Of a stretch of 64,000 nt of DNA, positions 1-64,000 are shown one piece after another (position 1 is the first letter of the stretch; each line of letters starts with the position of its first letter). The DNA comes from an uncultured Methylococcaceae bacterium (lineage in GTDB: Bacteria > Pseudomonadota > Gammaproteobacteria > Methylococcales > Methylococcaceae). The notes under the pieces were generated by a model. The model saw nothing but the letters and a program-made list of their open reading frames with translations, was not told the DNA's origin and made no database searches. The DNA lies in NCBI GenBank assembly GCA_903930145.1, contig CAIYXP010000300.1, forward strand, positions 768-64,767, written 5' to 3'. Position numbers and translations under genes: made by a program.

Positions 1-2
1 TA

Positions 3-1496
3 TTGGATGAAATCCCCCATTGGACGATGCAGGCTTATGCCGTGCGTTTGATCGGGATGATCCGCGCAGTGCAGCCTAATGGGCCGTATCGGCTTGCTGG
101 CTGGTGTTTCGCGGGAAGACTTGCCTACGAAATCGCCACACAACTTATTGGCGAAGACGAAAAGGTGGAATTTGTCGGCCTCATCGAATCGTATAACAAC
201 GACGAGTTCACCATTGTGGAGGAGCAGGATGACATCGCCCTATTGCTGGAAATCATCGGAAACATAGAAGACGACTATCCGGAGGAAATCATTGACGAGA
301 TTAAATCCGATGCGGCGACCATGGACTTCGAGCAATTGGTGCGCAAATGTCAAGATTTATCCTTGTTGCCGCCCCATCTGACGGCCACGGAGTTCCGCAA
401 ATTCCAAGCACACTGGCGTGGCCGTGAATTGGCGGATAACAGCTACTTCGTTTACGGGTTGCCAATACCCGTCCATCTGTTTGCCGCAGAGGAGGAGAGT
501 GTCCAAAACCCGTTTAGGGAGTGGGATCAGGCTATGGATACCTCACAAATACGGATGATTCCTGTCAAAGGCTCGCACATGACCATCATGAAACCGCCTC
601 ATATCAGTTTGCTCGGCAAGGCGCTGTCGCAGGCGATCAAAGAGGCTAGCGGCGATAAAGGCGTTGAGGGCAGATGGTCCCCGTTGATGCCGATACAGAC
701 AGGAAAACCGGGCAGGGTGCCGATATTCTGTGTGCCCGGAGCAGGCGGCAGTGTGTCCGCGTTAACCGGGCTGGCTAACGTTTTGGATTCTGAGATTCCG
801 GTCTATGGCTTGCAGCCGCGCGGGCTGGACGGCGATGCCGTGCCGCACTCAACTGTTCCGGCTGCGGCCCGCTGCTACCTTAAAGCCATCCAAGAGGCAT
901 ATCCCAAGGGGCCTTTGCACCTGCTAGGGCACTCCTTCGGCGGGTGGGTGGTGTTTGAGATGGCGCAACAGCTAATCGCCAGTGGACGCAATGTCGCATC
1001 CATAACTTTGGTCGACACCGAAGTCCCAGACGAGATAGGTTGCGCAATCCGTGAATACAGCGAAGCCGATGTATTTATGAAATTGGTCGAAATATACCAA
1101 CAGTCAGCGGCATGTCCGATACCTATTGACGCAGAAAACTTGACAGGGCTTAACGCCAATGCCCGTCTGATGCTTTTACACGAGTCTCTTGTCCGTGTCG
1201 GGTTGATGCCGAGGCAAACGGAACCTGAAGTTTTACGGGGCACACTGCGTACCTTTGCCACGGCTTTGCGCACACATTATCGCCCAAACGCGGTATATGA
1301 CGGGCCTTTACGTTTGGTGCTTGTGCGCGATCCTGCCCTAGAGGCCGGCATCGACCAACTCCGCAACGAAGGCGTTGCGGAAAATTGGAGGCACTGGGCC
1401 CCAAATCTGACCTACTGGCAAAGTCAAGGAAACCATATGACCGTCCTTAAATCACCCAATGTCGACGCATTGGCCGCCTGGTTACAATTGCAATAA
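3..1496 (+). CDS. C-terminal fragment of an NRPS/PKS megasynthase carrying two tandem thioesterase domains (5' end lies outside the window)
   Basis: The ORF is open to the window edge. TE1 has the nucleophile elbow G-W-C-F-A-G (Cys codon 105-107) and a G-S-H-M motif (His 576-578). TE2 has PIFCVPGAGGS, GHSFGG (Ser 933-935) and a C-terminal GNHMT. Confidence 0.85.
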   Translation: MDEIPHWTMQAYAVRLIGMIRAVQPNGPYRLAGWCFAGRLAYEIATQLIGEDEKVEFVGLIESYNNDEFTIVEEQDDIALLLEIIGNIEDDYPEEIIDEIKSDAATMDFEQLVRKCQDLSLLPPHLTATEFRKFQAHWRGRELADNSYFVYGLPIPVHLFAAEEESVQNPFREWDQAMDTSQIRMIPVKGSHMTIMKPPHISLLGKALSQAIKEASGDKGVEGRWSPLMPIQTGKPGRVPIFCVPGAGGSVSALTGLANVLDSEIPVYGLQPRGLDGDAVPHSTVPAAARCYLKAIQEAYPKGPLHLLGHSFGGWVVFEMAQQLIASGRNVASITLVDTEVPDEIGCAIREYSEADVFMKLVEIYQQSAACPIPIDAENLTGLNANARLMLLHESLVRVGLMPRQTEPEVLRGTLRTFATALRTHYRPNAVYDGPLRLVLVRDPALEAGIDQLRNEGVAENWRHWAPNLTYWQSQGNHMTVLKSPNVDALAAWLQLQ

Positions 1497-1503
1497 TATC
1501 AAT

Positions 1504-2835
1504 ATGGATAGCGGCAATATAAATAACCCAGTTGGCTTAGGCCGCCCATTCTACTTCCTGTGGTGTGGCGAGACGGTGTCGCTCATAGGTACGGCGCTGA
1601 TGGAGTTTGCCCTAGGCGTATGGGTCTACCAACAATCTGGCTCGGTTTTGGATTTTTCAGGCGTGGTTGTCGCCGCTGTGGTGCCAGCATTATTCGTGAT
1701 GCCCTTTGCGGGTGGCATCGTCGACCGCTTCGATCGCCGGTATGTGATGGTGGCGGCGGATATCACTACAGCCATATTGACGCTCGGATTGGCATGGCTA
1801 TTGTGGCGAAACAGTCTTGAGATCAAGCATCTTTATGGCTTCAACGTGTTGGCATCACTAATCGGGGCGTTTCGAATGCCCGCCTATAACGCCTCGGTGA
1901 GCGCACTTCTGCCCAAGGAAAAATTAACCCGCGCCAATGGCTTGATGGGGATTAGCTCTAATCTGTTAAGCATGTTTGCCCCGTTAATGGCAGGCGGGCT
2001 GATGGCGGCGGTAGGATTGCCGGGGATTGTCTCCATCGATTTGTTCGCCTTTTGCCTTGGATCTCTATTGATCTTGAGGGCTTTTTTTTATTTGGACCAA
2101 GAAGGGCGGGGAGCCAAGCATGAGGAAAGTTCATCCGATAACAGTAGTTTATTGATTACATCGAAATATTTTAGGCAGGAACCTGCCATGTTGGGCTTGC
2201 TGTTTTATGTGCTTCTTCAGGATGGCTTACTCACGCTGGTATCGACAATGATCATGCCAATGATTTTGTCGCGTTATTCAGAGGAAGAGTTGGGCATTGT
2301 CTTAACCATAGGAAGCATAGGTGGGCTTCTTGGCTCAGTGTTTCTGGCCACTAGAAGCAATTTTACTCGGTTGATGGTCGGCATCCTTGCTGCTGATGTG
2401 GTGTTGGCTATTTCCATTATGATAGCCGGTGTTAGCACTTCTTTTATAGTCTACTGCACATGCGCCTTTTTCGCCCTGTTCGCATCAGGGTTCTCAGAGG
2501 GATGCAGTCATTCTTTATGGATGAGAAAGATACCGAACCAATACCAAGGCAGAATATTTTCCATGATGGGCGTCCTCATACTTTCAACGACTGCCTCTGT
2601 CACCCTTGTTGGAGGGATTGTTGCGGAAAAATTCTTCGAGCCTGCACTTATGGAAGGGGGGGCTTTGAGCATGACAATGGGTTCTTGGATTGGAACTGGC
2701 AAAGGTCGCGGATTGGGATTGTTGTTCATCATCTGCGGATTTTTGGGTTTCGTTGTGACCTTTAGTGCCTTTGCAACAAAACTACGGCGGCTCGATTTGA
2801 TAGTGCCTGACGTGGCCTTGCCAAGTGAAGATTGA
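1504..2835 (+). CDS. MFS efflux transporter (EntS-like / transmembrane secretion effector family)
   Basis: Polytopic hydrophobic protein of about 12 TM. The N-terminal motif LWCGETVSLIGTALMEFALGVWVY...AGGIVDRFDRR is typical of EntS-type MFS exporters. The ATG at 1504 avoids overlap with the upstream stop; the ORF track starts at 1459. Confidence 0.85.
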   Translation: MDSGNINNPVGLGRPFYFLWCGETVSLIGTALMEFALGVWVYQQSGSVLDFSGVVVAAVVPALFVMPFAGGIVDRFDRRYVMVAADITTAILTLGLAWLLWRNSLEIKHLYGFNVLASLIGAFRMPAYNASVSALLPKEKLTRANGLMGISSNLLSMFAPLMAGGLMAAVGLPGIVSIDLFAFCLGSLLILRAFFYLDQEGRGAKHEESSSDNSSLLITSKYFRQEPAMLGLLFYVLLQDGLLTLVSTMIMPMILSRYSEEELGIVLTIGSIGGLLGSVFLATRSNFTRLMVGILAADVVLAISIMIAGVSTSFIVYCTCAFFALFASGFSEGCSHSLWMRKIPNQYQGRIFSMMGVLILSTTASVTLVGGIVAEKFFEPALMEGGALSMTMGSWIGTGKGRGLGLLFIICGFLGFVVTFSAFATKLRRLDLIVPDVALPSED

Positions 2836-3144
2836 TTGAGTATTTGCAACTGCAGTCAACCTTATAAGATTGATCATCCCGCAGACTGTGCGCGGCGATC
2901 ACATAGATTTACGGTTTTTTGAAAAAGCAGATAATGTTGAACACGCCAGACACTTACCATCGACAGGTATAGCCTAGTAAAAACCGAAAGCAAATTGGGT
3001 AGATTTTTGATGAATAGACTTGCTAAGATCGCACAACGATACCCGATATTCTCGAGCGTGCGCAAAAATACTGACCAGAACTTGTTTCTATATACTCCGA
3101 TAGGTGCGCAATAATGGTCATATGCCATTTGACATATATGCAAT

Positions 3145-3843
3145 ATGCGTTTAATTCATGACAATAAAATGATTACTGTCCGAAATCTGACAAAATCCTA
3201 TCATGTCGGGCCAATAACTGTGCCGGTTCTGAAGGGCATAGACTTCTCCGTCGAGTATGGGGAGTTTGTGGCGATAATGGGTCCATCCGGATCGGGAAAG
3301 TCGACTTTGCTCAATGTATTGGGTATTCTGGATCGTTACGATGAAGGGGAATATATTTTGAATGGAACATTGATCAAGCCTCTTTCGGAAACCGAGGCGG
3401 CCTACTTTCGCAGCCGTTTAATCGGGTTTGTGTTTCAATCATTCAATTTGCTGCCTTTCAAAAGCGCCATCGACAATGTATCCATGCCTCTATATTATCA
3501 AAAGGTCCCACGTAGGCAACGCGATGAAAAGGCACGGCGTTTGTTGGAGCGCATGGGGTTAGCTGACCGCATCCATCACTTGCCGACGGAAATGTCCGGT
3601 GGTCAACGGCAACGCGTGGCCATCGCCCGGGCGCTGGTCAACGAACCCCCCCTGATCTTGGCCGACGAACCCACCGGCAACCTAGACTCGGAAACATCGG
3701 AGGATGTGATGAAGATATTTTCCGAAATCAACGCAGAAGGCAGGACCCTCGTGGTCATCACGCATGACGAGCACATCGCCGCCAGGGCCCGTCGTGTCAT
3801 CCGCCTACAGGATGGACGAATCACTAACCGAAACTTGGGGTAA
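3145..3843 (+). CDS. ABC transporter ATP-binding protein, MacB/LolD-type
   Basis: Walker A GPSGSGKST, signature MSGGQRQRVAIARAL, Walker B LILADEPTGNLD, H-loop ITHD. The ATG at 3166 (MITVRNLTKSY) is an equally plausible start. Confidence 0.95.
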   Translation: MRLIHDNKMITVRNLTKSYHVGPITVPVLKGIDFSVEYGEFVAIMGPSGSGKSTLLNVLGILDRYDEGEYILNGTLIKPLSETEAAYFRSRLIGFVFQSFNLLPFKSAIDNVSMPLYYQKVPRRQRDEKARRLLERMGLADRIHHLPTEMSGGQRQRVAIARALVNEPPLILADEPTGNLDSETSEDVMKIFSEINAEGRTLVVITHDEHIAARARRVIRLQDGRITNRNLG

Positions 3844-3855
3844 GAATAAACGCAT

Positions 3856-5082
3856 ATGTTCGACTTTGACCGCTGGGCCGAAATAGGCCAGTCCCTAAAG
3901 CAACATAAGTTGCGCACAGCCTTGACGGCATTTGGGGTAAGCTGGGGAATCTTCATGCTAATTTTGTTACTCGGCATGGGCAAGGGGCTGGAACGAGGCA
4001 CTATGGCGCTATACCAAGATACGGCGACTAACAGTGTTTGGATCAACGGAGGCAAAACTTCCCAAGATTATAAAGGCTTGACCCCAGGCAGGTTGGTTAA
4101 CTTGGACATCGAGGACATTGCCATGCTTGCGAGGTTGCCGGGCATTGACTTGATAGGACCAACCAAGTTAGTTAATAAAGCCTATAACATGCAATATGGG
4201 CAAAACATCGGATCGTTTCAAATCTACGGAATCGGCGCCGCCAATGCGGGCATACAAAAATTATCCCTGCAAGGCGGGCGACAGATTAACGAGTTGGACG
4301 AGCGTGAGTCTCGCAAAGTGGCTGTGGTTGGCACAAGGGTCGTAGAAGTCCTCATGAAAAATCGAATAGACCCGTTGGGGAGTTCCATCCTTGTCGGGGG
4401 CATTCCATTCACTGTTATTGGGGTTTACAAGAAAGCTCTGGAGGAACAGTCGCCGAATCGAGTGTACATCCCATATGCCACATTGCGTAATGTATTTGAT
4501 TCCAGCCCTTACATTAATCAGATCGCCTTGACCATAGCGCCCGGCCACACTTGGGCATCCATAAGGCCCGAGGCTGTCAAGTTACTGGCACAGCGGCATC
4601 GGTTTGACGCCCAAGACTCGGCGGCTTTGGAAATATACGACATTAGCGCCGAAGTGAAAAAACTGCAATCTCTAATGACCGGCATACGGCTATTCATGGT
4701 CATTGTCGGCGTTGGCACTTTATTGGCCGGTTGTGTCGGTGTCAGCAACACCATGCTGGTTACCGTCAAGGAGCGCACCCGCGAATTTGGCATACGCAAA
4801 GCCATAGGTGCCTCGCCGTCCAGCATTCTATTCATGGTCCTGCATGAGACGTTGGCCATAACTTTGGTTGCCGGGTATCTGGGATTGCTAGCCGGTGTCG
4901 GGGTAATCGAATTGGTTCGCGGCGTTGGCATCGAATCGGATTACTTTCGCGACCCTCAAATCGATTTGCCGATCGCGCTCGGGGCAATCGCTGTCCTGTC
5001 TGTAGCCGGCCTCATTGCCGGATATTTGCCCGCCCGTCAGGCGGTCCGCATCTCTCCCATCGAGGCTCTCAGGCATGAGTAA
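3856..5082 (+). CDS. MacB-type ABC permease (periplasmic core domain plus FtsX 4-TM domain), encoded separately from its ATPase
   Basis: N-terminal TM, a large periplasmic domain, and a C-terminal FtsX-like region (ERTREFGIRKAIGASP...). Its stop overlaps the next start (ATGAGTAA at 5075-5082). Confidence 0.9.
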   Translation: MFDFDRWAEIGQSLKQHKLRTALTAFGVSWGIFMLILLLGMGKGLERGTMALYQDTATNSVWINGGKTSQDYKGLTPGRLVNLDIEDIAMLARLPGIDLIGPTKLVNKAYNMQYGQNIGSFQIYGIGAANAGIQKLSLQGGRQINELDERESRKVAVVGTRVVEVLMKNRIDPLGSSILVGGIPFTVIGVYKKALEEQSPNRVYIPYATLRNVFDSSPYINQIALTIAPGHTWASIRPEAVKLLAQRHRFDAQDSAALEIYDISAEVKKLQSLMTGIRLFMVIVGVGTLLAGCVGVSNTMLVTVKERTREFGIRKAIGASPSSILFMVLHETLAITLVAGYLGLLAGVGVIELVRGVGIESDYFRDPQIDLPIALGAIAVLSVAGLIAGYLPARQAVRISPIEALRHE

Positions 5083-6184
5083 TTTTCGGCGTATTGCCAC
5101 CCGTGTCGGCTGGTTTGCATTGATCCTGGCGCTCTTGACGGGAAGTGGCCTATGGCTGTTTCTTTCCACTGGGGAGGTTCAAAGCCCCAACCTGCAGACG
5201 ACAAAACCAACCCGCCTGACCCTAGAGAAAAAAACCACCGCCACGGGTCAGATATTGCCCAGCAAGAAAGTCAAGATCAAGTCCCAGGCCAACGGCGTAC
5301 TGGAGGAAGTGCTGGCAAAGCCGGGCCAATGGGTCAAGCAAGGAGACTTGCTTGCCCGCATCCGCCTGCGGGCCGACCCGGTGGAAGTCAATGTCGCGCA
5401 GTCGCAAATCAACAAGGCCCGACTGGAGCACCAGCGCGCCGCCGTCGAACTGGACAGGCGCAGCCGACTTCACGACCAGCACCTGATTTCTGACGCGGCA
5501 TTCCAAGACGACAGATTAAAATACGATGTCACCCTAGCGGCATTGGAGCAGGCCGAACGGGATTTAGAGCTACGCCTCAAGGGGGCCTCACAACAGATGA
5601 AAACAGCCTCGACCTTTATTACCGCCACCGTGGACGGCATGGTGTTGGAACGGCCGGTGGAGATCGGCGACTTTATCATCAAAGCCAACGATTTGTCAGA
5701 AGGTACCACCGTCTTCACCATTGCCGACATGCATAGCATTATATTCAAGGGTGAAGCGGAGGAGGCGGATGTGGGGCATCTGCGTGCAGGCATGCCCATT
5801 GTTGTGAACGTCGGGGCCTTGCCGGGGGAAAACTTTGAAGCCACATTGGAGTTCATTGCCCCGGAGGCAAGGAAGACCGACCAAGGCAGGACTACCTTTG
5901 AAGTTCGCGCCCCCATTCACCCCAAGCCAAATGTATTTCTTAGGGCCGGGTATAGCGCAACTGCCAAGATAGTATTTGCTCGGCATGAACAAGTGCTGAC
6001 AATTCCCGAAAGTTATCTGTCGTTCCGCAACCATGAACCTTACGTTCGTGTTGAATTGCCGACTGGCGAGATCATCGAACGGAAGCTGGTCACAGGATTC
6101 TCTGACGGACTAAACATCGAAATAGTTTCCGGCCTCAACGAGCAAGACATCATCGTTTCTCCAAACCCTGTGGCTACACCGTGA
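5075..6184 (+). CDS. Periplasmic adaptor (membrane fusion protein) of the MacA/HlyD family
   Basis: N-terminal TM anchor, a coiled-coil hairpin region (NKARLEHQRAAVELDR...LEQAERDLELRLKG), and lipoyl and beta-barrel segments. The ATG at 5075 is translationally coupled to the permease gene. Confidence 0.9.
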   Translation: MSNFRRIATRVGWFALILALLTGSGLWLFLSTGEVQSPNLQTTKPTRLTLEKKTTATGQILPSKKVKIKSQANGVLEEVLAKPGQWVKQGDLLARIRLRADPVEVNVAQSQINKARLEHQRAAVELDRRSRLHDQHLISDAAFQDDRLKYDVTLAALEQAERDLELRLKGASQQMKTASTFITATVDGMVLERPVEIGDFIIKANDLSEGTTVFTIADMHSIIFKGEAEEADVGHLRAGMPIVVNVGALPGENFEATLEFIAPEARKTDQGRTTFEVRAPIHPKPNVFLRAGYSATAKIVFARHEQVLTIPESYLSFRNHEPYVRVELPTGEIIERKLVTGFSDGLNIEIVSGLNEQDIIVSPNPVATP

Positions 6185-6191
6185 GGCAGGT

Positions 6192-7589
6192 ATGCAATCT
6201 TTAAATCCTCAGCCAGTGTTTCCAAATTTACGTTTGGCAAGCTTGGCATTATTTGTGTTTTTCCTAACGTCTAGCTCTCCACTGGCCGCCACGCAGTATC
6301 CTAAGAATCTGCTAGATGTCTACCACAAAGCAGAAGATGAGGATCCGCAATTGATCAAGGGAAGGGCAAGCCGCTACGCAAACGAGGAAATCCGCAACCA
6401 AACCAAAGCCAAGGCATTGTTGCCTTCAGTGAGTCTGAGCGCCAATGTCACCGGCAATTTTCAGAACATAATATTGTTGCAGCAAGACACTGTCGGAAAC
6501 GGCGGTCACGACCAATTCGTCAGCGGCGGCTATAACGTCACGCTTACCCAGCCTGTGTTTCACTATGACAGGCTGATTGCCATGGATCAAGCCGGGCAGC
6601 GCGTGGAACAGTCCGAGGTGGAACTCGATACGATCCGCCAAGATTTGATCCTGCGGGTCGCGGAACGGTATTTCAACCTTCTGGCTGCCATGGATAACCT
6701 GAGGGTTGCACAAGCGCAGAAAGCCAGCCTAACCCGGCAAAAGGAGCAGACCCACCAACGCTTTGATGTCGGCGAGATTGCCGTTACCGACGTGGCCGAG
6801 GCCGAAGCTGGCAACGACCGGGCGGGGGCTGATGAAATTGAAGCCCAGCAGCAACTGGACGATGCCAAGGCGGCACTGCGCGAAATAACAGGAGAGGATT
6901 ACAGCACCCTGTCCGCGCTTGTCGCCGACATCCCTTTGGCCCAACCGGAGCCGATGGACGAAAATCGCTGGACAGAACAGGCAATGGCACAAAATCCGCG
7001 CATTGTCGCCGCAGCCATTGCCGCGGAGGTGGCCAGCAAGGAGATCAGCCGTCGGTCATCCGAGCATCTGCCGAGTTTGGACCTAGTGGCCGGAAATGGA
7101 TTTTTTTCGACGGGCGGGCAGTTTGGTGCCTACCAGATCTATTCGAACAATGTCGGGATCACCATGAATTTGCCCCTCTACGAAGGAGGGCAGATCAGTT
7201 CCAGAAGCCGCGAGGCCGCCTACCGCCTTGACGAGGTTATGGCCACGCTTAAGCAGGAACAGCGCGCAGTACACCGGCAAACTCTGGATGCGTTTCGTGG
7301 CATAATCACGGGCGTAAGCCGTGTACAAGCGCTCCGTAAGACGATGAGTTCACAAGAGTTGTCGGTGGGGGCGATCAGGGCCAGCATCGAAGTGGGTAGT
7401 CGCACCACACTCGACCTTATCAATGCCGAGCGCGACTGGTATCGAGTCCAGCGCGACTACGCCAAGTCCCGGTACGACTATTTGCTGAACACGCTTCGCC
7501 TCAAACGTTCAGCAGGGATACTTGCGGAGGATGACCTGGTCAAGATTAACTCATTTTTGACGGGCCATGCCCCTGCGGCCCGGCCCTGA
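6192..7589 (+). CDS. TolC-family outer membrane efflux channel
   Basis: Signal peptide, duplicated alpha-helical/beta-barrel repeat architecture, and typical TolC motifs (LLDVY..A...DP, DLINAERDWYRVQRDYAKSRYDYLLNTLRLK). Confidence 0.9.
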   Translation: MQSLNPQPVFPNLRLASLALFVFFLTSSSPLAATQYPKNLLDVYHKAEDEDPQLIKGRASRYANEEIRNQTKAKALLPSVSLSANVTGNFQNIILLQQDTVGNGGHDQFVSGGYNVTLTQPVFHYDRLIAMDQAGQRVEQSEVELDTIRQDLILRVAERYFNLLAAMDNLRVAQAQKASLTRQKEQTHQRFDVGEIAVTDVAEAEAGNDRAGADEIEAQQQLDDAKAALREITGEDYSTLSALVADIPLAQPEPMDENRWTEQAMAQNPRIVAAAIAAEVASKEISRRSSEHLPSLDLVAGNGFFSTGGQFGAYQIYSNNVGITMNLPLYEGGQISSRSREAAYRLDEVMATLKQEQRAVHRQTLDAFRGIITGVSRVQALRKTMSSQELSVGAIRASIEVGSRTTLDLINAERDWYRVQRDYAKSRYDYLLNTLRLKRSAGILAEDDLVKINSFLTGHAPAARP

Positions 7590-7771
7590 ATCCTGTTTCG
7601 TGCCAACTTTGGCTGTTCGAAAAAGCCAAAAACTTGAACGCCGAACTATATACTGCCCTTTCGGGTCGCTGAATATCCTGAAGAGCAATACAGTATTGCC
7701 GTATCAAGACATGTGAATATTCACCATTACATTAACAAAATTTATTATGTAGAATTCAACCATCAAAGATT

Positions 7772-7779
7772 AAAGATTA
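7772..7779. repeat. Target-site duplication copy 1 (AAAGATTA)
   Basis: An identical 8-mer lies immediately outside the other IR at 8494-8501. An 8-bp TSD is the IS66-family norm. Confidence 0.85.
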
Positions 7780-7797
7780 GTAATCGTTCAATCACCC
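7780..7797. repeat. Left terminal inverted repeat GTAATCGTTCAATCACCC
   Basis: Its reverse complement GGGTGATTGAACGATTAC matches 8476-8493 (GGGTAACTGAACGATTAC) at 16 of 18 positions. Confidence 0.85.
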
Positions 7798-7867
7798 CCG
7801 TAAAGACAGGATGTTAGAGAGTGATTTTAAAGGTACAATGGGGAAAGCAAAAACCCGAACGTAATCA

Positions 7868-8332
7868 ATGCACCTAAGCGACCACGATCTGCGGCAAATG
7901 GACGAAGGCTGGCTGGAGAATCTGCCGGAGGACAAGCTGCGCCAAGTGTCGGCGCGAATCCTACAGGATTTGAAGGAAGCGAGGGATCGCCTGAACCAGA
8001 CGCCGGACAACAGTTCGCGCCCGCCCAGCAGCAGGGCGCCCTGGGAAAAAGGTCAAGCGGAGGGGGATGAGCCTGACATCGACGGAGGCGGTGCGGAGGT
8101 GTCTGGCGAAACCGGGCAGTCCGCCGCCGGGGGCGAACCCGCGCAGGGCAAGCCGCCCGCCGGGCCGAAGAAGAAGCAGGGCAAGCAACCCGGGGCCAAA
8201 GGCTTTGGCCGGACGCAGAAGTTTGCCGTCACCGAGCGAAGGCTTGCAGCGGCAGCGTACTGCCCGGTGATGCGCACGCCACACGCTGCTGGATGTCACC
8301 GGCGGTTGCTGCGGGCACGTCATGCGGTCTGA
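7868..8332 (+). pseudogene. Truncated IS66-family transposase (TnpC-like N-terminal fragment)
   Basis: The N-terminus has a leucine-zipper-like segment followed by NSSRPPSS and a basic KKKQGKQPGAKGFGRT stretch, typical of IS66 TnpC N-termini. No DDE catalytic domain follows, and the tail of the ORF looks out of frame or scrambled. Confidence 0.7.
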
Positions 8333-8475
8333 GCCTTGGCGAGCCGGGGCGGATGCGCTGTGGGACCGGGTCGGAATGGCGGCTCGTCGGCCCGAACCTC
8401 GCGGCGGTTATCCGGGCCGCACGTGTAGGCGCTTCGCTTCCCGCTCTGCCGTTGGCCCCAGCGGTTAGCAATATA

Positions 8476-8493
8476 GGGTAACTGAACGATTAC
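8476..8493. repeat. Right terminal inverted repeat (GGGTAACTGAACGATTAC)
   Basis: Pairs with 7780-7797. Read outward-in, both ends begin GTAA, as is usual for IS66-family ends. Confidence 0.85.
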
Positions 8494-8501
8494 AAAGATT
8501 A
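8494..8501. repeat. Target-site duplication copy 2 (AAAGATTA)
   Basis: Identical to 7772-7779 and directly abuts the right IR. Confidence 0.85.
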
Positions 8502-8755
8502 ACATTAGATGCTTTAGGGTAACTAGGTTAACATACACTAAGAGGAGCAGGAAGCGTAGTGATGTACGATGACCGCCGGTAGCCGGATATCCGGATGCCT
8601 TGCCTAAGTCTGCGGTTCCATCGTCTACAGAAACAAAACATTAGGCAACCGAACCGGCGAAGAGTCATCTGTAGTAGCACTTGGCGCGGCGCTTCGTGTA
8701 GAGAAGTGCAATGCATTTATTGATGCGTAAAAATAAACAAACTTAAGAGGTATAG

Positions 8756-10006
8756 ATGTTTAATTTAGCATTTCGAAATGTCTTCCGTAACCGCTGGAGG
8801 TTCATACTCAGCGCCTTTGTAGTAGCGGTGACGAGTTTCCTCCTTGTGTATGCAACAGCACAAATAAGTGGAGTCAGTAATACTTTGGCTAAGGGAATGA
8901 GTGACACTTTGACTGGACATATTCAGATAAAGCCAAAATCTGCCCCGATAGATTTTTTTGAAAATCCCTCGTCTAGGCGCTTGGAACTCATTAGCGCTGA
9001 AGATTTGGATCGAATTATGAAAACCCTTCTAGTCGTAGAAGGCATCGAAGCAGTGACACCGCGCATACGTTTCGGATCGGATATTGGGGATGATGAACGC
9101 TCGGTGCCAGCGCTAGTCATGGCTGTCGATCCTGCGCATGAGGGTCTAGTCGTGCCAGACTTAGGGAAACTTCTAGGCCCCTTGTCAGATAGCGGTTCAG
9201 CACTGATTTCAAAGTATTTAGCTGACAAGCTTAAGAAAGGTAAAGGTGAGGAAGTTGTTGTTCTGACTCATACCTCAAAGGACACAGTCAATGCAGGATT
9301 GTATCGGATAGCTGGCTTTGCCGAAGCGCCAGTACTTATTGACGAATTTATGAATTCTTTATTCATTGTCGATATCAATAGTGCACGAAAAATTCTATAT
9401 ATGAGCGACGGGGCGACTGAGATGGCGATAAGGCTTAAGCCTGGCTACGAAACGCAGATTAAGCGCGTGATAGCCGATATTGAATCGCATCTAAGCCAGC
9501 CACAGCGAGACTATCTTGCAGTATATTCCTATACCGATGTGGCTAAATCTGTTGGTAACATTTCTGGGATTGCGACTGGCATTGGAATTATCCAAGTCGG
9601 TGTCATCATGCTGGTAATGCTGGTAATTATACTTATCGTCACAAAAATGGGTCTTTACGAACGCCGCGTAGAGATTGGGACTCTAATATCCATTGGAATG
9701 ACCCGGGGACGCTTGGTATCATTGTTTATGTCTGAGGTAACCATAAAAGTTTTGATCGGCTATGGAGTCGGCCTTATATTTGCCTTGCTTTTTTTGCAAG
9801 GCATTCGTGAGAATGGTGGGGTCAAGGCTCAAACTCAAGTTGAGCAATACCTTTACGGGGGTAAAATCATGTACCCCATTGTAGATTCAGAAAGAATTTT
9901 ATTTGGATTTCTTCTGGTAATGTTTGCCGCTGTTTTGACTACGGCTGCGACTTGTTGGAAAGCAAGTGGTGAGGAAGTCGTGCAACTATTGACAGGCAAG
10001 AAGTGA
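8756..10006 (+). CDS. FtsX-family ABC permease (LolC/E-like), subunit 1
   Basis: N-terminal FRNVFRNRWRF plus a TM, a large periplasmic domain, and a C-terminal 3-TM FtsX domain (ERRVEIGTLISIGMTRG). An AAGAGG SD lies upstream of the ATG. Confidence 0.88.
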   Translation: MFNLAFRNVFRNRWRFILSAFVVAVTSFLLVYATAQISGVSNTLAKGMSDTLTGHIQIKPKSAPIDFFENPSSRRLELISAEDLDRIMKTLLVVEGIEAVTPRIRFGSDIGDDERSVPALVMAVDPAHEGLVVPDLGKLLGPLSDSGSALISKYLADKLKKGKGEEVVVLTHTSKDTVNAGLYRIAGFAEAPVLIDEFMNSLFIVDINSARKILYMSDGATEMAIRLKPGYETQIKRVIADIESHLSQPQRDYLAVYSYTDVAKSVGNISGIATGIGIIQVGVIMLVMLVIILIVTKMGLYERRVEIGTLISIGMTRGRLVSLFMSEVTIKVLIGYGVGLIFALLFLQGIRENGGVKAQTQVEQYLYGGKIMYPIVDSERILFGFLLVMFAAVLTTAATCWKASGEEVVQLLTGKK

Positions 10007-10013
10007 TACCTCT

Positions 10014-11342
10014 ATGAAAACTAGTAAAGACAGTGCGATAAAGACATCAATTGATAATACAAGTCAGCGTATTGGAAGTTTTTTTATTTCTTTTGGTAAC
10101 ACTTGGAGCTTAGCCTCCAGAAATATTCTGCGGCAGCGTTCAAGAAGCTTTCTACTTGGTCTGTTAATCCTTTTTGCTAGCTTTGTCATAGTGTATTTTT
10201 CGCAGTTTTTGGAAGGGGTATCAAAAAACTTCACCAAAAACCTTATTAGCCTTGCCAGTGGTGATATTTATGTTTCGTCCAAAGTTGATCGTAAAGCGGA
10301 TGGCAACCTTTTTGACCGGGATTACGAATATTTCCACCTATCGCCTCAATTCTTTGACAATCTTGCCAAGCTAGAAGGTTTCTCTTCAGTGAGCCACCGG
10401 ATTGAATTCAATGCCCGCATAGTCACCGATTCGGACACCATTCCGCAAAGAATAATGAGCTTCGATCCGATGCAGGATTCGGCCTTGTTGAATAACTTCA
10501 CCTTCACGACGGGTCAAATGTTCAATCCTGGGGAATACGGCATAATCCTGCCGGAGGATGTGGCGCGCCGCTATGGCGTGACCGTAGGCAACCGGGTCAG
10601 GCTGCTTGCAAAATCCGTAAATAAGCAGATTAACTTGATAGATTTTATTGTGACCGGAATATTCCGCACGAACAATCTTTCCGCCTGGTTCGATACCTAC
10701 GCCTACATCGACCTTAAAGCCGCTCGTGCACTCCTTGACGACACAGGTACGCTGACGCGCCTGAATATCCATCTTGACAAGGGTGCACAACCCAAAGCAT
10801 TTGTCGCTGATCTCGACAAGTTATTGAAAGCCCAAGGTATGTCTAACAACCCTAATCTTGAAGCCACGTACTGGGCGGACGGTGCGGGGTTTTTCTCTGA
10901 ACTCACGATGGCCATGCAACTCGGCTACGTCATCGTCATCGTCATCATAATAACCATGATCGCCGCTAGCCTCGCCTTGGCTGCGGTGATGACTGTCATT
11001 GAGCGCACCAAAGAGATCGCGACGCTCGGTGCGATAGGCGCGACGCCACCGCAAATTCGCCGCATCCTAGTGGGGGAGCAAATCCTGTTGGCAGGTGCTG
11101 CGGCACTGTTGGGAACGACTCTCGCTGGGGTATTGTTCATCGTTACTTCGTATACTGGCATCCCTTTGAATACCCAGGAACTTAGAGGATTCCTAGGTTC
11201 TTCACATTTCTATCCGGCCTTCAACTTTGACGGATTCTTGGCAGGTATGTTGGTTCCCTTGCTTGTGGCCTTCTTGGCAACCTATATATTTGCCAGGCGA
11301 GCATCTAAACTCTCCATAGCTCAAGCTATGGCTGACCCGTAA
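10014..11342 (+). CDS. FtsX-family ABC permease (LolC/E-like), subunit 2
   Basis: Same architecture as subunit 1 (ASRNILRQRSRSF plus TM, periplasmic domain, ERTKEIATLGAIGATP FtsX region). It lies 7 nt after the previous stop. Confidence 0.88.
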   Translation: MKTSKDSAIKTSIDNTSQRIGSFFISFGNTWSLASRNILRQRSRSFLLGLLILFASFVIVYFSQFLEGVSKNFTKNLISLASGDIYVSSKVDRKADGNLFDRDYEYFHLSPQFFDNLAKLEGFSSVSHRIEFNARIVTDSDTIPQRIMSFDPMQDSALLNNFTFTTGQMFNPGEYGIILPEDVARRYGVTVGNRVRLLAKSVNKQINLIDFIVTGIFRTNNLSAWFDTYAYIDLKAARALLDDTGTLTRLNIHLDKGAQPKAFVADLDKLLKAQGMSNNPNLEATYWADGAGFFSELTMAMQLGYVIVIVIIITMIAASLALAAVMTVIERTKEIATLGAIGATPPQIRRILVGEQILLAGAAALLGTTLAGVLFIVTSYTGIPLNTQELRGFLGSSHFYPAFNFDGFLAGMLVPLLVAFLATYIFARRASKLSIAQAMADP

Positions 11343-11372
11343 ATTTATTATTGAATTGATAGGAACATTCGT

Positions 11373-12044
11373 ATGCTTGTCGAACTGAACAACGTCAAGA
11401 AAGAGTACTCTCTCGGGAAAGCCAAAGTACAGGCTTTAAGGGGTATTACCTTGAATATAAACCGTGGGGACTTCATTACCATTGCCGGCCCCTCGGGCAG
11501 TGGCAAAACTACCTTGCTCAATCTCGTAGGTTGTTTAGATACTCCGACCGAAGGGACGGTGTTTTTTGACGGGGTTGACATATCCACACTTGATTTGACG
11601 CAACGTGCGTATCTTCGTAATGAAAAGATTGGGTTCATTTTTCAATCGTTCAACCTGATACCGGTCTTGAACGTGTACGAAAACGTCGAACTCCCTGTGC
11701 GAGTAGGCCGGAGGAAAGCCAGCGGTCGAGAGTTGAAGGATTGGATTATGCATCTGATCGAGGCCGTTGGCCTGGCTGATCGGATCAAACACAAACCGGA
11801 GGAGCTATCCGGCGGGCAAAGGCAGAGGGTGGCTGTTGCTCGCGCCTTGGTCAATAAACCGCACCTTGTCCTAGCAGACGAGCCGACTGGCAATTTGGAT
11901 TCCGAGACGGCGGTGAAAATCCTAGATATTATGCGAAAACTAAACCAGGAGGCCAAGACCACCTTCCTGTTTTCAACCCATGACCAAGAAATCATACAAC
12001 GCTGCGACAGCGTCGTTAGGATCAAGGACGGACATCTGGTCTGA
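11373..12044 (+). CDS. ABC transporter ATP-binding protein (LolD-like)
   Basis: Walker A GPSGSGKTT, Q-loop, signature LSGGQRQRVAVARAL, Walker B LVLADEPTGNLD, H-loop STHD. Confidence 0.95.
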   Translation: MLVELNNVKKEYSLGKAKVQALRGITLNINRGDFITIAGPSGSGKTTLLNLVGCLDTPTEGTVFFDGVDISTLDLTQRAYLRNEKIGFIFQSFNLIPVLNVYENVELPVRVGRRKASGRELKDWIMHLIEAVGLADRIKHKPEELSGGQRQRVAVARALVNKPHLVLADEPTGNLDSETAVKILDIMRKLNQEAKTTFLFSTHDQEIIQRCDSVVRIKDGHLV

Positions 12045-12087
12045 GCGGCTTTAGCCTAGTTAATCAATCGACATCCCATAAACTGGA

Positions 12088-12846
12088 GTGAGTTTTGTGA
12101 AAATTGCCACCTTGATAAGCTTTTGCGTGATTCTTATGCTGTCCTCCTCACCCGCAATATGTGCAGTCGATGCCAAGGAGGTCGAAAGCCTCATGCATAT
12201 TATCGAACAAAGCATGTTTCCGCAGATAGCCGCTTCGTCCGTGAAGATAACCAGCTATAAGGACGCAGTGGAGCAGAAAGTCATCGCCTTTGAGTTGCTG
12301 TCTAGCGGGGATAAGGGGCTTATCGAATTCACGGCCCCCACGGTTGATAAAGGCAAATACATACTTAGTTCCGGCAAGAATCTTTGGATGTATTTCAGCG
12401 ATATTAAACGCTCTATTCGCCTCTCCTACCAAGATAGTTTCATGGGAACGGACGCGAACAATTACGACGTACTTCAACTTAACCTTATCCAAGATTACTC
12501 GGTCGTCGGCTTCGAGGAAACCACGCTTGAAGGCAAGCCCGCCATCAAGCTAGAACTGTCTGCACGTGAAGGGACTGAAGGCTATAAAAAGATCACTAGT
12601 TGGGTGGATCAAAAAGGCCGCCGCCTGCTGCAAAACGATTGTTTTTCCATTTCCGGGGAAAAGATCAAAACCATTAAATACCAAGAAACCAAACTGATTG
12701 ACCGCTACCAAGTGCCGGTGTCCGTTTTGATTGAAAATCACCTCGACAAGAGCCGGACGACGCGCATGGAGTTTGTCAATGTAGAGCCCCGCGATAAGTT
12801 CAATGAGGCGATTTTTACGCTGGGCTATCTAGAGTCGATGAATTGA
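12088..12846 (+). CDS. Secreted LolA-like protein (outer-membrane lipoprotein-sorting protein family)
   Basis: Signal peptide (KIATLISFCVILMLSSSPAICA), then the family-typical core NLWMYFSDIKRSIRLSYQDSFMGTDANNYDVL. The likelier start is the GTG at 12097, 8 nt after the GGAG at 12085-12088. Confidence 0.8.
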   Translation: MSFVKIATLISFCVILMLSSSPAICAVDAKEVESLMHIIEQSMFPQIAASSVKITSYKDAVEQKVIAFELLSSGDKGLIEFTAPTVDKGKYILSSGKNLWMYFSDIKRSIRLSYQDSFMGTDANNYDVLQLNLIQDYSVVGFEETTLEGKPAIKLELSAREGTEGYKKITSWVDQKGRRLLQNDCFSISGEKIKTIKYQETKLIDRYQVPVSVLIENHLDKSRTTRMEFVNVEPRDKFNEAIFTLGYLESMN

Positions 12847-12953
12847 GCCGAACAATGGATTTTGTATTGGGTTGCATCAAATCCGACAGGCTTCAACATT
12901 CAATAAAATGGCTTTCACAGCACATTTAAAAAGCAAGGTCAAACAGATAGGTC

Positions 12954-13805
12954 ATGAGTACTATTGCAGTCATCGGGGCAGGTGTCATGGGGGCGGATGT
13001 CACCCTCAATTTAGCAGCATTCGGCCATTCGGTCATCCTTAAGGATATTGATAAGGGTGTTTTACAAGCATTCAAGGATTCGATTCCCCGGCAGCTTCGC
13101 GGTTACCGCATGTTGGGGTGGATACCGGAGCATGGTTCGGCGGCTGAAGTGGGAGCGCACATCCACCTCACGGATGGCTACGATGGAATCGCGGATGCCG
13201 ACTGGGTCGTTGAAAACGTTACGGAAGACTGGGATACGAAGAAAAGTGTGTATCAAGACTTAGGCAGAATTTGTAAGCCAGAGGTATATTTCGCCGTGAA
13301 CACAAGTTGCATACCAATTACTAAAATTGCTGCTCTGATGCCATGTCCTGACCACGTGGTTGGGGCGCACTTTATGAATCCTGTGCCTCTCATGAAAATT
13401 GTGGAGGTTGTGAGGGGGTATCACACGTCGGATGAAACCTTGGATCAAATGAAAAGGCTGTTGTCATCAATTGGCAAGACAGGGATTGTCGTCAAGGATT
13501 CTGCCGGATTTGTTTCCAACCGACTGTCGCATTTGTTTATGAACGAGGCCGCTTTTCTGGTGCAAGACGGTATCGCCAAGCCCGTCGAGATAGATGCCAT
13601 TTTCAAACAGGGTTATGGGCACAAGATGGGCCCGCTTGAGACCGCCGACCTGATCGGTTTGGATACCGTGGTGAAGTCTTTAGACGTTTTGTATCAATAC
13701 TACCAAGATACCAAGTTTCGTTGTTGCCCACTGTTACGCCAAATGGTTGACGCTGGAGACATAGGCAAAAAAAGTGGAAGGGGGTTTTATGAATACCGCG
13801 CTTAA
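12954..13805 (+). CDS. 3-hydroxyacyl-CoA dehydrogenase family protein (FkbK/ZmaG/Asm13-like)
   Basis: N-terminal Rossmann motif IAVIGAGVMGADV, 3HCDH N- and C-domain signatures (NTSCIPIT, GFVSNRL, GPLETADLIGLD), and its context next to FkbH, ACP and ACAD genes. Confidence 0.9.
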   Translation: MSTIAVIGAGVMGADVTLNLAAFGHSVILKDIDKGVLQAFKDSIPRQLRGYRMLGWIPEHGSAAEVGAHIHLTDGYDGIADADWVVENVTEDWDTKKSVYQDLGRICKPEVYFAVNTSCIPITKIAALMPCPDHVVGAHFMNPVPLMKIVEVVRGYHTSDETLDQMKRLLSSIGKTGIVVKDSAGFVSNRLSHLFMNEAAFLVQDGIAKPVEIDAIFKQGYGHKMGPLETADLIGLDTVVKSLDVLYQYYQDTKFRCCPLLRQMVDAGDIGKKSGRGFYEYRA

Positions 13806-14886
13806 CAATAATGCAAATTTTGATGAAGTAATCCATATTGAATCGGATGCCAAGCTTTTTACCAAAATCGTAAAATGTGTGATTTGGGATTTAGACAATA
13901 CGATTTGGGATGGAATCCTTGTGGAGGGGGACGATGTCCGCTTAAAGCCAGGAATACCGGAAATCCTATCGATTCTGGATTCGCGTGGCATCCTGCACTC
14001 GGTGGCAAGCAAGAACAACTACGACGATGCCATGTCAAAGTTGAAGACGTTCGGCATAGACCATTACTTCCTGTTTCCTCAAATCGGCTGGGATGCCAAA
14101 TCCTTTGGCATTGCGAAAATTCAGAAGGATCTGAATATCGGCATGGATAGCTTGCTGTTCATTGACGACCAGATGTTTGAAGTTGATGAGGTAGCGACAG
14201 CCCATCCTGCAATTAATTGGATAGTGGCTGAAAAATACCAAGGATTACCATCCGACCCAAGGCTTAACCCGAAAGTGGTGGCGGAGGATGCGCACCTACG
14301 ACGGCTTCGTTATCTCGAAGCCATGGTTCGGCAACGGGATGAGGAGGAATTTAACGGAACACCAGAAGAGTTCCTCGTTAGCTTGGACATGAAATTTAGA
14401 ATTGCCACAGCAACCCATGCCGACCTTTTACGCGCAGAGGAACTCACAGTGCGCACGAATCAGCTCAATTCCACCGGGATCACTTATAGTTTCTCGGAAT
14501 TGGCGGCTTACATCAGATCGGAAAGCCACCAGCTTTTGATATGCGAACTGACCGACAAATATGGTTCCTATGGAAAGATTGGGTTGGTTTTGGTGGAAAG
14601 GCAAGCGCGCTGTGACAGGATCAAGCTCCTGTTGATGTCGTGTCGCACGGTGTCCAGAGGGCTTGGGGGGGTGCTCCTCACCTACCTGATGCAGCAGGCG
14701 GCACGGGATGGCAAAGAACTCCTTGCGGATTTCCGGCGAACCGAGCGTAACCGCCAGATGCTCGTCACTTACCAGTTTGGTAATTTCCGGGAGGTTGAAA
14801 GGACTCCCGAAGGACTGATTGTCTTTGCGAACAACCTTGACATTATCCCGGACTACCCCCCCTATATTCAGGTTTTCCTGGACTGA
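13789..14886 (+). CDS. FkbH-like HAD-superfamily (IIIC) glyceryl-ACP-forming enzyme
   Basis: HAD motif I in the FkbH context: VKCVIWDLDNTIWDG. Downstream FIDD motif. The size of about 365 aa is typical. The ATG at 13789 overlaps the upstream gene by 17 nt. Confidence 0.85.
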   Translation: MNTALNNNANFDEVIHIESDAKLFTKIVKCVIWDLDNTIWDGILVEGDDVRLKPGIPEILSILDSRGILHSVASKNNYDDAMSKLKTFGIDHYFLFPQIGWDAKSFGIAKIQKDLNIGMDSLLFIDDQMFEVDEVATAHPAINWIVAEKYQGLPSDPRLNPKVVAEDAHLRRLRYLEAMVRQRDEEEFNGTPEEFLVSLDMKFRIATATHADLLRAEELTVRTNQLNSTGITYSFSELAAYIRSESHQLLICELTDKYGSYGKIGLVLVERQARCDRIKLLLMSCRTVSRGLGGVLLTYLMQQAARDGKELLADFRRTERNRQMLVTYQFGNFREVERTPEGLIVFANNLDIIPDYPPYIQVFLD

Positions 14887-14936
14887 CGGGCAAGGCGTTG
14901 AGGCGACCAGGCAATAATTTAGTGCAATCAAAATGA

Positions 14937-15218
14937 GTGATGACTATGCCGGAACAAGAAGAGCAGCTTTGGCGTACCCAGCTTCGCGAATTTATCGAAG
15001 CCAATATGAACACAGTCGATGACGATGTGGTGCTACGCGACGACGATAATATTTTCGCCAATCGCTATGTGGATTCGATTTTCTCCATGCGCTTGCTCAA
15101 CTTTGTTGAAGCTATAAGCGGCATCATCGTAGCTGATGAGGATATCGTGCTAGCGAATTTCAGCTCGATTGACGCGATGCTTGCATTGATCAGCAGGCAT
15201 CGCGGGGCAGGCCAGTGA
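14937..15218 (+). CDS. Discrete acyl carrier protein (FkbJ/ZmaD-like)
   Basis: A small acidic protein of about 90 aa with a carrier-protein Ser motif (YVDSIFSMRLL), placed between the FkbH-like and acyl-CoA-dehydrogenase-like genes. The start is uncertain (GTG 14937, ATG 14940 or ATG 14946). Confidence 0.75.
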   Translation: MMTMPEQEEQLWRTQLREFIEANMNTVDDDVVLRDDDNIFANRYVDSIFSMRLLNFVEAISGIIVADEDIVLANFSSIDAMLALISRHRGAGQ

Positions 15219-16381
15219 TGACGACTCAGACTATCCACCCTTTGGTTGCATCCGCCAGGGCATTTGCGGAAGAAACCTTGCGTCCACGTGCTGGCGAATT
15301 TGATCAGCAAGAATGCGTTCCTCGTGATGTTCTTCATGAACTGGCGGAGCGCGGCCTGCTCGGTGCAATATTGCCGCGGGAATTTGGTGGCGGCGGCTTG
15401 GATCCGCTTTCCTATGGCCTACTCACAGCCGAGATCGGCAAGGGGTGCAGTTCGACGAGAGCTCTTCTGACGGTGCATGCCAGCTTGGTGGGGGAAACCT
15501 TGGCGAGGATGGGATCGTCGGACCAAAAGCGGCGATGGCTTCCAGACATGGCTGCGGGGAGGAGGCTGGCTTGTTTTGCGCTTTCGGAGCCAGACATCGG
15601 TTCAGAGGCGACCGCAGTCAAGACTAGCTACCGGGCGCAGGGCGGCGAGTTCGTGATCAACGGACAGAAGAAATGGATCACCTACGGTGCGATTGCCGAT
15701 TTGTTTTTGGTGTTCGCTGCCAGCGAGGGCGAGATCAGCGCCTTCATTGTGGATCGCACGATGGAGGGATTGTCGACCAAGCCTATGTCCGGTTTGCTGG
15801 CTAGTCGTGGCGCCCACCTTGCCGAAGTGAAGTTCGATAATGTGGTGGTTCCGAAGGAGAACCTGATTGGTCGGCTAGGCACCGGCTTCACATTCGTTGG
15901 TAACACGGCTCTGTTCTATGGACGTTACAGTGTTGCTTGGGCAGGAGTTGCTATAGCCGAGGCGGCAGTCGAGGAGATGGTGGAATATGCGAGAAACCGG
16001 CAGCAGTTCGGCAAAAAACTGCGGCAGCACCAAATGGTGCAATCGCTCATCGCAGGGGCCGTGGCCAAGCTCCATGCAGGGCGAGCGTTATGCGAGAAGG
16101 TTGGGCAGTTACGTAACCAAGGGGACGACGCAGCCGTGATGGAGGCTAACATCGCTAAATATGTAACATCGAAACTGGCTATGGAGGTGACCTTGACTGC
16201 CGTCCAGGTCTTTGGCGGAAACGGCTGCTGGAATGCCTACCCAGTCGAGCGTCTTTTCAGGGAGGCAAAGATATTAGAGATCATTGAGGGTTCCTCGCAA
16301 ATCCAAGAAATGCTCATTTCCGAACATGCGATTCGCCATTACAGGCGGAGGCAGCATCGTCCGTCGTTCGCCAATGTTTAA
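15218..16381 (+). CDS. Acyl-CoA dehydrogenase family protein (FkbI/ZmaE/Asm15-like)
   Basis: Full-length ACAD fold motifs (CFALSEPDIGSEA, GQKKWITYG, QFGKKL..HQMVQ, QVFGGNG, EIIEGSSQIQ). TGATG stop/start overlap with the ACP gene at 15216-15220. Confidence 0.9.
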   Translation: MTTQTIHPLVASARAFAEETLRPRAGEFDQQECVPRDVLHELAERGLLGAILPREFGGGGLDPLSYGLLTAEIGKGCSSTRALLTVHASLVGETLARMGSSDQKRRWLPDMAAGRRLACFALSEPDIGSEATAVKTSYRAQGGEFVINGQKKWITYGAIADLFLVFAASEGEISAFIVDRTMEGLSTKPMSGLLASRGAHLAEVKFDNVVVPKENLIGRLGTGFTFVGNTALFYGRYSVAWAGVAIAEAAVEEMVEYARNRQQFGKKLRQHQMVQSLIAGAVAKLHAGRALCEKVGQLRNQGDDAAVMEANIAKYVTSKLAMEVTLTAVQVFGGNGCWNAYPVERLFREAKILEIIEGSSQIQEMLISEHAIRHYRRRQHRPSFANV

Positions 16382-16398
16382 CGTTCAATCCCTGCATT

Positions 16399-19300
16399 AT
16401 GCTTATGAACATGTACCAGACTTTGCTTGAATGCTTGAATGCGAGTGCACAGGGCGGGAAGGGTATCCGCTTCATCACGGGTGTGGGGCAAGAAGAGTTC
16501 CTCGCCTACCGGCAGCTTAGAGACGACGCTTTAGGTCGGCTCGCGGGGTTGCGCAAACTCGGAATTCAAGTGGGTGACGAATTGGTTTTCCAATATGCCA
16601 GCCTGAGGGAGTTCATGATCACCTACTGGGCATGTATCGCGGGTGCAATCATACCGGTTCCCTTGGAATTCGCCAGCCAAGCCACCAATGCGGAAAAGGT
16701 TTTCACGGTATGGAAAACCCTCAACAACGCCTGGCTGGCTTCGGATTCCGCCAACCTTGCCGATAGGTTAGAAGCTTTTGCGGCGCAGACTGAGTGGGCG
16801 GAGCAATGGGCGCAGATGCGTGGTCGCCTTGTCTTTCCAACCGATGTGGCCGGTGCTTCGGGAGATTGCCGACCAGCCGATGCAACCCCTTCTGACATCG
16901 CTTTCATCCAGTTTTCGTCTGGTTCCACCAGCGCCCCCAAAGGTGTCGTACTCACCCATGCGAACTTACTGGCAAATATCGACGATATACTTGCCGCAGT
17001 GGACTATACCGAAGCTGACACCTTCCTAAGCTGGAAACCCATCACCCACGATTTTGGCATGATCGCGTTCCACTTGGCGCCCATCGTCGCCGGGAGTGAT
17101 CAAATTCGCATTGCCACCGAAGTGTTCATCTGGAACCCCTCCTTGTGGTTTGCGGCGGCAGACAAGTATCGTGCGTCAATTCTGGGATCGCCGAATTTTG
17201 GCTATCGCCACTTCCTGAAACTTTATCGGAAAGGCAAGAAGAAGCCCTCTTGGGATCTTTCCTGTATCAAAGTCATCCTAAACGGTGCCGAACCAATTTC
17301 CGCCGAACTTTGCGAAGAATTTAGGCGGGAATTGGCCTGTTTTGGGTTGCCACCGCATTGCATCACACCGGGCTACGGGTTGGCGGAAGGTTCGCTGATT
17401 GCCTCGTTATGCCCAATAGACGAGGGTATCCGCACCATGACCGTTGACCGGCATCACCTCCGTGTGGGTGATCGGCTACAGCCAGTGGAGCCGGGATCGC
17501 CTCAGTCCATCACTTTTGTAGACTGTGGCCTGCCCTTCCCGAAGACTGATATCCGTATCACCGGCAAAGGCCGCTTGCCTTTGCCGGAAGATCAAGTCGG
17601 ACACATCGAAATCCGCGGCGATGCGGTTACCTCGGGTTATTACCGCGATCCGCAATCGACGGCAGCCCTGATTGGACCGGGCGGGTGGTTGGATACCCAA
17701 GACCTCGGAGTGCTTAGAGAAGGGCGTTTGTTCGTAGTCGGACGGGTCAAAGAGATGCTCATCATCGGCGGCATCAATTATTTCCCCCATGATATAGAAC
17801 AAGCGATACTGCGGGCTAGGGGCGAGGATCATCTTAACAAATACATTGTTTGCGGTGTCTACAACTCTGAGCAGGGAAGGGAGGAGCCGGTGATCTTTGT
17901 ATACGCCAAGCACACCGGGGAGGGTTTTGCTGCCCTTGCCGCCGAACTGCGGCAGGTAGTCATGGCGACGTTTGCCCTGCCCGTGGTCAATGTCGTCCCG
18001 GTCAAGAAAATCCCCAAGACGACGAGCGGTAAAGTGCAACGGTTCAAGCTAGTCCAAGATTACTTGGACGGTAAGTTCGACGAGGCACTGAATGATGTCG
18101 GGGAAGTCCGCGCCATTCGCATGGCCATAGCCAATATAGAGCTACCTGTAAGCTACACAGATGCTCCGGCGCAAACTGAAGACGGTATCATAGTCCGCAC
18201 CCGTCGTATCGCCGCCCGGCTTTTAGGTCACCCCGACATTGATCAGGATAGCGGTTTTTTCGACCTTGGCTTCTCTTCGCTTTCGCTGATGGTTTTGCGG
18301 GAAAGGCTAGAGGAGGAATTCGGCGTTTCTTTAGAGAGCACCAGTCCGCTTGATTTTCCTAATGTTCGCAGCCTAGCGGCCCACATTGCCCTTCATTTGG
18401 CGGTCGGCGCGCACCCTGCTCCTGTGCGGACATCCTTGCAGGAATCTCTTTTGCCTGAGGCGACCCACCATGAGCCCGTCGCAATCATCGGCATGGGTTG
18501 CCGCTTTCCTGGCGGTGCCGATTCCCCTGAGTCTTTCTGGAATTTGCTCAATTCTGGGATTGATCCAATCGGCGAAATGCCGCCGGACCGCTGGCAATCC
18601 GATCCCCAGGCGCACGCGGATTTGACCACGCGGCAAGGCGGTTTTTTGGATGCCGTGGATCGCTTTGATCCGTTGTTCTTTGGTATTTCTCCGACCGAGG
18701 CCGAAGCGATGGATCCGCAGCAACGTTTGCTGCTGGAAGTCTGCCACGAAACCATTGAGAACGCTGGCCTTAATTCATCGGAACTGGCAGGTTCGAGAAC
18801 CGGCGTGTTCATCGGGATGTCTGGCAGCGAATATGCCGCTGTCGGCAAGGATATGGGGCATTTCACTGGCCCCTACAGCTTCACTGGCACTATGTTTAAC
18901 ACCGCCTGCGGCCGAATTTCCTACACCTTCGGTTTCCAAGGCCCTTGTGTCGCAATAGACACCGCCTGTTCCTCGTCCTTGGTGGCGGTAAATCAAGGGC
19001 TGCACGAATTGCGGTCGAATACGTGCGACCTTGTGGTGGCGGGTGGCGTCAACCTGATTTTAAGAGCGGATGGTCATGTGAGTTTTTCTCAACTAAATGC
19101 CTTATCTTCGACCGGTCGTTGCCGCAGTTTCGACGAGTCCGCCGATGGCTACATTCGCAGCGAGGGTTGTGGCCTTGTTCTGCTCAAACGCCTGAGTGAT
19201 GCGAAGAGGGACGAGGATACCATCCTTGCCGTCATCAGGGGCGGGGCGGTCAACCATAATGGAAAGTCGGGGGGGTTGACAGTCCCAAACGGCTCAGCAC

Positions 19301-22300
19301 AAGAAGCCTTGATTCTCCAAGCTTTGGCGGACGCCGATATTGGGCCTGCTGAGGTGGACTATGTGGAAGCGCATGGTTCTGGAACAAGGCTGGGCGATCC
19401 GCAGGAACTCAACGCGCTTGCGCGGGTTTTCTCAGCCCGCAATGCGCCTTTGCGCGTGGGCAGTGTAAAGTCCAACCTAGGCCATCTTGAAAGTGCTGCG
19501 GGTATCGCAGGCCTCATCAAGCTGGTGCTTTGCCTGCGCCACCAGGCGTTTGCGCCAAACCTACACTTCCGACACCCAAACAGTCTGATTGATTGGGAAA
19601 AAGCCCTTCTCCTCCCGGTTACCGCCCCGCTGGCTTGGGCTGCCGAAGGCAAAACGCGAACGGCAGGCATAAGCTCCTTCGGTATCAGCGGTACCAATGC
19701 GCATCTTCTGCTACAGGAATACCCATGCCCCGTCAAACAGGCAGAGGCAGGTCGAGCTCAGGGTTCTTTTGTTTTCACCCTAAGCGCCAAATCCCCAGAG
19801 GGTCTGCGACTCTCAGCCTTGAAGTTTGCCAATTATCCGAAGTTGGAGACATTGCGTTTTGCTGATTTGTGCCGGACAGTAAACCGTTTGCGTGTTTCGC
19901 ACTCAAACCGCTGGGCCTGTAGCGCAGCCAACGCGGAAGATCTGCGGCAAAAATTGCTCCGGTTTGCAAACCATGCCGATCGGGTTGAAACTGACGGCGA
20001 CATGTGCCCCAGTCGCAAAATTGTGTTTCTCTATACCGGGCAGGGTTCTTACTATCCAGGCATGGGCGAGGCGCTTTATCGGGACAGCCCTGTGTTCAAA
20101 GATGCCTTTGATCAGTGCGATGCTCTGTTCGCCCCCTTGATTGGCTGTTCGTTGCGAGATTATGTTTATGCGCAACTCCGTCGAAGCTCTGATTCTGCTC
20201 AGGCCACCCAGTCGGCCATTTTCGCTGTCGGTTACGCTTTGAGCAGATTTTGGGAAGCGCTCGGCATCCGCCCCAGCGCAGTCATCGGCCACAGCATCGG
20301 CGAATACGCCGCTGCCTGTGAGTCGGGCATAATGAGTCTTGAAAATGCCGTGCAGATGGTTGCCTTGCGCGGAGCGATCATGGAGCAAACCCCGGCTGAC
20401 GGCGCAATGACGGGAATCCTTTCTGACGAAGCCATCGTCCGCAAGCTGTGCGAGGATTGCGGTGGCGGTGTCTATCTCGCAGCCATCAATGGGGATGAAA
20501 ACATCACTGTGTCCGGGCAAAAAGAAAGCGTGGCACGGTTGGTCGCAAGTGCCAAGAAAGCGCGTATCTTCACGGAAGCCTTGCCCATGTCTCACGCCTT
20601 CCATTCGCCGCTGATGGGAGCGAGCGCGGGTAAATTGAAGGATGGCTTGGCGGGAATTCGGTTTAGCGACCCCAAAATTCCTTTGATTTCCACTCAGAGC
20701 GGGCGGGTCTTGTCCTCAGCGGATGAGGCTGGGGCCGACTATTGGAGCGCCCACCTGTGCAACACAGTCCGCTTCAAGGACGCGATGCTGCTCGCATTGG
20801 GCACGGATGCAGCGACCTTTTTGGAAATTGGTGGCACGGCTACACTCAGTGGGTTGGGTGCCCAGATCGGGCGAGGGGATCAGCTTGCGTTTTTGCCTTC
20901 ACTCCGTGAGGGTAGGGATGCTTGGGAGCAGGTGAGCCAGAGCCTTGCCGTGCTATTCCGGCGTGGCTATTCGATCAACTGGGATGCCTACCACAATGGA
21001 GTGTCCTCGTTTATCACAGACTTGCCGAACACTGCCTATCAACGCAACCGCTTCTGGTTCTCGGACAATAGCCCTGCTAGACGGTCTCCCGCACCCGTAC
21101 CTCTAACCTTGGCCTACTCCACAGCATCAGAGGCGGCGGTGTTGTCCGGCGAAGCCACGGCGGCTTCGCCGATGACCTCGGAATCATCGGACTTGCAAGC
21201 CGTCCAACGTGACATCAAAGATATAGTAAGCCGCGTGACGGGCGTCCCGCCGTCGGAGATCGCCGACCAAGCCCATCTTTTCTCCCTCGGCATCGATTCT
21301 CTCATGCTCATGCAGATGGACAAGCAGGTGGTTGCCAAGTATGGCGTCGACATCCCACTCAAGCGATTTTTCACCGATTTGCATACACCTGAGAAGATCG
21401 CCTTGTTCGTCGCAGCGGAAATGCCGGCGGGATTGCGCGCCACCCCATCCACCCCAGCCTTGCTGTCTGCGCCATCGCCCCAGCCTCAGTTGGCTGTGCC
21501 GGGGCAAGCCATAAGCCAACTTGAACATATCGTCCAGACCCAGCTTGAGCTGATGCGGGAACAGATCGCGCTGCTAAACGGTCAGACGACTGCTCACACG
21601 GCCAGCTTGGAGACGAGTAAGGTGGCGGCAAAGCCTGCCGAGGTGGCGCGCCCAAAGACCAACCTTCGCGACATCACGCTGCACGAGGAGGATGTCACTC
21701 CCAGGCAGAGGGTGTTCATAAACCGTCTCATCCAGCGCGTCAACCAATCAACACCTAAATCGAAAAACTACGCCCAGACCTATCGTCGAGGCTTCGCCGA
21801 CTGGATTGCCAGTTTGAATTTCAGTTTGACCACGAAGGAACTGGTCTATCCCGTCGTCTCTGCCCGTTCCAAAGGCTCCCGCTTCTGGGATATTGACGGT
21901 AACGAATACATTGATACCGCCATCGGTTACGGGGTTTCTTTTTTTGGTAACAACCCAGACTTCATCGCCGAAGCGATCCAGGCTCAGCTTGGCCAAGGCA
22001 TCGAACTCGGCCCACAATCAGATTTGGTTGGCGAAGTCGCAGAGCGTATCCGCCGCCTGACTGGGGTGGAGCGGGTGGCCTTTTGCAACACAGGAACCGA
22101 GGCGGTCATGGTAGCCATCCGGCTGGCCCGTGCTGTCACCCGTCGCCTTAAGATCGTGCGTTTCATTACGTCTTTCCACGGTAGTTTCGATGGGGTGCTG
22201 GCGGAAGCAGGCGATGGCGGAACCGTACCAATGGCTCCCGGCATTCCACAGTCTATGGTCGAGGACACCGTCGTCCTGCATTACGGCAGTCCAGAATCCT

Positions 22301-25300
22301 TGGCGACCATCCGTGAGATGGGGGCGGAATTGGCCGCGGTATTGGTGGAGCCGGTACAAAGTCGCAATCCTGGACTGCAACCGCGCGAGTACTTGCAAGA
22401 ATTGCGCAAGATCACAGCGGATGCCGGCATCGCCCTGATTTTCGACGAGATGATCACAGGGTTTAGAATCCATACGGGGGGTGCGCAGGCATATTTCGAT
22501 GTGCGCGCCGACCTTGTGACCTACGGCAAAATCGTTGGGGGCGGCATGCCTGTCGGGGTTGTCGGCGGGAGTGCCCGCTACATGGATGCCATCGACGGGG
22601 GGGTGTGGAATTTCGGCGACACGTCAGGACCTTCGGCGGAAACCACTTTCTTTGCCGGCACGTTCTGCAAACATCCTCTGACCATGGCGGCTTCGCGGGC
22701 CGTGCTGGAAAAACTGGAGACGGAGGGGGCGTTGCTAATTGAGCGGACGAACGATCTGACCCGCCGCTTTACCGAGCGGGCCAATGTTTTTTTCGAGGAA
22801 TCACAGGCGCCTGTCCAAGTAAAGCGTTTTGGTTCGATGTATCGCTTCGAAGCACGTGTTTCACAAGATATCCCTCGTCTATCTCTTGAAATGAACCTGT
22901 TCTTCCGCCTGATGATGCTTGAAGGAGTCTATGTGTGGGAACGACGCACCTGCTTTTTCTCGACGGCCCACACGGAGGCGGACGCTGGTCGCATCCTCGG
23001 TGCGGTCAAAGCTGCCACTGATGAATTGCGCCGGGGCGGTTTCAGTTTCCGTGCTGTCAGTGAGCCGGACGGTGGCGGTTCAAAGATCCGGGGGGGCGAA
23101 TCAGGTTTGACAAGCTCCGGCCCGCGTTTCCTACAGCTTTCCTCCGAGGAACGGCGGATTTACATCTTGAGCCTGATGAAGGGAGGGGAGGCCGCCTACC
23201 ACGTGACGGGTGCTCTCCTGATTAAAGGCCTGTTGGAGCCAGATCGAGTAAGGGATGTCTTCCGCGTACTGACTCGACGCCATGAAGCCATGCGCACACT
23301 CTATAGGGTACAAGATGGTGAGATTCGCCGCCAAGTCGAAAGTGAGGTCGATATCGTCATGGAATGCAGGGATTCGACGGATGGAATAGAGTCCTCGCTG
23401 ATGGGTCAAATGGTACGGCCGTTCGATCCGTCCAAGGCACCCCTGTGGCGGATTGGGCTGATTAGGCGCGGCCTGAACGAAAACGTGTTGGTGCTTGATT
23501 TCCATCACCTGATTGCCGACGGGCGATCCATGTCCATTTTGATTCAAGACTTCATCGCCTTGTGGCAAGGCGAGACTGGCTTACGCGGGATGGAACCCCG
23601 GCCTTATGCAGATTTTGCCGAATGGGAATGTGGATTCGTCGGTAGTGGCGATTACTTGCGCCAGAAAGCCTATTGGCTCAAGGCTTTTGAAGTGCTCCCA
23701 CCGCCTTTGGGCCTTCCGACTGACTCCCCCCGCCCGCCGCAGAACGATTTTGCTGGCGCTTCCCTGAATGCCCCCTTTAAGCAGTCTGTCTTCCCGAAGG
23801 TTCGTGAAATCGCCCGGCAGTTGCAAGTCACCCCGTTCATGGTCTTGCTATCGGCCTATTTCGCCTTACTCCACAAGCTGACCGGTCAAGATGACCTGTG
23901 CGTGGGCATCCCATTCGACCGCCGGGTCAACCGGGATTTCGACCAGACCGTGGGCATGTTCTCGCAAACCCTGATGATCCGTGTTTTGGCAGGCGGCGAC
24001 CTGTCGTTCGGTCATCTTCTTGCGCAGGTGAGGGAGGCGTGCGCCTTAGCCTTTGCCCACCCCGATGTGCCTTTGGATGAATTACTGGAAGAATTGTCCG
24101 TACCCCGGGATTTCAGCCGGAACCCATTGTTCGATACCTTGTTCATTTTCGAAAATGGCAATGACCGGGTGACCAGCACCTCGGATTTGAGCGTCGAGAC
24201 ACTCCCTGTGCCAATTCGAGGCGCGGCCTTTGATTTGACCATCGAAATCACTGAGGAACGGGGTTTGCTGTCTGGTGTTTTGATTTATGCCACCCGCTTG
24301 TTTAGCGAAACCACCATCAAGCGCTGGGCCGGCTATTACGAAGCGCTGTTGGAGCGCGCCATGGACAATCCAGAAATTCGGATCAAGGATTTGGACATGT
24401 TAGTCCAAGGCGAGCGCAACCTGCTATTGTCGGGCTTCAATGATACTGCCAGAGCTTACCCGCCTCAGGAGACCGTTGTAACCCTGTTCAGACGGGCGGC
24501 AGCGTGCCATGCCGACAGGCTTGCAGTTCGGTGCGGGACGAAAAATTGTCTGACATATGCCGAGCTAGACGCAGCTTCCGACGATTTGGCAAAGCGGCTT
24601 GTCAGCCTTGGCATCGGAGCGGGTTCCTTGGTGGGCATCTTATTGCGGCGTGGGCCGGCGATGCCGGTGGCCATGCTCGGAGTGCTCAAAGCTGGAGCGG
24701 CGTATGTGCCCCTAGACCCCGATTACCCTCCGGCCCGCCTACGCTACATGCTGGAGCGTTGTGAAGCCAAGGTAGTGTTGAGCAAGGCAGGGTTCGCCGA
24801 GGAGTTGGGCTTTACAGGCATCGTGCTTGACCCTGACGGAGATACTCCCTCGCCACCAGCGGCTTTGCCCAAGGTTATATCGTCCGACGGATTGGCTTAT
24901 GTGATCTTTACCTCCGGGTCCACGGGCAAACCCAAGGGGGTCATGATTGAGCACCAGGCCGTCGTGAATTTTCTGCACGGCATGAAAGAGGCACTTGATG
25001 TGCCTGATAACATCAGCACACTGGGGCTTACCACCATTTCCTTTGACATCTTTGTTCTTGAAGTTTTCTTGACCTTCGTTCAAGGTGGTACCCTAGTGTT
25101 GGCGACGGAGGCAGAGCAAAACGATCCCAAGGAATTGGTACGGTTGATTAAATCGATGCAAGGCGGGTTAGTGCAGATAACTCCCAGTCGTTTACAAATG
25201 CTACTGTCGGCCTATTCGGCTCAAGAGGCTCTGGCGGGGTTGGGCCTGCTCTTGGTTGGCGGCGAAGCGTTTCCGTCGCACCATCTGGCTGACCTCAAGG

Positions 25301-26814
25301 CTGTGCCGGGTCTGCGCATCTTCAATATGTACGGGCCGACGGAGACGACCGTGTGGTCTTCAGTCAAGGATCTGACCCATGCGGATGCTGTGACCATTGG
25401 TAAACCCATTGCTAACACCCAGGTGTATGTGCTTGGTTCAGATTCGGAAGTGCTGCCTGTGGGTAGCGTTGGCGATTTGTACATTGCCGGCGCTGGGTTG
25501 GCGAGGGGCTATTTGGGTGATGAGGCGCAGACGGCGACGGCTTTCGTGCTCAATGCCTATGCGCTGGGTCAGCGCATGTACCGGACCGGTGATAGGGCGG
25601 CTTGGACTATAAACGGCGAATTGATCTACCAAGGGCGGTGTGATCAACAAATCAAACTGCGCGGTCATCGTATCGAATTGGCGGAAATTGAAAAGATATT
25701 GTTGGAGCATCCATCCGTCCGCAATGCGGCCGTTGCCATACGCGAACTTAGTCCCAGTAACGCCGTGTTGGTGGCCTATTGCCAAGCCACGGATACGCCA
25801 AAGCCGGGGTTCGGAGAGGAACTTCGCGCCCATGGAGCCAGGCATCTGCCCGATTACATGGTGCCGGCAATCATTGTTCCCGTTGAATACCTGCCGATGA
25901 CCCCCAATGGAAAAATCGACCGCAATAATCTGCCGACAACCTTGGCTGAAGTTTCTAGGGAAACCCTGCTAGAGGCTGTTAATACCGAAGGGCTGGCTGG
26001 GGAAATATTGAAGGTTTGGAAGGCCATCCTCGGTGGCGACCGCCCCATCGGCTTTAGAGATAGTTTTTTCGACCTCGGTGGCAATTCCTTGAGCTTGGTG
26101 TTGATGCACAGCGCAATTGCGGAAAAATATCCCGGCACATTGGAGGTGGCGGATATTTTCGCAAACCCCACCATTGCCGCCTTGCAGAACTTTATACAGA
26201 GACAGATTGGCGAAGAATTGAAGCCCGTCGCCTTCCCGGAAGAGTTCACCCGGGTGGTGGGGCTTGACGGGGGGGTAGAGGGTTCGCTCCAAGCCGAAAT
26301 CAGTGGTCAATGGTATGACAAGCTAACTGCGGCGGCCGGCGATGTGAATGCCGAACCCCGCGAGATCGCCTTGGCGCTATATCTATTCTATCTGAACAAG
26401 CTGTTGAATGCCCATCAACTAAGCCTCGCCCTTGCGGATGGGCATCGGGAAGCCAACGCAGTATTAGACATTGACATGCACAATTTGCGCACCGTGGCTG
26501 ATATCTTGCGGACACTGCGAGATCGTCGTCGTCTTGCCGTCGTTAGCCTAGGGAGAAGCCATGCAGCCAGAACGGGGCTGAGTCTTCTATTTGTCTTTGC
26601 CGAGGGCATTGGAAAGATTCAGCGGCAGGGTTTTGACATTGTATTTCACGTTGCTTCTAGTGCGGACAAATTGCACATTGGTGTGGAATATGACGCTAGC
26701 CGCCTTGAAGGTGAACGCATGAAGAGTTTCATTGCCAATTACATCAAATTGTTAAAGGCCGTAGTAGGAGCGGGTCGGCGTGAGCAAATTCCCGCTGTGG
26801 AGACTGAGTCTTAA
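16399..26814 (+). CDS. Hybrid PKS/NRPS initiation megasynthase: FAAL-ACP-KS-AT-ACP-aminotransferase-C-A(Gly-like)-PCP plus a degenerate C-lobe tail
   Basis: Motifs, with coordinates read from the DNA:
- FAAL: FSSGSTSAPKG, about 16912-16950.
- ACP1: Ser about 18277.
- KS: Cys 18967-18969 (DTACSSS), HGSGT, NLGH.
- AT: Ser 20293-20295 (GHSIGE), HAFH 20593-20604.
- ACP2: Ser 21298-21300.
- Class-III PLP aminotransferase: about 21700-23050, Lys 22528-22530.
- C: HHLIADG, 23503-23523.
- A: SGSTGKPKG about 24915; NGKIDR about 25905.
- PCP: Ser 26086-26088.
- C-lobe tail: 26215-26811. Confidence 0.95.
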   Translation: MLMNMYQTLLECLNASAQGGKGIRFITGVGQEEFLAYRQLRDDALGRLAGLRKLGIQVGDELVFQYASLREFMITYWACIAGAIIPVPLEFASQATNAEKVFTVWKTLNNAWLASDSANLADRLEAFAAQTEWAEQWAQMRGRLVFPTDVAGASGDCRPADATPSDIAFIQFSSGSTSAPKGVVLTHANLLANIDDILAAVDYTEADTFLSWKPITHDFGMIAFHLAPIVAGSDQIRIATEVFIWNPSLWFAAADKYRASILGSPNFGYRHFLKLYRKGKKKPSWDLSCIKVILNGAEPISAELCEEFRRELACFGLPPHCITPGYGLAEGSLIASLCPIDEGIRTMTVDRHHLRVGDRLQPVEPGSPQSITFVDCGLPFPKTDIRITGKGRLPLPEDQVGHIEIRGDAVTSGYYRDPQSTAALIGPGGWLDTQDLGVLREGRLFVVGRVKEMLIIGGINYFPHDIEQAILRARGEDHLNKYIVCGVYNSEQGREEPVIFVYAKHTGEGFAALAAELRQVVMATFALPVVNVVPVKKIPKTTSGKVQRFKLVQDYLDGKFDEALNDVGEVRAIRMAIANIELPVSYTDAPAQTEDGIIVRTRRIAARLLGHPDIDQDSGFFDLGFSSLSLMVLRERLEEEFGVSLESTSPLDFPNVRSLAAHIALHLAVGAHPAPVRTSLQESLLPEATHHEPVAIIGMGCRFPGGADSPESFWNLLNSGIDPIGEMPPDRWQSDPQAHADLTTRQGGFLDAVDRFDPLFFGISPTEAEAMDPQQRLLLEVCHETIENAGLNSSELAGSRTGVFIGMSGSEYAAVGKDMGHFTGPYSFTGTMFNTACGRISYTFGFQGPCVAIDTACSSSLVAVNQGLHELRSNTCDLVVAGGVNLILRADGHVSFSQLNALSSTGRCRSFDESADGYIRSEGCGLVLLKRLSDAKRDEDTILAVIRGGAVNHNGKSGGLTVPNGSAQEALILQALADADIGPAEVDYVEAHGSGTRLGDPQELNALARVFSARNAPLRVGSVKSNLGHLESAAGIAGLIKLVLCLRHQAFAPNLHFRHPNSLIDWEKALLLPVTAPLAWAAEGKTRTAGISSFGISGTNAHLLLQEYPCPVKQAEAGRAQGSFVFTLSAKSPEGLRLSALKFANYPKLETLRFADLCRTVNRLRVSHSNRWACSAANAEDLRQKLLRFANHADRVETDGDMCPSRKIVFLYTGQGSYYPGMGEALYRDSPVFKDAFDQCDALFAPLIGCSLRDYVYAQLRRSSDSAQATQSAIFAVGYALSRFWEALGIRPSAVIGHSIGEYAAACESGIMSLENAVQMVALRGAIMEQTPADGAMTGILSDEAIVRKLCEDCGGGVYLAAINGDENITVSGQKESVARLVASAKKARIFTEALPMSHAFHSPLMGASAGKLKDGLAGIRFSDPKIPLISTQSGRVLSSADEAGADYWSAHLCNTVRFKDAMLLALGTDAATFLEIGGTATLSGLGAQIGRGDQLAFLPSLREGRDAWEQVSQSLAVLFRRGYSINWDAYHNGVSSFITDLPNTAYQRNRFWFSDNSPARRSPAPVPLTLAYSTASEAAVLSGEATAASPMTSESSDLQAVQRDIKDIVSRVTGVPPSEIADQAHLFSLGIDSLMLMQMDKQVVAKYGVDIPLKRFFTDLHTPEKIALFVAAEMPAGLRATPSTPALLSAPSPQPQLAVPGQAISQLEHIVQTQLELMREQIALLNGQTTAHTASLETSKVAAKPAEVARPKTNLRDITLHEEDVTPRQRVFINRLIQRVNQSTPKSKNYAQTYRRGFADWIASLNFSLTTKELVYPVVSARSKGSRFWDIDGNEYIDTAIGYGVSFFGNNPDFIAEAIQAQLGQGIELGPQSDLVGEVAERIRRLTGVERVAFCNTGTEAVMVAIRLARAVTRRLKIVRFITSFHGSFDGVLAEAGDGGTVPMAPGIPQSMVEDTVVLHYGSPESLATIREMGAELAAVLVEPVQSRNPGLQPREYLQELRKITADAGIALIFDEMITGFRIHTGGAQAYFDVRADLVTYGKIVGGGMPVGVVGGSARYMDAIDGGVWNFGDTSGPSAETTFFAGTFCKHPLTMAASRAVLEKLETEGALLIERTNDLTRRFTERANVFFEESQAPVQVKRFGSMYRFEARVSQDIPRLSLEMNLFFRLMMLEGVYVWERRTCFFSTAHTEADAGRILGAVKAATDELRRGGFSFRAVSEPDGGGSKIRGGESGLTSSGPRFLQLSSEERRIYILSLMKGGEAAYHVTGALLIKGLLEPDRVRDVFRVLTRRHEAMRTLYRVQDGEIRRQVESEVDIVMECRDSTDGIESSLMGQMVRPFDPSKAPLWRIGLIRRGLNENVLVLDFHHLIADGRSMSILIQDFIALWQGETGLRGMEPRPYADFAEWECGFVGSGDYLRQKAYWLKAFEVLPPPLGLPTDSPRPPQNDFAGASLNAPFKQSVFPKVREIARQLQVTPFMVLLSAYFALLHKLTGQDDLCVGIPFDRRVNRDFDQTVGMFSQTLMIRVLAGGDLSFGHLLAQVREACALAFAHPDVPLDELLEELSVPRDFSRNPLFDTLFIFENGNDRVTSTSDLSVETLPVPIRGAAFDLTIEITEERGLLSGVLIYATRLFSETTIKRWAGYYEALLERAMDNPEIRIKDLDMLVQGERNLLLSGFNDTARAYPPQETVVTLFRRAAACHADRLAVRCGTKNCLTYAELDAASDDLAKRLVSLGIGAGSLVGILLRRGPAMPVAMLGVLKAGAAYVPLDPDYPPARLRYMLERCEAKVVLSKAGFAEELGFTGIVLDPDGDTPSPPAALPKVISSDGLAYVIFTSGSTGKPKGVMIEHQAVVNFLHGMKEALDVPDNISTLGLTTISFDIFVLEVFLTFVQGGTLVLATEAEQNDPKELVRLIKSMQGGLVQITPSRLQMLLSAYSAQEALAGLGLLLVGGEAFPSHHLADLKAVPGLRIFNMYGPTETTVWSSVKDLTHADAVTIGKPIANTQVYVLGSDSEVLPVGSVGDLYIAGAGLARGYLGDEAQTATAFVLNAYALGQRMYRTGDRAAWTINGELIYQGRCDQQIKLRGHRIELAEIEKILLEHPSVRNAAVAIRELSPSNAVLVAYCQATDTPKPGFGEELRAHGARHLPDYMVPAIIVPVEYLPMTPNGKIDRNNLPTTLAEVSRETLLEAVNTEGLAGEILKVWKAILGGDRPIGFRDSFFDLGGNSLSLVLMHSAIAEKYPGTLEVADIFANPTIAALQNFIQRQIGEELKPVAFPEEFTRVVGLDGGVEGSLQAEISGQWYDKLTAAAGDVNAEPREIALALYLFYLNKLLNAHQLSLALADGHREANAVLDIDMHNLRTVADILRTLRDRRRLAVVSLGRSHAARTGLSLLFVFAEGIGKIQRQGFDIVFHVASSADKLHIGVEYDASRLEGERMKSFIANYIKLLKAVVGAGRREQIPAVETES

Positions 26815-26871
26815 GGGCTTGGCCATTATGAACCATCCTGTCCATTACAGTAACTTTAGGGGGATTGATAC

Positions 26872-27474
26872 ATGCGAGATGAAACCATTCAGATCCAGTG
26901 GTACTACCAAGGCAAGCCCGATTACAACTTTGGCCCAGGCGCGACGCTCGCCGAACGGGGGTTGGTGTGGCTGGCGATGGCGGTTGGGATCGGGTTATAC
27001 GCTTATTTCTACTTTCAAGCGGCCTACCCTTGGCAGCACTGGCAGTATGCCCTCGGTGCATTTTTTGGCTTGGATGTCGTCGGCGGGGTTGTCGCCTTCA
27101 GCCTGAATTCCAACAAACGCTTCTATCACGGCCCGGCCATGAAGGACGATTCGGTGGTGACACGATGCTTGAAGCAGCATCCGCTTTTCGCCGCGATCCA
27201 TATCCATCCAATGCTGGTCGGATTCCTTTATCCTGGCGGTCAATCGATAGCGGGTGTGGGCTGGTATCTTGCTCTGTTGGCAAGCACGGTCTTGGTGTCC
27301 GCCACGCCCCTTTACTTGCGGCGTCCCTTAGCCATGCTATTGGTTTTGCTGTCATTGCTGGCAAATTATGGGATTAGCCCTGTACCCGGTTTTGAGTGGC
27401 TGATGCCAGGACTGTTCTTAAAGATCGTCTATGGCCATACGGTGCGTGAAGAGCCTTATCGTCCTTTGGCTTGA
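26872..27474 (+). CDS. Hypothetical polytopic inner-membrane protein (about 200 aa, about 5 TM), unknown family
   Basis: The ORF has a purine-rich SD-like stretch about 8 nt upstream. Strongly hydrophobic segments (LVWLAMAVGIGLYAYFYF, ALGAFFGLDVVGGVVAF, GWYLALLASTVLVSA, LAMLLVLLSLLANYG). It is co-directional inside the cluster. I recognise no motif. Confidence 0.6.
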   Translation: MRDETIQIQWYYQGKPDYNFGPGATLAERGLVWLAMAVGIGLYAYFYFQAAYPWQHWQYALGAFFGLDVVGGVVAFSLNSNKRFYHGPAMKDDSVVTRCLKQHPLFAAIHIHPMLVGFLYPGGQSIAGVGWYLALLASTVLVSATPLYLRRPLAMLLVLLSLLANYGISPVPGFEWLMPGLFLKIVYGHTVREEPYRPLA

Positions 27475-27547
27475 TGAGTAGGCCGATTTGCGATGATTGC
27501 AGCAGACGGTCATTTTGTTCAACTTGATACAAGGGGTAAATGATCTG

Positions 27548-28816
27548 ATGAAACAGATTGCGGTGTTGTTTTCCGGGCAAGGTTCCCAATATGCGGGCAT
27601 GGGAAAACAATTACATGACCGTCATGACGGGGTCAAAAAACTATTTGCCTATGCGTCAGATATTCTGGGGATGGACATGGCGCGCCTGTGTTTTGAGGCG
27701 AAGATTGACGAACTCAGCCGCACAGAGAATACACAGCCCGCGCTGTTGCTATGCAGTGTGGCGGCGTACCGTAGCTTTCGGAGTGTTACTGGCCTAACGC
27801 CTGCTTACTTGGCCGGTCACAGCTTGGGCGAGTTAAGTGCCTTGGTCTGCGCCGGGGCGTTATCCTTTGAAGACGGCTTGCAACTCGCACGACTGCGCGG
27901 CTTGGCCATGTCTCGCTGCAGTGTCGCGGGGGGCATGGGTATGAGCGCGGTGACCAAGGTGGATCGCAGTGTCGTCGAGGAATTGCTGCCGACCATTGAT
28001 GGGTTCGGTTCGGAAATTGTGGCGGCCAACTTCAACGCTCCATCCCAAGTTGTGCTGTCAGGAACTTTGGCAGGGCTTGAGCGGGCCGGGGAGTCGTTGA
28101 AAAAGCTCGGGGCAAACATCATTCCATTGAAGGTCAGCGGCCCGTTCCATAGTCCCTACATGCGCCACGCCGCCGAAGAACTCGCCGCCGGCCTCGCCGC
28201 CGTTACAATCAACCCGTGCCAAATCCCCGTAGTGGCGAATGTCACGGCCCGTCCCCACGGGGACGGCGAGGCCATTGTTGATGCTTTGGTCCGCCAGCTG
28301 ACCTCGCCAGTACTATGGTCGGACACCTTGCAATATCTGCAAGGGCAGGGCGTTGAAGTGTACATCGAAGCTGGGCCGAGGGACGTGCTGAAGCGGTTGG
28401 TGCAGTCAAATATTCCTGATGCGTCGGCTTATGCTGTGGACACGCAAGGGGATGTGGAGTCCATCCAAGTGGCATTGTCCGCCGACATCCGGTCGGCAAA
28501 AGACTGGCCTGGTGTGGTCGCCAAATGCATGGCCATTGCCGTGTGCACCCCTAATAGCAATTGGAACGAGGCGGAATACCAGCAGGGCGTAATCGAGCCT
28601 TATCGGGAACTTAAGGCTTTGCAAGACCAACTTGAACAAATAATGGCCGACCCCGATTCAACTCAGGTCAAACGGGCTTTACAGCTTCTAAGCCGCATTT
28701 TTACCACGAAGGGGACTCCGCCGGAAGAAATGCGCATGCGCTATTTGCAACTTGCGGAGGGATTATTGGATAAGGCTCCCATTGGGGACTACCTCGCTGA
28801 TGTGTCAGCTAACTGA
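27548..28816 (+). CDS. Stand-alone (trans-acting) acyltransferase, FabD/FenF-like, with a C-terminal extension of about 120 aa
   Basis: FSGQGSQYAGMG, GHSLGELSA (Ser 27821-27823), R-x motif region, VSGPFHSPYM. The extension beyond the FabD core spans about 28450-28813. Confidence 0.92.
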   Translation: MKQIAVLFSGQGSQYAGMGKQLHDRHDGVKKLFAYASDILGMDMARLCFEAKIDELSRTENTQPALLLCSVAAYRSFRSVTGLTPAYLAGHSLGELSALVCAGALSFEDGLQLARLRGLAMSRCSVAGGMGMSAVTKVDRSVVEELLPTIDGFGSEIVAANFNAPSQVVLSGTLAGLERAGESLKKLGANIIPLKVSGPFHSPYMRHAAEELAAGLAAVTINPCQIPVVANVTARPHGDGEAIVDALVRQLTSPVLWSDTLQYLQGQGVEVYIEAGPRDVLKRLVQSNIPDASAYAVDTQGDVESIQVALSADIRSAKDWPGVVAKCMAIAVCTPNSNWNEAEYQQGVIEPYRELKALQDQLEQIMADPDSTQVKRALQLLSRIFTTKGTPPEEMRMRYLQLAEGLLDKAPIGDYLADVSAN

Positions 28817-28831
28817 TAGAGGAGTTTGGGC

Positions 28832-31800
28832 ATGACGGCGACCGATCTGGATATTTCGGAACTTGCTCTGGACGATTTGCTGGCTTTGGCGGATGGCGAG
28901 GAGGAAACCATTGACACTGCCTCAGGCGGCAGTCTGTCAAAGCGCATCGCGGTCATTGGCATGGCCGGCAGGATTGGTGGCTGCGAGAATCTTGACGCAT
29001 TTTGGCAAATGCTGCGCTCGGGCGGCAGTGCACTGACCGATTTGGACGAGGCGCGCAAAGCTGATTTGATGGAATTCCTCGATCTCAAAGGTGCACTCCC
29101 TTTGATTGAACCTAGCCATTATTTGCGGGCATCCTTTCTTAAGGAGATTGATAAATTCGACCATCAGTTTTTCGGCATGGCCAAGCAGGAAGCCGACCTG
29201 ACCGACCCCAACCAGCGCCTTTTCATCGAAACGGCTTGGACTGCCTTGGAGCAGGCTGGCTACGGCGGCGAGTCGATCAAGGGCTCGGCTACGGGGGTTT
29301 TTGTCGGGTTTAGCAGCGATTTTGGCGAAAGCTACCGGCGGTTGCTCGGCACCTTGGCACCGGACGCACCGGAAGTCGCGGTGGTCGGCAATATTCAATC
29401 CATCATTGCCAGCCGCATCGCTTACCATTTGGATTTGCGCGGCCCAAGCCTGCTGGTGGACACGGCATGCTCTTCGGGGCTTGTGGCGATGCACGTGGCT
29501 TGTCGCGCCTTGCGCAACGGGGACTGCGACATGGCTTTGGTTGGGGCTGTCAAGATTGACCTAGTTCCGGTTGCGGAAGTACCCGAGGCAGGTGTCGGCA
29601 TCAAGGACATACGCGATACCGCCGCCAGCGATGGCAGAACTCGGACGTTTGACGATGCCTGTGAAGGCACTTCTGCTGCGGAGGGCGTTATCGCCTTTAT
29701 TCTCAAGCCCTTGGACAAGGCCATTGGTGACGGCGACAGCATCCATGCAGTCATTTGCGGTAGTGCCGTCAACCAAGATGGTCGATCTGTCGGCATTACC
29801 GCGCCCAACTCCGCCGCGCAGGAGCAGTTGATCCTGAATGCCCTGCAAGATGCGGGCATACCGGCTGAAACTGTGTCCTACATTGAAGCCCACGGCACGG
29901 CCACTAGTCTTGGCGATCCCATTGAGGTTAACGGCATCCAGCGGGCTTTCAGGCGACATAGCCAGCATCGGCAATTCTGCGCCGTGGGCAGCGTGAAGAC
30001 CAACATCGGGCATATGGATAATGCGGCAGGGTTGGCAGGTGTGGCAAAGGTCATCCTCTCCATGCAGCATGGTGAGTTGCCTCCATCGCTGAATTTCAGC
30101 CGCCCTAATCGCAAGATTTCCTTCGAACATTCGCCTGTTTACGTGAACGACATACTCCGCCCGTGGCGAGTGGGCGAAAACCGCCTTCTGCGCGCCGGGG
30201 TCAATTCCTTCGGACTTAGCGGCACGAACTGCCATCTTATCTTGGAATCCACGCCCGCTGTGAAGGTTCGGGCGGCAGCCTCAACCGGGCCTTACTTGTT
30301 GCCCATCTCGGCTGGCAGCGAAACCGCCTTGCGCGAACTTGTTCGCGCCTACGCACAGTGGCTCGATGCTTACGACGGCTCGCTGGAGAACCTTTGTCAT
30401 ACCGCCGCCGTCGGACGTTTGCACCATACGCATCGGTTGGCCCTGGTTGTTGAAAGCTTGGATGGTCTTAGTCGATTGCTGGGCGAGTTTTTATCAGGGG
30501 AATCTCTGAACCCCGCTGTTGCTTTGGCGGGAAGCTTCCGCCTTGTCAGTGATAGGCAGGAACGGCGCAAACCTGGGGATGTCACAGAGTCTGACCGGGG
30601 GGAACTGAGTCGGCAGGCGGAGGCTTTATGCCTACGTTACAGAGAGGTGGATGTTGGCCGGAATTACGCATTATTGAGCGAAGCCATTGATTTGTATGTC
30701 CGGGGGGCCGATTTCCAATGGGGTCGATGGTATCAGGGAACTGCCCGCCGACGAATCCCCATTCCCACTTATCCATTCGCCCGCACCCGCTGCTGGGTCG
30801 AAACCACCAAAACCGCCCGACAGCTTGCCAGCCGCAACCCAATCGCCAAGCCCATCGCCCATCCTTTGGTAGATCGTTGTCTGGTCAAAACCCTTGGGTT
30901 CAGTGTTTACCAGTCAGTGCTAGGGGCTAGTTCCCATTGGGAACTAGCCGATCACAAAATCGGTGGCGTTTGCGTCCTGCCAGGCACTGCCTACGTGGAA
31001 ATGATCTTAGAAATCGCTGCTCAGATGCATGCTGCCAAGGACTCTGATCTTTGCATCGAACATTTGGTGTTCATCCGCCCCTTGATACTGGACGATCATG
31101 AACGCCGGGAAATTCACATTTTGGTCGAGGGGTTGGGTGAGACTTACAAGCTGCGCATCATCAGCCATTCTCCGACCGGAACTGACGAATGGGACGTTCA
31201 TGCAGAGTCCGTGATGAGGCCTAGCGCTAAGGCTCCCCGCCGGGTCATCGATATTAACGCTTTGCTGGCTCGGCTTCCGCTGCCCTTGGCATTTGCCCGT
31301 CAAGACGATGTGTCGCGTGGCTTGGACATAGGCGACCGATGGAACCTTTCGTTCCTCCAAGGTTGGGCTGGCGAGGCGGATAATGAATTTCTTGTTCATT
31401 TGGCACTTCCCGATGATTTTCGCGGAGAATCCCGGAACTACCACTATCATCCCGCCTTATTAGATACGGCGGTCAATGCCGTCAATCACCTGCTAGGCGA
31501 AGACAGCTTATACTTGCCGCTGTCTTACCGGCGGTTTGAGTGCTATGACGCGCTTCCCACCGAATGCTTTGTCTTGTTGCGGAAAAAAACCTCGGACCCA
31601 CACTCGGTCGAAAGCTTTAGTTTCGATATCGATCTGCTTGACAAGAACGGTTGTGTTCGAAGCAGTATTTTCGATTACACCGTCAAACGGGTTGCCGACA
31701 CCGGTCTTTTGCAACTGGCGGATGGGGTGGAGCCTTTCATGCACGAGGTGCGCTGGGTACAGACTCCGGCCTCGCCTAGTGCGGCGATTCCAGCCGATCC

Positions 31801-33631
31801 TATATGTTTCATTCGCCGCGATACCCCAGAGCAAGCCGCCATCGTGTCCGGGTTGCGGGAGCGGGGCGTACAGGTCGTCGAGCTCGTGCGCGCTGCTGCG
31901 CCTACCGCACCGGATGGCGATCCTTTAAACCATGACGGCTTAAACTATGAGCAGACTTTGGCAATGCTCGAAACCTCGCATTTTGCCGGCGTAATCTACG
32001 CCGTGCCGACACCACTGGCTGAAGAAGATGTCCCGGCTTCGGACACCAAACGGGACATGCATGATTTATTTGATTTCCTTAAGACATTCGTGGGCAAAAT
32101 GGCGCGTAGAGTAGAGTCGGTGCTAGTCCTTGTCCCTGGCGCTTTTTCCGTGCCGGGCCACGAACAGGTTCCTGCACCACAGTGCGCCGCCTTAGCGGCG
32201 ATGGTACGGGTCGCCGCCCTTGAGTTTCCTCATGTGCGTTTTCGTTGCCTTGACACTGATCGCCCGACCGACGGTTCGCTGTTGTTGGCGGAATTGGCAT
32301 CGGTTCTGCCGGACAGCCTGTCGGTCTACCGTGAAGGTGTGCGTTATGGCGAGTGCTTGCAATCCCTGCCCCCGGCAAAACCCGCTGAAATGTCTCTTGG
32401 AAATGATGGAGTTTATGTGATGACGGGTGGAACTGGGAGCCTATGCTTGGAACTGGCCGCTCATTGGGCCGACCGAGGACCAGTGAACCTTGCCTTGATC
32501 GGTTCGAAGCCACTGCCACCCCGCGAAACTTGGCAGGGGCTCGTGGAATCTGGGGGCGACGATAAATTGATCCGCCGCTTGAACAAGCTGATTGATTTGG
32601 AAGGGTCTGGAGCCAAAATCGAATACATTAGTGTGGATGTTGCTGATTTTTCAGCAATGCAGGGGGTTTTTCAGCATCTGCGTGAAGACTATGGCCAGAT
32701 CAACGGCGTGGTGCATGCGGCAGGGCGGGCAGGGGAGGGGTTTTTGATAAACAAAAGTCTGGAACGCTTCGATCAGGTAGTGAGCCCGAAAATCGACGGA
32801 GCGTGGATTCTGCACCAGCTCACCCTCGACGATCCGCTGGAGTTTTTTGTGATGTTTTCCTCCATTGCCACGGTGTTGCGCAATCCAGGGCAAAGCGATT
32901 ATACGGCTGCCAATGCCTACCTCGACTGCTTGGCCCAATTGCGCAGAAGCATGAATCTTCCCGCCCTTTCAATTTGTTGGCCCGCTTGGCGCGAGGTCGG
33001 CATGGCTCTTGACCATGATGCGGTGGACGAAGACGAATTGATCGCCCCCATTGCCACCTCCACCGCCTTGGCTTTGCTCGACACCGCTTTATCGGATGCC
33101 GTCGGGTTGCCGCCCGTACTCATCCTCGGTGCCATCAACCCCCGTGCGCCGCTGGCAGCGCTGGAGGATACGGGCTTGCAACTTTCCGGGCCCATCCGCC
33201 GTCGGCTTGGGCAGAATGCTCGATTGGCCTCGGCTTCGCAGTCCAGTGGCGTTAATCCTGGCGGGGAGGGCGTGGTGTTGAAAGGATTGGACGCGCCAGA
33301 CGACATCGACCATGCCGTGGGGAGGTTGTGGGGGAAGATTTTGGGTGTCCGTGAAGTTGATGTCGATGATGTGTTTTCCGACCTAGGCGGCAATTCAATC
33401 CTTACGACCCAGATGTACCGTGAATTCGAGATTCTGTATCCGGAGGCTATGGAACTGGCCGACCTCTTCACCCGTGTCACGATTCGTGAACAGGCCGATC
33501 ATATCCGTGCTGCACTGGGGCGCAACAAGCCCGCCCCGCACCCGGTGGAAGACGACATCGACAGGGTGTTGGCGATGCTTGCCAAGGGGGAAATGTCGGC
33601 AGAAGAAGCGCAGTCCATTTTGGGCGGTTAA
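28832..33631 (+). CDS. AT-less (trans-AT type) PKS module KS-DH-KR-ACP
   Basis: - KS: Cys 29468-29470 (DTACSSG), His 29891-29893 and 30011-30013. No AT motifs follow the KS.
- DH: HPL, HKIGGVCVLP (about 30860-31000) and LLDTAV.
- KR: GGTGSLCLE (about 32420), S...YTAAN.
- ACP: Ser 33395-33397.
- Start: the ATG at 28832 lies 8 nt after an AGGAG. Confidence 0.95.
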   Translation: MTATDLDISELALDDLLALADGEEETIDTASGGSLSKRIAVIGMAGRIGGCENLDAFWQMLRSGGSALTDLDEARKADLMEFLDLKGALPLIEPSHYLRASFLKEIDKFDHQFFGMAKQEADLTDPNQRLFIETAWTALEQAGYGGESIKGSATGVFVGFSSDFGESYRRLLGTLAPDAPEVAVVGNIQSIIASRIAYHLDLRGPSLLVDTACSSGLVAMHVACRALRNGDCDMALVGAVKIDLVPVAEVPEAGVGIKDIRDTAASDGRTRTFDDACEGTSAAEGVIAFILKPLDKAIGDGDSIHAVICGSAVNQDGRSVGITAPNSAAQEQLILNALQDAGIPAETVSYIEAHGTATSLGDPIEVNGIQRAFRRHSQHRQFCAVGSVKTNIGHMDNAAGLAGVAKVILSMQHGELPPSLNFSRPNRKISFEHSPVYVNDILRPWRVGENRLLRAGVNSFGLSGTNCHLILESTPAVKVRAAASTGPYLLPISAGSETALRELVRAYAQWLDAYDGSLENLCHTAAVGRLHHTHRLALVVESLDGLSRLLGEFLSGESLNPAVALAGSFRLVSDRQERRKPGDVTESDRGELSRQAEALCLRYREVDVGRNYALLSEAIDLYVRGADFQWGRWYQGTARRRIPIPTYPFARTRCWVETTKTARQLASRNPIAKPIAHPLVDRCLVKTLGFSVYQSVLGASSHWELADHKIGGVCVLPGTAYVEMILEIAAQMHAAKDSDLCIEHLVFIRPLILDDHERREIHILVEGLGETYKLRIISHSPTGTDEWDVHAESVMRPSAKAPRRVIDINALLARLPLPLAFARQDDVSRGLDIGDRWNLSFLQGWAGEADNEFLVHLALPDDFRGESRNYHYHPALLDTAVNAVNHLLGEDSLYLPLSYRRFECYDALPTECFVLLRKKTSDPHSVESFSFDIDLLDKNGCVRSSIFDYTVKRVADTGLLQLADGVEPFMHEVRWVQTPASPSAAIPADPICFIRRDTPEQAAIVSGLRERGVQVVELVRAAAPTAPDGDPLNHDGLNYEQTLAMLETSHFAGVIYAVPTPLAEEDVPASDTKRDMHDLFDFLKTFVGKMARRVESVLVLVPGAFSVPGHEQVPAPQCAALAAMVRVAALEFPHVRFRCLDTDRPTDGSLLLAELASVLPDSLSVYREGVRYGECLQSLPPAKPAEMSLGNDGVYVMTGGTGSLCLELAAHWADRGPVNLALIGSKPLPPRETWQGLVESGGDDKLIRRLNKLIDLEGSGAKIEYISVDVADFSAMQGVFQHLREDYGQINGVVHAAGRAGEGFLINKSLERFDQVVSPKIDGAWILHQLTLDDPLEFFVMFSSIATVLRNPGQSDYTAANAYLDCLAQLRRSMNLPALSICWPAWREVGMALDHDAVDEDELIAPIATSTALALLDTALSDAVGLPPVLILGAINPRAPLAALEDTGLQLSGPIRRRLGQNARLASASQSSGVNPGGEGVVLKGLDAPDDIDHAVGRLWGKILGVREVDVDDVFSDLGGNSILTTQMYREFEILYPEAMELADLFTRVTIREQADHIRAALGRNKPAPHPVEDDIDRVLAMLAKGEMSAEEAQSILGG

Positions 33632-33658
33632 GTCGGTACGAACAATAGCGAGACGAGC

Positions 33659-36600
33659 ATGGCATCCATCAAGAAATACATACTAGATCAAGTTGCAAAG
33701 CGCGCCCTCTCCCAAGACGAGGCCAAGCAATTCCTCACTGAATTGGCGGCTTCCGCCGAGTCGCGGGATGAAGACTTCGCCATCATCGGCATGGCGGGAC
33801 GCTTTCCTAGAGCGGAAAACGTCCAACAATTTTGGAACTTGCTGAGGCAGGGGGTCAATTGTATCCGTGATTACCCTGATGCTCGCCGCAAAGACATCGA
33901 GCCCATTTTGCGCAACCCGCATTATGCCGACTTCCTCATAGGTGATTCCTTCAGGCAGGAAGACATTCGCCATGTCCATAAGCCGGCCGGCTATCTGGAT
34001 GAGATCGATAAGTTCGATGCTGGCTTTTTCGGCATTCCGCCTGCGGAGGCGACTTACATGGACCCTTACCAGCGGTTGGCGCTGGAAGTCGCATGGGAGG
34101 CCATTGAGGACGCTGGCTATGGCGGCAAGCGTCTTTACGGTACGTCCACGGGTGTCTTCATCGGCAAGGATGCCACTAACTATTCCTTATACCGCTATTG
34201 TTCGACTCAAGATCCCATGCAGCTTACTGGTTCGTGGGAGAGTATCATTGCCAGCCGGATTTCCTACATATTCGATTTTAGGGGGCCTTGCCTGTTGGTG
34301 GACAGTGCCTGTTCGGCTGGTTTGGTTTCCGTCCACATGGCTTTGCAATCCCTGCAAAACGGTGAATGCGACACAGCCATCGCGGGCGGGATTAATCTTA
34401 GCGTGACTGGCGAACTGTCCAACCGTTATCAAGGCGGCATGAATATGGACTCCGTAGAATCGGAGGACAGCATTATCCGCACCTTCGACGGCAGGGCCAA
34501 TGGCACGGTCTGGGGCGAGGGCATCGGCTTGGTTGTTTTAAAGCGGCTCTCCAAAGCCTTGCAGGATCGTGACCATATTCATGCCGTCATCAAAGGCAGC
34601 GCCATCAATAACGACGGTGCGTCCAACGGGCTGACCGCGCCCAAGGCCGAAGCCCAAGAGGAAGTCATCGTCAGGGCTTGGCAAAAAGCGAGGATAGACC
34701 CGGAAACCTTGTCCTATGTGGAAGCACACGGCACTGGCACGGTGTTGGGCGACCCTATCGAGTTCAAGGGGCTAACCAGCGCCTTCCAACGCTACACCAA
34801 CAAGCGGCAGTTTTGCGCCATCGGCTCGTTAAAGACGAATATGGGGCATCTGGTGGCCGCGTCGGGGGTCGCGTCCCTGTTTAAGGTCGTCAAATCCCTG
34901 CAAGACAGGGAAATGGCCCCCACCATTAATTTCGGCAAGCCAAACCCTTACATCAATTTCCTTGGCAGCCCGTTGTATGTCAATGACACGATACGGCCTT
35001 GGGTCGCCGCGTCCGGCCCGCGACGGGCCGCACTCAGTTCCTTCGGTTTCAGCCACACCAATTGCCATATGGTGGTGGAGGAGGCACCGCCAAAAACCCG
35101 GGCCGCCCCCCGCAAAAAAGCTTACGCTTTAAGCCTGTCGGCCAAGACAGGCTCCGTTTTGGTCAATTATGTCGAGCGTTTGCGGGCCTTTTGCCAAGGC
35201 GAGGGCTGGAACTTGGCCGACTTGTGTTACACCAGCAATATTGGACGGGGTCATTATGCGCACCGGCTGGCCGTGGTGGCAAGTACGGAGCAAGAGCTTC
35301 GGAATTCTTTGACGGCGGCAGCGGAGTCCATCGGCGGCGGGCCGAAGCACGCTTTCGTGTTATATGGACAGCATCAGATCGTGAGTGATCGCAAAAAACT
35401 GAGGGAAGTCGGCGAGATCACCGACAAGGAAAAGAAGAACTTAACAAGTCTGGCTGGCTTCAAACTAGACAAATTCCTCGTTGAAGATGGGGATGCCGCC
35501 CAGTTGTTGGATCTATGCCAGCAATATGTGGAAGGGGCGGACATCGACTGGGAGCGATTTTATGCCGACGAGCCACGCCATCGCCTATCCATGCCCACTT
35601 ATCCGTTTCAGCGTGTGCGCGTATGGGCTGCGCCGAGGATTAGCCGGCTCACTGCCTTCGACCCCCGACTACACCCACTGATAGACCGCGTTGCCGAGCG
35701 ATCTGCCGACGGAAAAACAGTGTTTGAGTCGGTGTTTCAGGTTGAGAGCCATTGGGTGCTGTCCGACCACAAGATTAAAGGCAGATCTGTTGTGCCCGGC
35801 ACCACTTACCTTGAAATGGCCAGGTTTGCAGCCACATACCTGCAAGATTGGCAGGGTTTGGAGTTCCGCGATGTGTTTTTCCTAGTGCCTATGATGGTGG
35901 AAAACGACGAAAGCAGACGGGTGCGGGTTGTGCTTCGGGAAAGCGGTACCGGCTATGAATTTGAAATTGAAAGCGAGGGAACTGACGGAGCATGGATTCG
36001 GCATGTGGAGGGCAGAGTTGGTCCTTTGCACGAAGCCCCCGGCGAGAGGCTGGATATCCAAGCGCTCCAAGCACGGGCCGACGAGTCTATTGAGGATTAC
36101 AAGGGTGAGAGCGACACGGGCGTTTTTCAATTTGGACCCCATTGGGACGCAGTGCGGGCAGCGTGGCGGATCGGGGGTGATGCCATGGCTCGGCTGGTCT
36201 TGCCGGAAGGTCTGCGCCATGAGACTGACCAATTTCTTATCCACCCCTCAATGCTGGACAATGCGGTCAATCTCACCAGCCAAACCATGGGTGCGACATT
36301 TTTGCCCTTCATGTACAAATCCTACCGAGTCTACGCAGGCTTTACGCCGGAGATGCACACCTATCTGCGGCTTAAAACGCAGAAGCTCGGAGGGGAAACC
36401 CTGTCCTACGATGTCATCCTGACCGACGGTGCTGGCCGGGTGATTGGGGAAATCAACGATTATGTCGCCAAGAAGGTGCATAGCTTCGCCTTTGGCGAAT
36501 CCGAAGCCGACTTTGTGGGTGCGGAATGCTTGGGCGTGCGTTGGGTGTTGGCCAACCCCTCCGTGCCGGTCATTCCTACCATCGAAGGCTCCTTGGTGTT

Positions 36601-38422
36601 GATCGGTGCGGACGGTGATGCAGCCCTCTCCGGCCTAGCCGAGGGTTTTGCCATGCACGGTGTGGATTGCCACATCCTTCGCCTTGGGGATGCGAACAGC
36701 AGCAATGGCTTCCGCGCCGATGACCAAGGTTTGTTCGCGCTGGTGAATCATCCGTTCATAGGCGACGCGGCAGGCATCGTTTTCGCCACTGATTTTGCCG
36801 CAAGCGATGGAACCAGCGCGGGCTATCTGACGGATGCCGTGTCTTTTGCCGCAAGGCGCAGGCTGGGTGTGGACGCACTGTTCCGCCTTACCCAGGCCTT
36901 GTTGAATGCCAAGGCCAAACTCCCTTGGGGATTGTGTGTATTGACGGCTGATGCTTTTCATGTGGATGGTAGCGAGCCAACGGCGAACCCCTTGGGAGCC
37001 GTCAGCGCCGCACTAGGGGGAGTGATCGGCATGGAATACCGCCATTTGCCCTGCCGTGTGCTGGACGCTAGCCGCAACGAAGGGGGGGGCTCCCTGGCTT
37101 GGCATATTATGGCGGCAAAACCCGGGTTGCCAGTAGCGCTTCGTGGAGGAGATGTCTTCGTGCGGGAATTGCATACCCTTAAGCCAAATCAGGCGGCCCC
37201 CGTCACTTTCAAGGAAGATGGCGCTTATCTCATCACCGGCGGATTGGGCGGGCTTGGGCTTGCCACGGCTAGCTTCATTGCCAGCCGGGCCAAGGCGAAT
37301 GTCGTGCTGCTTGGCCGGTCTACACTTGCGCATCGGCAAGACTGGGAGTCCTTGGCCCTACAATCGACCGACCCGACCCAAGCGAAGCGCTATTCAACGC
37401 TACTGGAACTCGAGCAACGCCTAGGATCTATAACTTATGTGCAGGCCGATGTGGCAGACCACCAAGCCATGGCGGCGGCGGTGGCGACTATCATGGTAAG
37501 TCATGGTGGCATCAGGGGGGTTTTTCACTTGGCTGGCGTGGCTGGCGAGGGCTTTCTGATGCGCAAGGAATTTAGCCGCTTCGACGGGGTGTTAAGCCCC
37601 AAGTTAGACGGTAGCCGTAACCTGCTTGCCTTGATTCCCGCGCAGGGTTTGGATTTCTGTGTGCTTTATTCCTCTATCACTGCGCTCACTGGCGGCGAAG
37701 GCCAGGGAGATTATGCGGCAGCCAACTCGTTCCTAGACGCTTTGGCGGAGCATCGGGATCGTTTCGGAGGGAAATTGGTCTCCATTAACTGGCCCGGCTG
37801 GAAAGGGGTCGGCATGGCAGCGGACTTTGGCATCCGCGAGGAGGATATGCCTTTTACCCCTCTGTCCGCCGACGAGGCATTTGAACGGCTAGAACGGATT
37901 TTGGCGCAAGGATTGGCGCAGGCTTTGCCTTCCTCGCCCAACGGGGCGGTGTTGGCGGCAGTTCGGGGTGATTTGCCTTTCGTGTTCTCGGCCGAATTAG
38001 ATCGAAGGATTGGCGGTGGGCAGCCTGCCTTGCGCCCCGAAGTTGGAGAAGCCATTAGCGTGCAGATTCGCGGCAAAAGCGAGGATGATTTGACGGAAAC
38101 CGAATCCATCCTGTGTCAGGTCTACGCTGCCGTGTTGGGTCTGACCGAGATTGATGTCTACACAAATTTCCAAGACATGGGCGGTAACTCGATCATCGCC
38201 ACCCACTTGCTGCGGTTGATCGAAGAGAGTTTCCCCGGTTTGGCGGATATTTCAGATGTGTTCTCCTATCCCTCCATCGACGAGATGGCCACCCATATCG
38301 ACGAGAAGAGGGGGGGCAGTCGACCGGCAGCGGAAGCCAAACCGGCTACCGACTGGGAAGGGTTGGTCGATCAAGTGATGGACGGCACGGGCTCCATTGA
38401 TTCGCTGTTGGAAAAGCTGTGA
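33659..38422 (+). CDS. AT-less (trans-AT type) PKS module KS-DH-KR-ACP (paralogue of the preceding module)
   Basis: - KS: Cys 34310-34312 (DSACSAG), His 34727-34729 and 34847-34849.
- DH: HPLIDR, HKIKGRSVVP (about 35672-35800).
- KR: GGLGGLGLA (about 37235), S...YAAAN.
- ACP: Ser 38189-38191. Confidence 0.95.
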   Translation: MASIKKYILDQVAKRALSQDEAKQFLTELAASAESRDEDFAIIGMAGRFPRAENVQQFWNLLRQGVNCIRDYPDARRKDIEPILRNPHYADFLIGDSFRQEDIRHVHKPAGYLDEIDKFDAGFFGIPPAEATYMDPYQRLALEVAWEAIEDAGYGGKRLYGTSTGVFIGKDATNYSLYRYCSTQDPMQLTGSWESIIASRISYIFDFRGPCLLVDSACSAGLVSVHMALQSLQNGECDTAIAGGINLSVTGELSNRYQGGMNMDSVESEDSIIRTFDGRANGTVWGEGIGLVVLKRLSKALQDRDHIHAVIKGSAINNDGASNGLTAPKAEAQEEVIVRAWQKARIDPETLSYVEAHGTGTVLGDPIEFKGLTSAFQRYTNKRQFCAIGSLKTNMGHLVAASGVASLFKVVKSLQDREMAPTINFGKPNPYINFLGSPLYVNDTIRPWVAASGPRRAALSSFGFSHTNCHMVVEEAPPKTRAAPRKKAYALSLSAKTGSVLVNYVERLRAFCQGEGWNLADLCYTSNIGRGHYAHRLAVVASTEQELRNSLTAAAESIGGGPKHAFVLYGQHQIVSDRKKLREVGEITDKEKKNLTSLAGFKLDKFLVEDGDAAQLLDLCQQYVEGADIDWERFYADEPRHRLSMPTYPFQRVRVWAAPRISRLTAFDPRLHPLIDRVAERSADGKTVFESVFQVESHWVLSDHKIKGRSVVPGTTYLEMARFAATYLQDWQGLEFRDVFFLVPMMVENDESRRVRVVLRESGTGYEFEIESEGTDGAWIRHVEGRVGPLHEAPGERLDIQALQARADESIEDYKGESDTGVFQFGPHWDAVRAAWRIGGDAMARLVLPEGLRHETDQFLIHPSMLDNAVNLTSQTMGATFLPFMYKSYRVYAGFTPEMHTYLRLKTQKLGGETLSYDVILTDGAGRVIGEINDYVAKKVHSFAFGESEADFVGAECLGVRWVLANPSVPVIPTIEGSLVLIGADGDAALSGLAEGFAMHGVDCHILRLGDANSSNGFRADDQGLFALVNHPFIGDAAGIVFATDFAASDGTSAGYLTDAVSFAARRRLGVDALFRLTQALLNAKAKLPWGLCVLTADAFHVDGSEPTANPLGAVSAALGGVIGMEYRHLPCRVLDASRNEGGGSLAWHIMAAKPGLPVALRGGDVFVRELHTLKPNQAAPVTFKEDGAYLITGGLGGLGLATASFIASRAKANVVLLGRSTLAHRQDWESLALQSTDPTQAKRYSTLLELEQRLGSITYVQADVADHQAMAAAVATIMVSHGGIRGVFHLAGVAGEGFLMRKEFSRFDGVLSPKLDGSRNLLALIPAQGLDFCVLYSSITALTGGEGQGDYAAANSFLDALAEHRDRFGGKLVSINWPGWKGVGMAADFGIREEDMPFTPLSADEAFERLERILAQGLAQALPSSPNGAVLAAVRGDLPFVFSAELDRRIGGGQPALRPEVGEAISVQIRGKSEDDLTETESILCQVYAAVLGLTEIDVYTNFQDMGGNSIIATHLLRLIEESFPGLADISDVFSYPSIDEMATHIDEKRGGSRPAAEAKPATDWEGLVDQVMDGTGSIDSLLEKL

Positions 38423-38438
38423 AGGCCAAGCAAAGCAT

Positions 38439-41400
38439 ATGAGCGCACAAGGGAACGATATCAAAAAAGAGCTGATCCGCTTTTTGTTGGAACAGGTTAA
38501 GCAACAGCGGCTAGAAAAGGATATGGCGGTCGGTTTTTTGAAATCACTTTCGGAACAGCCGGAACCCGCCGCAGACGATGTTGCCATCATCGGCATGGCC
38601 TGCCGTTTTCCGGGCGCGGATAACAAGGAGGCATTTTGGGACAATTTACTAGCGGGCCGTAGTTCCATCGGACCGTTCCCCCCGCACCGTAGGGCCGATC
38701 TCGGCGGTATCGACGACGGTCGCGTCAAGCTGTTCGAAGGCGGCTTCCTCGACCGTGTGGACGGCTTCGATCACGAATATTTCCGCATCCCGCCCAATGT
38801 GGCGCGCCACATGGATCCTTACCAGCGGCTGTTCATGGAGACTGCGCTGGAAACTTTCGAAGATGCAGGCTACCCGCGCCAAACTTTTTACGGAAAGCCC
38901 ATCGGGGTGTTCGTAGGAAACGACCATACCCACCGGCTGATTAATTCCTACCTCGATTTCATCGAAGAACCGGATTTTAACTCCCTGACTGGTTCGTGGA
39001 CAGGTGTGTTATCTAGTCGAATTTCTTATCTTTTCAATCTGAAAGGGCCTGCCGTCGTGGTGGACACGGCCTGCTCGTCCGGGCTGGTGGCCTTGGATCA
39101 GGCCATCAAGTCCTTGCGTGACAAGGATTGCGAAATGGCTTTGGTGGGTGCCGCCAACCTGTTTTTTCTACCTTCTAAGGGAATTGTCGGCGAAATCGAA
39201 AGCGAAGCCCCGCAGGTGCGTGCATTCGACCGGGATGCCCACGGCACTGTCTGGGGCGAGGGAGTGGCAGCTTTGCTGATAAAGCCTTTGACTCTAGCGT
39301 TGCGGGACGGTGACTCGGTGTATGCAGTGGTCAAGGGTATTGCCGTGAACAATGACGGTGCATCCAACGGACTCACCGCGCCCAATGCCAAAGCTCAGCA
39401 GGAGGTGATCCTCAAGGCTTGGGAGAGGGCGGGCATAAACCCGGAGGAAATTTCCTATATCGAAACCCATGGCACGGGGACGAATCTGGGCGATCCCATT
39501 GAGGTCAAAGGCCTAGTGGAAGCCTTCTCGCGCCATAGCGTCCGCCGACAATTCTGTGGCATCGGTTCGGTTAAGACTAATATTGGCCATACGGTGGGTG
39601 TGGCCGGTCTTGCTTCCCTCATCAAGGTATTGTTGAGCCTTACCCATAACCGCTTAACCCCAAGTATCAATTTCGGCACGCCCAACCCCTTTATCGATTT
39701 CTCCAACAGCCCGGTGTATTTGAACGACCAGGTGCGTGAATGGAATCCGGGTGACAAGCCCCGCTTGGCGGGAGTCAGTTCGTTCAGCTTATGTGGCACG
39801 AATTGCCATGTGGTGTTGCAAGACCCACCTAGGCAGGCTGTTTCCGACGACGGGTTTGGTCAAACGGGGCCTTGGCTATTTCCTGTTTCGGCCCGCACTG
39901 TCGAATTGCTGAATGAGACCCTCCGCCGTTACTTGGCTTTCTTGGATGCGGGCCAAACGTATGCCATGGCCGACCTCTGTTTCACCGCTGCTGTAGGCCG
40001 CGAACACCATGGGGTGCGGGCAGTGTTGGTGGCCGAAGACTTAAACGGCCTGCGCGATTCCATGGCCGATTTACTTACCGCTTTGGAGGAAGGCATCCCC
40101 GCTGGCGACGGTAGTCGGGTGTTTTGCTCCGCCTCGGCAGGTAATAAAGGTTCTGCCGCCGTGGATAGGGAAGGTAAAGAACGGCTTGCCTTGGCCTCCG
40201 GTCAAAGGACGCTACTTTCTTTGGCCCGCCTCGCGGAATCCTATGTGGAAGGTGCCAATATCCCATGGGAAGAGTTATATCGGGGCTCTCGAACTCGGCG
40301 AGTGGGGCTGCCGCCGCAACCCTTCTCACGCGCGCGGTTTTGGGATATTCCTCCAAGTAAGATCGTTGCCGATGTTGGGCAAAAGGCTTCCGAGTCTACC
40401 GCAAACATGGCTGATCGGTTTATTGGACGTGATGAATTCCTAGCCAAGGTCAGGGGCGAACCCACTAGGGTGCGAGGGCTGAAGGAGGGTGAAGATGGCT
40501 TCCCCTATGCCATCGCGGCTTATCTCTGGAGCGAAGTGCTGGGTTATCCAAGCTTGCAATTGGACGACGATTACTATGCCTTGGGCGGTGATTCCATCAC
40601 TGGCATGAAGATCGTCCATCTTTTCAATACACTGTTCGGCTTGGATCTCGGCCCGACGGACATATTGGCTGCCCCCACGCTGCGAGAGTTTGTCAGCAGT
40701 CTGCTTGAAAACCACGACTTTTACCGGGTGCTCCATGCTGCAGGGGGAAGTGCGGACGAAGTGGCGAACATTGTCCGACTGACCCAGGGCACCGTGTACG
40801 ACCTGTCCCGCGCGGAACGGCGCATGTTTCTCCTAGACCAGATGAACCCTGGCTCGACATCCTACAATGTCAATGCCATTGTGTCTATGGCGGAGACGGA
40901 TTTGACCGAGGCCGAGATAATTATCCGGCGCATCATAGACCGCCACGAGATTCTCCGAACAAGCTTCGAATTGCGCGGCGGCGAGCCGGTGAAGGTCGTC
41001 CATCCAAGCGTTCACTTCGTCCTCGAATCCATTGAGACAGGACTTGACATGTCGGAGGAAATCGATCTTCGCAAAGCCATGCAGAAATTTGTGCGCCCCT
41101 TCGATATAGCCCGCCCGCCCCTCCTGCGCGTGGGCTTCGCTCGCACGGAGACGGCTTTTTATATGATGATTGACATGCATCATATTGTCACCGACGGTTC
41201 ATCCATGGGTGTCCTCATCAACGAGTACCTAGCCCACGAAGCAGGGCAGCCACTCGAACCCTTGCCCTTTCAGTATCAGGATTTTGCCGCGTGGCAAAAC
41301 CGTTTGTTTGAGTCCGGTGCCTACCAGCGCCATGCCAACTATTGGGCTTCGCGCTTTAACGGCGAGATACCTGCGTTGGAATTGAAGACCGACTATCCCA

Positions 41401-44400
41401 GGCCGGGCTACCAAGATTTCCGGGGTGCCAAAGAACAGTTCAGCATTCCGGCAGAACTCGCCCAAGATTTGCGCCGGCTGGCGAGGGAGCAAGGCACAAC
41501 CCTGTTTACGGTCTTGCTGGCTACATTTAAAACCTTGCTGCATCGCTTGGGCGGCGGCGACGATTTAGTGGTGGGAAGCCCGGTGGCAGGGCGCAGCCGC
41601 TTGGATCTGCAAGAGCTAATCGGCATGTTCGTGAACACCTTGGCCTTGAGGGATACGGTTGGGCCGGATGATTCCTTCGCCGAGTTTTTAGGCACTGTCA
41701 AGGCCAACACCCTGGCCGCCTTGTCCCATCAGGACTATCCATACGAAGAATTGTTGGAAATCCTCGACATCCCTCGCAACGGTGGTCGCAACCCACTGTT
41801 TGACGTATATTTTGTGTTACAAAACGAAGACATGGGGTTTTCTGCCGGACGGAAGGTGCGTTCCATTCCCTTTGATACCGGCACGGCTAAGTTTGACATG
41901 ACCGTGATTGCCCGCGAAACCGAGGAGGGTATCGATTTGGATTGGGAGTTTGCCACTTCCCTCTACAAAGCATCCACCATCCATCGTTTTGGTATCGCTT
42001 TCCTGCGACTCCTGCGCACGGTCACCAACGACCCCGAAGTGTCGATCCGGCAGATCAGCCTGTTAGGAGACGATGAACGCCGCCTCATCCTTGATACCTA
42101 CAACGACACCGCCACCGCTTATCCTTCTGGTTCAGGCATTCCCGCTCTGATTGAAATGGTTGTTCGTCAACAACCAGAGGCCATTGCTCTGACCATGGAC
42201 GGTGTAAGCCTGACTTACGGCGAACTCAACGCCGAGGCCAACCGCCTCGCACGCCGTATTCAAAAGGAAGGGGGCACCCCGGGGCAGGCCGTAGCCCTGC
42301 TGTATGAGCGTTCACCTGCCATGGTTGTGGCAATCCTCGCGGTGTTGAAAGCGGGTTGTGCTTATGTCCCTTTAGATACTGAAAATCCGCCCGCCCGCGC
42401 TACGGGCATATTGTCCGACAGCCGGGCAGCCTTACTGCTGGTCGGCTCGGGGTTGCCCACACCCAATGGGTGGGAAGGTATTGCCCTTCACCCAGAAAAG
42501 CTGGATCTCCACGGCGTGTCGGCGGAAAACCTTGATCTTGAACTGTCTGGCGAAGCCTTGGCTTACATCATGTACACCTCCGGCTCCACCGGTCAGCCCA
42601 AGGGTGTCTTGATCCGCCACAAGAGTGTCGTCCGTGTGGTGTGCAACGCTAATTACATTGACTTGTTGCCTTCCGACACCTTGTTGCAGCTTTCCAACTA
42701 CGCTTTCGACGGGTCGGTTTTTGACATTTTCGGTGCCTTGCTTAACGGTGCCCACCTAGTTCTCCTGAGCAGGCAGGAAGTTATAGACATGGATGCCGTT
42801 TCCAGCATCATCCAAGAAAACGCAGTGACCGTTTTCTTTGTTACGACTGCATTGTTCAACGCCTTGATCGACAATGCTATCGACAGTTTGTACAGTGTTC
42901 GCCATATCCTTTTCGGCGGAGAGGCAGCCTCGTTGAGGCACGTTTCCAAGGCCCGCCAGTTCCTGGGGCCTGGACGCCTGATTCATGTGTACGGACCTAC
43001 AGAAACTACGATTTTTGCAACAGCCCAAATTATTGACCACCTTGATGAAGCGATGGGGGCCGTTCCCATCGGTAAAGCCATTTCCAATACCCAGCTTTAT
43101 GTTCTGGATTCTAGCTTTATGCCAGTCCCCCACGGGGTCGAAGGCGAACTGTACATCGGTGGCGACGGTGTGGCCTTGGGCTATCTGAACCGAGACGACC
43201 TGACTGCGGAACGCTTCGCCTCTAACCCTTTCCGCGAAGGCGAACGGGTTTATCGCACAGGGGATTTGGTCAAGTGGCTGGAAGACGGCTCGCTGCATTT
43301 TCTAGGGCGGCGTGACCACCAAGTCAAAATCCGGGGCTTCCGTATCGAATTAGGGGAAATCGAAGCTTCGATCCTACGCCATCCCCTAGTCAAGGAATGC
43401 TTGGTCACCGCCGACGCGGATGCTACGGGTCGGAAGACGCTTTGTGCATATATAGTACCCAAGCAGCTTGAACTCTTCAGCGTTCAAAACTTACGCAGTT
43501 TCCTTGGCAGCAACTTGCCTGATTACATGGTTCCGTCGAGCATGATTGTCCTGTCAGCTTTTGTGCTGACACCCAACGGCAAGGTGGATAGGCGGCTATT
43601 GCCGACTCCGGTGGTGGAGTCTGCCCAGATCGTGGCGGCCCGCAATCCACGCGAAGCTGCCATGGCGCAGGTATGGGCCGAGGTGTTAAATTGCCGGGAA
43701 GTGGGGATTCACGACAATTTCTTCGCCATTGGTGGCGATTCCATCAAAGCTATTCAACTGACCGCACGCTTGCAAGCCCAGGGATTCGGTTTGCGGGTGC
43801 CCTTATTATTCCAACACCAAACCATCGCCGAACTCGAACCCTATTTAACCGACGGGATGGCGGATGGCGCGGAGCAGGGCGAGGTCACTGGTGGTTTGCA
43901 ACTAAACCCGATTCAGCTTTGGTTTCTCAGTTCCGAGCCCGCCCAGATTCATTATTTCAATCAGTCTATTGTCGTGGCGCTGGATACGCTGCCATCCGCC
44001 GCCGAAGTTCTCGATGCAGTGGCAGCCCTGTGTGCCCACCATGACGCTTTGCGAGCCGTTTTCTGGCGGGAGGGAGACGGTTTTAAGTCCGAGATAAGGG
44101 GGTTTTCGGCTCAGGCATACCGCCTGTTCGAATGGCAGGCCGTATCGGTCGATCCCGCCGAACTCGCCAGTGACCCGTCCATGGTCGAACTTCAGTCTTC
44201 CCTGGATTTGGATAATGGTCCGCTGATGGCCGTTGGCTTGATCCATACGCCAACCGGAGGGGGAGGGGTGTGTATCTCGATACACCATCTCGTGGTGGAC
44301 GTAGTGTCTTGGAATGTGTTATTGGCGGATTTCCAGGCTTGCTTGGAAGCGGGAGCCAAGGGCGAAGCCCCCGTATTGCCCTTGAAGACCACATCCGTCA

Positions 44401-45287
44401 TAGCTTGGAATGAGTGGCTGTTTGAGTATGCGCAATCCACCGAGGTCATGCAAAGCCTGCCTTATTGGAAAAAGCTGGCTGAACGGTTCTATGTCCAAAT
44501 CTGCCCCGACCCGCCCCTCGCGGGCACTTTAGCAGAAGGTCTGACCGCAAGCCTGATATTGGATGCCAAGGTTTCGGACTCGGTGGCACGCGAGGCAAAC
44601 CGAGCCTTTGGCACAGAACCCCAGCATCTGCTCCTATGCGCCTTGGGCTTAGCCTTGTCGGAATGGAGGGGGCAGGGCGATTACCTGTTGAATCTGGAAG
44701 GACACGGACGCGATGGATTGCGCAATCTGCCCGACGTGGGGCGCACCGTGGGTTGGTTTACGGCTGCCTACCCCTTCGCTTTGTCCGCGTCATTGGATTT
44801 GGGCGAGGCTTTGAAGCAGGTGAAAGAATCTTTGCGGACTGTGCCGGGCAAGGGCATGGACTACGGGCTACTGGTCTATCTGACGCGAGAACTTGCAGCA
44901 ACGGACCGAGCATGTTTAAAGTCATTGACACCGCAAATTGGGTTCAATTTCCTCGGCAATCTCGACACTCTGCCTGGCTTGGACGATGGCGTGCATGTCT
45001 TGGGCAGGGCAGTCACCGCCAGCCCCGCCTTGCGGTTGGCGCTGCCCTTGGACATTGTGGCATCGTTGCGTGGTGGGCGGATCGAACTGGAAGCCCTTTT
45101 CGACTCGACCCGCCTAGCCCCGTCCGAGGTAGATAGTTTCCTAGCCGTTTATCGGGAAAAGCTGGTGTTGTTAACCGCTCATTGCCTAGCCCAGCAGACT
45201 GTCGAAAAAACGGCGAGCGACTTTACCACCACCAAGCTCACCCAAGAAGAATTGAGCGATATTTTTGAAGACCTTGAGTTCATTTAA
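38439..45287 (+). CDS. Hybrid PKS/NRPS: KS-carrier protein-C-A(Ile/Val-like)-PCP-E
   Basis: - KS: Cys 39072-39074, with HGTGT and NIGH intact. No AT, KR or DH.
- Carrier: Ser 40593-40595 (GGDSI).
- C: HHIVTDG, from 41177.
- A: SGSTGQPKG about 42580; NGKVDR about 43575.
- PCP: Ser 43740-43742.
- E domain: HHLVVDVVSW from 44283, EGHGRD, RTVGWFT, FNFLG. Confidence 0.95.
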   Translation: MSAQGNDIKKELIRFLLEQVKQQRLEKDMAVGFLKSLSEQPEPAADDVAIIGMACRFPGADNKEAFWDNLLAGRSSIGPFPPHRRADLGGIDDGRVKLFEGGFLDRVDGFDHEYFRIPPNVARHMDPYQRLFMETALETFEDAGYPRQTFYGKPIGVFVGNDHTHRLINSYLDFIEEPDFNSLTGSWTGVLSSRISYLFNLKGPAVVVDTACSSGLVALDQAIKSLRDKDCEMALVGAANLFFLPSKGIVGEIESEAPQVRAFDRDAHGTVWGEGVAALLIKPLTLALRDGDSVYAVVKGIAVNNDGASNGLTAPNAKAQQEVILKAWERAGINPEEISYIETHGTGTNLGDPIEVKGLVEAFSRHSVRRQFCGIGSVKTNIGHTVGVAGLASLIKVLLSLTHNRLTPSINFGTPNPFIDFSNSPVYLNDQVREWNPGDKPRLAGVSSFSLCGTNCHVVLQDPPRQAVSDDGFGQTGPWLFPVSARTVELLNETLRRYLAFLDAGQTYAMADLCFTAAVGREHHGVRAVLVAEDLNGLRDSMADLLTALEEGIPAGDGSRVFCSASAGNKGSAAVDREGKERLALASGQRTLLSLARLAESYVEGANIPWEELYRGSRTRRVGLPPQPFSRARFWDIPPSKIVADVGQKASESTANMADRFIGRDEFLAKVRGEPTRVRGLKEGEDGFPYAIAAYLWSEVLGYPSLQLDDDYYALGGDSITGMKIVHLFNTLFGLDLGPTDILAAPTLREFVSSLLENHDFYRVLHAAGGSADEVANIVRLTQGTVYDLSRAERRMFLLDQMNPGSTSYNVNAIVSMAETDLTEAEIIIRRIIDRHEILRTSFELRGGEPVKVVHPSVHFVLESIETGLDMSEEIDLRKAMQKFVRPFDIARPPLLRVGFARTETAFYMMIDMHHIVTDGSSMGVLINEYLAHEAGQPLEPLPFQYQDFAAWQNRLFESGAYQRHANYWASRFNGEIPALELKTDYPRPGYQDFRGAKEQFSIPAELAQDLRRLAREQGTTLFTVLLATFKTLLHRLGGGDDLVVGSPVAGRSRLDLQELIGMFVNTLALRDTVGPDDSFAEFLGTVKANTLAALSHQDYPYEELLEILDIPRNGGRNPLFDVYFVLQNEDMGFSAGRKVRSIPFDTGTAKFDMTVIARETEEGIDLDWEFATSLYKASTIHRFGIAFLRLLRTVTNDPEVSIRQISLLGDDERRLILDTYNDTATAYPSGSGIPALIEMVVRQQPEAIALTMDGVSLTYGELNAEANRLARRIQKEGGTPGQAVALLYERSPAMVVAILAVLKAGCAYVPLDTENPPARATGILSDSRAALLLVGSGLPTPNGWEGIALHPEKLDLHGVSAENLDLELSGEALAYIMYTSGSTGQPKGVLIRHKSVVRVVCNANYIDLLPSDTLLQLSNYAFDGSVFDIFGALLNGAHLVLLSRQEVIDMDAVSSIIQENAVTVFFVTTALFNALIDNAIDSLYSVRHILFGGEAASLRHVSKARQFLGPGRLIHVYGPTETTIFATAQIIDHLDEAMGAVPIGKAISNTQLYVLDSSFMPVPHGVEGELYIGGDGVALGYLNRDDLTAERFASNPFREGERVYRTGDLVKWLEDGSLHFLGRRDHQVKIRGFRIELGEIEASILRHPLVKECLVTADADATGRKTLCAYIVPKQLELFSVQNLRSFLGSNLPDYMVPSSMIVLSAFVLTPNGKVDRRLLPTPVVESAQIVAARNPREAAMAQVWAEVLNCREVGIHDNFFAIGGDSIKAIQLTARLQAQGFGLRVPLLFQHQTIAELEPYLTDGMADGAEQGEVTGGLQLNPIQLWFLSSEPAQIHYFNQSIVVALDTLPSAAEVLDAVAALCAHHDALRAVFWREGDGFKSEIRGFSAQAYRLFEWQAVSVDPAELASDPSMVELQSSLDLDNGPLMAVGLIHTPTGGGGVCISIHHLVVDVVSWNVLLADFQACLEAGAKGEAPVLPLKTTSVIAWNEWLFEYAQSTEVMQSLPYWKKLAERFYVQICPDPPLAGTLAEGLTASLILDAKVSDSVAREANRAFGTEPQHLLLCALGLALSEWRGQGDYLLNLEGHGRDGLRNLPDVGRTVGWFTAAYPFALSASLDLGEALKQVKESLRTVPGKGMDYGLLVYLTRELAATDRACLKSLTPQIGFNFLGNLDTLPGLDDGVHVLGRAVTASPALRLALPLDIVASLRGGRIELEALFDSTRLAPSEVDSFLAVYREKLVLLTAHCLAQQTVEKTASDFTTTKLTQEELSDIFEDLEFI

Positions 45288-45346
45288 ACCAAGCCGACCC
45301 GCTGACAGTGGGTCGGCAAGCTGCCCGCCAGGAAACGAGTGAGAAT

Positions 45347-48300
45347 ATGTTGAGCAAAGAGAATATTCAAGACATTTACGGTTTGGCTCCGATGCAGGAA
45401 GGCATGCTCATCCACTATGCCCGGGACGCGACGACCGAAGCTTATGTGGAGCAATTCAGCTTCGTCATTGAAGGGGAGATTGACTATCCAGTCTTACAAA
45501 AAAGCTTGGATGCCTTGGTGATAAAATACGATGTATTACGCACCATCTTCAGTTTCCGCAAAACCGACCTGCCCAGGCAGGTGGTGCTCAAGGCACGCAG
45601 GCCGCAACTACTTTGCGAGGATTATTCGGTTTACGAGCCGCAAGCGGCGGAAGACGCCGTGGAAGAATTTAAACGGCGCGATAAGGCCAAAGGTTTCGAC
45701 CTGTCCAAGGACATCTTGCTGCGCGTGTCTTTACTCAAGGTCGGCGGACAACGCCACCACATGATTATGACCTTCCACCACATCATCCTTGATGGCTGGT
45801 GTATGGGGCTGATTTTCCAAGATTTGTTTGCCTTTTATGACCGGATTTCAGCCAACCCACTGCTTGAACCCAAGGATCGGGAAGCTTATTCTTACCGCCA
45901 GTTTATTGCTTGGGTGGGGGAGCAGGACAAGGCGGCGGCGGCACAATATTGGAGCCATTACCTTGAAGGCTACCAAGCGGAAGTCGGGCCGCCCTATTTT
46001 GACCTCCGCCATGACGGCCAAACCGAACATGCCGTGCACATCTTCTCCCTTGGGCAGGAAATCAGCGAGGGACTGGAGTCTTTAGCCAAGTCGCGGCTGC
46101 TCACCGTCAGTAGTGTGTTTCAAACCGCTTGGGGGATATTGCTCCAGAAATACCAAAACACTGATGATGTAGTCTTCGGCTCGGTGGTTTCAGGACGGCC
46201 TGCATCATTGCCGGGCGTTGAAAGCATGGTGGGCTTGTTCATCAACACTCAGCCTTTACGGGTTGCTTGCAGTTCGGGGGAATCTTTCGGCAGCGTGGCG
46301 GCCAGAGTTCAGCAAGGAAGTTTTCAATCGGTGGGTTATGAATATTATCCCTTGTTTGAAATCCAGTCCAAGTCGGCCTTGAAAAACCGATTGCTCAATC
46401 ACATCGTGGCCTTTGAAAACTACCCGTTGTCTGAACAACTTCGCCAGTTCGGAGAATCCAGCCAAGGGCTTCGAATCACGGATGTGAAGGTGTTTGAGCA
46501 GACCAACTACGATTTCAACGTCATTGTCTATCCAGGTCGGGACATCGGGGTTAATTTCACCTATAACAGAAAGCGCTACGACGATGCCTGCATCGCTGGC
46601 TTGGAGCGAGGCTTGCACCATTTGCTTGCCCAGATCGTAGAGGATCCTGATGCCCCAGTGAGTTCCCTAGGGATTTGCTCGCCACTTGATTCGGCCCTGA
46701 TCCTAAACACCTATAATGCCACCGCGACGGACTATCCTTCCTGTCGCAGCCTTCTCGAATTATTTGTGGAAACCGCCTCCGCCCGACCCGATGCCGCCGC
46801 CCTACGCTATCGCAACAAGGTGTTTAGTTATCTGGAATTGCAACAGCATGCCATGGCTGTCGGCGGTGAACTGCGCGAGCGCGGGATCGGCTTTGGCAGC
46901 ACCGTGGCGCTGATGACGCCGAATCGCCCCGAGATGGTCGTCGCCATCTTGGCGATCCTGTCTTGTGGGGCTGCTTATGTGCCCATCGAACCCGGAACCG
47001 TGCCTGATAGGGTCAAATTCCTGTTGGAAGATTCCGGCGCAAGCTTGGTCTGCACCCTGGCCCCTTATGCGGAGTCATTTCCCCCGGATGTCGCCGTCCA
47101 TATTCTTAACCTAAGCCACGATTCCCCGGCGAAACCCCTTGAACCTTGGCACCAGCCAGTAGACTCCTCAGTCGCTGCTTATGTCATGTATACCTCGGGT
47201 TCGACCGGGAGGCCCAAGGCCTGCGTTGTCAGCCATCGGAACATCGTCCGTTTGGTGCGGGGAACTGACTACGTGGAATTTGGGTCGGCCCACCGTATTT
47301 TACAAACGGGTTCGCCGGCCTTTGATGCCAGCACCTTTGAAATCTGGGGGGCGCTGCTCAACGGCGCGGAACTTTGCCAAGCCGACGAGGCTGACATTCT
47401 CGATCCGGCCCGGCTTCGGCCATTATTGCAGGATATGCATATCACCATGCTCTGGCTGACCTCGGCACTGTTCAACCAGCATTGCGAAGCGGACCCTGGT
47501 ATGTTCCGGCCCTTGCGCTACCTGTTGGTGGGGGGGGATGTGCTCTCGCCCCGGCATATCGATCGGGCGCGCACCGCCAACCCTGGCCTGAAGATTATCA
47601 ACGGCTACGGGCCTACGGAGAACACCACATTCTCCACCACGTTCCCCGTCGAACGCGCCTATGAAACTCGCATCCCCATCGGACGGCCCATCAAAAATTC
47701 AACGGCCTATGTGCTGGACGTAGGGCTAAACCTACTGCCTCCCGGTGCTTATGGCGAACTTTGCGTAGGTGGCGACGGCGTTGCCTCAAGATACCTCAAT
47801 CGCCCAGAATTGAGCGCGGAAAAATTCATCGATGATCCGTTCCGTCCCGGCGGACGCCTTTATCGGACGGGTGATGTTGCGCGCTGGCTCCCGGATGGTA
47901 CTCTTGACCTATTGGGACGTACAGATTTTCAAGTTAAAATTCGCGGTTTTAGGGTCGAACTGGGCGAAATCGAACGGACTTTATGCACCTTGCCCGGTGT
48001 CATTGAGGTCGTGGTCATTGTGCGCGACGGCTTAGGAGGCAAGCAGTTGTGCGCCTACCATGTAAGCGATAGGGATATAGCGAACCAAGATTTGCGCAGT
48101 GGTTTGGCGACCCGCTTGCCAGGTTACATGGTGCCAGCCTTCTACCTCCGATTGGACAGACTGCCGCTCACAGCCAATGGAAAGGTGGATCGACGGGCGT
48201 TGCCACCCATCGACATTGGTGTGACCTCAAGCCAAGGGTTCACGGAACCGCGCAATGTCACCGAGTTGCGCATTGCCGGGATTTGCGAGGAGGTGCTGGG

Positions 48301-48574
48301 CATTAGCGAAATTGGGGTCTATGACAATTTTTTTGATGTCGGGGCCAATTCCCTCAACCTCATCACCATCAATAACCGCCTAAGGGATGCCTTTGCCAAG
48401 GACATTCCCGTCACGGCGCTGTTCGAGCACACCAGCGTGGCGCAGTTGGCTGAATACATTGGTGCGGACGCGGAACGCGAGCAGGAGAAGATCGAGCGTG
48501 AAAACGAAGAATTGGAACAGGCCAAAGGCGTGTTGCTGAAAACCAGAAACCTGATGCGGAACCTAGACGAGTAA
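45347..48574 (+). CDS. NRPS module C(DCL-like)-A(Val-like)-PCP
   Basis: N-terminus NIQDIYGLAPMQEGML. C motif HHIILDGWC (from 45776). A-domain motifs SGSTGRPKA, NGYGPTENT, YRTGDVARW, KIRGFRVELGEIE, NGKVDRR. PCP Ser 48350-48352. TAATG stop/start overlap with the next gene at 48572-48576. Confidence 0.95.
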   Translation: MLSKENIQDIYGLAPMQEGMLIHYARDATTEAYVEQFSFVIEGEIDYPVLQKSLDALVIKYDVLRTIFSFRKTDLPRQVVLKARRPQLLCEDYSVYEPQAAEDAVEEFKRRDKAKGFDLSKDILLRVSLLKVGGQRHHMIMTFHHIILDGWCMGLIFQDLFAFYDRISANPLLEPKDREAYSYRQFIAWVGEQDKAAAAQYWSHYLEGYQAEVGPPYFDLRHDGQTEHAVHIFSLGQEISEGLESLAKSRLLTVSSVFQTAWGILLQKYQNTDDVVFGSVVSGRPASLPGVESMVGLFINTQPLRVACSSGESFGSVAARVQQGSFQSVGYEYYPLFEIQSKSALKNRLLNHIVAFENYPLSEQLRQFGESSQGLRITDVKVFEQTNYDFNVIVYPGRDIGVNFTYNRKRYDDACIAGLERGLHHLLAQIVEDPDAPVSSLGICSPLDSALILNTYNATATDYPSCRSLLELFVETASARPDAAALRYRNKVFSYLELQQHAMAVGGELRERGIGFGSTVALMTPNRPEMVVAILAILSCGAAYVPIEPGTVPDRVKFLLEDSGASLVCTLAPYAESFPPDVAVHILNLSHDSPAKPLEPWHQPVDSSVAAYVMYTSGSTGRPKACVVSHRNIVRLVRGTDYVEFGSAHRILQTGSPAFDASTFEIWGALLNGAELCQADEADILDPARLRPLLQDMHITMLWLTSALFNQHCEADPGMFRPLRYLLVGGDVLSPRHIDRARTANPGLKIINGYGPTENTTFSTTFPVERAYETRIPIGRPIKNSTAYVLDVGLNLLPPGAYGELCVGGDGVASRYLNRPELSAEKFIDDPFRPGGRLYRTGDVARWLPDGTLDLLGRTDFQVKIRGFRVELGEIERTLCTLPGVIEVVVIVRDGLGGKQLCAYHVSDRDIANQDLRSGLATRLPGYMVPAFYLRLDRLPLTANGKVDRRALPPIDIGVTSSQGFTEPRNVTELRIAGICEEVLGISEIGVYDNFFDVGANSLNLITINNRLRDAFAKDIPVTALFEHTSVAQLAEYIGADAEREQEKIERENEELEQAKGVLLKTRNLMRNLDE

Positions 48575-51500
48575 TGAAAATTCAAACGACGCGCACCGGC
48601 CTTGAGATCGCCGTTATCGGCCTGTCTGGGCGTTTCCCCGGCGCTTTGAATCTGGCTGAATTTTGGGGCAATCTTGTATCGGGCACCAATTCAATCTCCC
48701 TTCTGAGTGATGAGGAGTTGAGGGGGGCGGGGGTTCACCCCGAACTGATTGCCCAGAAGAACTTCGTTAAGGCAAAAGGGATTTTCCCAGACTTGGAGTA
48801 TTTCGATGCGGATTTCTTCGAGTATACCCCGAGGGACGCTGCGTTGATGGATCCACAGGTTCGTGCCTTACACCAAGGGGTCTATCACGCATTGGAAGAT
48901 GCAGGCTATGCTTCCGAGCAATACAAAGGCTCTATCGGCTTGTTCCTTGGGGCTTCAGGCAATTTCCTGTGGGAAATGTCCACTTTCTTGGAGGCGAAAG
49001 ACAGCGGTTCGGCCCAATTCGCCACCTTGCAATTGAACGATAAAGACTTCGTTGCAACCCGCATTGCCTACAAGCTCAATCTACGTGGCCCTAGCGTGGC
49101 GATTCATTGCGCCTGCTCCACATCCCTTTACGCCATTGATGTAGCGTGCCGCAATCTGTTGACCGGTTCCTGTTCCATGGCGGTTTGCGGTGGAAGCGGG
49201 CTCACGCTTCCCGTTCGCAATGGTTATTTATACGAAACCGGGATGATCAAATCCGCCGACGGGTCTTGCCGCCCTTTTTCTGATGATGCCAACGGTACTG
49301 TCGAAGGCAACGGGATGGGTCTGGTGGTGCTCAAACCTTTAGAAGATGCCTTGCGCGATCGGGATCGGGTTTATGCTGTGATCCGGGCCACGGCAGCTAA
49401 CAACGACGGTGCCCGCAAGGTGGGATATAACGCGCCTAGCGTGGAAGGCCAGGCCGAAGTCATCCGGCGTGCCTTGCACATTGCAGATGTGCAGCCGGAA
49501 AGCGTGACCTACGTGGAGGCGCATGGCACCGGCACGGCGTTGGGCGACCCGGTCGAAGTAGAGGGGCTGAAGAAGGCTTTTCGTAGCGATGAGACGGGGT
49601 TTTGCGGAATCGGTTCTTTGAAATCAAACATTGGGCACCTCGACACCGCTGCCGGCATTTCATCCTTCATTAAGACCGTGCTTGCCTTGGAGAAGCGACT
49701 GATTCCGCCAAGCATCCATTTTCGCGACGCCAATCCGAATATTGATTTCTCCCATAGCCCGTTTTATGTGATCACCGAAGCGACACCTTGGGAGAACCAG
49801 CCAGCCCCGGGGCGGCCTGACCACGTCCTCCCATTGCGCGCCGGGGTAAGTTCCTTTGGCATCGGCGGCACCAATGTGCATGTGGTATTGGAAGAAGCTC
49901 CGGCACAGCCAGAATCTGATAATGGCCGCGAGTGGAAGCTGTTATGCCTGTCGGCCCGCGATGAAGCAGCCTTGGGCCGTTTGCAAAACGCGGTGGCGGA
50001 ATTCGTGAACAGCAACCCCGGCATGAATGTCGCCGATCTCGCCTACACGTTTCACAGCGGTCGCCGAAGCCTTCCCGTCCGCGCGGTGCTGGCTTACCGC
50101 GATGTCCAGGATTTACAGGGAGCTTTGGGCAATCAGGTCTCGCCGCTGCCTTACTTCAAGGCTCCGCAAGCACCCGTGCGCATGGCCTTCTTGTTTTCCG
50201 GTCAAGGCACCCAGTACCCGGGCATGGGGATTGGGCTATATTCAAGCGAGCCCGCCTTTAAAGAACAGGTGGATCGCTGCCTGGAGATTTGCGACAGTCT
50301 GGATTTGCCGGAAATCCGTCAGCTACTCCTTGAACCCACGGAAAGCGATGCCGACTTAGTCAAGCAGACCGAATTTGCGCAGCCTGGCTTGTTCATTGTT
50401 GAGTACGCGCTGGCTCGACTGCTGATGGATTGGGGTATTGTGCCGACAGCGATGATCGGACACAGCCTCGGCGAATACGTGGCCGCCTGCATTGCCGGTG
50501 TGTTTTCGCTGGAACGGGCTTTGGACCTGGTGGTTCGTCGAGGGAGGCTCATGGGGTATATGTCGCCTGGATCAATGCTCGCCGTGTCCGCTCCCGAAGC
50601 GGGTCTGGCTTTGCCGGCTGGCATCGATTTGGCTGCCGTTAATAGCCCGTTTCAATGCACGGTTTCAGGGCCCACAGAAGCTATCGAAGCATACGAAAAT
50701 GATTTGAGGGAACAGTCCATCGGCACCCGACGTCTCCAGACCTCGCATGCCTTCCATTCCGCCATGATGGAGCCAGCACTGGAATCGTTCATGCAAGTGG
50801 TCAGCGCCATGCGCCTTGATGCGCCAAAAATACCCTATCTCTCCAACGTTTCTGGAACTTGGATAACGGCGGAGCAGGCACAGGACCCGGCGTATTACGT
50901 TAGGCATTTGCGTGAAACAGTCAGGTTTGCGGAGGGCGCGAAAAGGATATTGGAAGACACGGGTTTGGTATTTGCTGAACTGGGGCCGGGCAATGTTCTT
51001 TGCACTTTCCTCAAGCAGAACTCGGCGGTGACCCATGCCGTGCCGACGGTGTCTTTGATGCGCCATGGGAAAGCCACCGAAACCGATGCCCAACACTTGG
51101 TACATGGTTTGGGCACGTTGTGGGGCTTTGGAGTCGCGCCAGACTGGAAGCGTTACTACCGCCCCCAACAACGGTTCAAACTGAACGCGCCTCTCTATCC
51201 CTTTGAAAGACGACATTTTCCTGTGGGTGAGAGAGATATTTACAGCCTTCTGGCACAGAGCAACACGACCCCCACGGCTCATAGCTTGGCGCTGGCGGCC
51301 GAAAGGCGAACCTTGTTGAATACGCTTGGTTGGCAAGCGTCTGCCTTGCCCCCCGCAGTGGAGTCAAGTGCTGTCGAGCCATGCCTGCTGTTTGGGCGAA
51401 ACTCTCGTGCCGGCAAGACGGTTTCCTTGGTCGAGGGGCTGCGTTTGATCCAAGTCCGCGCCGGCATGACCTTCACCAAGCGAGGATATGCTGAATATCA

Positions 51501-54500
51501 AATGAATTTTGGAGAATTATTGGATTACCGGCGGCTGGCTAGGTTCTTGAAGCATGGCGATGGCGTGCCTGGACTGCTGATCTGGGTGGTCGACGGGGGC
51601 GACCTGAAATTGTCCGACGAATTCACTGGGCCTTTGCTTCGTCTCGCCATCGCTTTGCGAGATGAATGCCCCGGTCAGGCGTTCCGTTGCATCGTTTTGA
51701 TCCCCGGCGGCACCCCGCAACGATTCCAGAACCACCCAGACGAGGGTTTCGAGCCCGATGGCTTGGCGCGAGGACTGCGTGCCGCTTGCCTCAATTTCGA
51801 TGTACGCTGTGTCGGGTTTGATCAAGCATGCAGTGAAGAGTCCTTGGGGGAACTGGTAGGTAGAGAAATCTTCGACTCAGATCAATCTATTAGCCTTACG
51901 GCCTATCAAGGCAATCAACGCTGGGTGTACCGCCCCCAGCCGGGGTTTGCTGCCGCATCCCATCCGTCCAACCGTTTTCGCGGTCAAAATCTGGGTCTGC
52001 TTGCCCCCGACACCTTTCCGCTGGACGAATTGGCCGCCCTAATCGGAGAGTCTAGCGGAGCCCGCATCCTGCCGCTGACGTGGAAGGTGCCGCAGGCACC
52101 GGTTTCTGCTCAGTCTGCGATTGATGCGGACACCGCCTCGCTGAGCGGATATTTGCGCAAAATCCAAATGACCTATCTTGCACAATATGGACTGGAGGAT
52201 TTTGGACATTGCCATGCGCTAATGGACGAACTATCCACCGCCTTGGTTGCCGATTATATCCACACGCAAATGCCCTTGGTTCCGGGGCAACGCTTTGACA
52301 GGGAGGGCTTGAAGCAGAGTTTGCGGATTGTTCCGCACCAAGAAAAATACCTCGACTACTTTATCGACATGCTCGCCGAAGACGGACTGATCGTCGCCAG
52401 GGGCGAGGCTTACGAAATATTGCATGGACCCGGTTCCTTGCGGCCAATTGGCAAGATCAAACAGGAACTGGAATCGGCAAGCCCTTTGTTTTCCGGGCAG
52501 GTAAGATTGTTGGAGCATTGTGTGACCGCTTTTGACAAGGCGCTGCCCGGAGCGATACCCTCCATCGAAGTGCTTTACCCGGAAGGTCGCAACGAACTAT
52601 TGCGCGCCACCTATGAAGGATCGATCCAAGAAAAGGAGGACGAGTACATACGGATGATGTTCGAGAAATTAAGCGGCAAAATCATCCAAGACGCCCGTGG
52701 CAAGCGCTTGCGCATTCTTGAGGTCGGCGGAGGTTACGGCAACGTGATGCGTCGTATCGTTCCCTTGCTGCGCGACGCCGATGTAGAGTACTACTTCACC
52801 GACATTGGCAAGACTTTCTTGGAAGACGCGAAATCCTTTGCCATAGAAGAAGGCTATCGCTTTCTGCGCTTCGGCGTGCTTGACATTACCCAAGACTCCA
52901 TCGAACAGGGGTTGGAGACAAACGCCTTCGATGTGGTGTTTGCTTTCAACGTCGTCCACGCTACCCGCAATCTTGGCATCACCCTCGGTAATATGCAGCG
53001 CTTGCTCAAACCAGGGGGCGTGTTGGGGTTGTTGGAACGCACCAAGGTTCGGCGTTATGTCGATTTAATCTGGGGCTTAGCGGATGGCTGGTGGCATTTC
53101 GACGAACCGGAACGCTCTAGGTCTCCACTCTTAGATTTAGGGCGATGGGAAGAAACCATCCGCCGGCTTGGCTTCACGGAGGTGATGACCTATCCCGATA
53201 CACAGGAAATCCGCGACCGGTTGGATGTGGGCCTGTTAATCGCCAGAAATGAAATGATAGCGGTGAACCTAACCGCGAAAACTCCCTCCATCCCGGCCAA
53301 GGAAGTGGGTTGGCAGCTTTCCATGCCGGTATGCTTAGATCTGATTGACGGGTTATTGTTGATCGAACCAACCCCTGTTCGCCCCGAGTCCAATTTCCCG
53401 TCCATCGGCGGCGACCCTGCCGACCCTTGCCATGACTACGCAGGATATGTAGAGGCTATGATTGCTTGGCTTGGTGCGCATCGACCCGGCTTCGTCAGCG
53501 TTTGGTCCTCTGGCTCTGCGGCGGCGCATCCATCGGATGAAATGGCCCGAATCAAGGCTGCTGCACAGCTTGATACGTGGGGTGGCTGGCTACTTGGCAA
53601 CAGCGGTTCGTGGTCCCGAGTCTATCTCCCGCTGGATGTTGGCGAGTCTGCCCTTCTAACGCATTCCGTCATCTGCGAAGCATTGCGCGCCATCGAAAGC
53701 GGCTTGGCTCATGCCGTGATCCATCCCGAGCGGCAGGACTCGTTCTCGCCCCCCCGTCAGGATGCGTATGCATGGCGTGCCACAGCCAAGGATAACCAGA
53801 AACATGAAAGCCTTCCCGAAGACGAAGGCTTTACTCCAGATGTGCCGAAAGACGGGTGCATCCGCCTACTACAAACGCTGTGGAGCGAATTGTTTGGTTT
53901 GGAAAAGATTGGCTTGGACGACGACTTTTTCGCGCTCGGCGGAGATTCCCTCAAGGTCGCGCAGTTGACGACCGAGCTTGAGAAGCATGGAATCCGCCTA
54001 CTATCTAACGAGGTGTTCGCCCGTCCGACTATCCGCAGCCTTGCCGAATACATTTTGACCCAGCGCATTGACGAGCACGACAGGGTGCAGACACCCGAAG
54101 ATATCGTCAGGCATTATCGGGAAAACCTCAGGCTTGATGCCGCCTACCAGACCTACGAGTTGGATGGGCAGGAATATCGGATTCTCTTCGTGGAAGACAG
54201 CGCACTCGCCGGCGGCGGCAAACCGGAACAGTCGATGGACAACCTCAAAGTGTTGGCACGAATCCAACCCCATTATATATTGCCATTGTCCTGTTTCTCC
54301 GGCATCTCTGCCAGCGGGGAGACTGATAGTTTCTGGGGCGCTATAGGCATTACCGAAAATGCAGGGCCTGAAATCATCGAATCACTCGCACAACAGGCAG
54401 CCAGCCAAATGGCGGAAGCCAACCGCGCCATCTGCGCTGGCCCGGTCGATGCCCGCTATACCCTTACACCGTTCCAGAAAATGTATCAGAAGGAGTCACA

Positions 54501-55740
54501 GCTCGCCCTATACCTCATTGAAATGGATGAGACCTTAGACTTGAAATTACTTGACCAAGCATTTACAGCCCTCGTCAAAACCCAAGGCTTGTTCAGGACA
54601 GAATTGCGTCGGCGGCTAGGAAGGGCCAAATGGGTGGAACACGCGCCGCCCGATAATCTAAGTATCCCTTTGATGGATTTGTCCGGCTATAGCCCTGTCG
54701 TACAAGCCCAGTTATTCGAGCGGATCATGGCCTTAGAATACGGACTGGACTTGCCTAGGGAAGCTGGAATACGCTTCAGAGTGCAACTGATTATTTTCAA
54801 CCGTCGCCGCTATACGCTCATGTTTAACGTGGATCACGCCATTTTTGACAACATGAGTGGACAGATTTTGCGCAACCAGTTCATCGGTCATTATCGTGCC
54901 CTGCTTTCAGGGAAGATTGCCGGGTTAAGCCCAGTCAAAAGCTATCGTCAATACTTGGAGCAACGGCGCGAAGGGCCTCAAGGTATTAATGAAAAACGCC
55001 TCATCCAACGGTTTGACTTGGAACGTTACGGGAAGGCAAGGGACGCTGTTGAACAACGCATCCTTGCGCATCGACAGAAAAACATCGGCAGATGCCGTTA
55101 TTCGCTGAATCTGACACAGTTCCAATTGGCAGACGACGACGAAGCCACTTGGGAACTGAGCATGATAGTCCTGTGCTTAGTATTGGAGAGGTTCCTTGGA
55201 CAAAAGGAGATTCCTTTAAAGCTTCTTTACCAAGGCCGAAAATACCAAGACCAGTCCTATTTCGACACCATCGGCCTATTCATCGACGTAGTTCCGCTGA
55301 TGCTGCAAGTTGATCGCGACAATCCGACAGCCATGATCAATGGGATCAGAGCAAAGCTTCAGTTGCTCAAACAACACAATATAAGCTTCACCAATCTACT
55401 GTTTAATCCATTGATGTGGCTAAAATGGGGCAATGTGATCTCGTTGACGGGATCAAAGAAATTGTCAAGACGCGACCCCATGATACTGTTGAATTATGTG
55501 GGAAAGGCCGAGAAGGAGTATCAGAAGATCATCGAATTTGCATCGGAAAACTTGGAAAATTTAGGCGGAAAGATGGATTACGCGAGTTTTTACAGCATTG
55601 TCACCGTTGTGGACGGTCATATCAATTTCGATGTCTTTTGCAGCTTCGAACGAAATATGGATGTCTTGTTGCGTTTGTTTGAGGAGGAGGCTCGCTACTT
55701 GGCGGTCGGTGGGCTAGGCGGCGGAAATGACCGTCAATGA
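48574..55740 (+). CDS. Terminal PKS: KS-AT-(structural KR-like region)-methyltransferase-(degenerate KR-like region)-ACP-terminal condensation-like domain
   Basis: - KS: Cys 49114-49116 (HCACSTS), HGTGT, NIGH.
- AT: Ser 50464-50466 (GHSLGE), HAFH 50746-50757.
- SAM-MT motif I: LEVGGGYG, 52717-52740.
- ACP: Ser 53947-53949.
- C-like domain: DHAIFDN at 54832-54852 in place of HHxxxDG. Confidence 0.93.
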   Translation: MKIQTTRTGLEIAVIGLSGRFPGALNLAEFWGNLVSGTNSISLLSDEELRGAGVHPELIAQKNFVKAKGIFPDLEYFDADFFEYTPRDAALMDPQVRALHQGVYHALEDAGYASEQYKGSIGLFLGASGNFLWEMSTFLEAKDSGSAQFATLQLNDKDFVATRIAYKLNLRGPSVAIHCACSTSLYAIDVACRNLLTGSCSMAVCGGSGLTLPVRNGYLYETGMIKSADGSCRPFSDDANGTVEGNGMGLVVLKPLEDALRDRDRVYAVIRATAANNDGARKVGYNAPSVEGQAEVIRRALHIADVQPESVTYVEAHGTGTALGDPVEVEGLKKAFRSDETGFCGIGSLKSNIGHLDTAAGISSFIKTVLALEKRLIPPSIHFRDANPNIDFSHSPFYVITEATPWENQPAPGRPDHVLPLRAGVSSFGIGGTNVHVVLEEAPAQPESDNGREWKLLCLSARDEAALGRLQNAVAEFVNSNPGMNVADLAYTFHSGRRSLPVRAVLAYRDVQDLQGALGNQVSPLPYFKAPQAPVRMAFLFSGQGTQYPGMGIGLYSSEPAFKEQVDRCLEICDSLDLPEIRQLLLEPTESDADLVKQTEFAQPGLFIVEYALARLLMDWGIVPTAMIGHSLGEYVAACIAGVFSLERALDLVVRRGRLMGYMSPGSMLAVSAPEAGLALPAGIDLAAVNSPFQCTVSGPTEAIEAYENDLREQSIGTRRLQTSHAFHSAMMEPALESFMQVVSAMRLDAPKIPYLSNVSGTWITAEQAQDPAYYVRHLRETVRFAEGAKRILEDTGLVFAELGPGNVLCTFLKQNSAVTHAVPTVSLMRHGKATETDAQHLVHGLGTLWGFGVAPDWKRYYRPQQRFKLNAPLYPFERRHFPVGERDIYSLLAQSNTTPTAHSLALAAERRTLLNTLGWQASALPPAVESSAVEPCLLFGRNSRAGKTVSLVEGLRLIQVRAGMTFTKRGYAEYQMNFGELLDYRRLARFLKHGDGVPGLLIWVVDGGDLKLSDEFTGPLLRLAIALRDECPGQAFRCIVLIPGGTPQRFQNHPDEGFEPDGLARGLRAACLNFDVRCVGFDQACSEESLGELVGREIFDSDQSISLTAYQGNQRWVYRPQPGFAAASHPSNRFRGQNLGLLAPDTFPLDELAALIGESSGARILPLTWKVPQAPVSAQSAIDADTASLSGYLRKIQMTYLAQYGLEDFGHCHALMDELSTALVADYIHTQMPLVPGQRFDREGLKQSLRIVPHQEKYLDYFIDMLAEDGLIVARGEAYEILHGPGSLRPIGKIKQELESASPLFSGQVRLLEHCVTAFDKALPGAIPSIEVLYPEGRNELLRATYEGSIQEKEDEYIRMMFEKLSGKIIQDARGKRLRILEVGGGYGNVMRRIVPLLRDADVEYYFTDIGKTFLEDAKSFAIEEGYRFLRFGVLDITQDSIEQGLETNAFDVVFAFNVVHATRNLGITLGNMQRLLKPGGVLGLLERTKVRRYVDLIWGLADGWWHFDEPERSRSPLLDLGRWEETIRRLGFTEVMTYPDTQEIRDRLDVGLLIARNEMIAVNLTAKTPSIPAKEVGWQLSMPVCLDLIDGLLLIEPTPVRPESNFPSIGGDPADPCHDYAGYVEAMIAWLGAHRPGFVSVWSSGSAAAHPSDEMARIKAAAQLDTWGGWLLGNSGSWSRVYLPLDVGESALLTHSVICEALRAIESGLAHAVIHPERQDSFSPPRQDAYAWRATAKDNQKHESLPEDEGFTPDVPKDGCIRLLQTLWSELFGLEKIGLDDDFFALGGDSLKVAQLTTELEKHGIRLLSNEVFARPTIRSLAEYILTQRIDEHDRVQTPEDIVRHYRENLRLDAAYQTYELDGQEYRILFVEDSALAGGGKPEQSMDNLKVLARIQPHYILPLSCFSGISASGETDSFWGAIGITENAGPEIIESLAQQAASQMAEANRAICAGPVDARYTLTPFQKMYQKESQLALYLIEMDETLDLKLLDQAFTALVKTQGLFRTELRRRLGRAKWVEHAPPDNLSIPLMDLSGYSPVVQAQLFERIMALEYGLDLPREAGIRFRVQLIIFNRRRYTLMFNVDHAIFDNMSGQILRNQFIGHYRALLSGKIAGLSPVKSYRQYLEQRREGPQGINEKRLIQRFDLERYGKARDAVEQRILAHRQKNIGRCRYSLNLTQFQLADDDEATWELSMIVLCLVLERFLGQKEIPLKLLYQGRKYQDQSYFDTIGLFIDVVPLMLQVDRDNPTAMINGIRAKLQLLKQHNISFTNLLFNPLMWLKWGNVISLTGSKKLSRRDPMILLNYVGKAEKEYQKIIEFASENLENLGGKMDYASFYSIVTVVDGHINFDVFCSFERNMDVLLRLFEEEARYLAVGGLGGGNDRQ

Positions 55741-55771
55741 CTGCGTGGCTCGTTGTCAAGCATAAAAAAAT

Positions 55772-57100
55772 ATGAAACTGTTTTGGCTAAAACCCAGTTT
55801 ACGTAAAATAAGCGATTTATTCGCTATCCTGTCTATTTGCCTTGCCGTGAACATCGCCCAGGCATTTCCGCCTGTTGATGCTGTTGAAAAAAAGTGGTAC
55901 TCGGGCATCAAGGTGGACGGCAGCTTGCAGACTACACTCGGTATCGACGAACCCAATGTGGGTTCAATATTCGCATCCAAAGACACTCGTTCACAAGTGG
56001 ATTTTTCCACCCGTCGGTTCAACGCCCTGTTAAGGGTACGGCAGCCTGGGAAATTCCTCGCCTTGTTCGATGGCATGTTGGAAAACGACCAAGACACCGG
56101 ACAAGATCTGCACCAAGGCTTGGTCAACCAGCTTTACCTTGCTTACGATGTTACCGATGTGCTGCGGGTCAGGGTTGGGAAACAGCGTACATTATGGGGC
56201 CATGGTTTTGCATACATACCGACGGATTTCATCAACCCACCCCTTGACCCCACTGCATTGAACTTGATAAGACCCGGGGTGAAGGCGATTTCCTTCGACT
56301 ACTCTTTTTCAAAATTCACATTGTCGGGAATTTTGACGAAGGACAGTGGCAAAGTGATTGGTGGAGAAGGCTTAAAATTGACCAGCAGCGCCATCTCCGG
56401 GTTGGATTTTTATTTGATCTATTACCATTCTGATATTGTCGGTCATGCCGGCGGGGCTTCGTTCGCTGTGGATCCCTCTGTAATATGGTTCCCGAAATGG
56501 CCTAGCTTTGTTATTTACGGATCACTTGGAATCAACGAAAAATCGCGCTACCCGGAAGTCCTGAATGCCACATACACCGTCAATGGCAGTAATTTATACT
56601 ACCCTGCCGTAGGTCCGACCGGCAAAACGGGCCCTTATCTGTCATTTCTAGCGGCGATGAGTTACGAGTTCGTCAAGGCGAGGCTTAGCCTGTCCGCCGA
56701 ATATTACTATATAGGCGATGCCTACCCGCCGGGTGACCGAGATAAAATCATGAATGCATTGTCTAGCCCCAATATTTACGTGAGTCAACCCAGTTCACTT
56801 TGGCTCAACAACCTAACCGCCTTTGGCAGGAACCAACAGCAATATCTTTCGCTTTCTCTAAGCCATCGTTCAGTTACGGAAGGCGTGAATCACTTCCTTG
56901 ACACTTTCGGTTATGAACTTGGGCTGTTGCAAGGGTTGAACGATTCTTCTAACTTTATGACTGCCGCGATAAAATCCAATTATTGGAGCAACACGGAGAT
57001 AACCCTTCGTTCTTTCCAGCCGTTTGGAAATAGCAAATCCGAGTTCGGGTCTATGCCATTCAATTGGAATCTCCAATTGCTGGTCAAAGTGGGATTTTAG
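55772..57100 (+). CDS. Putative outer-membrane beta-barrel protein (unknown family)
   Basis: Signal peptide ending AVNIAQA. Alternating amphipathic beta-strand pattern, aromatic-rich, with a C-terminal ...LLVKVGF ending in Phe as in OMP beta-signals. I could not place the family by eye. Confidence 0.6.
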   Translation: MKLFWLKPSLRKISDLFAILSICLAVNIAQAFPPVDAVEKKWYSGIKVDGSLQTTLGIDEPNVGSIFASKDTRSQVDFSTRRFNALLRVRQPGKFLALFDGMLENDQDTGQDLHQGLVNQLYLAYDVTDVLRVRVGKQRTLWGHGFAYIPTDFINPPLDPTALNLIRPGVKAISFDYSFSKFTLSGILTKDSGKVIGGEGLKLTSSAISGLDFYLIYYHSDIVGHAGGASFAVDPSVIWFPKWPSFVIYGSLGINEKSRYPEVLNATYTVNGSNLYYPAVGPTGKTGPYLSFLAAMSYEFVKARLSLSAEYYYIGDAYPPGDRDKIMNALSSPNIYVSQPSSLWLNNLTAFGRNQQQYLSLSLSHRSVTEGVNHFLDTFGYELGLLQGLNDSSNFMTAAIKSNYWSNTEITLRSFQPFGNSKSEFGSMPFNWNLQLLVKVGF

Positions 57101-57145
57101 CCGAATCCCGCAGCAGTTTTTCCTTGCAGCCGACCGGATTCGTGT

Positions 57146-57928
57146 TTGAATCGATGGCGTCTGCTGGGGTGTTGGTGCGTTTCTGTTGTCGAGGTAAGTT
57201 TGGATAAAATATATTTGTTCGCAATACCCTATGCTGGCGGTTCAGCAGCAGTAATTTATGGGAAGTGGGCCCGCTACCTTCAAAAGCACTTCATAGTCAT
57301 GCCTTTGGAAATGGCCGGGCACGGACGGCGCATGAGCGAACAGTTCCACGAAAACATGGATGAAGTGGTTGCCGACCTGTTCAATATGGTTCGCCCCATA
57401 GCTAAAAATCATCCCTATGTCATTTATGGTCATAGCATGGGTTGCATCATCACTTACGAATTGGTCAAAAAATTACAGATTGCCGGCTATCCTCCGCCGC
57501 AAACCATTTTTCTTTCTGGGCGCAATCCGCCTGATCATGCTTACGCAAGTAACTCACTCCATCTTCTAGCGGATAATATATTTCTACAGGAAATCAGAAA
57601 GATAGGTGGGACACCCGATGAATTCTTCGAAATGAAGAGTCTTGTCGATGCATTTCTCCCGATTATCCGTAGCGATTACCGCATTATCGAGCATTATGTA
57701 TTTTCACCGCCCATTCATGTTATGGACACTGATTTGGTTTTCCTCCATAGCGACCAAGATGTTCTTGTAAGCGAGCCGACAATCCATGAATGGCAGCGTT
57801 ATTGCTCGGGACGTTTTGAAGTAGAGAAGTTTCAAGGGGGTCACTTTTTCATTAATGACTATACTGAGACGATTTGCGAACTGATCGGTAGATCACTCTC
57901 TATTCCCTTATCTAAGACGGTATTATGA
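57146..57928 (+). CDS. Type II (editing) thioesterase
   Basis: LFAIPYAGGSA, GHSMGCIITYE, C-terminal GGHFF. The true start may be the TTG at 57200, 5 nt after the GAGG at 57191-57194. Confidence 0.9.
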   Translation: MNRWRLLGCWCVSVVEVSLDKIYLFAIPYAGGSAAVIYGKWARYLQKHFIVMPLEMAGHGRRMSEQFHENMDEVVADLFNMVRPIAKNHPYVIYGHSMGCIITYELVKKLQIAGYPPPQTIFLSGRNPPDHAYASNSLHLLADNIFLQEIRKIGGTPDEFFEMKSLVDAFLPIIRSDYRIIEHYVFSPPIHVMDTDLVFLHSDQDVLVSEPTIHEWQRYCSGRFEVEKFQGGHFFINDYTETICELIGRSLSIPLSKTVL

Positions 57929-58307
57929 CGATACAAGAAGGAATTATATGCCGGTTTTTCTGTGGGATGTCTAATTTGCCCGGCGGGCGACATTATCATT
58001 GTGCGCTTACATGTCATATCAATTGCGCATAATTAAAATTATGTCAAATTGGGCGACATGGGGGGCGAAATTGGGGGACACGACTCTATCTTTCCGGCCA
58101 TCGAACACTTTCCGACATCAAGACTTGGTAGTTCTCCCAGCCTGTAATTATTTGCCGACGTCGGCACTTGGAGGATTAATCTCCATTGGCAGATCAAACA
58201 TCACCAGACAGGCGGCCAAATCCTTGGGCAGTGCTGTACAGATGGCAAAACGCAGAGCGTGACTGCTTACGATTAGGTCGGTTTTTATTAGCCTATTTGA
58301 ATATCAA

Positions 58308-61300
58308 TCATTGGGCCTTCCACCCCGGCTTGATTTCATCAAGCAGAGTATTGATCTTGTCAACGACATCTTCTGGCACACTTCCCCCTTCGCCGATTTC
58401 AATACTGACTCGAATAAGCAATTTCTGCCCTGCCTTCAGGGTTATCAGCTCGTCAATGCGCTCGGAGAAATCTTGGATTTCATGGGTTTCTAATTCGGCG
58501 GTGGCTATCTTTGTGCCGTATGCCACGGGCTTGATGATTTTGATCCCGGGTGGTTCTTTAGGTACTCGTATCTTCAAGGTACTGGCACCCCCAAGGTCAC
58601 AGGGCCAGGGGGACGAATCTAAAGTCCTCTCTAATAATCCAAGCTGGAAGGCTTCTTCCAGCGCCCGTTTTACGATGACCCATGGAAGCGGTTTGCCTCC
58701 CCCTTTTAACGCAGATAGTGCCGCATGAATAAGGTGCCCTGTGGTCTCACTATCTTTCCAAGCTTGCCCCAAGCTTGCAGGCAACAGATCGGTTGCCGGG
58801 ATTGGGGTTGGCGGTGCTAGGACAATAGCCTGTTCGTTCAAGAACCCACTCGGAACATCCTCCCCCAATACACTGATGGTGCCACTGACTAGCCAAAGTC
58901 GGTTAGTCTTGACTGCCTCGGTCACCGCAGATTTAATCGCTTCTAGCGTTGCAGCCGGAATCAGCAGGTTTTCGGAATATCCGCCTTTGTCCACGGGTTC
59001 AAAGTGTGTCCCGGAGAAATAGGTTTCCAACCGGGCCAATTTCATCGAATCGCCAGACCACAAACCGGGCAGCATTCCCGGCGCAAGCAGTGCAGGATCA
59101 AGATCAACCAGCGTAGCGGCATCGGACAGCAACACTTCCAAGCTCGATTCGGCTAGGGTGTGTTCATCGGGGCGGCATTTCCAGAATGTCCGCACCGATT
59201 TGTCAGAACGGGTTACCCTCAGCACGAAGTCGCCAGATTCGCAGCCTAGCAACAGCGTTTCCAATATGGCATTTCGGTTCAGCATCTTAGGCAACTTTGC
59301 GGTTGCTGCGAAGGAGCCAACCAAGTCTTTGACGAAGCGGGATTTCTCCCCTTCTTCCCAAAGGTCATAGGGTCCACCCGGCAGTAGCGCCTCGGCATTG
59401 ACCGCCGTGCTTTCAATGCGCACCCGCGTGTCGGCTGCGATTTTTGAAAATAAGGGCGTGTTATCGACGGTGATTCGATAGGCTGCCACCTCGTTCTTTT
59501 TGTCAACGGTCACGACAATGCAATAAGCCATCACGATTTGGGACACCATCTCATTACTGGCGACACGCAGACTGGCTTCCAACATGGCGGTGCGGGCGGT
59601 GTCGATATCGTTGCGGTCCTTCAGCATTTCCCTGACTTTTTCCCAACCCAGAAAGTCCCTCACCTTTTCGCGGGCAATGTCCATGGCTTCAAGGGAAGGC
59701 ACGGCCAGCACAACTGCGTTGCGATTATTCGCACGCGGCTTGTCAGGCCCGGTCGTTTCGTCCAAGAACCGCCTTGCTTCGGCACTGGGCTTACCCGCTT
59801 CTGATGCAGCCTTCGGTTTGAGGATCGCGTAATGGAATTCGCCGTCATCCTCGATTTCCGAAGGTTTACTGGGCAGCTTATGCAATTTAATGCCATAACC
59901 GCTGGCACCTTCCCATAGCTTGGCAGCCTTGGCGATTTGGTTTTCCAACACTTCCTCCAGCACCGTCTGGCTGATATGCTGACGGGCATCATGATGCATT
60001 TGCTTGAGGTTGGGCTTCGAGCCTAAACGCCATACCCGAGGCAGACCTGCCTCACGTTCATTGGTGAAGGTGTCGTCGAGATACCAGGATCGATCAGCCC
60101 AGCGCAGCAACCCCTTATCCAACTCGATCTTGTCTGGCGCACCGCCGCCCAGTAACATCAGCATTTCACGGGTTGCCGCCCGTTGCCCAATGGGTTGCGA
60201 ATGCAGGAAGGTGGCAATGACGGCCTGTTCGATTTCCCGGTGTTTCAATCCGCCCAAGTCTTCTTGTGCCTGCCTCGCGTGTTTGAGTTCGGCCTCCAGA
60301 ATGGCCGTCCAGTTTTGTTTCCTGCCCTCGTATTGCTCCAACTGGGCAATCGTCGTCAGTTCACGGGTCGCCACGCTCAGGCCGTCCTCGTTGGCGGCAC
60401 TCAAGAAAACTTGCGTCCCGATGATGGGGGCCGTGTCTTGCCATTGCTCGGCATCGCGCAATGCCGATGCCAAGGTTTTCAGAATGCCGCGAGTTTGCTG
60501 GAAACCTTCCAGCCCAGTCCATTTTCCGTAGAGAACATTCACCAAATCAGGATGGAAGGGATAGGAATCCATAAAGCGTTTTTCCTCCGGGGAGGGATTT
60601 TTGGCGGTTTGACTGTCCACCGCCTTGATGCCATTCAATGTGGCGTAGACCTGCTCCGGCCATTTCGTGCGATCAGTATAGCTTTCCAATTCAAACAACC
60701 GTCGCCGCAGAATTTCCGGCACGTCATGCTGCTCCACTGGTTGGATGCCTTCATCGGCCACCCGCTTGAATTCGTCATACAACTCCCTGCTGATCTTGCG
60801 GCCCAGTTCATCCATCTTCTTGGTGTCGGATGCCAGCAGCGAAGCCACCAGACAACATTGAGGAACTTTCGATACGGCTTGGGTCAGGTGGTGCAAAAAT
60901 ACAGACATTCGCCCCTCCCATGCCTTATCCTGATCGACCATGGTGCGGACGAACATGAGCACTTCGTCAAATAGAATTAATATCGCTGGCACGTCTTGCC
61001 TTGCCAGTTGCAGGACTTCTTCCAAGACATTGGTGGCGGGTGGTTGGGGGCGCTCTTCGCCTGACTCCTTCATCAGCTTCATTGCCGCCGCACCACCCAA
61101 TTGCCACGCCAACACACTCCAAGGCATTTTCAACCGGGCGACATTGCCTAATGGGTCGCGAACCTCCATGCCCATTTCGGCATCCAAGCGGTCAAACACT
61201 ACGGCGGCGATACGCGCCCTCGGCAAGGGGACTTCACAATGCGTCTTGAACTGCTGCACGGCGGGGATTTCAGGCAATGCCTCCGGGTTTTGGCACAGAT

Positions 61301-61595
61301 GGACTAGGGTAATGAGGGAATGGGTCTTGCCTCCGCCGAACGTCATATGCAATTGGCGAACCGCCTTTTCCGATTTCCCCGCCAGCCGCCGCATCACATC
61401 GCGGGCAAGGTCGCGGAGTTTGGTCGTGGGGTAGGTCAGCGCGAAGAAATCCTTCGGGTCGTGGTAGACCGATGGATGCTTGCCCATCATCACATCGTAC
61501 AAATCGGCGGCGAATTGTTTCTGCGACAATTCTTCGTTGCGGATATCCGCCCTGAGGTTAACAACCTTGTGCCAAGGTGAAATCGACTTTGCCAC
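58308..61595 (-). CDS. DUF499-type P-loop ATPase (about 1095 aa), defence-island-associated
   Basis: N-terminus PWHKVVNLRADI...FAADLYDVMMGK...YHDPKDFFALTYPT, then Walker A TFGGGKTHS (plus-strand 61323-61343) and Walker B ILILFDEV. GTG start at 61593-61595, 3 nt downstream of the DUF1156 gene stop. Confidence 0.8.
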   Translation of the reverse strand: MAKSISPWHKVVNLRADIRNEELSQKQFAADLYDVMMGKHPSVYHDPKDFFALTYPTTKLRDLARDVMRRLAGKSEKAVRQLHMTFGGGKTHSLITLVHLCQNPEALPEIPAVQQFKTHCEVPLPRARIAAVVFDRLDAEMGMEVRDPLGNVARLKMPWSVLAWQLGGAAAMKLMKESGEERPQPPATNVLEEVLQLARQDVPAILILFDEVLMFVRTMVDQDKAWEGRMSVFLHHLTQAVSKVPQCCLVASLLASDTKKMDELGRKISRELYDEFKRVADEGIQPVEQHDVPEILRRRLFELESYTDRTKWPEQVYATLNGIKAVDSQTAKNPSPEEKRFMDSYPFHPDLVNVLYGKWTGLEGFQQTRGILKTLASALRDAEQWQDTAPIIGTQVFLSAANEDGLSVATRELTTIAQLEQYEGRKQNWTAILEAELKHARQAQEDLGGLKHREIEQAVIATFLHSQPIGQRAATREMLMLLGGGAPDKIELDKGLLRWADRSWYLDDTFTNEREAGLPRVWRLGSKPNLKQMHHDARQHISQTVLEEVLENQIAKAAKLWEGASGYGIKLHKLPSKPSEIEDDGEFHYAILKPKAASEAGKPSAEARRFLDETTGPDKPRANNRNAVVLAVPSLEAMDIAREKVRDFLGWEKVREMLKDRNDIDTARTAMLEASLRVASNEMVSQIVMAYCIVVTVDKKNEVAAYRITVDNTPLFSKIAADTRVRIESTAVNAEALLPGGPYDLWEEGEKSRFVKDLVGSFAATAKLPKMLNRNAILETLLLGCESGDFVLRVTRSDKSVRTFWKCRPDEHTLAESSLEVLLSDAATLVDLDPALLAPGMLPGLWSGDSMKLARLETYFSGTHFEPVDKGGYSENLLIPAATLEAIKSAVTEAVKTNRLWLVSGTISVLGEDVPSGFLNEQAIVLAPPTPIPATDLLPASLGQAWKDSETTGHLIHAALSALKGGGKPLPWVIVKRALEEAFQLGLLERTLDSSPWPCDLGGASTLKIRVPKEPPGIKIIKPVAYGTKIATAELETHEIQDFSERIDELITLKAGQKLLIRVSIEIGEGGSVPEDVVDKINTLLDEIKPGWKAQ

Positions 61596-61598
61596 GTT

Positions 61599-64000
61599 TT
61601 ATTCTCCTGTTCCGTCAAATGGCAGTGTTTCTTGCGGTCTACCGCCCAAAATTTTTACATGGTTGGATAAGCGTTCCAACGTGGCGCGCTCATTGTCACC
61701 CGCTGGCGCAAGCTCAATGAGAGCCTGTAACAATTGCACGAAGATACGGCTGCGGCGCAAGCCCCTGGCATCAAGGTATTCATTGACGTGGATGACATCG
61801 CCCGCTTGCCAAAGGAGCATGAGTTTGTGAATCTGGTCGATGAGGGGCGAAGGGCGGCCCCCCGCCGAATCCTGACCAAGGTTCTTGTGTTTGCGCTTGA
61901 TCCAAGGATTGAGTTTGAATTGCCCACCGCTGCCAGTCGGTTCGGATGCTTCGTCGTCTTCCTCGTTGGTTTCATCGTCGGCAGTGGACGAGCCGGAACG
62001 GACTAACAACTCGTATTGATCGGTCAACTCGCGCTCGGACAATCCACACGACACCGCATAGAGGATGCATGCGCCCGCTGGGGCATCCTTCATGCCGAAA
62101 TCGTAGCGGTGCAGCAAATAGTAGCTAGTCACATTGTCAAGCGCGTGGTCGATGGTGTCATTGTCCGCCGCGTCCCCGGTCAGCACCCTGCCAACGACAA
62201 AATCCACCACGATGCGCCGCACATGGCGCAAAAACTCATTGACACCCATCAACGCACCCGACTCAGAGGCTTTTCTCACAGCCGGATAACGGCTGTAAGA
62301 CTCCAAGGCCGGGCCAGTCGCCGCCCATACGAAGTCTGGACCATGAATGCCTGCATCCCAAAAGTCACGCAGCTTCTGCACGATATTAGTTTCCATCTCT
62401 TGCAACACTTGAGCATCCCAACCGGCTTTGGTCATCGGATTACGCTTCTTACAGACCATCCAAATGGAGGAGGAAAGCGCGGCTGAACCAAAGGCACGGG
62501 TGCGGTTGCCCATTTCGGTTTGAATCGGCCAACTGGCATCGACGACAAAACCCGCCTTGATGATGGCTGAAACCAAGGTTTCCCAAGCATCCGGGTGTTT
62601 ATGGGCAAACACAACAACCAAGCGTCCATCGGCTTTCAATGCGGAATGACAGGCCACAAAGGCCCGCGCCATGCCTTCTTCATAGTTGCGCTTCGATGCC
62701 TCTTTACTCCCGCCAAACCGTGACGAATCGTCAATCAATTCCCCGTCGTTGGTTTCATGATTCCATTTCGGTGACAGTGGCTCGGAAAAAGCCGCGTCGA
62801 ATTCCGGGGACAATCCATATAAGGTACGTCTTAGCCAGACATAGAAAAAGTCCATTAGATCGGAATAGGGGATGGCATCGTAATAGGGTGGGTCGGTTAT
62901 TACCACATCGAACTCACCATTTAGTGAGTTTGTCGCACTGCAATTCATTATACTTGATGGTGGTGCATTTTTTATTGCCGTGCAAACATGTTGCACAAGA
63001 AGAGCAACCCATTCCAATTGGTTTGGATAACCCCCAGCAGTAACGCTAAGGGGGAATACTTCCGCGAAATCCCAAACTATCGGAAAGGCGTATCTTTGAA
63101 ATGTACCACCAACGGAGTCACGCGAAACGTCAAAATGACAATTTGCACTATTGCGCTCAACTAGACGGTCGAGTGCTGCTGCTAAATAGGTTGAAATAGC
63201 TATTTTCCAGTTATAAGAGTATTTATGGTTCTCCAAATATTTTCTTATTTCCCTTGTAGCCTGTATAAATACAGCAAGGGATAACAACTGCCTTGGCGTA
63301 AATAGTTTATGCCATTGGTCAAAGCCATAGAGTGGCACACGAAAGCCAAGTGCATCGGCACCAGCTAATGGCTCACTCGGCAACCCAAACGGCACATCGG
63401 CAAACACAGGCTCCAATTCGGCTTGTGCAGCTTCCGCCATCTCCAACTCATGGGGGGTGGGCAAACGATATTCCTTGCCACCGGGACTATCCATCACCAC
63501 CGTTGTCATGGTCGAACCGAGTTTCCCGGCTCGGCCTTCCAAGCGAATATCCTCCATGGTCATGATCGTCCCGCAACAGGGACAGCTCGCCCCGGAACGG
63601 CTCATCGTCCCAGCCCCAAGCTTCTTGTCATGCTCGCGCTTGGTCGCGGTATTGCCGGCAACCTGTTTCACGGCTGAGTCTATGCCAAATATCACCCCCC
63701 ACCGTTCAACATCCGGTGTCATCGTCAGTAATACCCGTTTATTGTCCTTCTTGCACAACCAGCGGGTTTTCAGCAGCGGCAACACGGCGCGGCAGGATTT
63801 GCATTTGACGGTACGCGCCCACAAATAGGCTACCGTGGGCTTGGCAATCCAGCGCGGATTTTTGGGGTTTTCCAAGTAATCCTTGGCAAAACCGGCATTA
63901 AGCAATTCGATTTGAGGCTCGCCTAGCTCGTTGAGCGGTACGAGTTTCAACGATCCAGTTTGGAGGGATGTTTCTATGTTCAATATTCCACCCCCACCCT
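61599..64000 (-). CDS. DUF1156-type DNA methyltransferase (N6-A/N4-C class), N-terminus beyond the window edge
   Basis: The reading frame stays open to position 64000. Zn-ribbon-like CxxC...CPCCG. Catalytic motif IV VVITDPPYYDAIPYSDL (DPPY at plus-strand 62883-62894). Large size and pairing with a DUF499 gene. Confidence 0.8.
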   Translation of the reverse strand, partial: GGGGILNIETSLQTGSLKLVPLNELGEPQIELLNAGFAKDYLENPKNPRWIAKPTVAYLWARTVKCKSCRAVLPLLKTRWLCKKDNKRVLLTMTPDVERWGVIFGIDSAVKQVAGNTATKREHDKKLGAGTMSRSGASCPCCGTIMTMEDIRLEGRAGKLGSTMTTVVMDSPGGKEYRLPTPHELEMAEAAQAELEPVFADVPFGLPSEPLAGADALGFRVPLYGFDQWHKLFTPRQLLSLAVFIQATREIRKYLENHKYSYNWKIAISTYLAAALDRLVERNSANCHFDVSRDSVGGTFQRYAFPIVWDFAEVFPLSVTAGGYPNQLEWVALLVQHVCTAIKNAPPSSIMNCSATNSLNGEFDVVITDPPYYDAIPYSDLMDFFYVWLRRTLYGLSPEFDAAFSEPLSPKWNHETNDGELIDDSSRFGGSKEASKRNYEEGMARAFVACHSALKADGRLVVVFAHKHPDAWETLVSAIIKAGFVVDASWPIQTEMGNRTRAFGSAALSSSIWMVCKKRNPMTKAGWDAQVLQEMETNIVQKLRDFWDAGIHGPDFVWAATGPALESYSRYPAVRKASESGALMGVNEFLRHVRRIVVDFVVGRVLTGDAADNDTIDHALDNVTSYYLLHRYDFGMKDAPAGACILYAVSCGLSERELTDQYELLVRSGSSTADDETNEEDDEASEPTGSGGQFKLNPWIKRKHKNLGQDSAGGRPSPLIDQIHKLMLLWQAGDVIHVNEYLDARGLRRSRIFVQLLQALIELAPAGDNERATLERLSNHVKILGGRPQETLPFDGTGE

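Follow-up and report, generated by a model that had tools for sequence, protein, structure and literature searches.

The gene under study lies in a window of 64,000 nucleotides, the whole stretch of DNA that was analysed, from an uncultured Methylococcaceae bacterium. The ORF (48574..55740, plus strand, as are all its features) encodes a terminal polyketide synthase (PKS) of 2388 aa with the layout KS - AT - X - C-MT - Y - carrier - pseudo-Asub - C; its boundaries and the motif positions given by the first-pass annotation are borne out. Along its entire length the protein shares 54% identity with a 2406-aa ORF of a Janthinobacterium sp. MAG. A Pfam search of the whole protein matches KS, AT, SAM-MT, PP-binding and Condensation domains and returns no KR or DH match. 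The ketosynthase (48604..49893; PF00109/PF02801) is catalytically complete, as Cys181, HGTGT and NIGH are all present, and the acyltransferase (50188..51027; PF00698; GHSLG, HAFH) has a malonyl-type motif.

The stop codon of a single-module NRPS gene (C-A-PCP by Pfam domains, 1088 aa; 45308..48574, plus strand) overlaps the start of the PKS gene, and the specificity code read from its A4-A10 motifs, DAFWLGGTFK, is Val-type. Downstream of the PKS lie a secreted protein of 442 aa (55772..57100, plus strand) and a discrete thioesterase (TE) of 260 aa from the type II TE family (57146..57928, plus strand; PF00975, 138.9 bits). The secreted protein, which ends in VKVGF and is without a family match in Pfam and NCBIfam, resembles an outer-membrane beta-barrel; its counterpart at the same position in a related locus (L001) shares 41% identity with it, and homologues are present in seven Gram-negative-type loci. 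The cassette common to related loci consists of a single-module C-A-PCP gene, a KS-AT-(cMT)-carrier-C gene and a discrete thioesterase; in all 14 loci with enough upstream DNA, the PKS is preceded by a homologue of the single-module gene.

The methyltransferase embedded in the PKS (52225..53229, aa 1218-1552 including a helical lid) carries the SAM motif LEVGGGYG exactly where it had been placed, at 52717-52740 (aa 1382), as well as His1462 in NVVHAT (52948-52965) and Glu1488 in LLERT (53029-53043), both invariant in the family alignment. The choice between O- and C-methylation, which had been left to a later check, comes out in favour of a C-MT of the CurJ type: a phmmer search of the PDB with aa 1218-1552 retrieves the CurJ C-MT (5thy) at 4e-51, DisA at 4e-35 and PksCT at 4e-28, the C-MTs of DszA, PsoF and LovB are further solved relatives, and the model matches 5thy with a TM of 0.83 (Foldseek). 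PKS O-MTs of the StiD/StiE type were considered and set aside, none being found among the sequence matches at E<=1 or the top 50 fold matches. Lid, SAM motif and His/Glu pair are all shared with the CurJ enzyme, the two residues of the pair standing the same 26 positions apart; however, C-MTs of this type sit between a DH and an active KR, whereas the one described here sits between two degenerate Rossmann-like regions.

Region X (51211..52224, aa 880-1217) is a motif-less Rossmann-like segment of beta-alpha-beta topology, judging from the AF2 secondary structure, and resembles KR/psiKR domains weakly. The KR structures 5d2e and 6ulw are matched at about 1e-10 in a Foldseek search with the whole model, PF21394 scores 19 bits (E 9e-4, below the cut-off of 26.9), hhalign against KR gives a probability of 38%, and the family alignment leaves only W, L, R and P as invariant residues, with no conserved polar residues among them. 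Region Y (53230..53853, aa 1553-1760) is a small beta-alpha-beta unit in which Pfam, the alignment, the AF2 structure and hhalign reveal nothing typical of a KR, and hardly any of its residues are invariant; the earlier description of both flanks as KR-like is weakly supported for X and unsupported for Y. Both are smaller than the about 650 and about 350 aa formerly ascribed to them, because the C-MT, lid included, occupies much of that span. The absence of an NADPH-binding GxGxxG motif after the KS-AT, on the other hand, stands: the only GxGxx[GA] string in the whole protein, GDGVPG at aa 995, lies before rather than after a beta-strand and therefore forms no dinucleotide-binding loop. An active PKS ketoreductase in the flanks was rejected on these grounds (no KR match in Pfam, no NADPH loop, almost no invariant residues), and KR is absent throughout the close subfamily of the terminal PKS.

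The carrier (53866..54054; PF00550) has a PCP-like core, DDFFALGGDSL, with NCBIfam matches to NRPS carrier regions, and its Ser1792 in GGDSL is the serine previously assigned at 53947-53949. What had been read as a condensation fold of about 560 aa resolves into a C domain of roughly 425 aa, the rest being a pseudo-Asub and a long helix. The pseudo-Asub (54091..54363, aa 1840-1930, roughly 90 aa) is a degenerate C-terminal subdomain of an adenylation domain: hhalign matches such subdomains with a probability of 93% (E 2.9e-7, 80 columns), the A9 motif LPxYMIP has its counterpart in PHYILPLS at 54268-54291, the AF2 model shows a small alpha/beta domain (pLDDT about 90), and the profile matches A-domain C-terminal subdomains elsewhere.

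The terminal condensation-type domain, Ct (54445..55713; PF00668), is built from two CAT-like lobes, and the ORF ends eight residues past the modelled domain. Ct scores 72 bits against PF00668 (cut-off 30.6; profile positions 30-322 of 456), its AF2 model reaches a pLDDT of 89 and a pTM of 0.86, and Foldseek places it closest to C and E domains, at about 1e-21 (SrfA-C C, PvdL C3, TycB3 E), the fold matches, CDA-C1 among them, ranging from 1e-18 to 1e-22. Pfam, AF2 and Foldseek agree with the original view that this is a genuine C fold, and the nearest solved relatives are bacterial DCL/LCL-type C domains. The active-site motif D-H-A-I-F-D-N (aa 2087-2093) occupies 54832..54852, an interval that had been said to include the preceding V, which lies at 54829. 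On proper alignment the catalytic His is kept, as claimed: His2088 (54835-54837) and Asp2092 (54847-54849) are invariant among the 29 sequences of the family alignment. The full HHxxxDG is not found, the first His being replaced by Asp and the Gly by Asn, with the second His and the Asp retained. Assignment as a Cy domain was rejected; the pair D2087 and D2092 would satisfy DxxxxD in form, but the domain keeps its His, no module follows it, and Cy structures score poorly against Ct (EpoB Cy 3e-6, BmdB 0.04).

An exhaustive HMMER search with Ct yields 105 representatives at E<1e-30. In the 150 representative proteins that match best, 142 copies of the domain sit at the extreme C-terminus, where they close KS-AT-(MT)-T-Ct, C-A-T-Ct and A-T-Ct architectures. 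The first motif position of these terminal copies is D in 60, S in 31, N in 19 and H in 17; the second His is kept in 132 of 136 and the Asp in 135 of 136, and G fills its motif position in only 36. By comparison, the internal C domains of the same proteins (n=183) have HH in 151 cases and G in 141. Ct belongs to a large bacterial group in which no characterised member was identified, and it is conservation only that points to catalysis.

The breadth of this family bears directly on the possibility that Ct transfers the chain to a free amine or alcohol of primary metabolism (a polyamine, an amino acid or ammonia, for example), the product then being a linear beta-ketoamide. No other single function accounts for all the architectures of the family, single A-T-Ct modules and short lines such as KS-AT-T-AmT-C-A-T-Ct included, and since single-module A-T-Ct members cannot cyclise, they argue for an ancestral activity that was intermolecular. 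The exchange of the first His for Asp together with the loss of Gly also parallels the (D/H)HxxxD[S/A] motif of C_FAA domains, which use free amines (PMC13310621). Nevertheless, relatedness to VibH (1l5a) is negligible (E 0.029-0.058), no C_FAA structure or entry was matched, and amine-biosynthesis genes are absent from the cluster as well as from the surroundings and downstream DNA of the cassette in the five related loci examined. For the present locus we regard such a transfer as unlikely.

The logic of the assembly line can be reconstructed from the order of its domains. A FAAL-ACP-KS-AT-ACP-aminotransferase module would provide a beta-amino fatty acyl starter, as in iturins, its aminotransferase leaving a free amine; an aminotransferase starter module is also found in three other Ct-terminated synthetases. 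The chain would then be extended by Gly, two trans-AT KS-DH-KR modules, one KS-ACP module, a D-configured Ile/Val-like residue and Val. As the last module of this hybrid peptide-polyketide line, the terminal PKS adds one malonate unit, as shown by its active KS and malonyl-type AT, and methylates the alpha carbon, as shown by its CurJ-type C-MT with the His-Glu pair; the beta-keto group stays unreduced, since the flanking regions are devoid of KR motifs and conserved residues. The resulting alpha-methyl-beta-ketoacyl chain would be held on the PCP-like carrier and then removed by Ct, with His2088 working as in ordinary C domains. The genes that follow encode no carrier, and because no downstream carrier exists, the acceptor would be a nucleophile that is not carrier-held. 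Ct is probably the release catalyst of the terminal PKS, a reading well supported by its place in the protein, by the catalytic residues it has kept and by the pattern seen across the family. Taken as a whole, this explanation, a last hybrid module with Ct as its release catalyst, is one that we favour with reasonable if incomplete confidence, and in such a scheme the discrete TE next to the PKS would have the task of freeing mis-primed carriers or of hydrolysing chains that have stalled.

The first-pass annotation had described this TE as the only one in the cluster and as an editing enzyme. The former holds within the cluster, while the window additionally contains the tandem type I TE end of a neighbouring synthetase (3-1496); from 12.9 to 57.9 kb the DNA codes for neither a type I TE nor a reductase domain, and none of the synthetases of the cluster contains a TE or R domain. 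An exclusive editing role, however, was an assumption. In 18 of 21 related loci the discrete TE follows the Ct-PKS either directly or with one gene in between, and among solved structures it is most similar to 5ugz (8.5e-45), which is ClbQ, an enzyme that off-loads colibactin intermediates; 5ugz ranks ahead of RedJ and clearly above the editing enzymes RifR (3e-29) and SrfD (1e-27). Its conservation beside the PKS and its kinship with 5ugz thus make it possible that the TE itself releases the chain by hydrolysis, perhaps with a spontaneous loss of CO2 that leaves a peptidyl ethyl ketone, and that Ct has a non-releasing or chain-holding role. A precedent has been proposed for myxopyromide, where a type II TE-like hydrolase would free a beta-keto acid made of an amino acid plus malonate, and this acid would go on to decarboxylate (bioRxiv 10.1101/2023.04.01.535179). 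It is important to point out that type II TEs are common editing companions of NRPS and PKS genes, that two plasmids carry NRPS-type Ct lines with no TE in the vicinity, and that release by the TE leaves unexplained a terminal C domain with invariant His and Asp across hundreds of lineages; we consider it quite unlikely.

Hydrolysis could alternatively be the task of Ct, which would free the beta-keto acid in the manner reported for IvoA CT and for CroK-C2 from crocacin. There are C-like release domains that hydrolyse (cited in PMC5640695, PMC11546977), and this reading does not require an acceptor to be named; but the discrete TE next door already provides a hydrolytic enzyme, and an alpha-methyl-beta-keto acid would readily decarboxylate, which leaves this an improbable solution. 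Further upstream, a cassette at 12954-16381 contains the gene of an FkbH homologue that scores above the TIGR01686 cut-off, along with genes for a free-standing ACP and for two dehydrogenases, one of the 3-hydroxyacyl-CoA and one of the acyl-CoA type; no sign of adaptation to a glyceryl- or hydroxymalonyl unit is seen in any of the three ATs. Ct might then condense the chain with a carrier-bound hydroxy acid (glyceryl- or hydroxymalonyl-ACP) to an ester that closes to a tetronate-like ring, much as the C domain of BurF esterifies a carrier-bound alpha-hydroxy acid (PMC12304814). The four genes are, however, the standard hydroxymalonyl-ACP extender pathway, no genes of this set were seen in related loci within 10 kb of the cassette that holds the Ct-PKS, and the wider Ct family has no link to FkbH, which together make this acceptor exceedingly improbable.

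With Ct as the probable release catalyst, the nucleophile may tentatively be sought in a nitrogen of the chain itself, although we stop short of calling this probable. The proposal is divided evenly between the free beta-amine of the starter, which would yield a 21-membered macrolactam in line with the macrolactamisation suggested by the first-pass annotation, and the amide nitrogen of Val, which would yield an N-acyl-3-methyl-5-isopropyl tetramic acid by a logic like that suggested for JamP/JamQ. For the macrolactam, two further readings with a nitrogen nucleophile, as well as hydrolysis, are about as likely. An amide nitrogen is a poor nucleophile, which counts against the Val route. More speculative still, and in our view rather doubtful, is the generalisation that the combination of carrier, pseudo-Asub and xHxxxD C domain is an unnamed bacterial counterpart of fungal CT domains, cyclising via chain nitrogens. 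If true, it would represent a portable off-loading cassette that is widespread in bacteria, and its Val-plus-malonate subfamily would build an N-acyl tetramate or beta-ketoamide macrolactam end without a thioesterase.

The analogy with fungal CT domains, drawn at the outset, holds as a functional resemblance and fails as a matter of clade. Both Ct and the CT of TqaA (5dij) are C folds that close a synthetase and come right behind a carrier, both have lost the first His of HHxxxDG and kept the second His and the Asp, and both are taken to release without a downstream carrier. Yet 5dij ranks 50th by fold (Foldseek) and is absent from sequence and profile matches at E<=1, and Ct, unlike fungal CT, carries an N-terminal pseudo-Asub. 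Fungal CT domains macrocyclise (PMC11546977), and in a large survey CT is recorded for fungi only (PMC10212144).

A second point of reference, the fungal enzymes aside, are C domains that work without an acceptor carrier, as Ct would. VibH, OaaC (C_FAA), glidonin C13 and the terminal C of rhabdopeptide synthesis catalyse intermolecular release to free amines. C_FAA shares with Ct a (D/H)HxxxD-not-G motif and an acyl donor delivered by a carrier, and glidonin C13 adds putrescine (PMC10587159). In contrast to the terminal Ct, these enzymes are free-standing or have further domains after them.

In terms of module logic, the only basis for this likeness, the locus resembles JamP (KS-AT-ACP) and JamQ (C-like), where an amino-acid module is likewise followed by a KR-less malonate-extending PKS and then a C-like catalyst; in the present case the C-like domain is part of the PKS itself, whose module also contains a C-MT. 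The jamaicamide-type substrate, like the one predicted here, is a gamma-acylamino-beta-keto thioester that can close to an N-acyl pyrrolinone or tetramate; the role of JamQ in this step has reportedly only been proposed, and Dol15F and MpdE are TE-based equivalents. The closest characterised module architecture appears to be that of the epoxyketone-type terminal PKSs EpxE and EpnH, in which an amino-acid module also precedes a KS-AT-cMT-carrier module without a KR. These read KS-AT-cMT-ACP-TE and make an alpha-methylated beta-keto thioester, which is released by the type I TE before a dedicated acyl-CoA-dehydrogenase-like enzyme builds the epoxyketone. At the present locus the only such dehydrogenase belongs to the FkbH-type cassette 32 kb upstream, and the position of the TE is taken by the pseudo-Asub and the C domain.

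The terminal PKS gene of the cluster (48574-55740, + strand) encodes a protein of 2388 aa that ends in a condensation-type domain, here called Ct. A Pfam search delineates a KS (aa 11-440), an AT (aa 539-818), a SAM-methyltransferase (aa 1375-1534), a carrier (aa 1765-1827) and a Condensation domain (aa 1980-2264), and finds neither a KR nor a DH in this ORF. In the KS the Cys and both His motifs are present, the AT is of the malonyl type (GHSLG and HAFH), and the carrier serine (53947-53949) sits in GGDSL; the module comprises an active KS, a malonyl-type AT and a carrier. The first-pass annotation had placed this serine correctly, as it had the methyltransferase motif LEVGGGYG (52717-52740) and the D-H-A-I-F-D-N motif of Ct (54832-54852).

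Whether the embedded methyltransferase acts on oxygen or carbon had been left to be decided; it is a C-methyltransferase. The best match of aa 1218-1552 to a solved structure is the CurJ C-methyltransferase (4e-51); the C-MTs of DisA, PksCT, PsoF, AprA-MT2 and LovB come next, and PKS O-MTs are absent from the matches. An AF2 model of aa 870-1765 (pLDDT 78) superimposes on the CurJ C-MT with a TM of 0.83, and the catalytic His and Glu of CurJ align with His1462 and Glu1488, which have the same 26-residue spacing and are invariant across nine homologues. The CurJ match in sequence and fold and the invariant catalytic pair therefore rule out an O-MT. The flanking stretches do lack a nucleotide-binding motif, as had been noted, but are shorter than the roughly 650 and 350 aa first estimated: region X spans aa 880-1217 and region Y aa 1553-1760. 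Region X is predicted to form a Rossmann-like beta-alpha-beta domain, with a sub-threshold match to the KR-associated Pfam family PF21394 and an hhalign probability of 38% against KRs, and the whole aa 870-1765 model matches the KR structures 5d2e and 6ulw at about 1e-10. For region Y, a small beta-alpha-beta unit, no relative could be detected, and hhalign gave no match to KRs. No conserved polar residues occur in either flank of the homologue alignment, which, together with the absence of a KR in the Pfam search, rules out an active KR in X or Y. Both regions look structural, the terminal module has no KR function, and the beta-keto group should survive it.

The part of the protein downstream of the carrier is modelled with pLDDT 89 and pTM 0.86 (AF2 with a 29-sequence alignment). 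Its first ~90 residues form a small alpha/beta domain (54091-54363), the profile of which finds weak but consistent matches to the C-terminal subdomains of adenylation domains (hhalign probability 93%, E 2.9e-7, 80 columns), with PHYILPLS aligning with the A9 motif LPxYMIP. On this comparison the segment is a degenerate copy of that subdomain, a pseudo-Asub. The last ~425 residues adopt a complete C-type fold, Ct proper (54445-55713); its many Foldseek hits at about 1e-21 include SrfA-C C, PvdL C3 and TycB3 E. The second His of the motif, reported earlier as retained, is His2088 and is invariant on the alignment, as is Asp2092; Ct has a conserved C-type active site with no carrier downstream. 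The family profile lies nearest to the C domains of bacitracin, PvdL, McyB and surfactin and is distant from VibH and from Cy domains, so a Cy-domain reading of the DxxxxD in Ct is ruled out. Membership of the fungal CT clade is likewise ruled out by sequence and profile comparison and by the fungal CT structure 5dij, which reaches only rank 50 in the Foldseek list.

Homologue searches with a single sequence and with a 12-sequence profile returned one 310-aa fragment as their sole match, and an exhaustive search of representatives was therefore needed; a megablast comparison of the ORF with plasmids yielded nothing beyond a 62-bp PKS match. Exhaustive HMMER searching across 1.84 billion representatives identified 105 proteins at E<1e-30. 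In the best 150 matching representative proteins, 142 Ct copies lie at the extreme C-terminus, ending architectures that include KS-AT-X-MT-Y-T-Ct, KS-AT-T-Ct, C-A-T-Ct, A-T-Ct and long NRPSs, and nearly all terminal copies carry the pseudo-Asub extension (163 matches near C-termini). Motif counts differ between 136 aligned terminal copies and 183 internal C domains of the same proteins. At the first His position, terminal copies have D (60), S (31), N (19) or H (17), whereas 151 of the internal domains have H; the Gly is present in only 36 terminal copies against 141 internal ones. The second His is kept in 132/136 terminal copies (158/183 internally) and the Asp in 135/136. By these counts, the relaxed motif is a hallmark of a terminal clade. 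Its named members, from Oceanobacillus manasiensis (WP_052360694) and Paenibacillus thiaminolyticus (WP_284653867), bear no annotation beyond 'type I polyketide synthase', and the literature yielded analogies but no characterised member of the clade. On plasmids of Paenibacillus sp. IHB B 3084 and Eleftheria terrae, Ct ends single-module A-T-Ct proteins of ~1130 aa, and no thioesterase gene is annotated near either.

The cluster extends from about 12.9 to 57.9 kb of the window. It opens with a complete FkbH-type cassette (12954-16381; 3-hydroxyacyl-CoA dehydrogenase, FkbH homologue, 93-aa ACP, acyl-CoA dehydrogenase) that would make hydroxymalonyl-ACP; the three ATs of the cluster all look malonyl-type, two with HAFH and one FabD-like. 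An iturin-like FAAL-ACP-KS-AT-ACP-aminotransferase-C-A(Gly)-PCP protein is encoded alongside the FabD-like trans-AT and two KS-DH-KR-ACP proteins. Between the first synthetase and the trans-AT lies a 200-aa ORF (26872-27474) that matched no family model; its product is very hydrophobic and so probably a multi-pass membrane protein. The KS-ACP-C-A(Ile/Val-like)-PCP-E protein (38397-45287) has a KS with all catalytic motifs in a module with an ACP only and no reducing domain, and its last domain is of the epimerisation type (HHLVVDVVS); the Ile/Val-like residue that precedes the last Val therefore probably has the D configuration. A C-A(Val)-PCP protein is encoded just before the terminal PKS. 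No TE or reductase domain occurs in any synthetase of the cluster; the first-pass annotation had held that a type I TE or reductase release domain elsewhere in the cluster would speak against release by Ct. The tandem TE at 3-1496 is the end (C-terminal 497 aa) of a different, upstream synthetase, followed by an MFS transporter, an ABC ATPase, a MacB-type permease, an HlyD-type adaptor and an outer-membrane efflux protein, and the region 3-7589 resembles the tail of a distinct cluster of lipopeptide type in the same orientation. On the other side, the minus strand at 58308-63983 carries two genes that match the Hma anti-phage system, to the HmaC AAA+ ATPase (DUF499, 2e-77) and the HmaB DNA adenine methylase (DUF1156-like, 4e-79); the latter ORF comes within 17 bases of the right end of the window, which encodes no Hma helicase partner.

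The end of the cluster recurs as a cassette in a Janthinobacterium MAG and 20 metagenome loci, some of them near-duplicates, so that the comparison represents only about a dozen independent lineages. The last A domain is mostly Val-like. The PKS gene follows a single-module C-A-PCP gene in 14/14 informative loci, and in 18/21 a discrete TE is encoded one or two genes after it. In the window this TE (57146-57928, 260 aa) has 5ugz as its best solved relative (8.5e-45), which we take to be ClbQ, a thioesterase that off-loads intermediates, with RedJ, RifR and SrfD behind. A 442-aa protein (55772-57100) with the look of an outer-membrane barrel, a signal-peptide-like start and a VKVGF end matched no family model and is kept between PKS and thioesterase in seven loci, termed Gram-negative-type for this outer-membrane-like gene; Paenibacillus-like loci are among those that lack it, and the cassette ranges from Gram-negative-type loci to relatives from Paenibacillus and Oceanobacillus. 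Downstream of the cassette in five loci (L012, L013, L016, L019, L020; flanks up to 10 kb) there are no amine-forming genes; transporters, regulators, a PPTase, transposases, a glycosyltransferase and one stand-alone methyltransferase are found. The last (12360-13133 of L012) directly follows the thioesterase gene of a locus whose terminal PKS is KS-AT-T-Ct, without an embedded C-MT.

We consider it reasonably probable that Ct releases the chain, passing the alpha-methyl-beta-ketoacyl group to a nucleophile that is not carrier-bound. A candidate is the beta-amine of the starter, the best nucleophile in the chain, which would close a 21-membered macrolactam; iturin and fungal CT domains are precedents, and three other Ct-terminated proteins have an aminotransferase starter module. 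Attack by the Val amide nitrogen, giving an N-acyl tetramate, is also a candidate and fits the strictly conserved logic of an amino-acid module, a KR-less malonate module and a C-like domain, proposed for JamP/JamQ and carried out by the TE domains of Dol15F and MpdE; the methyltransferase after the TE in the relative lacking an embedded MT recalls the tetramate O-methyltransferase that accompanies Dol15F. Transfer to a free amine, a further candidate, is the only function that fits every architecture in the family, and the Ct motif parallels the (D/H)HxxxD[S/A] of amine-using C_FAA domains. Either Ct or the discrete TE might instead hydrolyse the chain. We file Ct as a terminal off-loading C domain. 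If established, its chemistry would allow product prediction for many TE-less clusters, provide a portable off-loading unit for engineering, and reveal whether cyclisation by fungal CT domains has a counterpart in bacteria.

Bacterial pathways described as releasing their product through a C-terminal C domain are no more than a handful, crocacin, FK520 and C-1027 being those cited in PMC5640695, and this mode of release has been termed rare in bacteria. A large, recent survey of C domains records CT domains from fungi alone (PMC10212144). Neither the fusion to a pseudo-Asub nor the conserved Val/malonate/cMT cassette seems to have been described so far. Functionally, Ct resembles both fungal CT domains and the amine-capturing C domains of bacteria, but by sequence and fold it stands outside both groups.

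Follow-up and report, generated by a model that had tools for sequence, protein, structure and literature searches.

A 64,000-nt stretch of DNA from an uncultured Methylococcaceae bacterium, referred to here as the window, closes with two large minus-strand genes that adjoin an NRPS/PKS biosynthetic cluster, and the question they raise is whether they form a methylation-associated defence module, the remains of one, or an accessory of the cluster. A sequence-only reading had described them as a DUF1156 methylase and a DUF499 ATPase of an R-M/BREX-like type whose mechanism is not established, a view that agrees with the literature (PMC8565338, PMC11232893, PMC12839542). These genes are very probably the distal two-thirds of a four-gene Hma operon that carries an embedded Fic gene, and belong to a Type-1 DUF499-centred BREX-related (BR) system. 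Hma (HmaA/HmaB/HmaC) was named in 2021 with PADLOC (Payne et al. 2021, PMC8565338) and reclassified in 2026 as a Type-1 DUF499-centred BR system (NAR, PMC12839542). Since the system already has a name and its helicase–nuclease and Fic genes were found just past the window, the locus is an ordinary further example of Hma and not a new system. The module had also been called poorly characterised, which holds for the biochemistry of HmaB and HmaC, the Hma literature containing no demonstrated methylation or restriction by either protein, but not for the pair itself, which belongs to a named and catalogued system.

Architecture and extent of the operon

The genes hmaB and hmaC are separated by exactly 3 nt (stop TAA at 61599-61601, GTG start at 61593-61595), as had been noticed from the sequence, and Pfam, PADLOC, and NCBIfam all support their assignment, at a level that chance does not explain. 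It had been anticipated that any helicase or nuclease partner must lie upstream beyond position 64000 or be missing; extension of the contig past that point recovered the rest of hmaB, a fic gene, and, after the latter, the C-terminal 472 aa of hmaA (Table 1). The order hmaA-fic-hmaB-hmaC is thus found on a single strand with gaps of 8, 4, and 3 nt, fic starting 8 nt after the hmaA stop and ending 4 nt before the hmaB ATG. The complete hmaB codes for 1114 aa if it starts at the ATG at extended position 64943, and for 1119 aa if it starts at the TTG at 64958. As also noticed in the sequence-only reading, the operon terminates with hmaC, and the TEII gene runs towards it from the other side, with its stop at 57928.

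The PADLOC search proposed in the earlier reading recovered HmaB (PDLC00661, E=1.2e-115 with the complete protein, E=3.8e-79 with the portion inside the window) and HmaC (PDLC00662, E=1.9e-77, residues 4-792), with HmaA on the same strand and one embedded gene, fic, where the Hma definition allows up to three between hma genes. The same four genes, including an hmaA of at least 1154 aa, occur in three other assemblies with 100% identical HmaB. The distribution of Hma is patchy, with the system found in three of nine congeners and in none of 15 other genera of the family.

Table 1. Features of the Hma locus. Extended coordinates continue the window numbering past its end; they are obtained by subtracting 767 from a C300 position or adding 61233 to an L002 coordinate.
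Feature	Position	Strand	Basis
3' flank of hmaC common with sister genome, ~290 nt	58022..58307	.	homology comparison
hmaC, DUF499 / predicted BrxC-like AAA+ ATPase, 1095 aa, GTG start	58308..61595	-	PADLOC, Pfam
HmaC Walker B ILILFDEV, residues 205-212	60960..60983	-	alignment
HmaC Walker A TFGGGKTHS, residues 85-93	61317..61343	-	translation and alignment
hmaB, DUF1156 N6-adenine DNA methylase, in-window part	61599..64000	-	PADLOC, Pfam; frame open at window end
HmaB catalytic motif IV DPPY, residue 689	62883..62894	-	invariant in 60/60 homologues
HmaB hypervariable segment, residues ~545-685, putative specificity (TRD) module	62904..63326	-	identity comparisons
HmaB four-cysteine zinc ribbon CKSC...CPCC, in nested insert	63573..63803	-	translation and alignment
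Operon continuation past window end	from 64000 on, contig G000:C300	-	contig extension
fic, 251 aa, FICD-like	extended 64948-65703 (L002 3715-4470)	-	Pfam, PADLOC, FICD alignment
hmaA C-terminal 472 aa, NOV_C / PD-(D/E)xK nuclease	extended 65712-67130 (L002 4479-5897)	-	PADLOC, Pfam; reaches contig end
hmaA N-terminal 142-144 aa, HTH_3 and start of SNF2 core	G000:C339:3-434	-	HTH_3 E=9e-11

The three core proteins and their predicted roles

The DUF1156 domain proper is the N-terminus of HmaB, located beyond the window (Pfam E=2.1e-17, residues 16-67 of the full protein), and is followed by a MethyltransfD12 match (E=4e-5, residues 118-187) containing motif I DPFAGGG (extended 64527-64547, residue ~138), which is invariant or nearly so among 60 homologues. 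Motif I is separated by ~540 aa from the catalytic DPPY, a spacing that includes the zinc ribbon CKSC...CPCC (CKSC at 63792-63803, CPCC at 63573-63584); the ribbon, the DPPY motif, and the frame leaving the window had all been recognised in the initial reading and were found again in the translation. All 60 homologues have three of the four ribbon cysteines, and the fourth occurs in 47 of the 60; the ribbon matches the single 4C Zn-finger described for BR and Type-3 BREX methylases (PMC12839542). On the PADLOC HmaB model the protein scores 262 bits vs 1300-1700 bits for core members, and because of this distance it is placed in a divergent sub-lineage whose behaviour may differ from that of the core members.

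HmaB is mosaic. The mostly helical segment at residues ~545-685, immediately N-terminal to the DPPY strand and modelled by AF2 with a pLDDT of about 70-92, shows 30-45% identity in every comparison, even where other parts of the operon are 90-100% identical. Outside this segment, identity across the operon varies between 97-100% in the closest comparisons and 63-71% in the most distant, and the segment is not shared by any of the top 60 homologues. Since this module alone varies between otherwise near-identical operons, the comparisons suggest that the methylase alone sets the sequence specificity of the operon, providing recognition for both modification and restriction.

In HmaC, Pfam DUF499 is detected with E=2e-19. 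The sequence-only reading had identified the P-loop TFGGGKTHS correctly and placed it at 61323-61343, an interval that encodes TFGGGKT, the full motif covering 61317-61343. The GGGK[TS]H core of Walker A is conserved in 8/8 aligned relatives and the hhhhDE pattern of Walker B in every relative that covers the region. Foldseek places the AF2 model nearest to Acinetobacter BrxC (9zll_B and 9zdx_C; E~3e-3, prob 0.94-0.97) and to ORC/Cdc6 subunits; with AF2 models of moderate confidence (pLDDT 65-67), no fold match was significant at E<=0.001. The C-terminal region 1015-1095, where Type-1 BR ATPases have an RRM-like domain, is modelled with low confidence.

The third core protein, HmaA, is divided over two contigs. 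Its C-terminal fragment matches PADLOC HmaA (PDLC00659, E=4.6e-17, model positions 715-1148 of 1176) and Pfam NOV_C (E=5e-15), and about 1.73 kb between this fragment and the N-terminal piece is unassembled. In the sister locus L012 both fragments lie within one 1183-aa gene at 95-97% identity, and for this reason the break is best read as a gap in the assembly, about 1.7 kb long; the intactness of hmaA in this assembly is likewise deduced from sister assemblies. The helicase core falls in the gap and is present in the 95%-identical sister gene, whose full-length product contains HTH_3, SNF2-rel_dom, Helicase_C, and NOV_C (PDLC00659, E=7e-160). The nuclease residues D...ExK...E are kept across relatives, which together with NOV_C predicts the C-terminal active PD-(D/E)xK REase on the helicase that characterises Type-1 BR.

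The broken hmaA could instead point to a decayed module, in which the methylase would function as an orphan epigenetic enzyme with the ATPase as its partner, lacking a restriction arm. Decay does occur in relatives: L027 and L030 both have hmaA broken into two ORFs, L027 also has an IS200 transposase separating hmaB from hmaC, and the hmaC orthologue of G006 carries an in-frame TAG. However, both hmaA fragments are open and closely match the intact sister gene, the hmaA ORF of at least 1154 aa accompanies an identical HmaB, no catalytic motif is damaged, and the absence of 1.7 kb of unique helicase sequence at the two contig ends is not what an IS insertion would produce, so that decay is very unlikely.

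For a complete Hma system, the following mechanism, drawn largely from family knowledge, may be proposed. HmaB would act as an alpha-class-like N6-adenine DNA methylase that marks host DNA at a short motif, its Rossmann core being broken by a large insert with the zinc ribbon and the hypervariable helical module, the latter reading the motif. HmaC, predicted to be a BrxC/ORC-Cdc6-like AAA+ ATPase, would assemble or license a surveillance complex on DNA, and HmaA, an HTH-SNF2 translocase with a C-terminal PD-(D/E)xK nickase, would act as effector against invader DNA that lacks the mark. Sequence recognition by the methylase would in this manner serve modification and restriction alike. The HmaA of Halomonas, with neither partner, gives E. 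coli protection against T4 and introduces nicks into supercoiled DNA, and its D/ExK/E residues are essential. Against the proposed scheme, passage of T4 through a host expressing HmaB did not let it evade this HmaA, which worked alone, and about 15-20% of hmaA loci have no hmaB or hmaC (PMC11232893).

The embedded Fic gene and the genomic setting

The fic product matches Pfam Fic (E=1e-22) and the PADLOC models SoFic (E=1.8e-32) and PDC-S04 (E=2.5e-31), whose catalytic HxFx(D/E)GNGRxxR it carries as HPFIDGNGRTSR. Human FICD aligns with E=2.4e-39 over both this motif and the inhibitory-helix motif SNRIEGN. A foreign defence gene between hma genes is the documented norm for Hma, with embedded genes in 62.7-66.5% of loci and a published embedding hotspot (PMC11232893), and in relatives the same slots hold SIR2/PDC-S19, HEC-01, PDC-M28/M48, CBASS, or NYN genes. 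PMC12249575 describes Sofic-type Fic proteins as abortive-infection AMPylases. We infer that the embedded Fic travels with the operon as an independent passenger and is a class II AMPylase of the FICD-like kind that retains an intact autoinhibitory glutamate helix; it probably serves as a second-line abortive-infection toxin.

A different role, as an integral fourth subunit of this Hma sub-lineage, e.g., an effector or regulator licensed by HmaC or HmaA, would account for the retention of fic in the same slot at every sampled locus with HmaB at least 70% identical (several samples), for its co-divergence with HmaA and HmaC from 99-100% down to 80%, and for gene junctions of only 4-8 nt. Nevertheless, in loci where HmaB identity falls to ~64% the slot contains CBASS or NYN genes or nothing at all, co-divergence is equally expected from simple vertical linkage, the family fits the stand-alone defence candidates SoFic and PDC-S04, and autonomous embedded systems are the rule in Hma. 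This role is, therefore, rather unlikely, and the passenger reading is preferred.

At the other end of the operon, the position next to the biosynthetic cluster, which the sequence-only reading had emphasised, is real, and 379 nt separate the convergent TEII and hmaC genes. A functional tie to the NRPS/PKS cluster, whether as self-protection, regulation, or co-mobilisation, is nonetheless scarcely credible. The convergent orientation indicates that Hma and cluster genes would not be co-transcribed. Moreover, a contig with 100% identical HmaB continues downstream into LysR, PNPOx, IS21 IstB, PIN/MazE, and ParA/ParG genes instead, the sister genome diverges 290 nt past hmaC into an IS transposase, and two other assemblies end 72-99 nt after hmaC. 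Because identical operons have different downstream neighbours, the adjacency is incidental and carries no functional meaning. The Hma island has its edge near 58022, where homology with the sister genome stops; a search of the hmaC 3' flank for terminator-like sites on the minus strand gave none.

Comparison with known systems

Membership of another, better-characterised system (BREX, DISARM, Type-2 BR, or classical Type IIG/III R-M) would be in line with PADLOC results in which HmaB weakly matches the PglXI and MTase_II models and HmaA-type helicases weakly match BrxHII/DrmD, as well as with the sole NCBIfam matches, DUF499_antiphage and DUF1156_antiphage. However, the latter reach only 114 bits (cut-off 1200) and 110 bits (cut-off 1000), respectively, the Hma models are by far the best matches, and the helicase bears the NOV_C nuclease that defines Hma/Type-1 BR (PMC12839542). 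Neither PglZ, BrxA/B/L, any other Brx gene, DrmA/B/C, nor an HKD/PLD domain occurs within the operon, and DUF3780, which the sequence-only reading had listed for a domain search, is likewise absent from it; the BREX core (PglZ, BrxC, and PglX in one locus) and the Type-2 BR equivalogs are thus not represented in the operon, and this assignment is highly improbable. Type-3 BREX (BrxC, PglXI/BrxXI, BrxHII) has a homologous ATPase, a homologous nested-TRD methylase, and a homologous SNF2 helicase, and shares a presumed methylation-based self/non-self logic, but here PglZ, BrxA, and BrxF are missing and a PD-(D/E)xK nuclease joined to the helicase would serve as effector.

With Hma (PMC8565338, PMC11232893) the locus shares the same three core proteins on one strand, namely the SNF2 helicase with NOV_C nuclease, the DUF1156 methylase, and the DUF499 ATPase, as well as the nuclease D/ExK/E residues of Halomonas HmaA and a foreign defence gene between hmaA and hmaB, as in ~two-thirds of Hma loci. 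It differs in a longer HmaB (1114 aa vs ~960-980 aa), in the N-terminal XRE-type HTH_3 of HmaA, and in a Fic cargo instead of Septu, PARIS, or ABC-ATPase pairs. Type-1 BR (PMC12839542) has in common the tripartite core with a helicase–REase fusion, a methylase whose N6-MTase core is preceded by a helical DUF1156 domain and holds a nested TRD insert containing one 4C Zn finger, an ATPase predicted to be BrxC/ORC-like, and a locus free of DUF3780 and PglZ. In contrast, HmaC lacks the N-terminal HEPN fusion seen in over half of Type-1 taxa, the only N-terminal element detected in HmaA is HTH_3 (residues 6-54) where the published one is TUDOR, and in the methylase the hypervariable stretch follows the conserved Zn-finger module and directly precedes DPPY.

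With the group formed by SoFic, PDC-S04, and FICD-type class II Fic proteins, the embedded Fic shares the canonical HPFxDGNGRxxR and, at its N-terminus, an inhibitory helix that fits (S/T)xxxE(G/N). In sequence the compact FICD-like Fic proteins are its much closer match (E=2e-39), Shewanella SoFic aligning with E=6e-5 over 45 residues, and it is shorter than the latter (251 aa vs ~370 aa). Finally, recognition supplied by the methylase for both modification and restriction, as proposed here, would resemble that of Type I/III R-M and BREX.

Gene content and class of the operon

The two long minus-strand ORFs at the end of the window, confirmed by ORF reading, belong to what is, judged from its gene content, a real, seemingly complete Hma/Type-1 BR operon that carries Fic as a passenger, and this operon is a further example of an already named system. 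Payne et al. 2021 (PMC8565338) introduced Hma (helicase, methylase, ATPase) as a candidate system, with 1,638 operons in 26 phyla, and it was later reclassified as the Type-1 'DUF499-centred BREX-related' (BR) system (NAR 2026, PMC12839542). The latter paper gives DUF3780 and an HKD helicase as additions in Type-2 and PglZ and iSTAND as additions in Type-3, and proposes an RM-like mechanism for BR systems.

Both domain assignments of the sequence-only reading hold: Pfam DUF499 is found in the downstream protein (E=2e-19), which PADLOC names HmaC (E=1.9e-77), and Pfam DUF1156 lies at residues 16-67 of the full upstream protein, which PADLOC names HmaB (E=3.8e-79 with the part inside the window, 1.2e-115 with the whole protein). 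The spacing is exactly 3 nt from the hmaB TAA to the hmaC GTG, the DPPY motif is encoded where it had been placed, and the proposed Zn-ribbon corresponds to CKSC and CPCC pairs ~70 residues apart, i.e., a four-cysteine zinc ribbon. The P-loop TFGGGKTHS is present in HmaC, but the interval first assigned to it, 61323-61343, encodes TFGGGKT only. HMM searches also place a D12-class motif-I region in full HmaB. The NCBIfam 'anti-phage-associated' equivalogs give 114 bits for DUF499 (cut-off 1200 bits) and 110 bits for DUF1156 (cut-off 1000 bits), scores so far under the cut-offs that HmaB and HmaC fall outside that (Type-2) equivalog group.

Coordinates of the operon, its flanks and related elements in this assembly (G000) and in sister loci
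Feature	Sequence	Position	Strand	Remark
hmaC (downstream ORF)	window	58308-61595	-	1095 aa, GTG start
hmaB (upstream ORF)	window	stop TAA 61599-61601, start beyond window	-	ORF reading
HmaC P-loop TFGGGKTHS	window	61317-61343	-	
HmaB DPPY	window	62883-62894	-	
HmaB residues ~545-685	window	62904-63326	-	hypervariable, putative target-recognition module
TEII stop	window	57928		
Divergence from sister locus L010	window	near 58022		
HmaA N-terminal fragment	G000:C339	3-434	-	142-144 aa, opens the contig
IS element	G000:C234	1-918		transposase-bearing
IS element, sister copy	L010	7284-8202		92.6% identical
RapA-like SNF2 protein	G000:C22	1-1554	-	part, by eye
RapA-like SNF2 protein	G000:C103	3-1331	+	part, by eye
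Repeat upstream of sister hmaA	L012	216-319		
Repeat copies	G000:C136 and C148	565-669		
Repeat copy	G000:C228	16502-16780		
Second DUF499-type locus (L019)	G000:C356	5976-24221		all genes on one strand

The window corresponds to G000:C300:768-64767, and contig C300 runs to 67897. The further 3.1 kb (locus L002; window coordinate = L002 + 61233) completes HmaB, with 1114 aa from an ATG or 1119 aa from a TTG start. Four nucleotides upstream lies a Fic ORF (Pfam Fic E=1e-22; PADLOC SoFic E=1.8e-32, PDC-S04 E=2.5e-31) and, 8 nt upstream of fic, a 472-aa ORF that runs off the contig. This ORF is the HmaA C-terminus, matching model positions 715-1148 of 1176 and carrying the NOV_C/DUF3883 PD-(D/E)xK domain; thus, the helicase/nuclease partner predicted to lie upstream past 64000 is present as HmaA. 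In HMM searches, the helicase-REase fusion was found and DUF3780 and PglZ were absent, and, therefore, the locus fits Type-1/Hma.

Searches of the PDB with the HmaB and HmaC sequences returned nothing at E<=0.01. The AF2 models are moderate, with a mean pLDDT of 65 for HmaB (60 sequences) and 67 for HmaC (8 sequences), and neither has a Foldseek match in the PDB at E<=0.001. HmaB resembles only SAM methyltransferases of a generic kind, its weak matches including EcoP15I Mod and further DNA methylases, and the top HmaC matches, also weak (E~3e-3), are Acinetobacter BrxC (9zll_B, 9zdx_C) and ORC/Cdc6 subunits. The HmaC fold matches agree, though weakly, with the published BrxC-like assignment. 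In the sole experimental study of Hma (Liu et al. 2024, PMC11232893), Halomonas HmaA alone guards E. coli against T4, protection requires its SNF2 domain and NOV_C nickase, and there was no evidence of T4 escape through HmaB modification; no activity of either HmaB or HmaC is known to date, and our literature search found no later work on the biochemistry of either protein.

The divided hmaA gene and a second DUF499-type locus

In a Methylococcaceae MAG contig (L012), one gene of 1183 aa spans both a short ORF that opens contig C339 of this assembly and the HmaA C-terminus, with 95% and 95.5% identity, respectively. The C339 ORF encodes an XRE-type HTH_3 and, after it, the beginning of the SNF2 core ('DPLPHQ'), and the L012 protein contains HTH_3, SNF2/ResIII, Helicase_C and NOV_C (PADLOC HmaA E=7e-160). 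By DNA comparison, 1732 nt of the L012 gene are absent between C339:1 and C300:67897, and hmaA is, on this sequence comparison, divided by an assembly gap. The missing helicase core is on no contig of this assembly, and k-mer overlaps (21-127 nt) of the C300 end or the C339 start with all contigs gave no link. Two complete ~940-aa SNF2 proteins, on C356 and C256, lack a nuclease and were rejected as the missing piece, as were C22 and C103, which together resemble by eye, from their N- and C-terminal sequences, a RapA split over contig ends. This RapA-like (RNA-polymerase-associated) protein matched the HmaA model and is unrelated to the Hma operon.

HmaB with 100% identity is encoded in three other assemblies, and a 21-kb contig of ERZ1426745 with identical HmaB encodes, in this order, HmaA of at least 1154 aa, Fic of 251 aa, HmaB of 1114 aa and HmaC of 1095 aa, the genes being separated by 8, 4 and 3 nt as they are here. 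The nuclease D, ExK and E residues, essential in Halomonas HmaA, are conserved here. HTH_3 occurs at the HmaA N-terminus in every sub-lineage member examined, ahead of the SNF2 core in C339, L012, L027, L029, L031, L032, L033 and L034, whereas the accessible description of Type-1 BR (PMC12839542) gives an N-terminal TUDOR domain and mentions no HTH. Upstream of hmaA in L012 there is a ~100-285-nt repeat that recurs in several contigs of this assembly (copies 82-89% identical).

The same genome holds a different DUF499-type locus (L019). Its genes encode, in order, a 935-aa P-loop ATPase (GDRGRGKSH) with no Pfam or PADLOC match, a 317-aa protein that by eye resembles a stand-alone PglZ and has no HMM match, a DUF1156 methylase of 1245 aa in which several CxxC pairs occur, an embedded ABC ATPase of the HEC-01 type (E=1.5e-214), an SNF2 helicase of 941 aa that lacks a nuclease (HmaA E=5e-99; BrxHI/BrxHII model E=1.5e-97) and, last, two NTPases, KAP and then STAND. 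This layout resembles that described for the Type-3 BR system (PMC12839542).

Cargo, flanks and relatives

Inserted genes are common in Hma, being reported in ~66% of hma loci (Liu et al. 2024, PMC11232893), and embedding in 62.7% of 1,485 systems was used to discover new defence genes (Payne et al. 2024). Fic occupies the same slot in all examined loci with HmaB at least 70% identical. At ~64% HmaB identity the slot contains a CD-NTase/Cap15 pair in Sulfurifustis, NYN and others in Accumulibacter and nothing in Thermochromatium, and relatives of other phyla carry SIR2/PDC-S19, HEC-01 or PDC-M28/M48. As cargo varies in this way, Fic is a lineage-limited cargo, as expected for Hma, and the view of it as a core fourth component was downgraded. 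A weaker additional suggestion is that the stably linked Fic may be wired into the Hma system instead of being a free passenger. The protein is most similar to class II Fic AMPylases of the FICD type (E=2.4e-39): its catalytic HPFIDGNGRTSR aligns with FICD, as does the inhibitory-helix motif (SNRIEGN here versus TVAIEGN in FICD), and the match to Shewanella SoFic structures is weak (E=6e-5). Sofic-type proteins are described as abortive-infection AMPylases (PMC12249575), and a preprint reports EF-Tu as a SoFic target. Fic would be an autoinhibited toxin acting as a second line of defence.

As had been read, the operon ends convergently with the TEII gene, and the module does abut the PKS/NRPS cluster in the window; a meaningful link between them is not borne out, since the identical operon has other neighbours elsewhere. 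The 21-kb contig continues with LysR, PNPOx, IS21 IstB, PIN/MazE and ParA/ParG, genes that together resemble a plasmid or island set, in place of TEII. In L010, a sister locus, ~290 nt 3' of the hmaC stop are common with the window before the two diverge, and two other assemblies end 72-99 nt past this stop. With different downstream neighbours, the junction appears variable and the PKS/NRPS link incidental. A search for minus-strand intrinsic terminators 3' of hmaC found none. Past the divergence, L010 carries an IS transposase of which C234 holds another copy; the element directly follows the Hma flank in the sister genome, forms a contig start in this assembly and is a likely cause of assembly breaks. 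C234 was rejected as the true downstream neighbour, because its match to the L010 flank is a transposase copy and uninformative on adjacency.

HmaB homologues exceed 7,900 proteins at E<=1e-50, with Methylococcaceae MAGs as the nearest genomes. A close HmaC orthologue is present in three of nine other species of the genus and in none of 15 other genera of the family, a patchy distribution that is usual for defence islands. Against the PADLOC HmaB model, the protein scores 262 bits versus 1300-1700 for the 'core' HmaBs among 401 genomes sampled across the class (17 with a match), and by sequence it belongs to a divergent sub-lineage. Some sister loci show signs of decay: hmaA is in two ORFs in L027 (JGI 3300051400, 595+563 aa) and L030 (JGI 3300025591, 1034+173 aa), the hmaC orthologue of G006 (contig C141), one of the three congeneric species, has one in-frame TAG, and in L027 and L028 an IS200-type Y1 transposase separates hmaB from hmaC.

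The operon by itself is of little import, since Hma/BR systems are on record from thousands of taxa and passengers are usual. Its correct annotation keeps the pair from passing as an unknown system or as part of the adjacent biosynthetic cluster.

The variable module of HmaB

The one lead here with some reach is the swap of a module within HmaB. Compared with L010, identity is 97% for HmaC, 98% for Fic (measured on the 42% of it retained at the L010 contig start) and 90-100% for the HmaB flanks, whereas HmaB residues ~490-840 fall to 25-35%, the DPPY block alone reaching 69%. Among the 60 best homologues, mean identity is 31-39% in residues ~545-685 and 80-96% in the flanks; the four nearest have 17-45% in this segment, and none of the 60 holds the version found here. 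Across nine loci, the identity of HmaA, HmaC and the HmaB flanks declines in step, from 97-100% to 63-71%, and that of Fic, in the loci that have it, declines from 99-100% to 80%; the segment stays at 30-45%. In HmaC, divergence increases only mildly, over the last ~250 residues. In the AF2 model, the segment (pLDDT 70-92) is a mainly helical module ending at the DPPY-bearing strand, distinct from the part of the insert that bears the Zn ribbon (residues ~370-520), which is conserved.

This mosaic suggests cassette exchange of a target-recognition module among near-identical operons; fast evolution of TRDs is stated in general terms in PMC12839542. As HmaA and HmaC do not co-vary with the segment, recognition for both marking and restriction probably takes place via HmaB. 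We tentatively propose, as a distinct possibility rather than as the expected outcome, that this ~140-aa module may be the sole specificity determinant of Hma/Type-1 BR systems, swapped as a cassette, and that restriction would read DNA via HmaB. If so, a direct handle on the self/non-self mechanism of Hma would come from natural pairs of alleles, such as those of this operon and its sister (97% identical, but only 30% in the module). These 'specificity-swap' alleles of HmaB could probe both DNA methylation by the DUF1156 methylase and any role that it has in directing restriction. Restriction would then read DNA as it does in Type I/III R-M systems and BREX.
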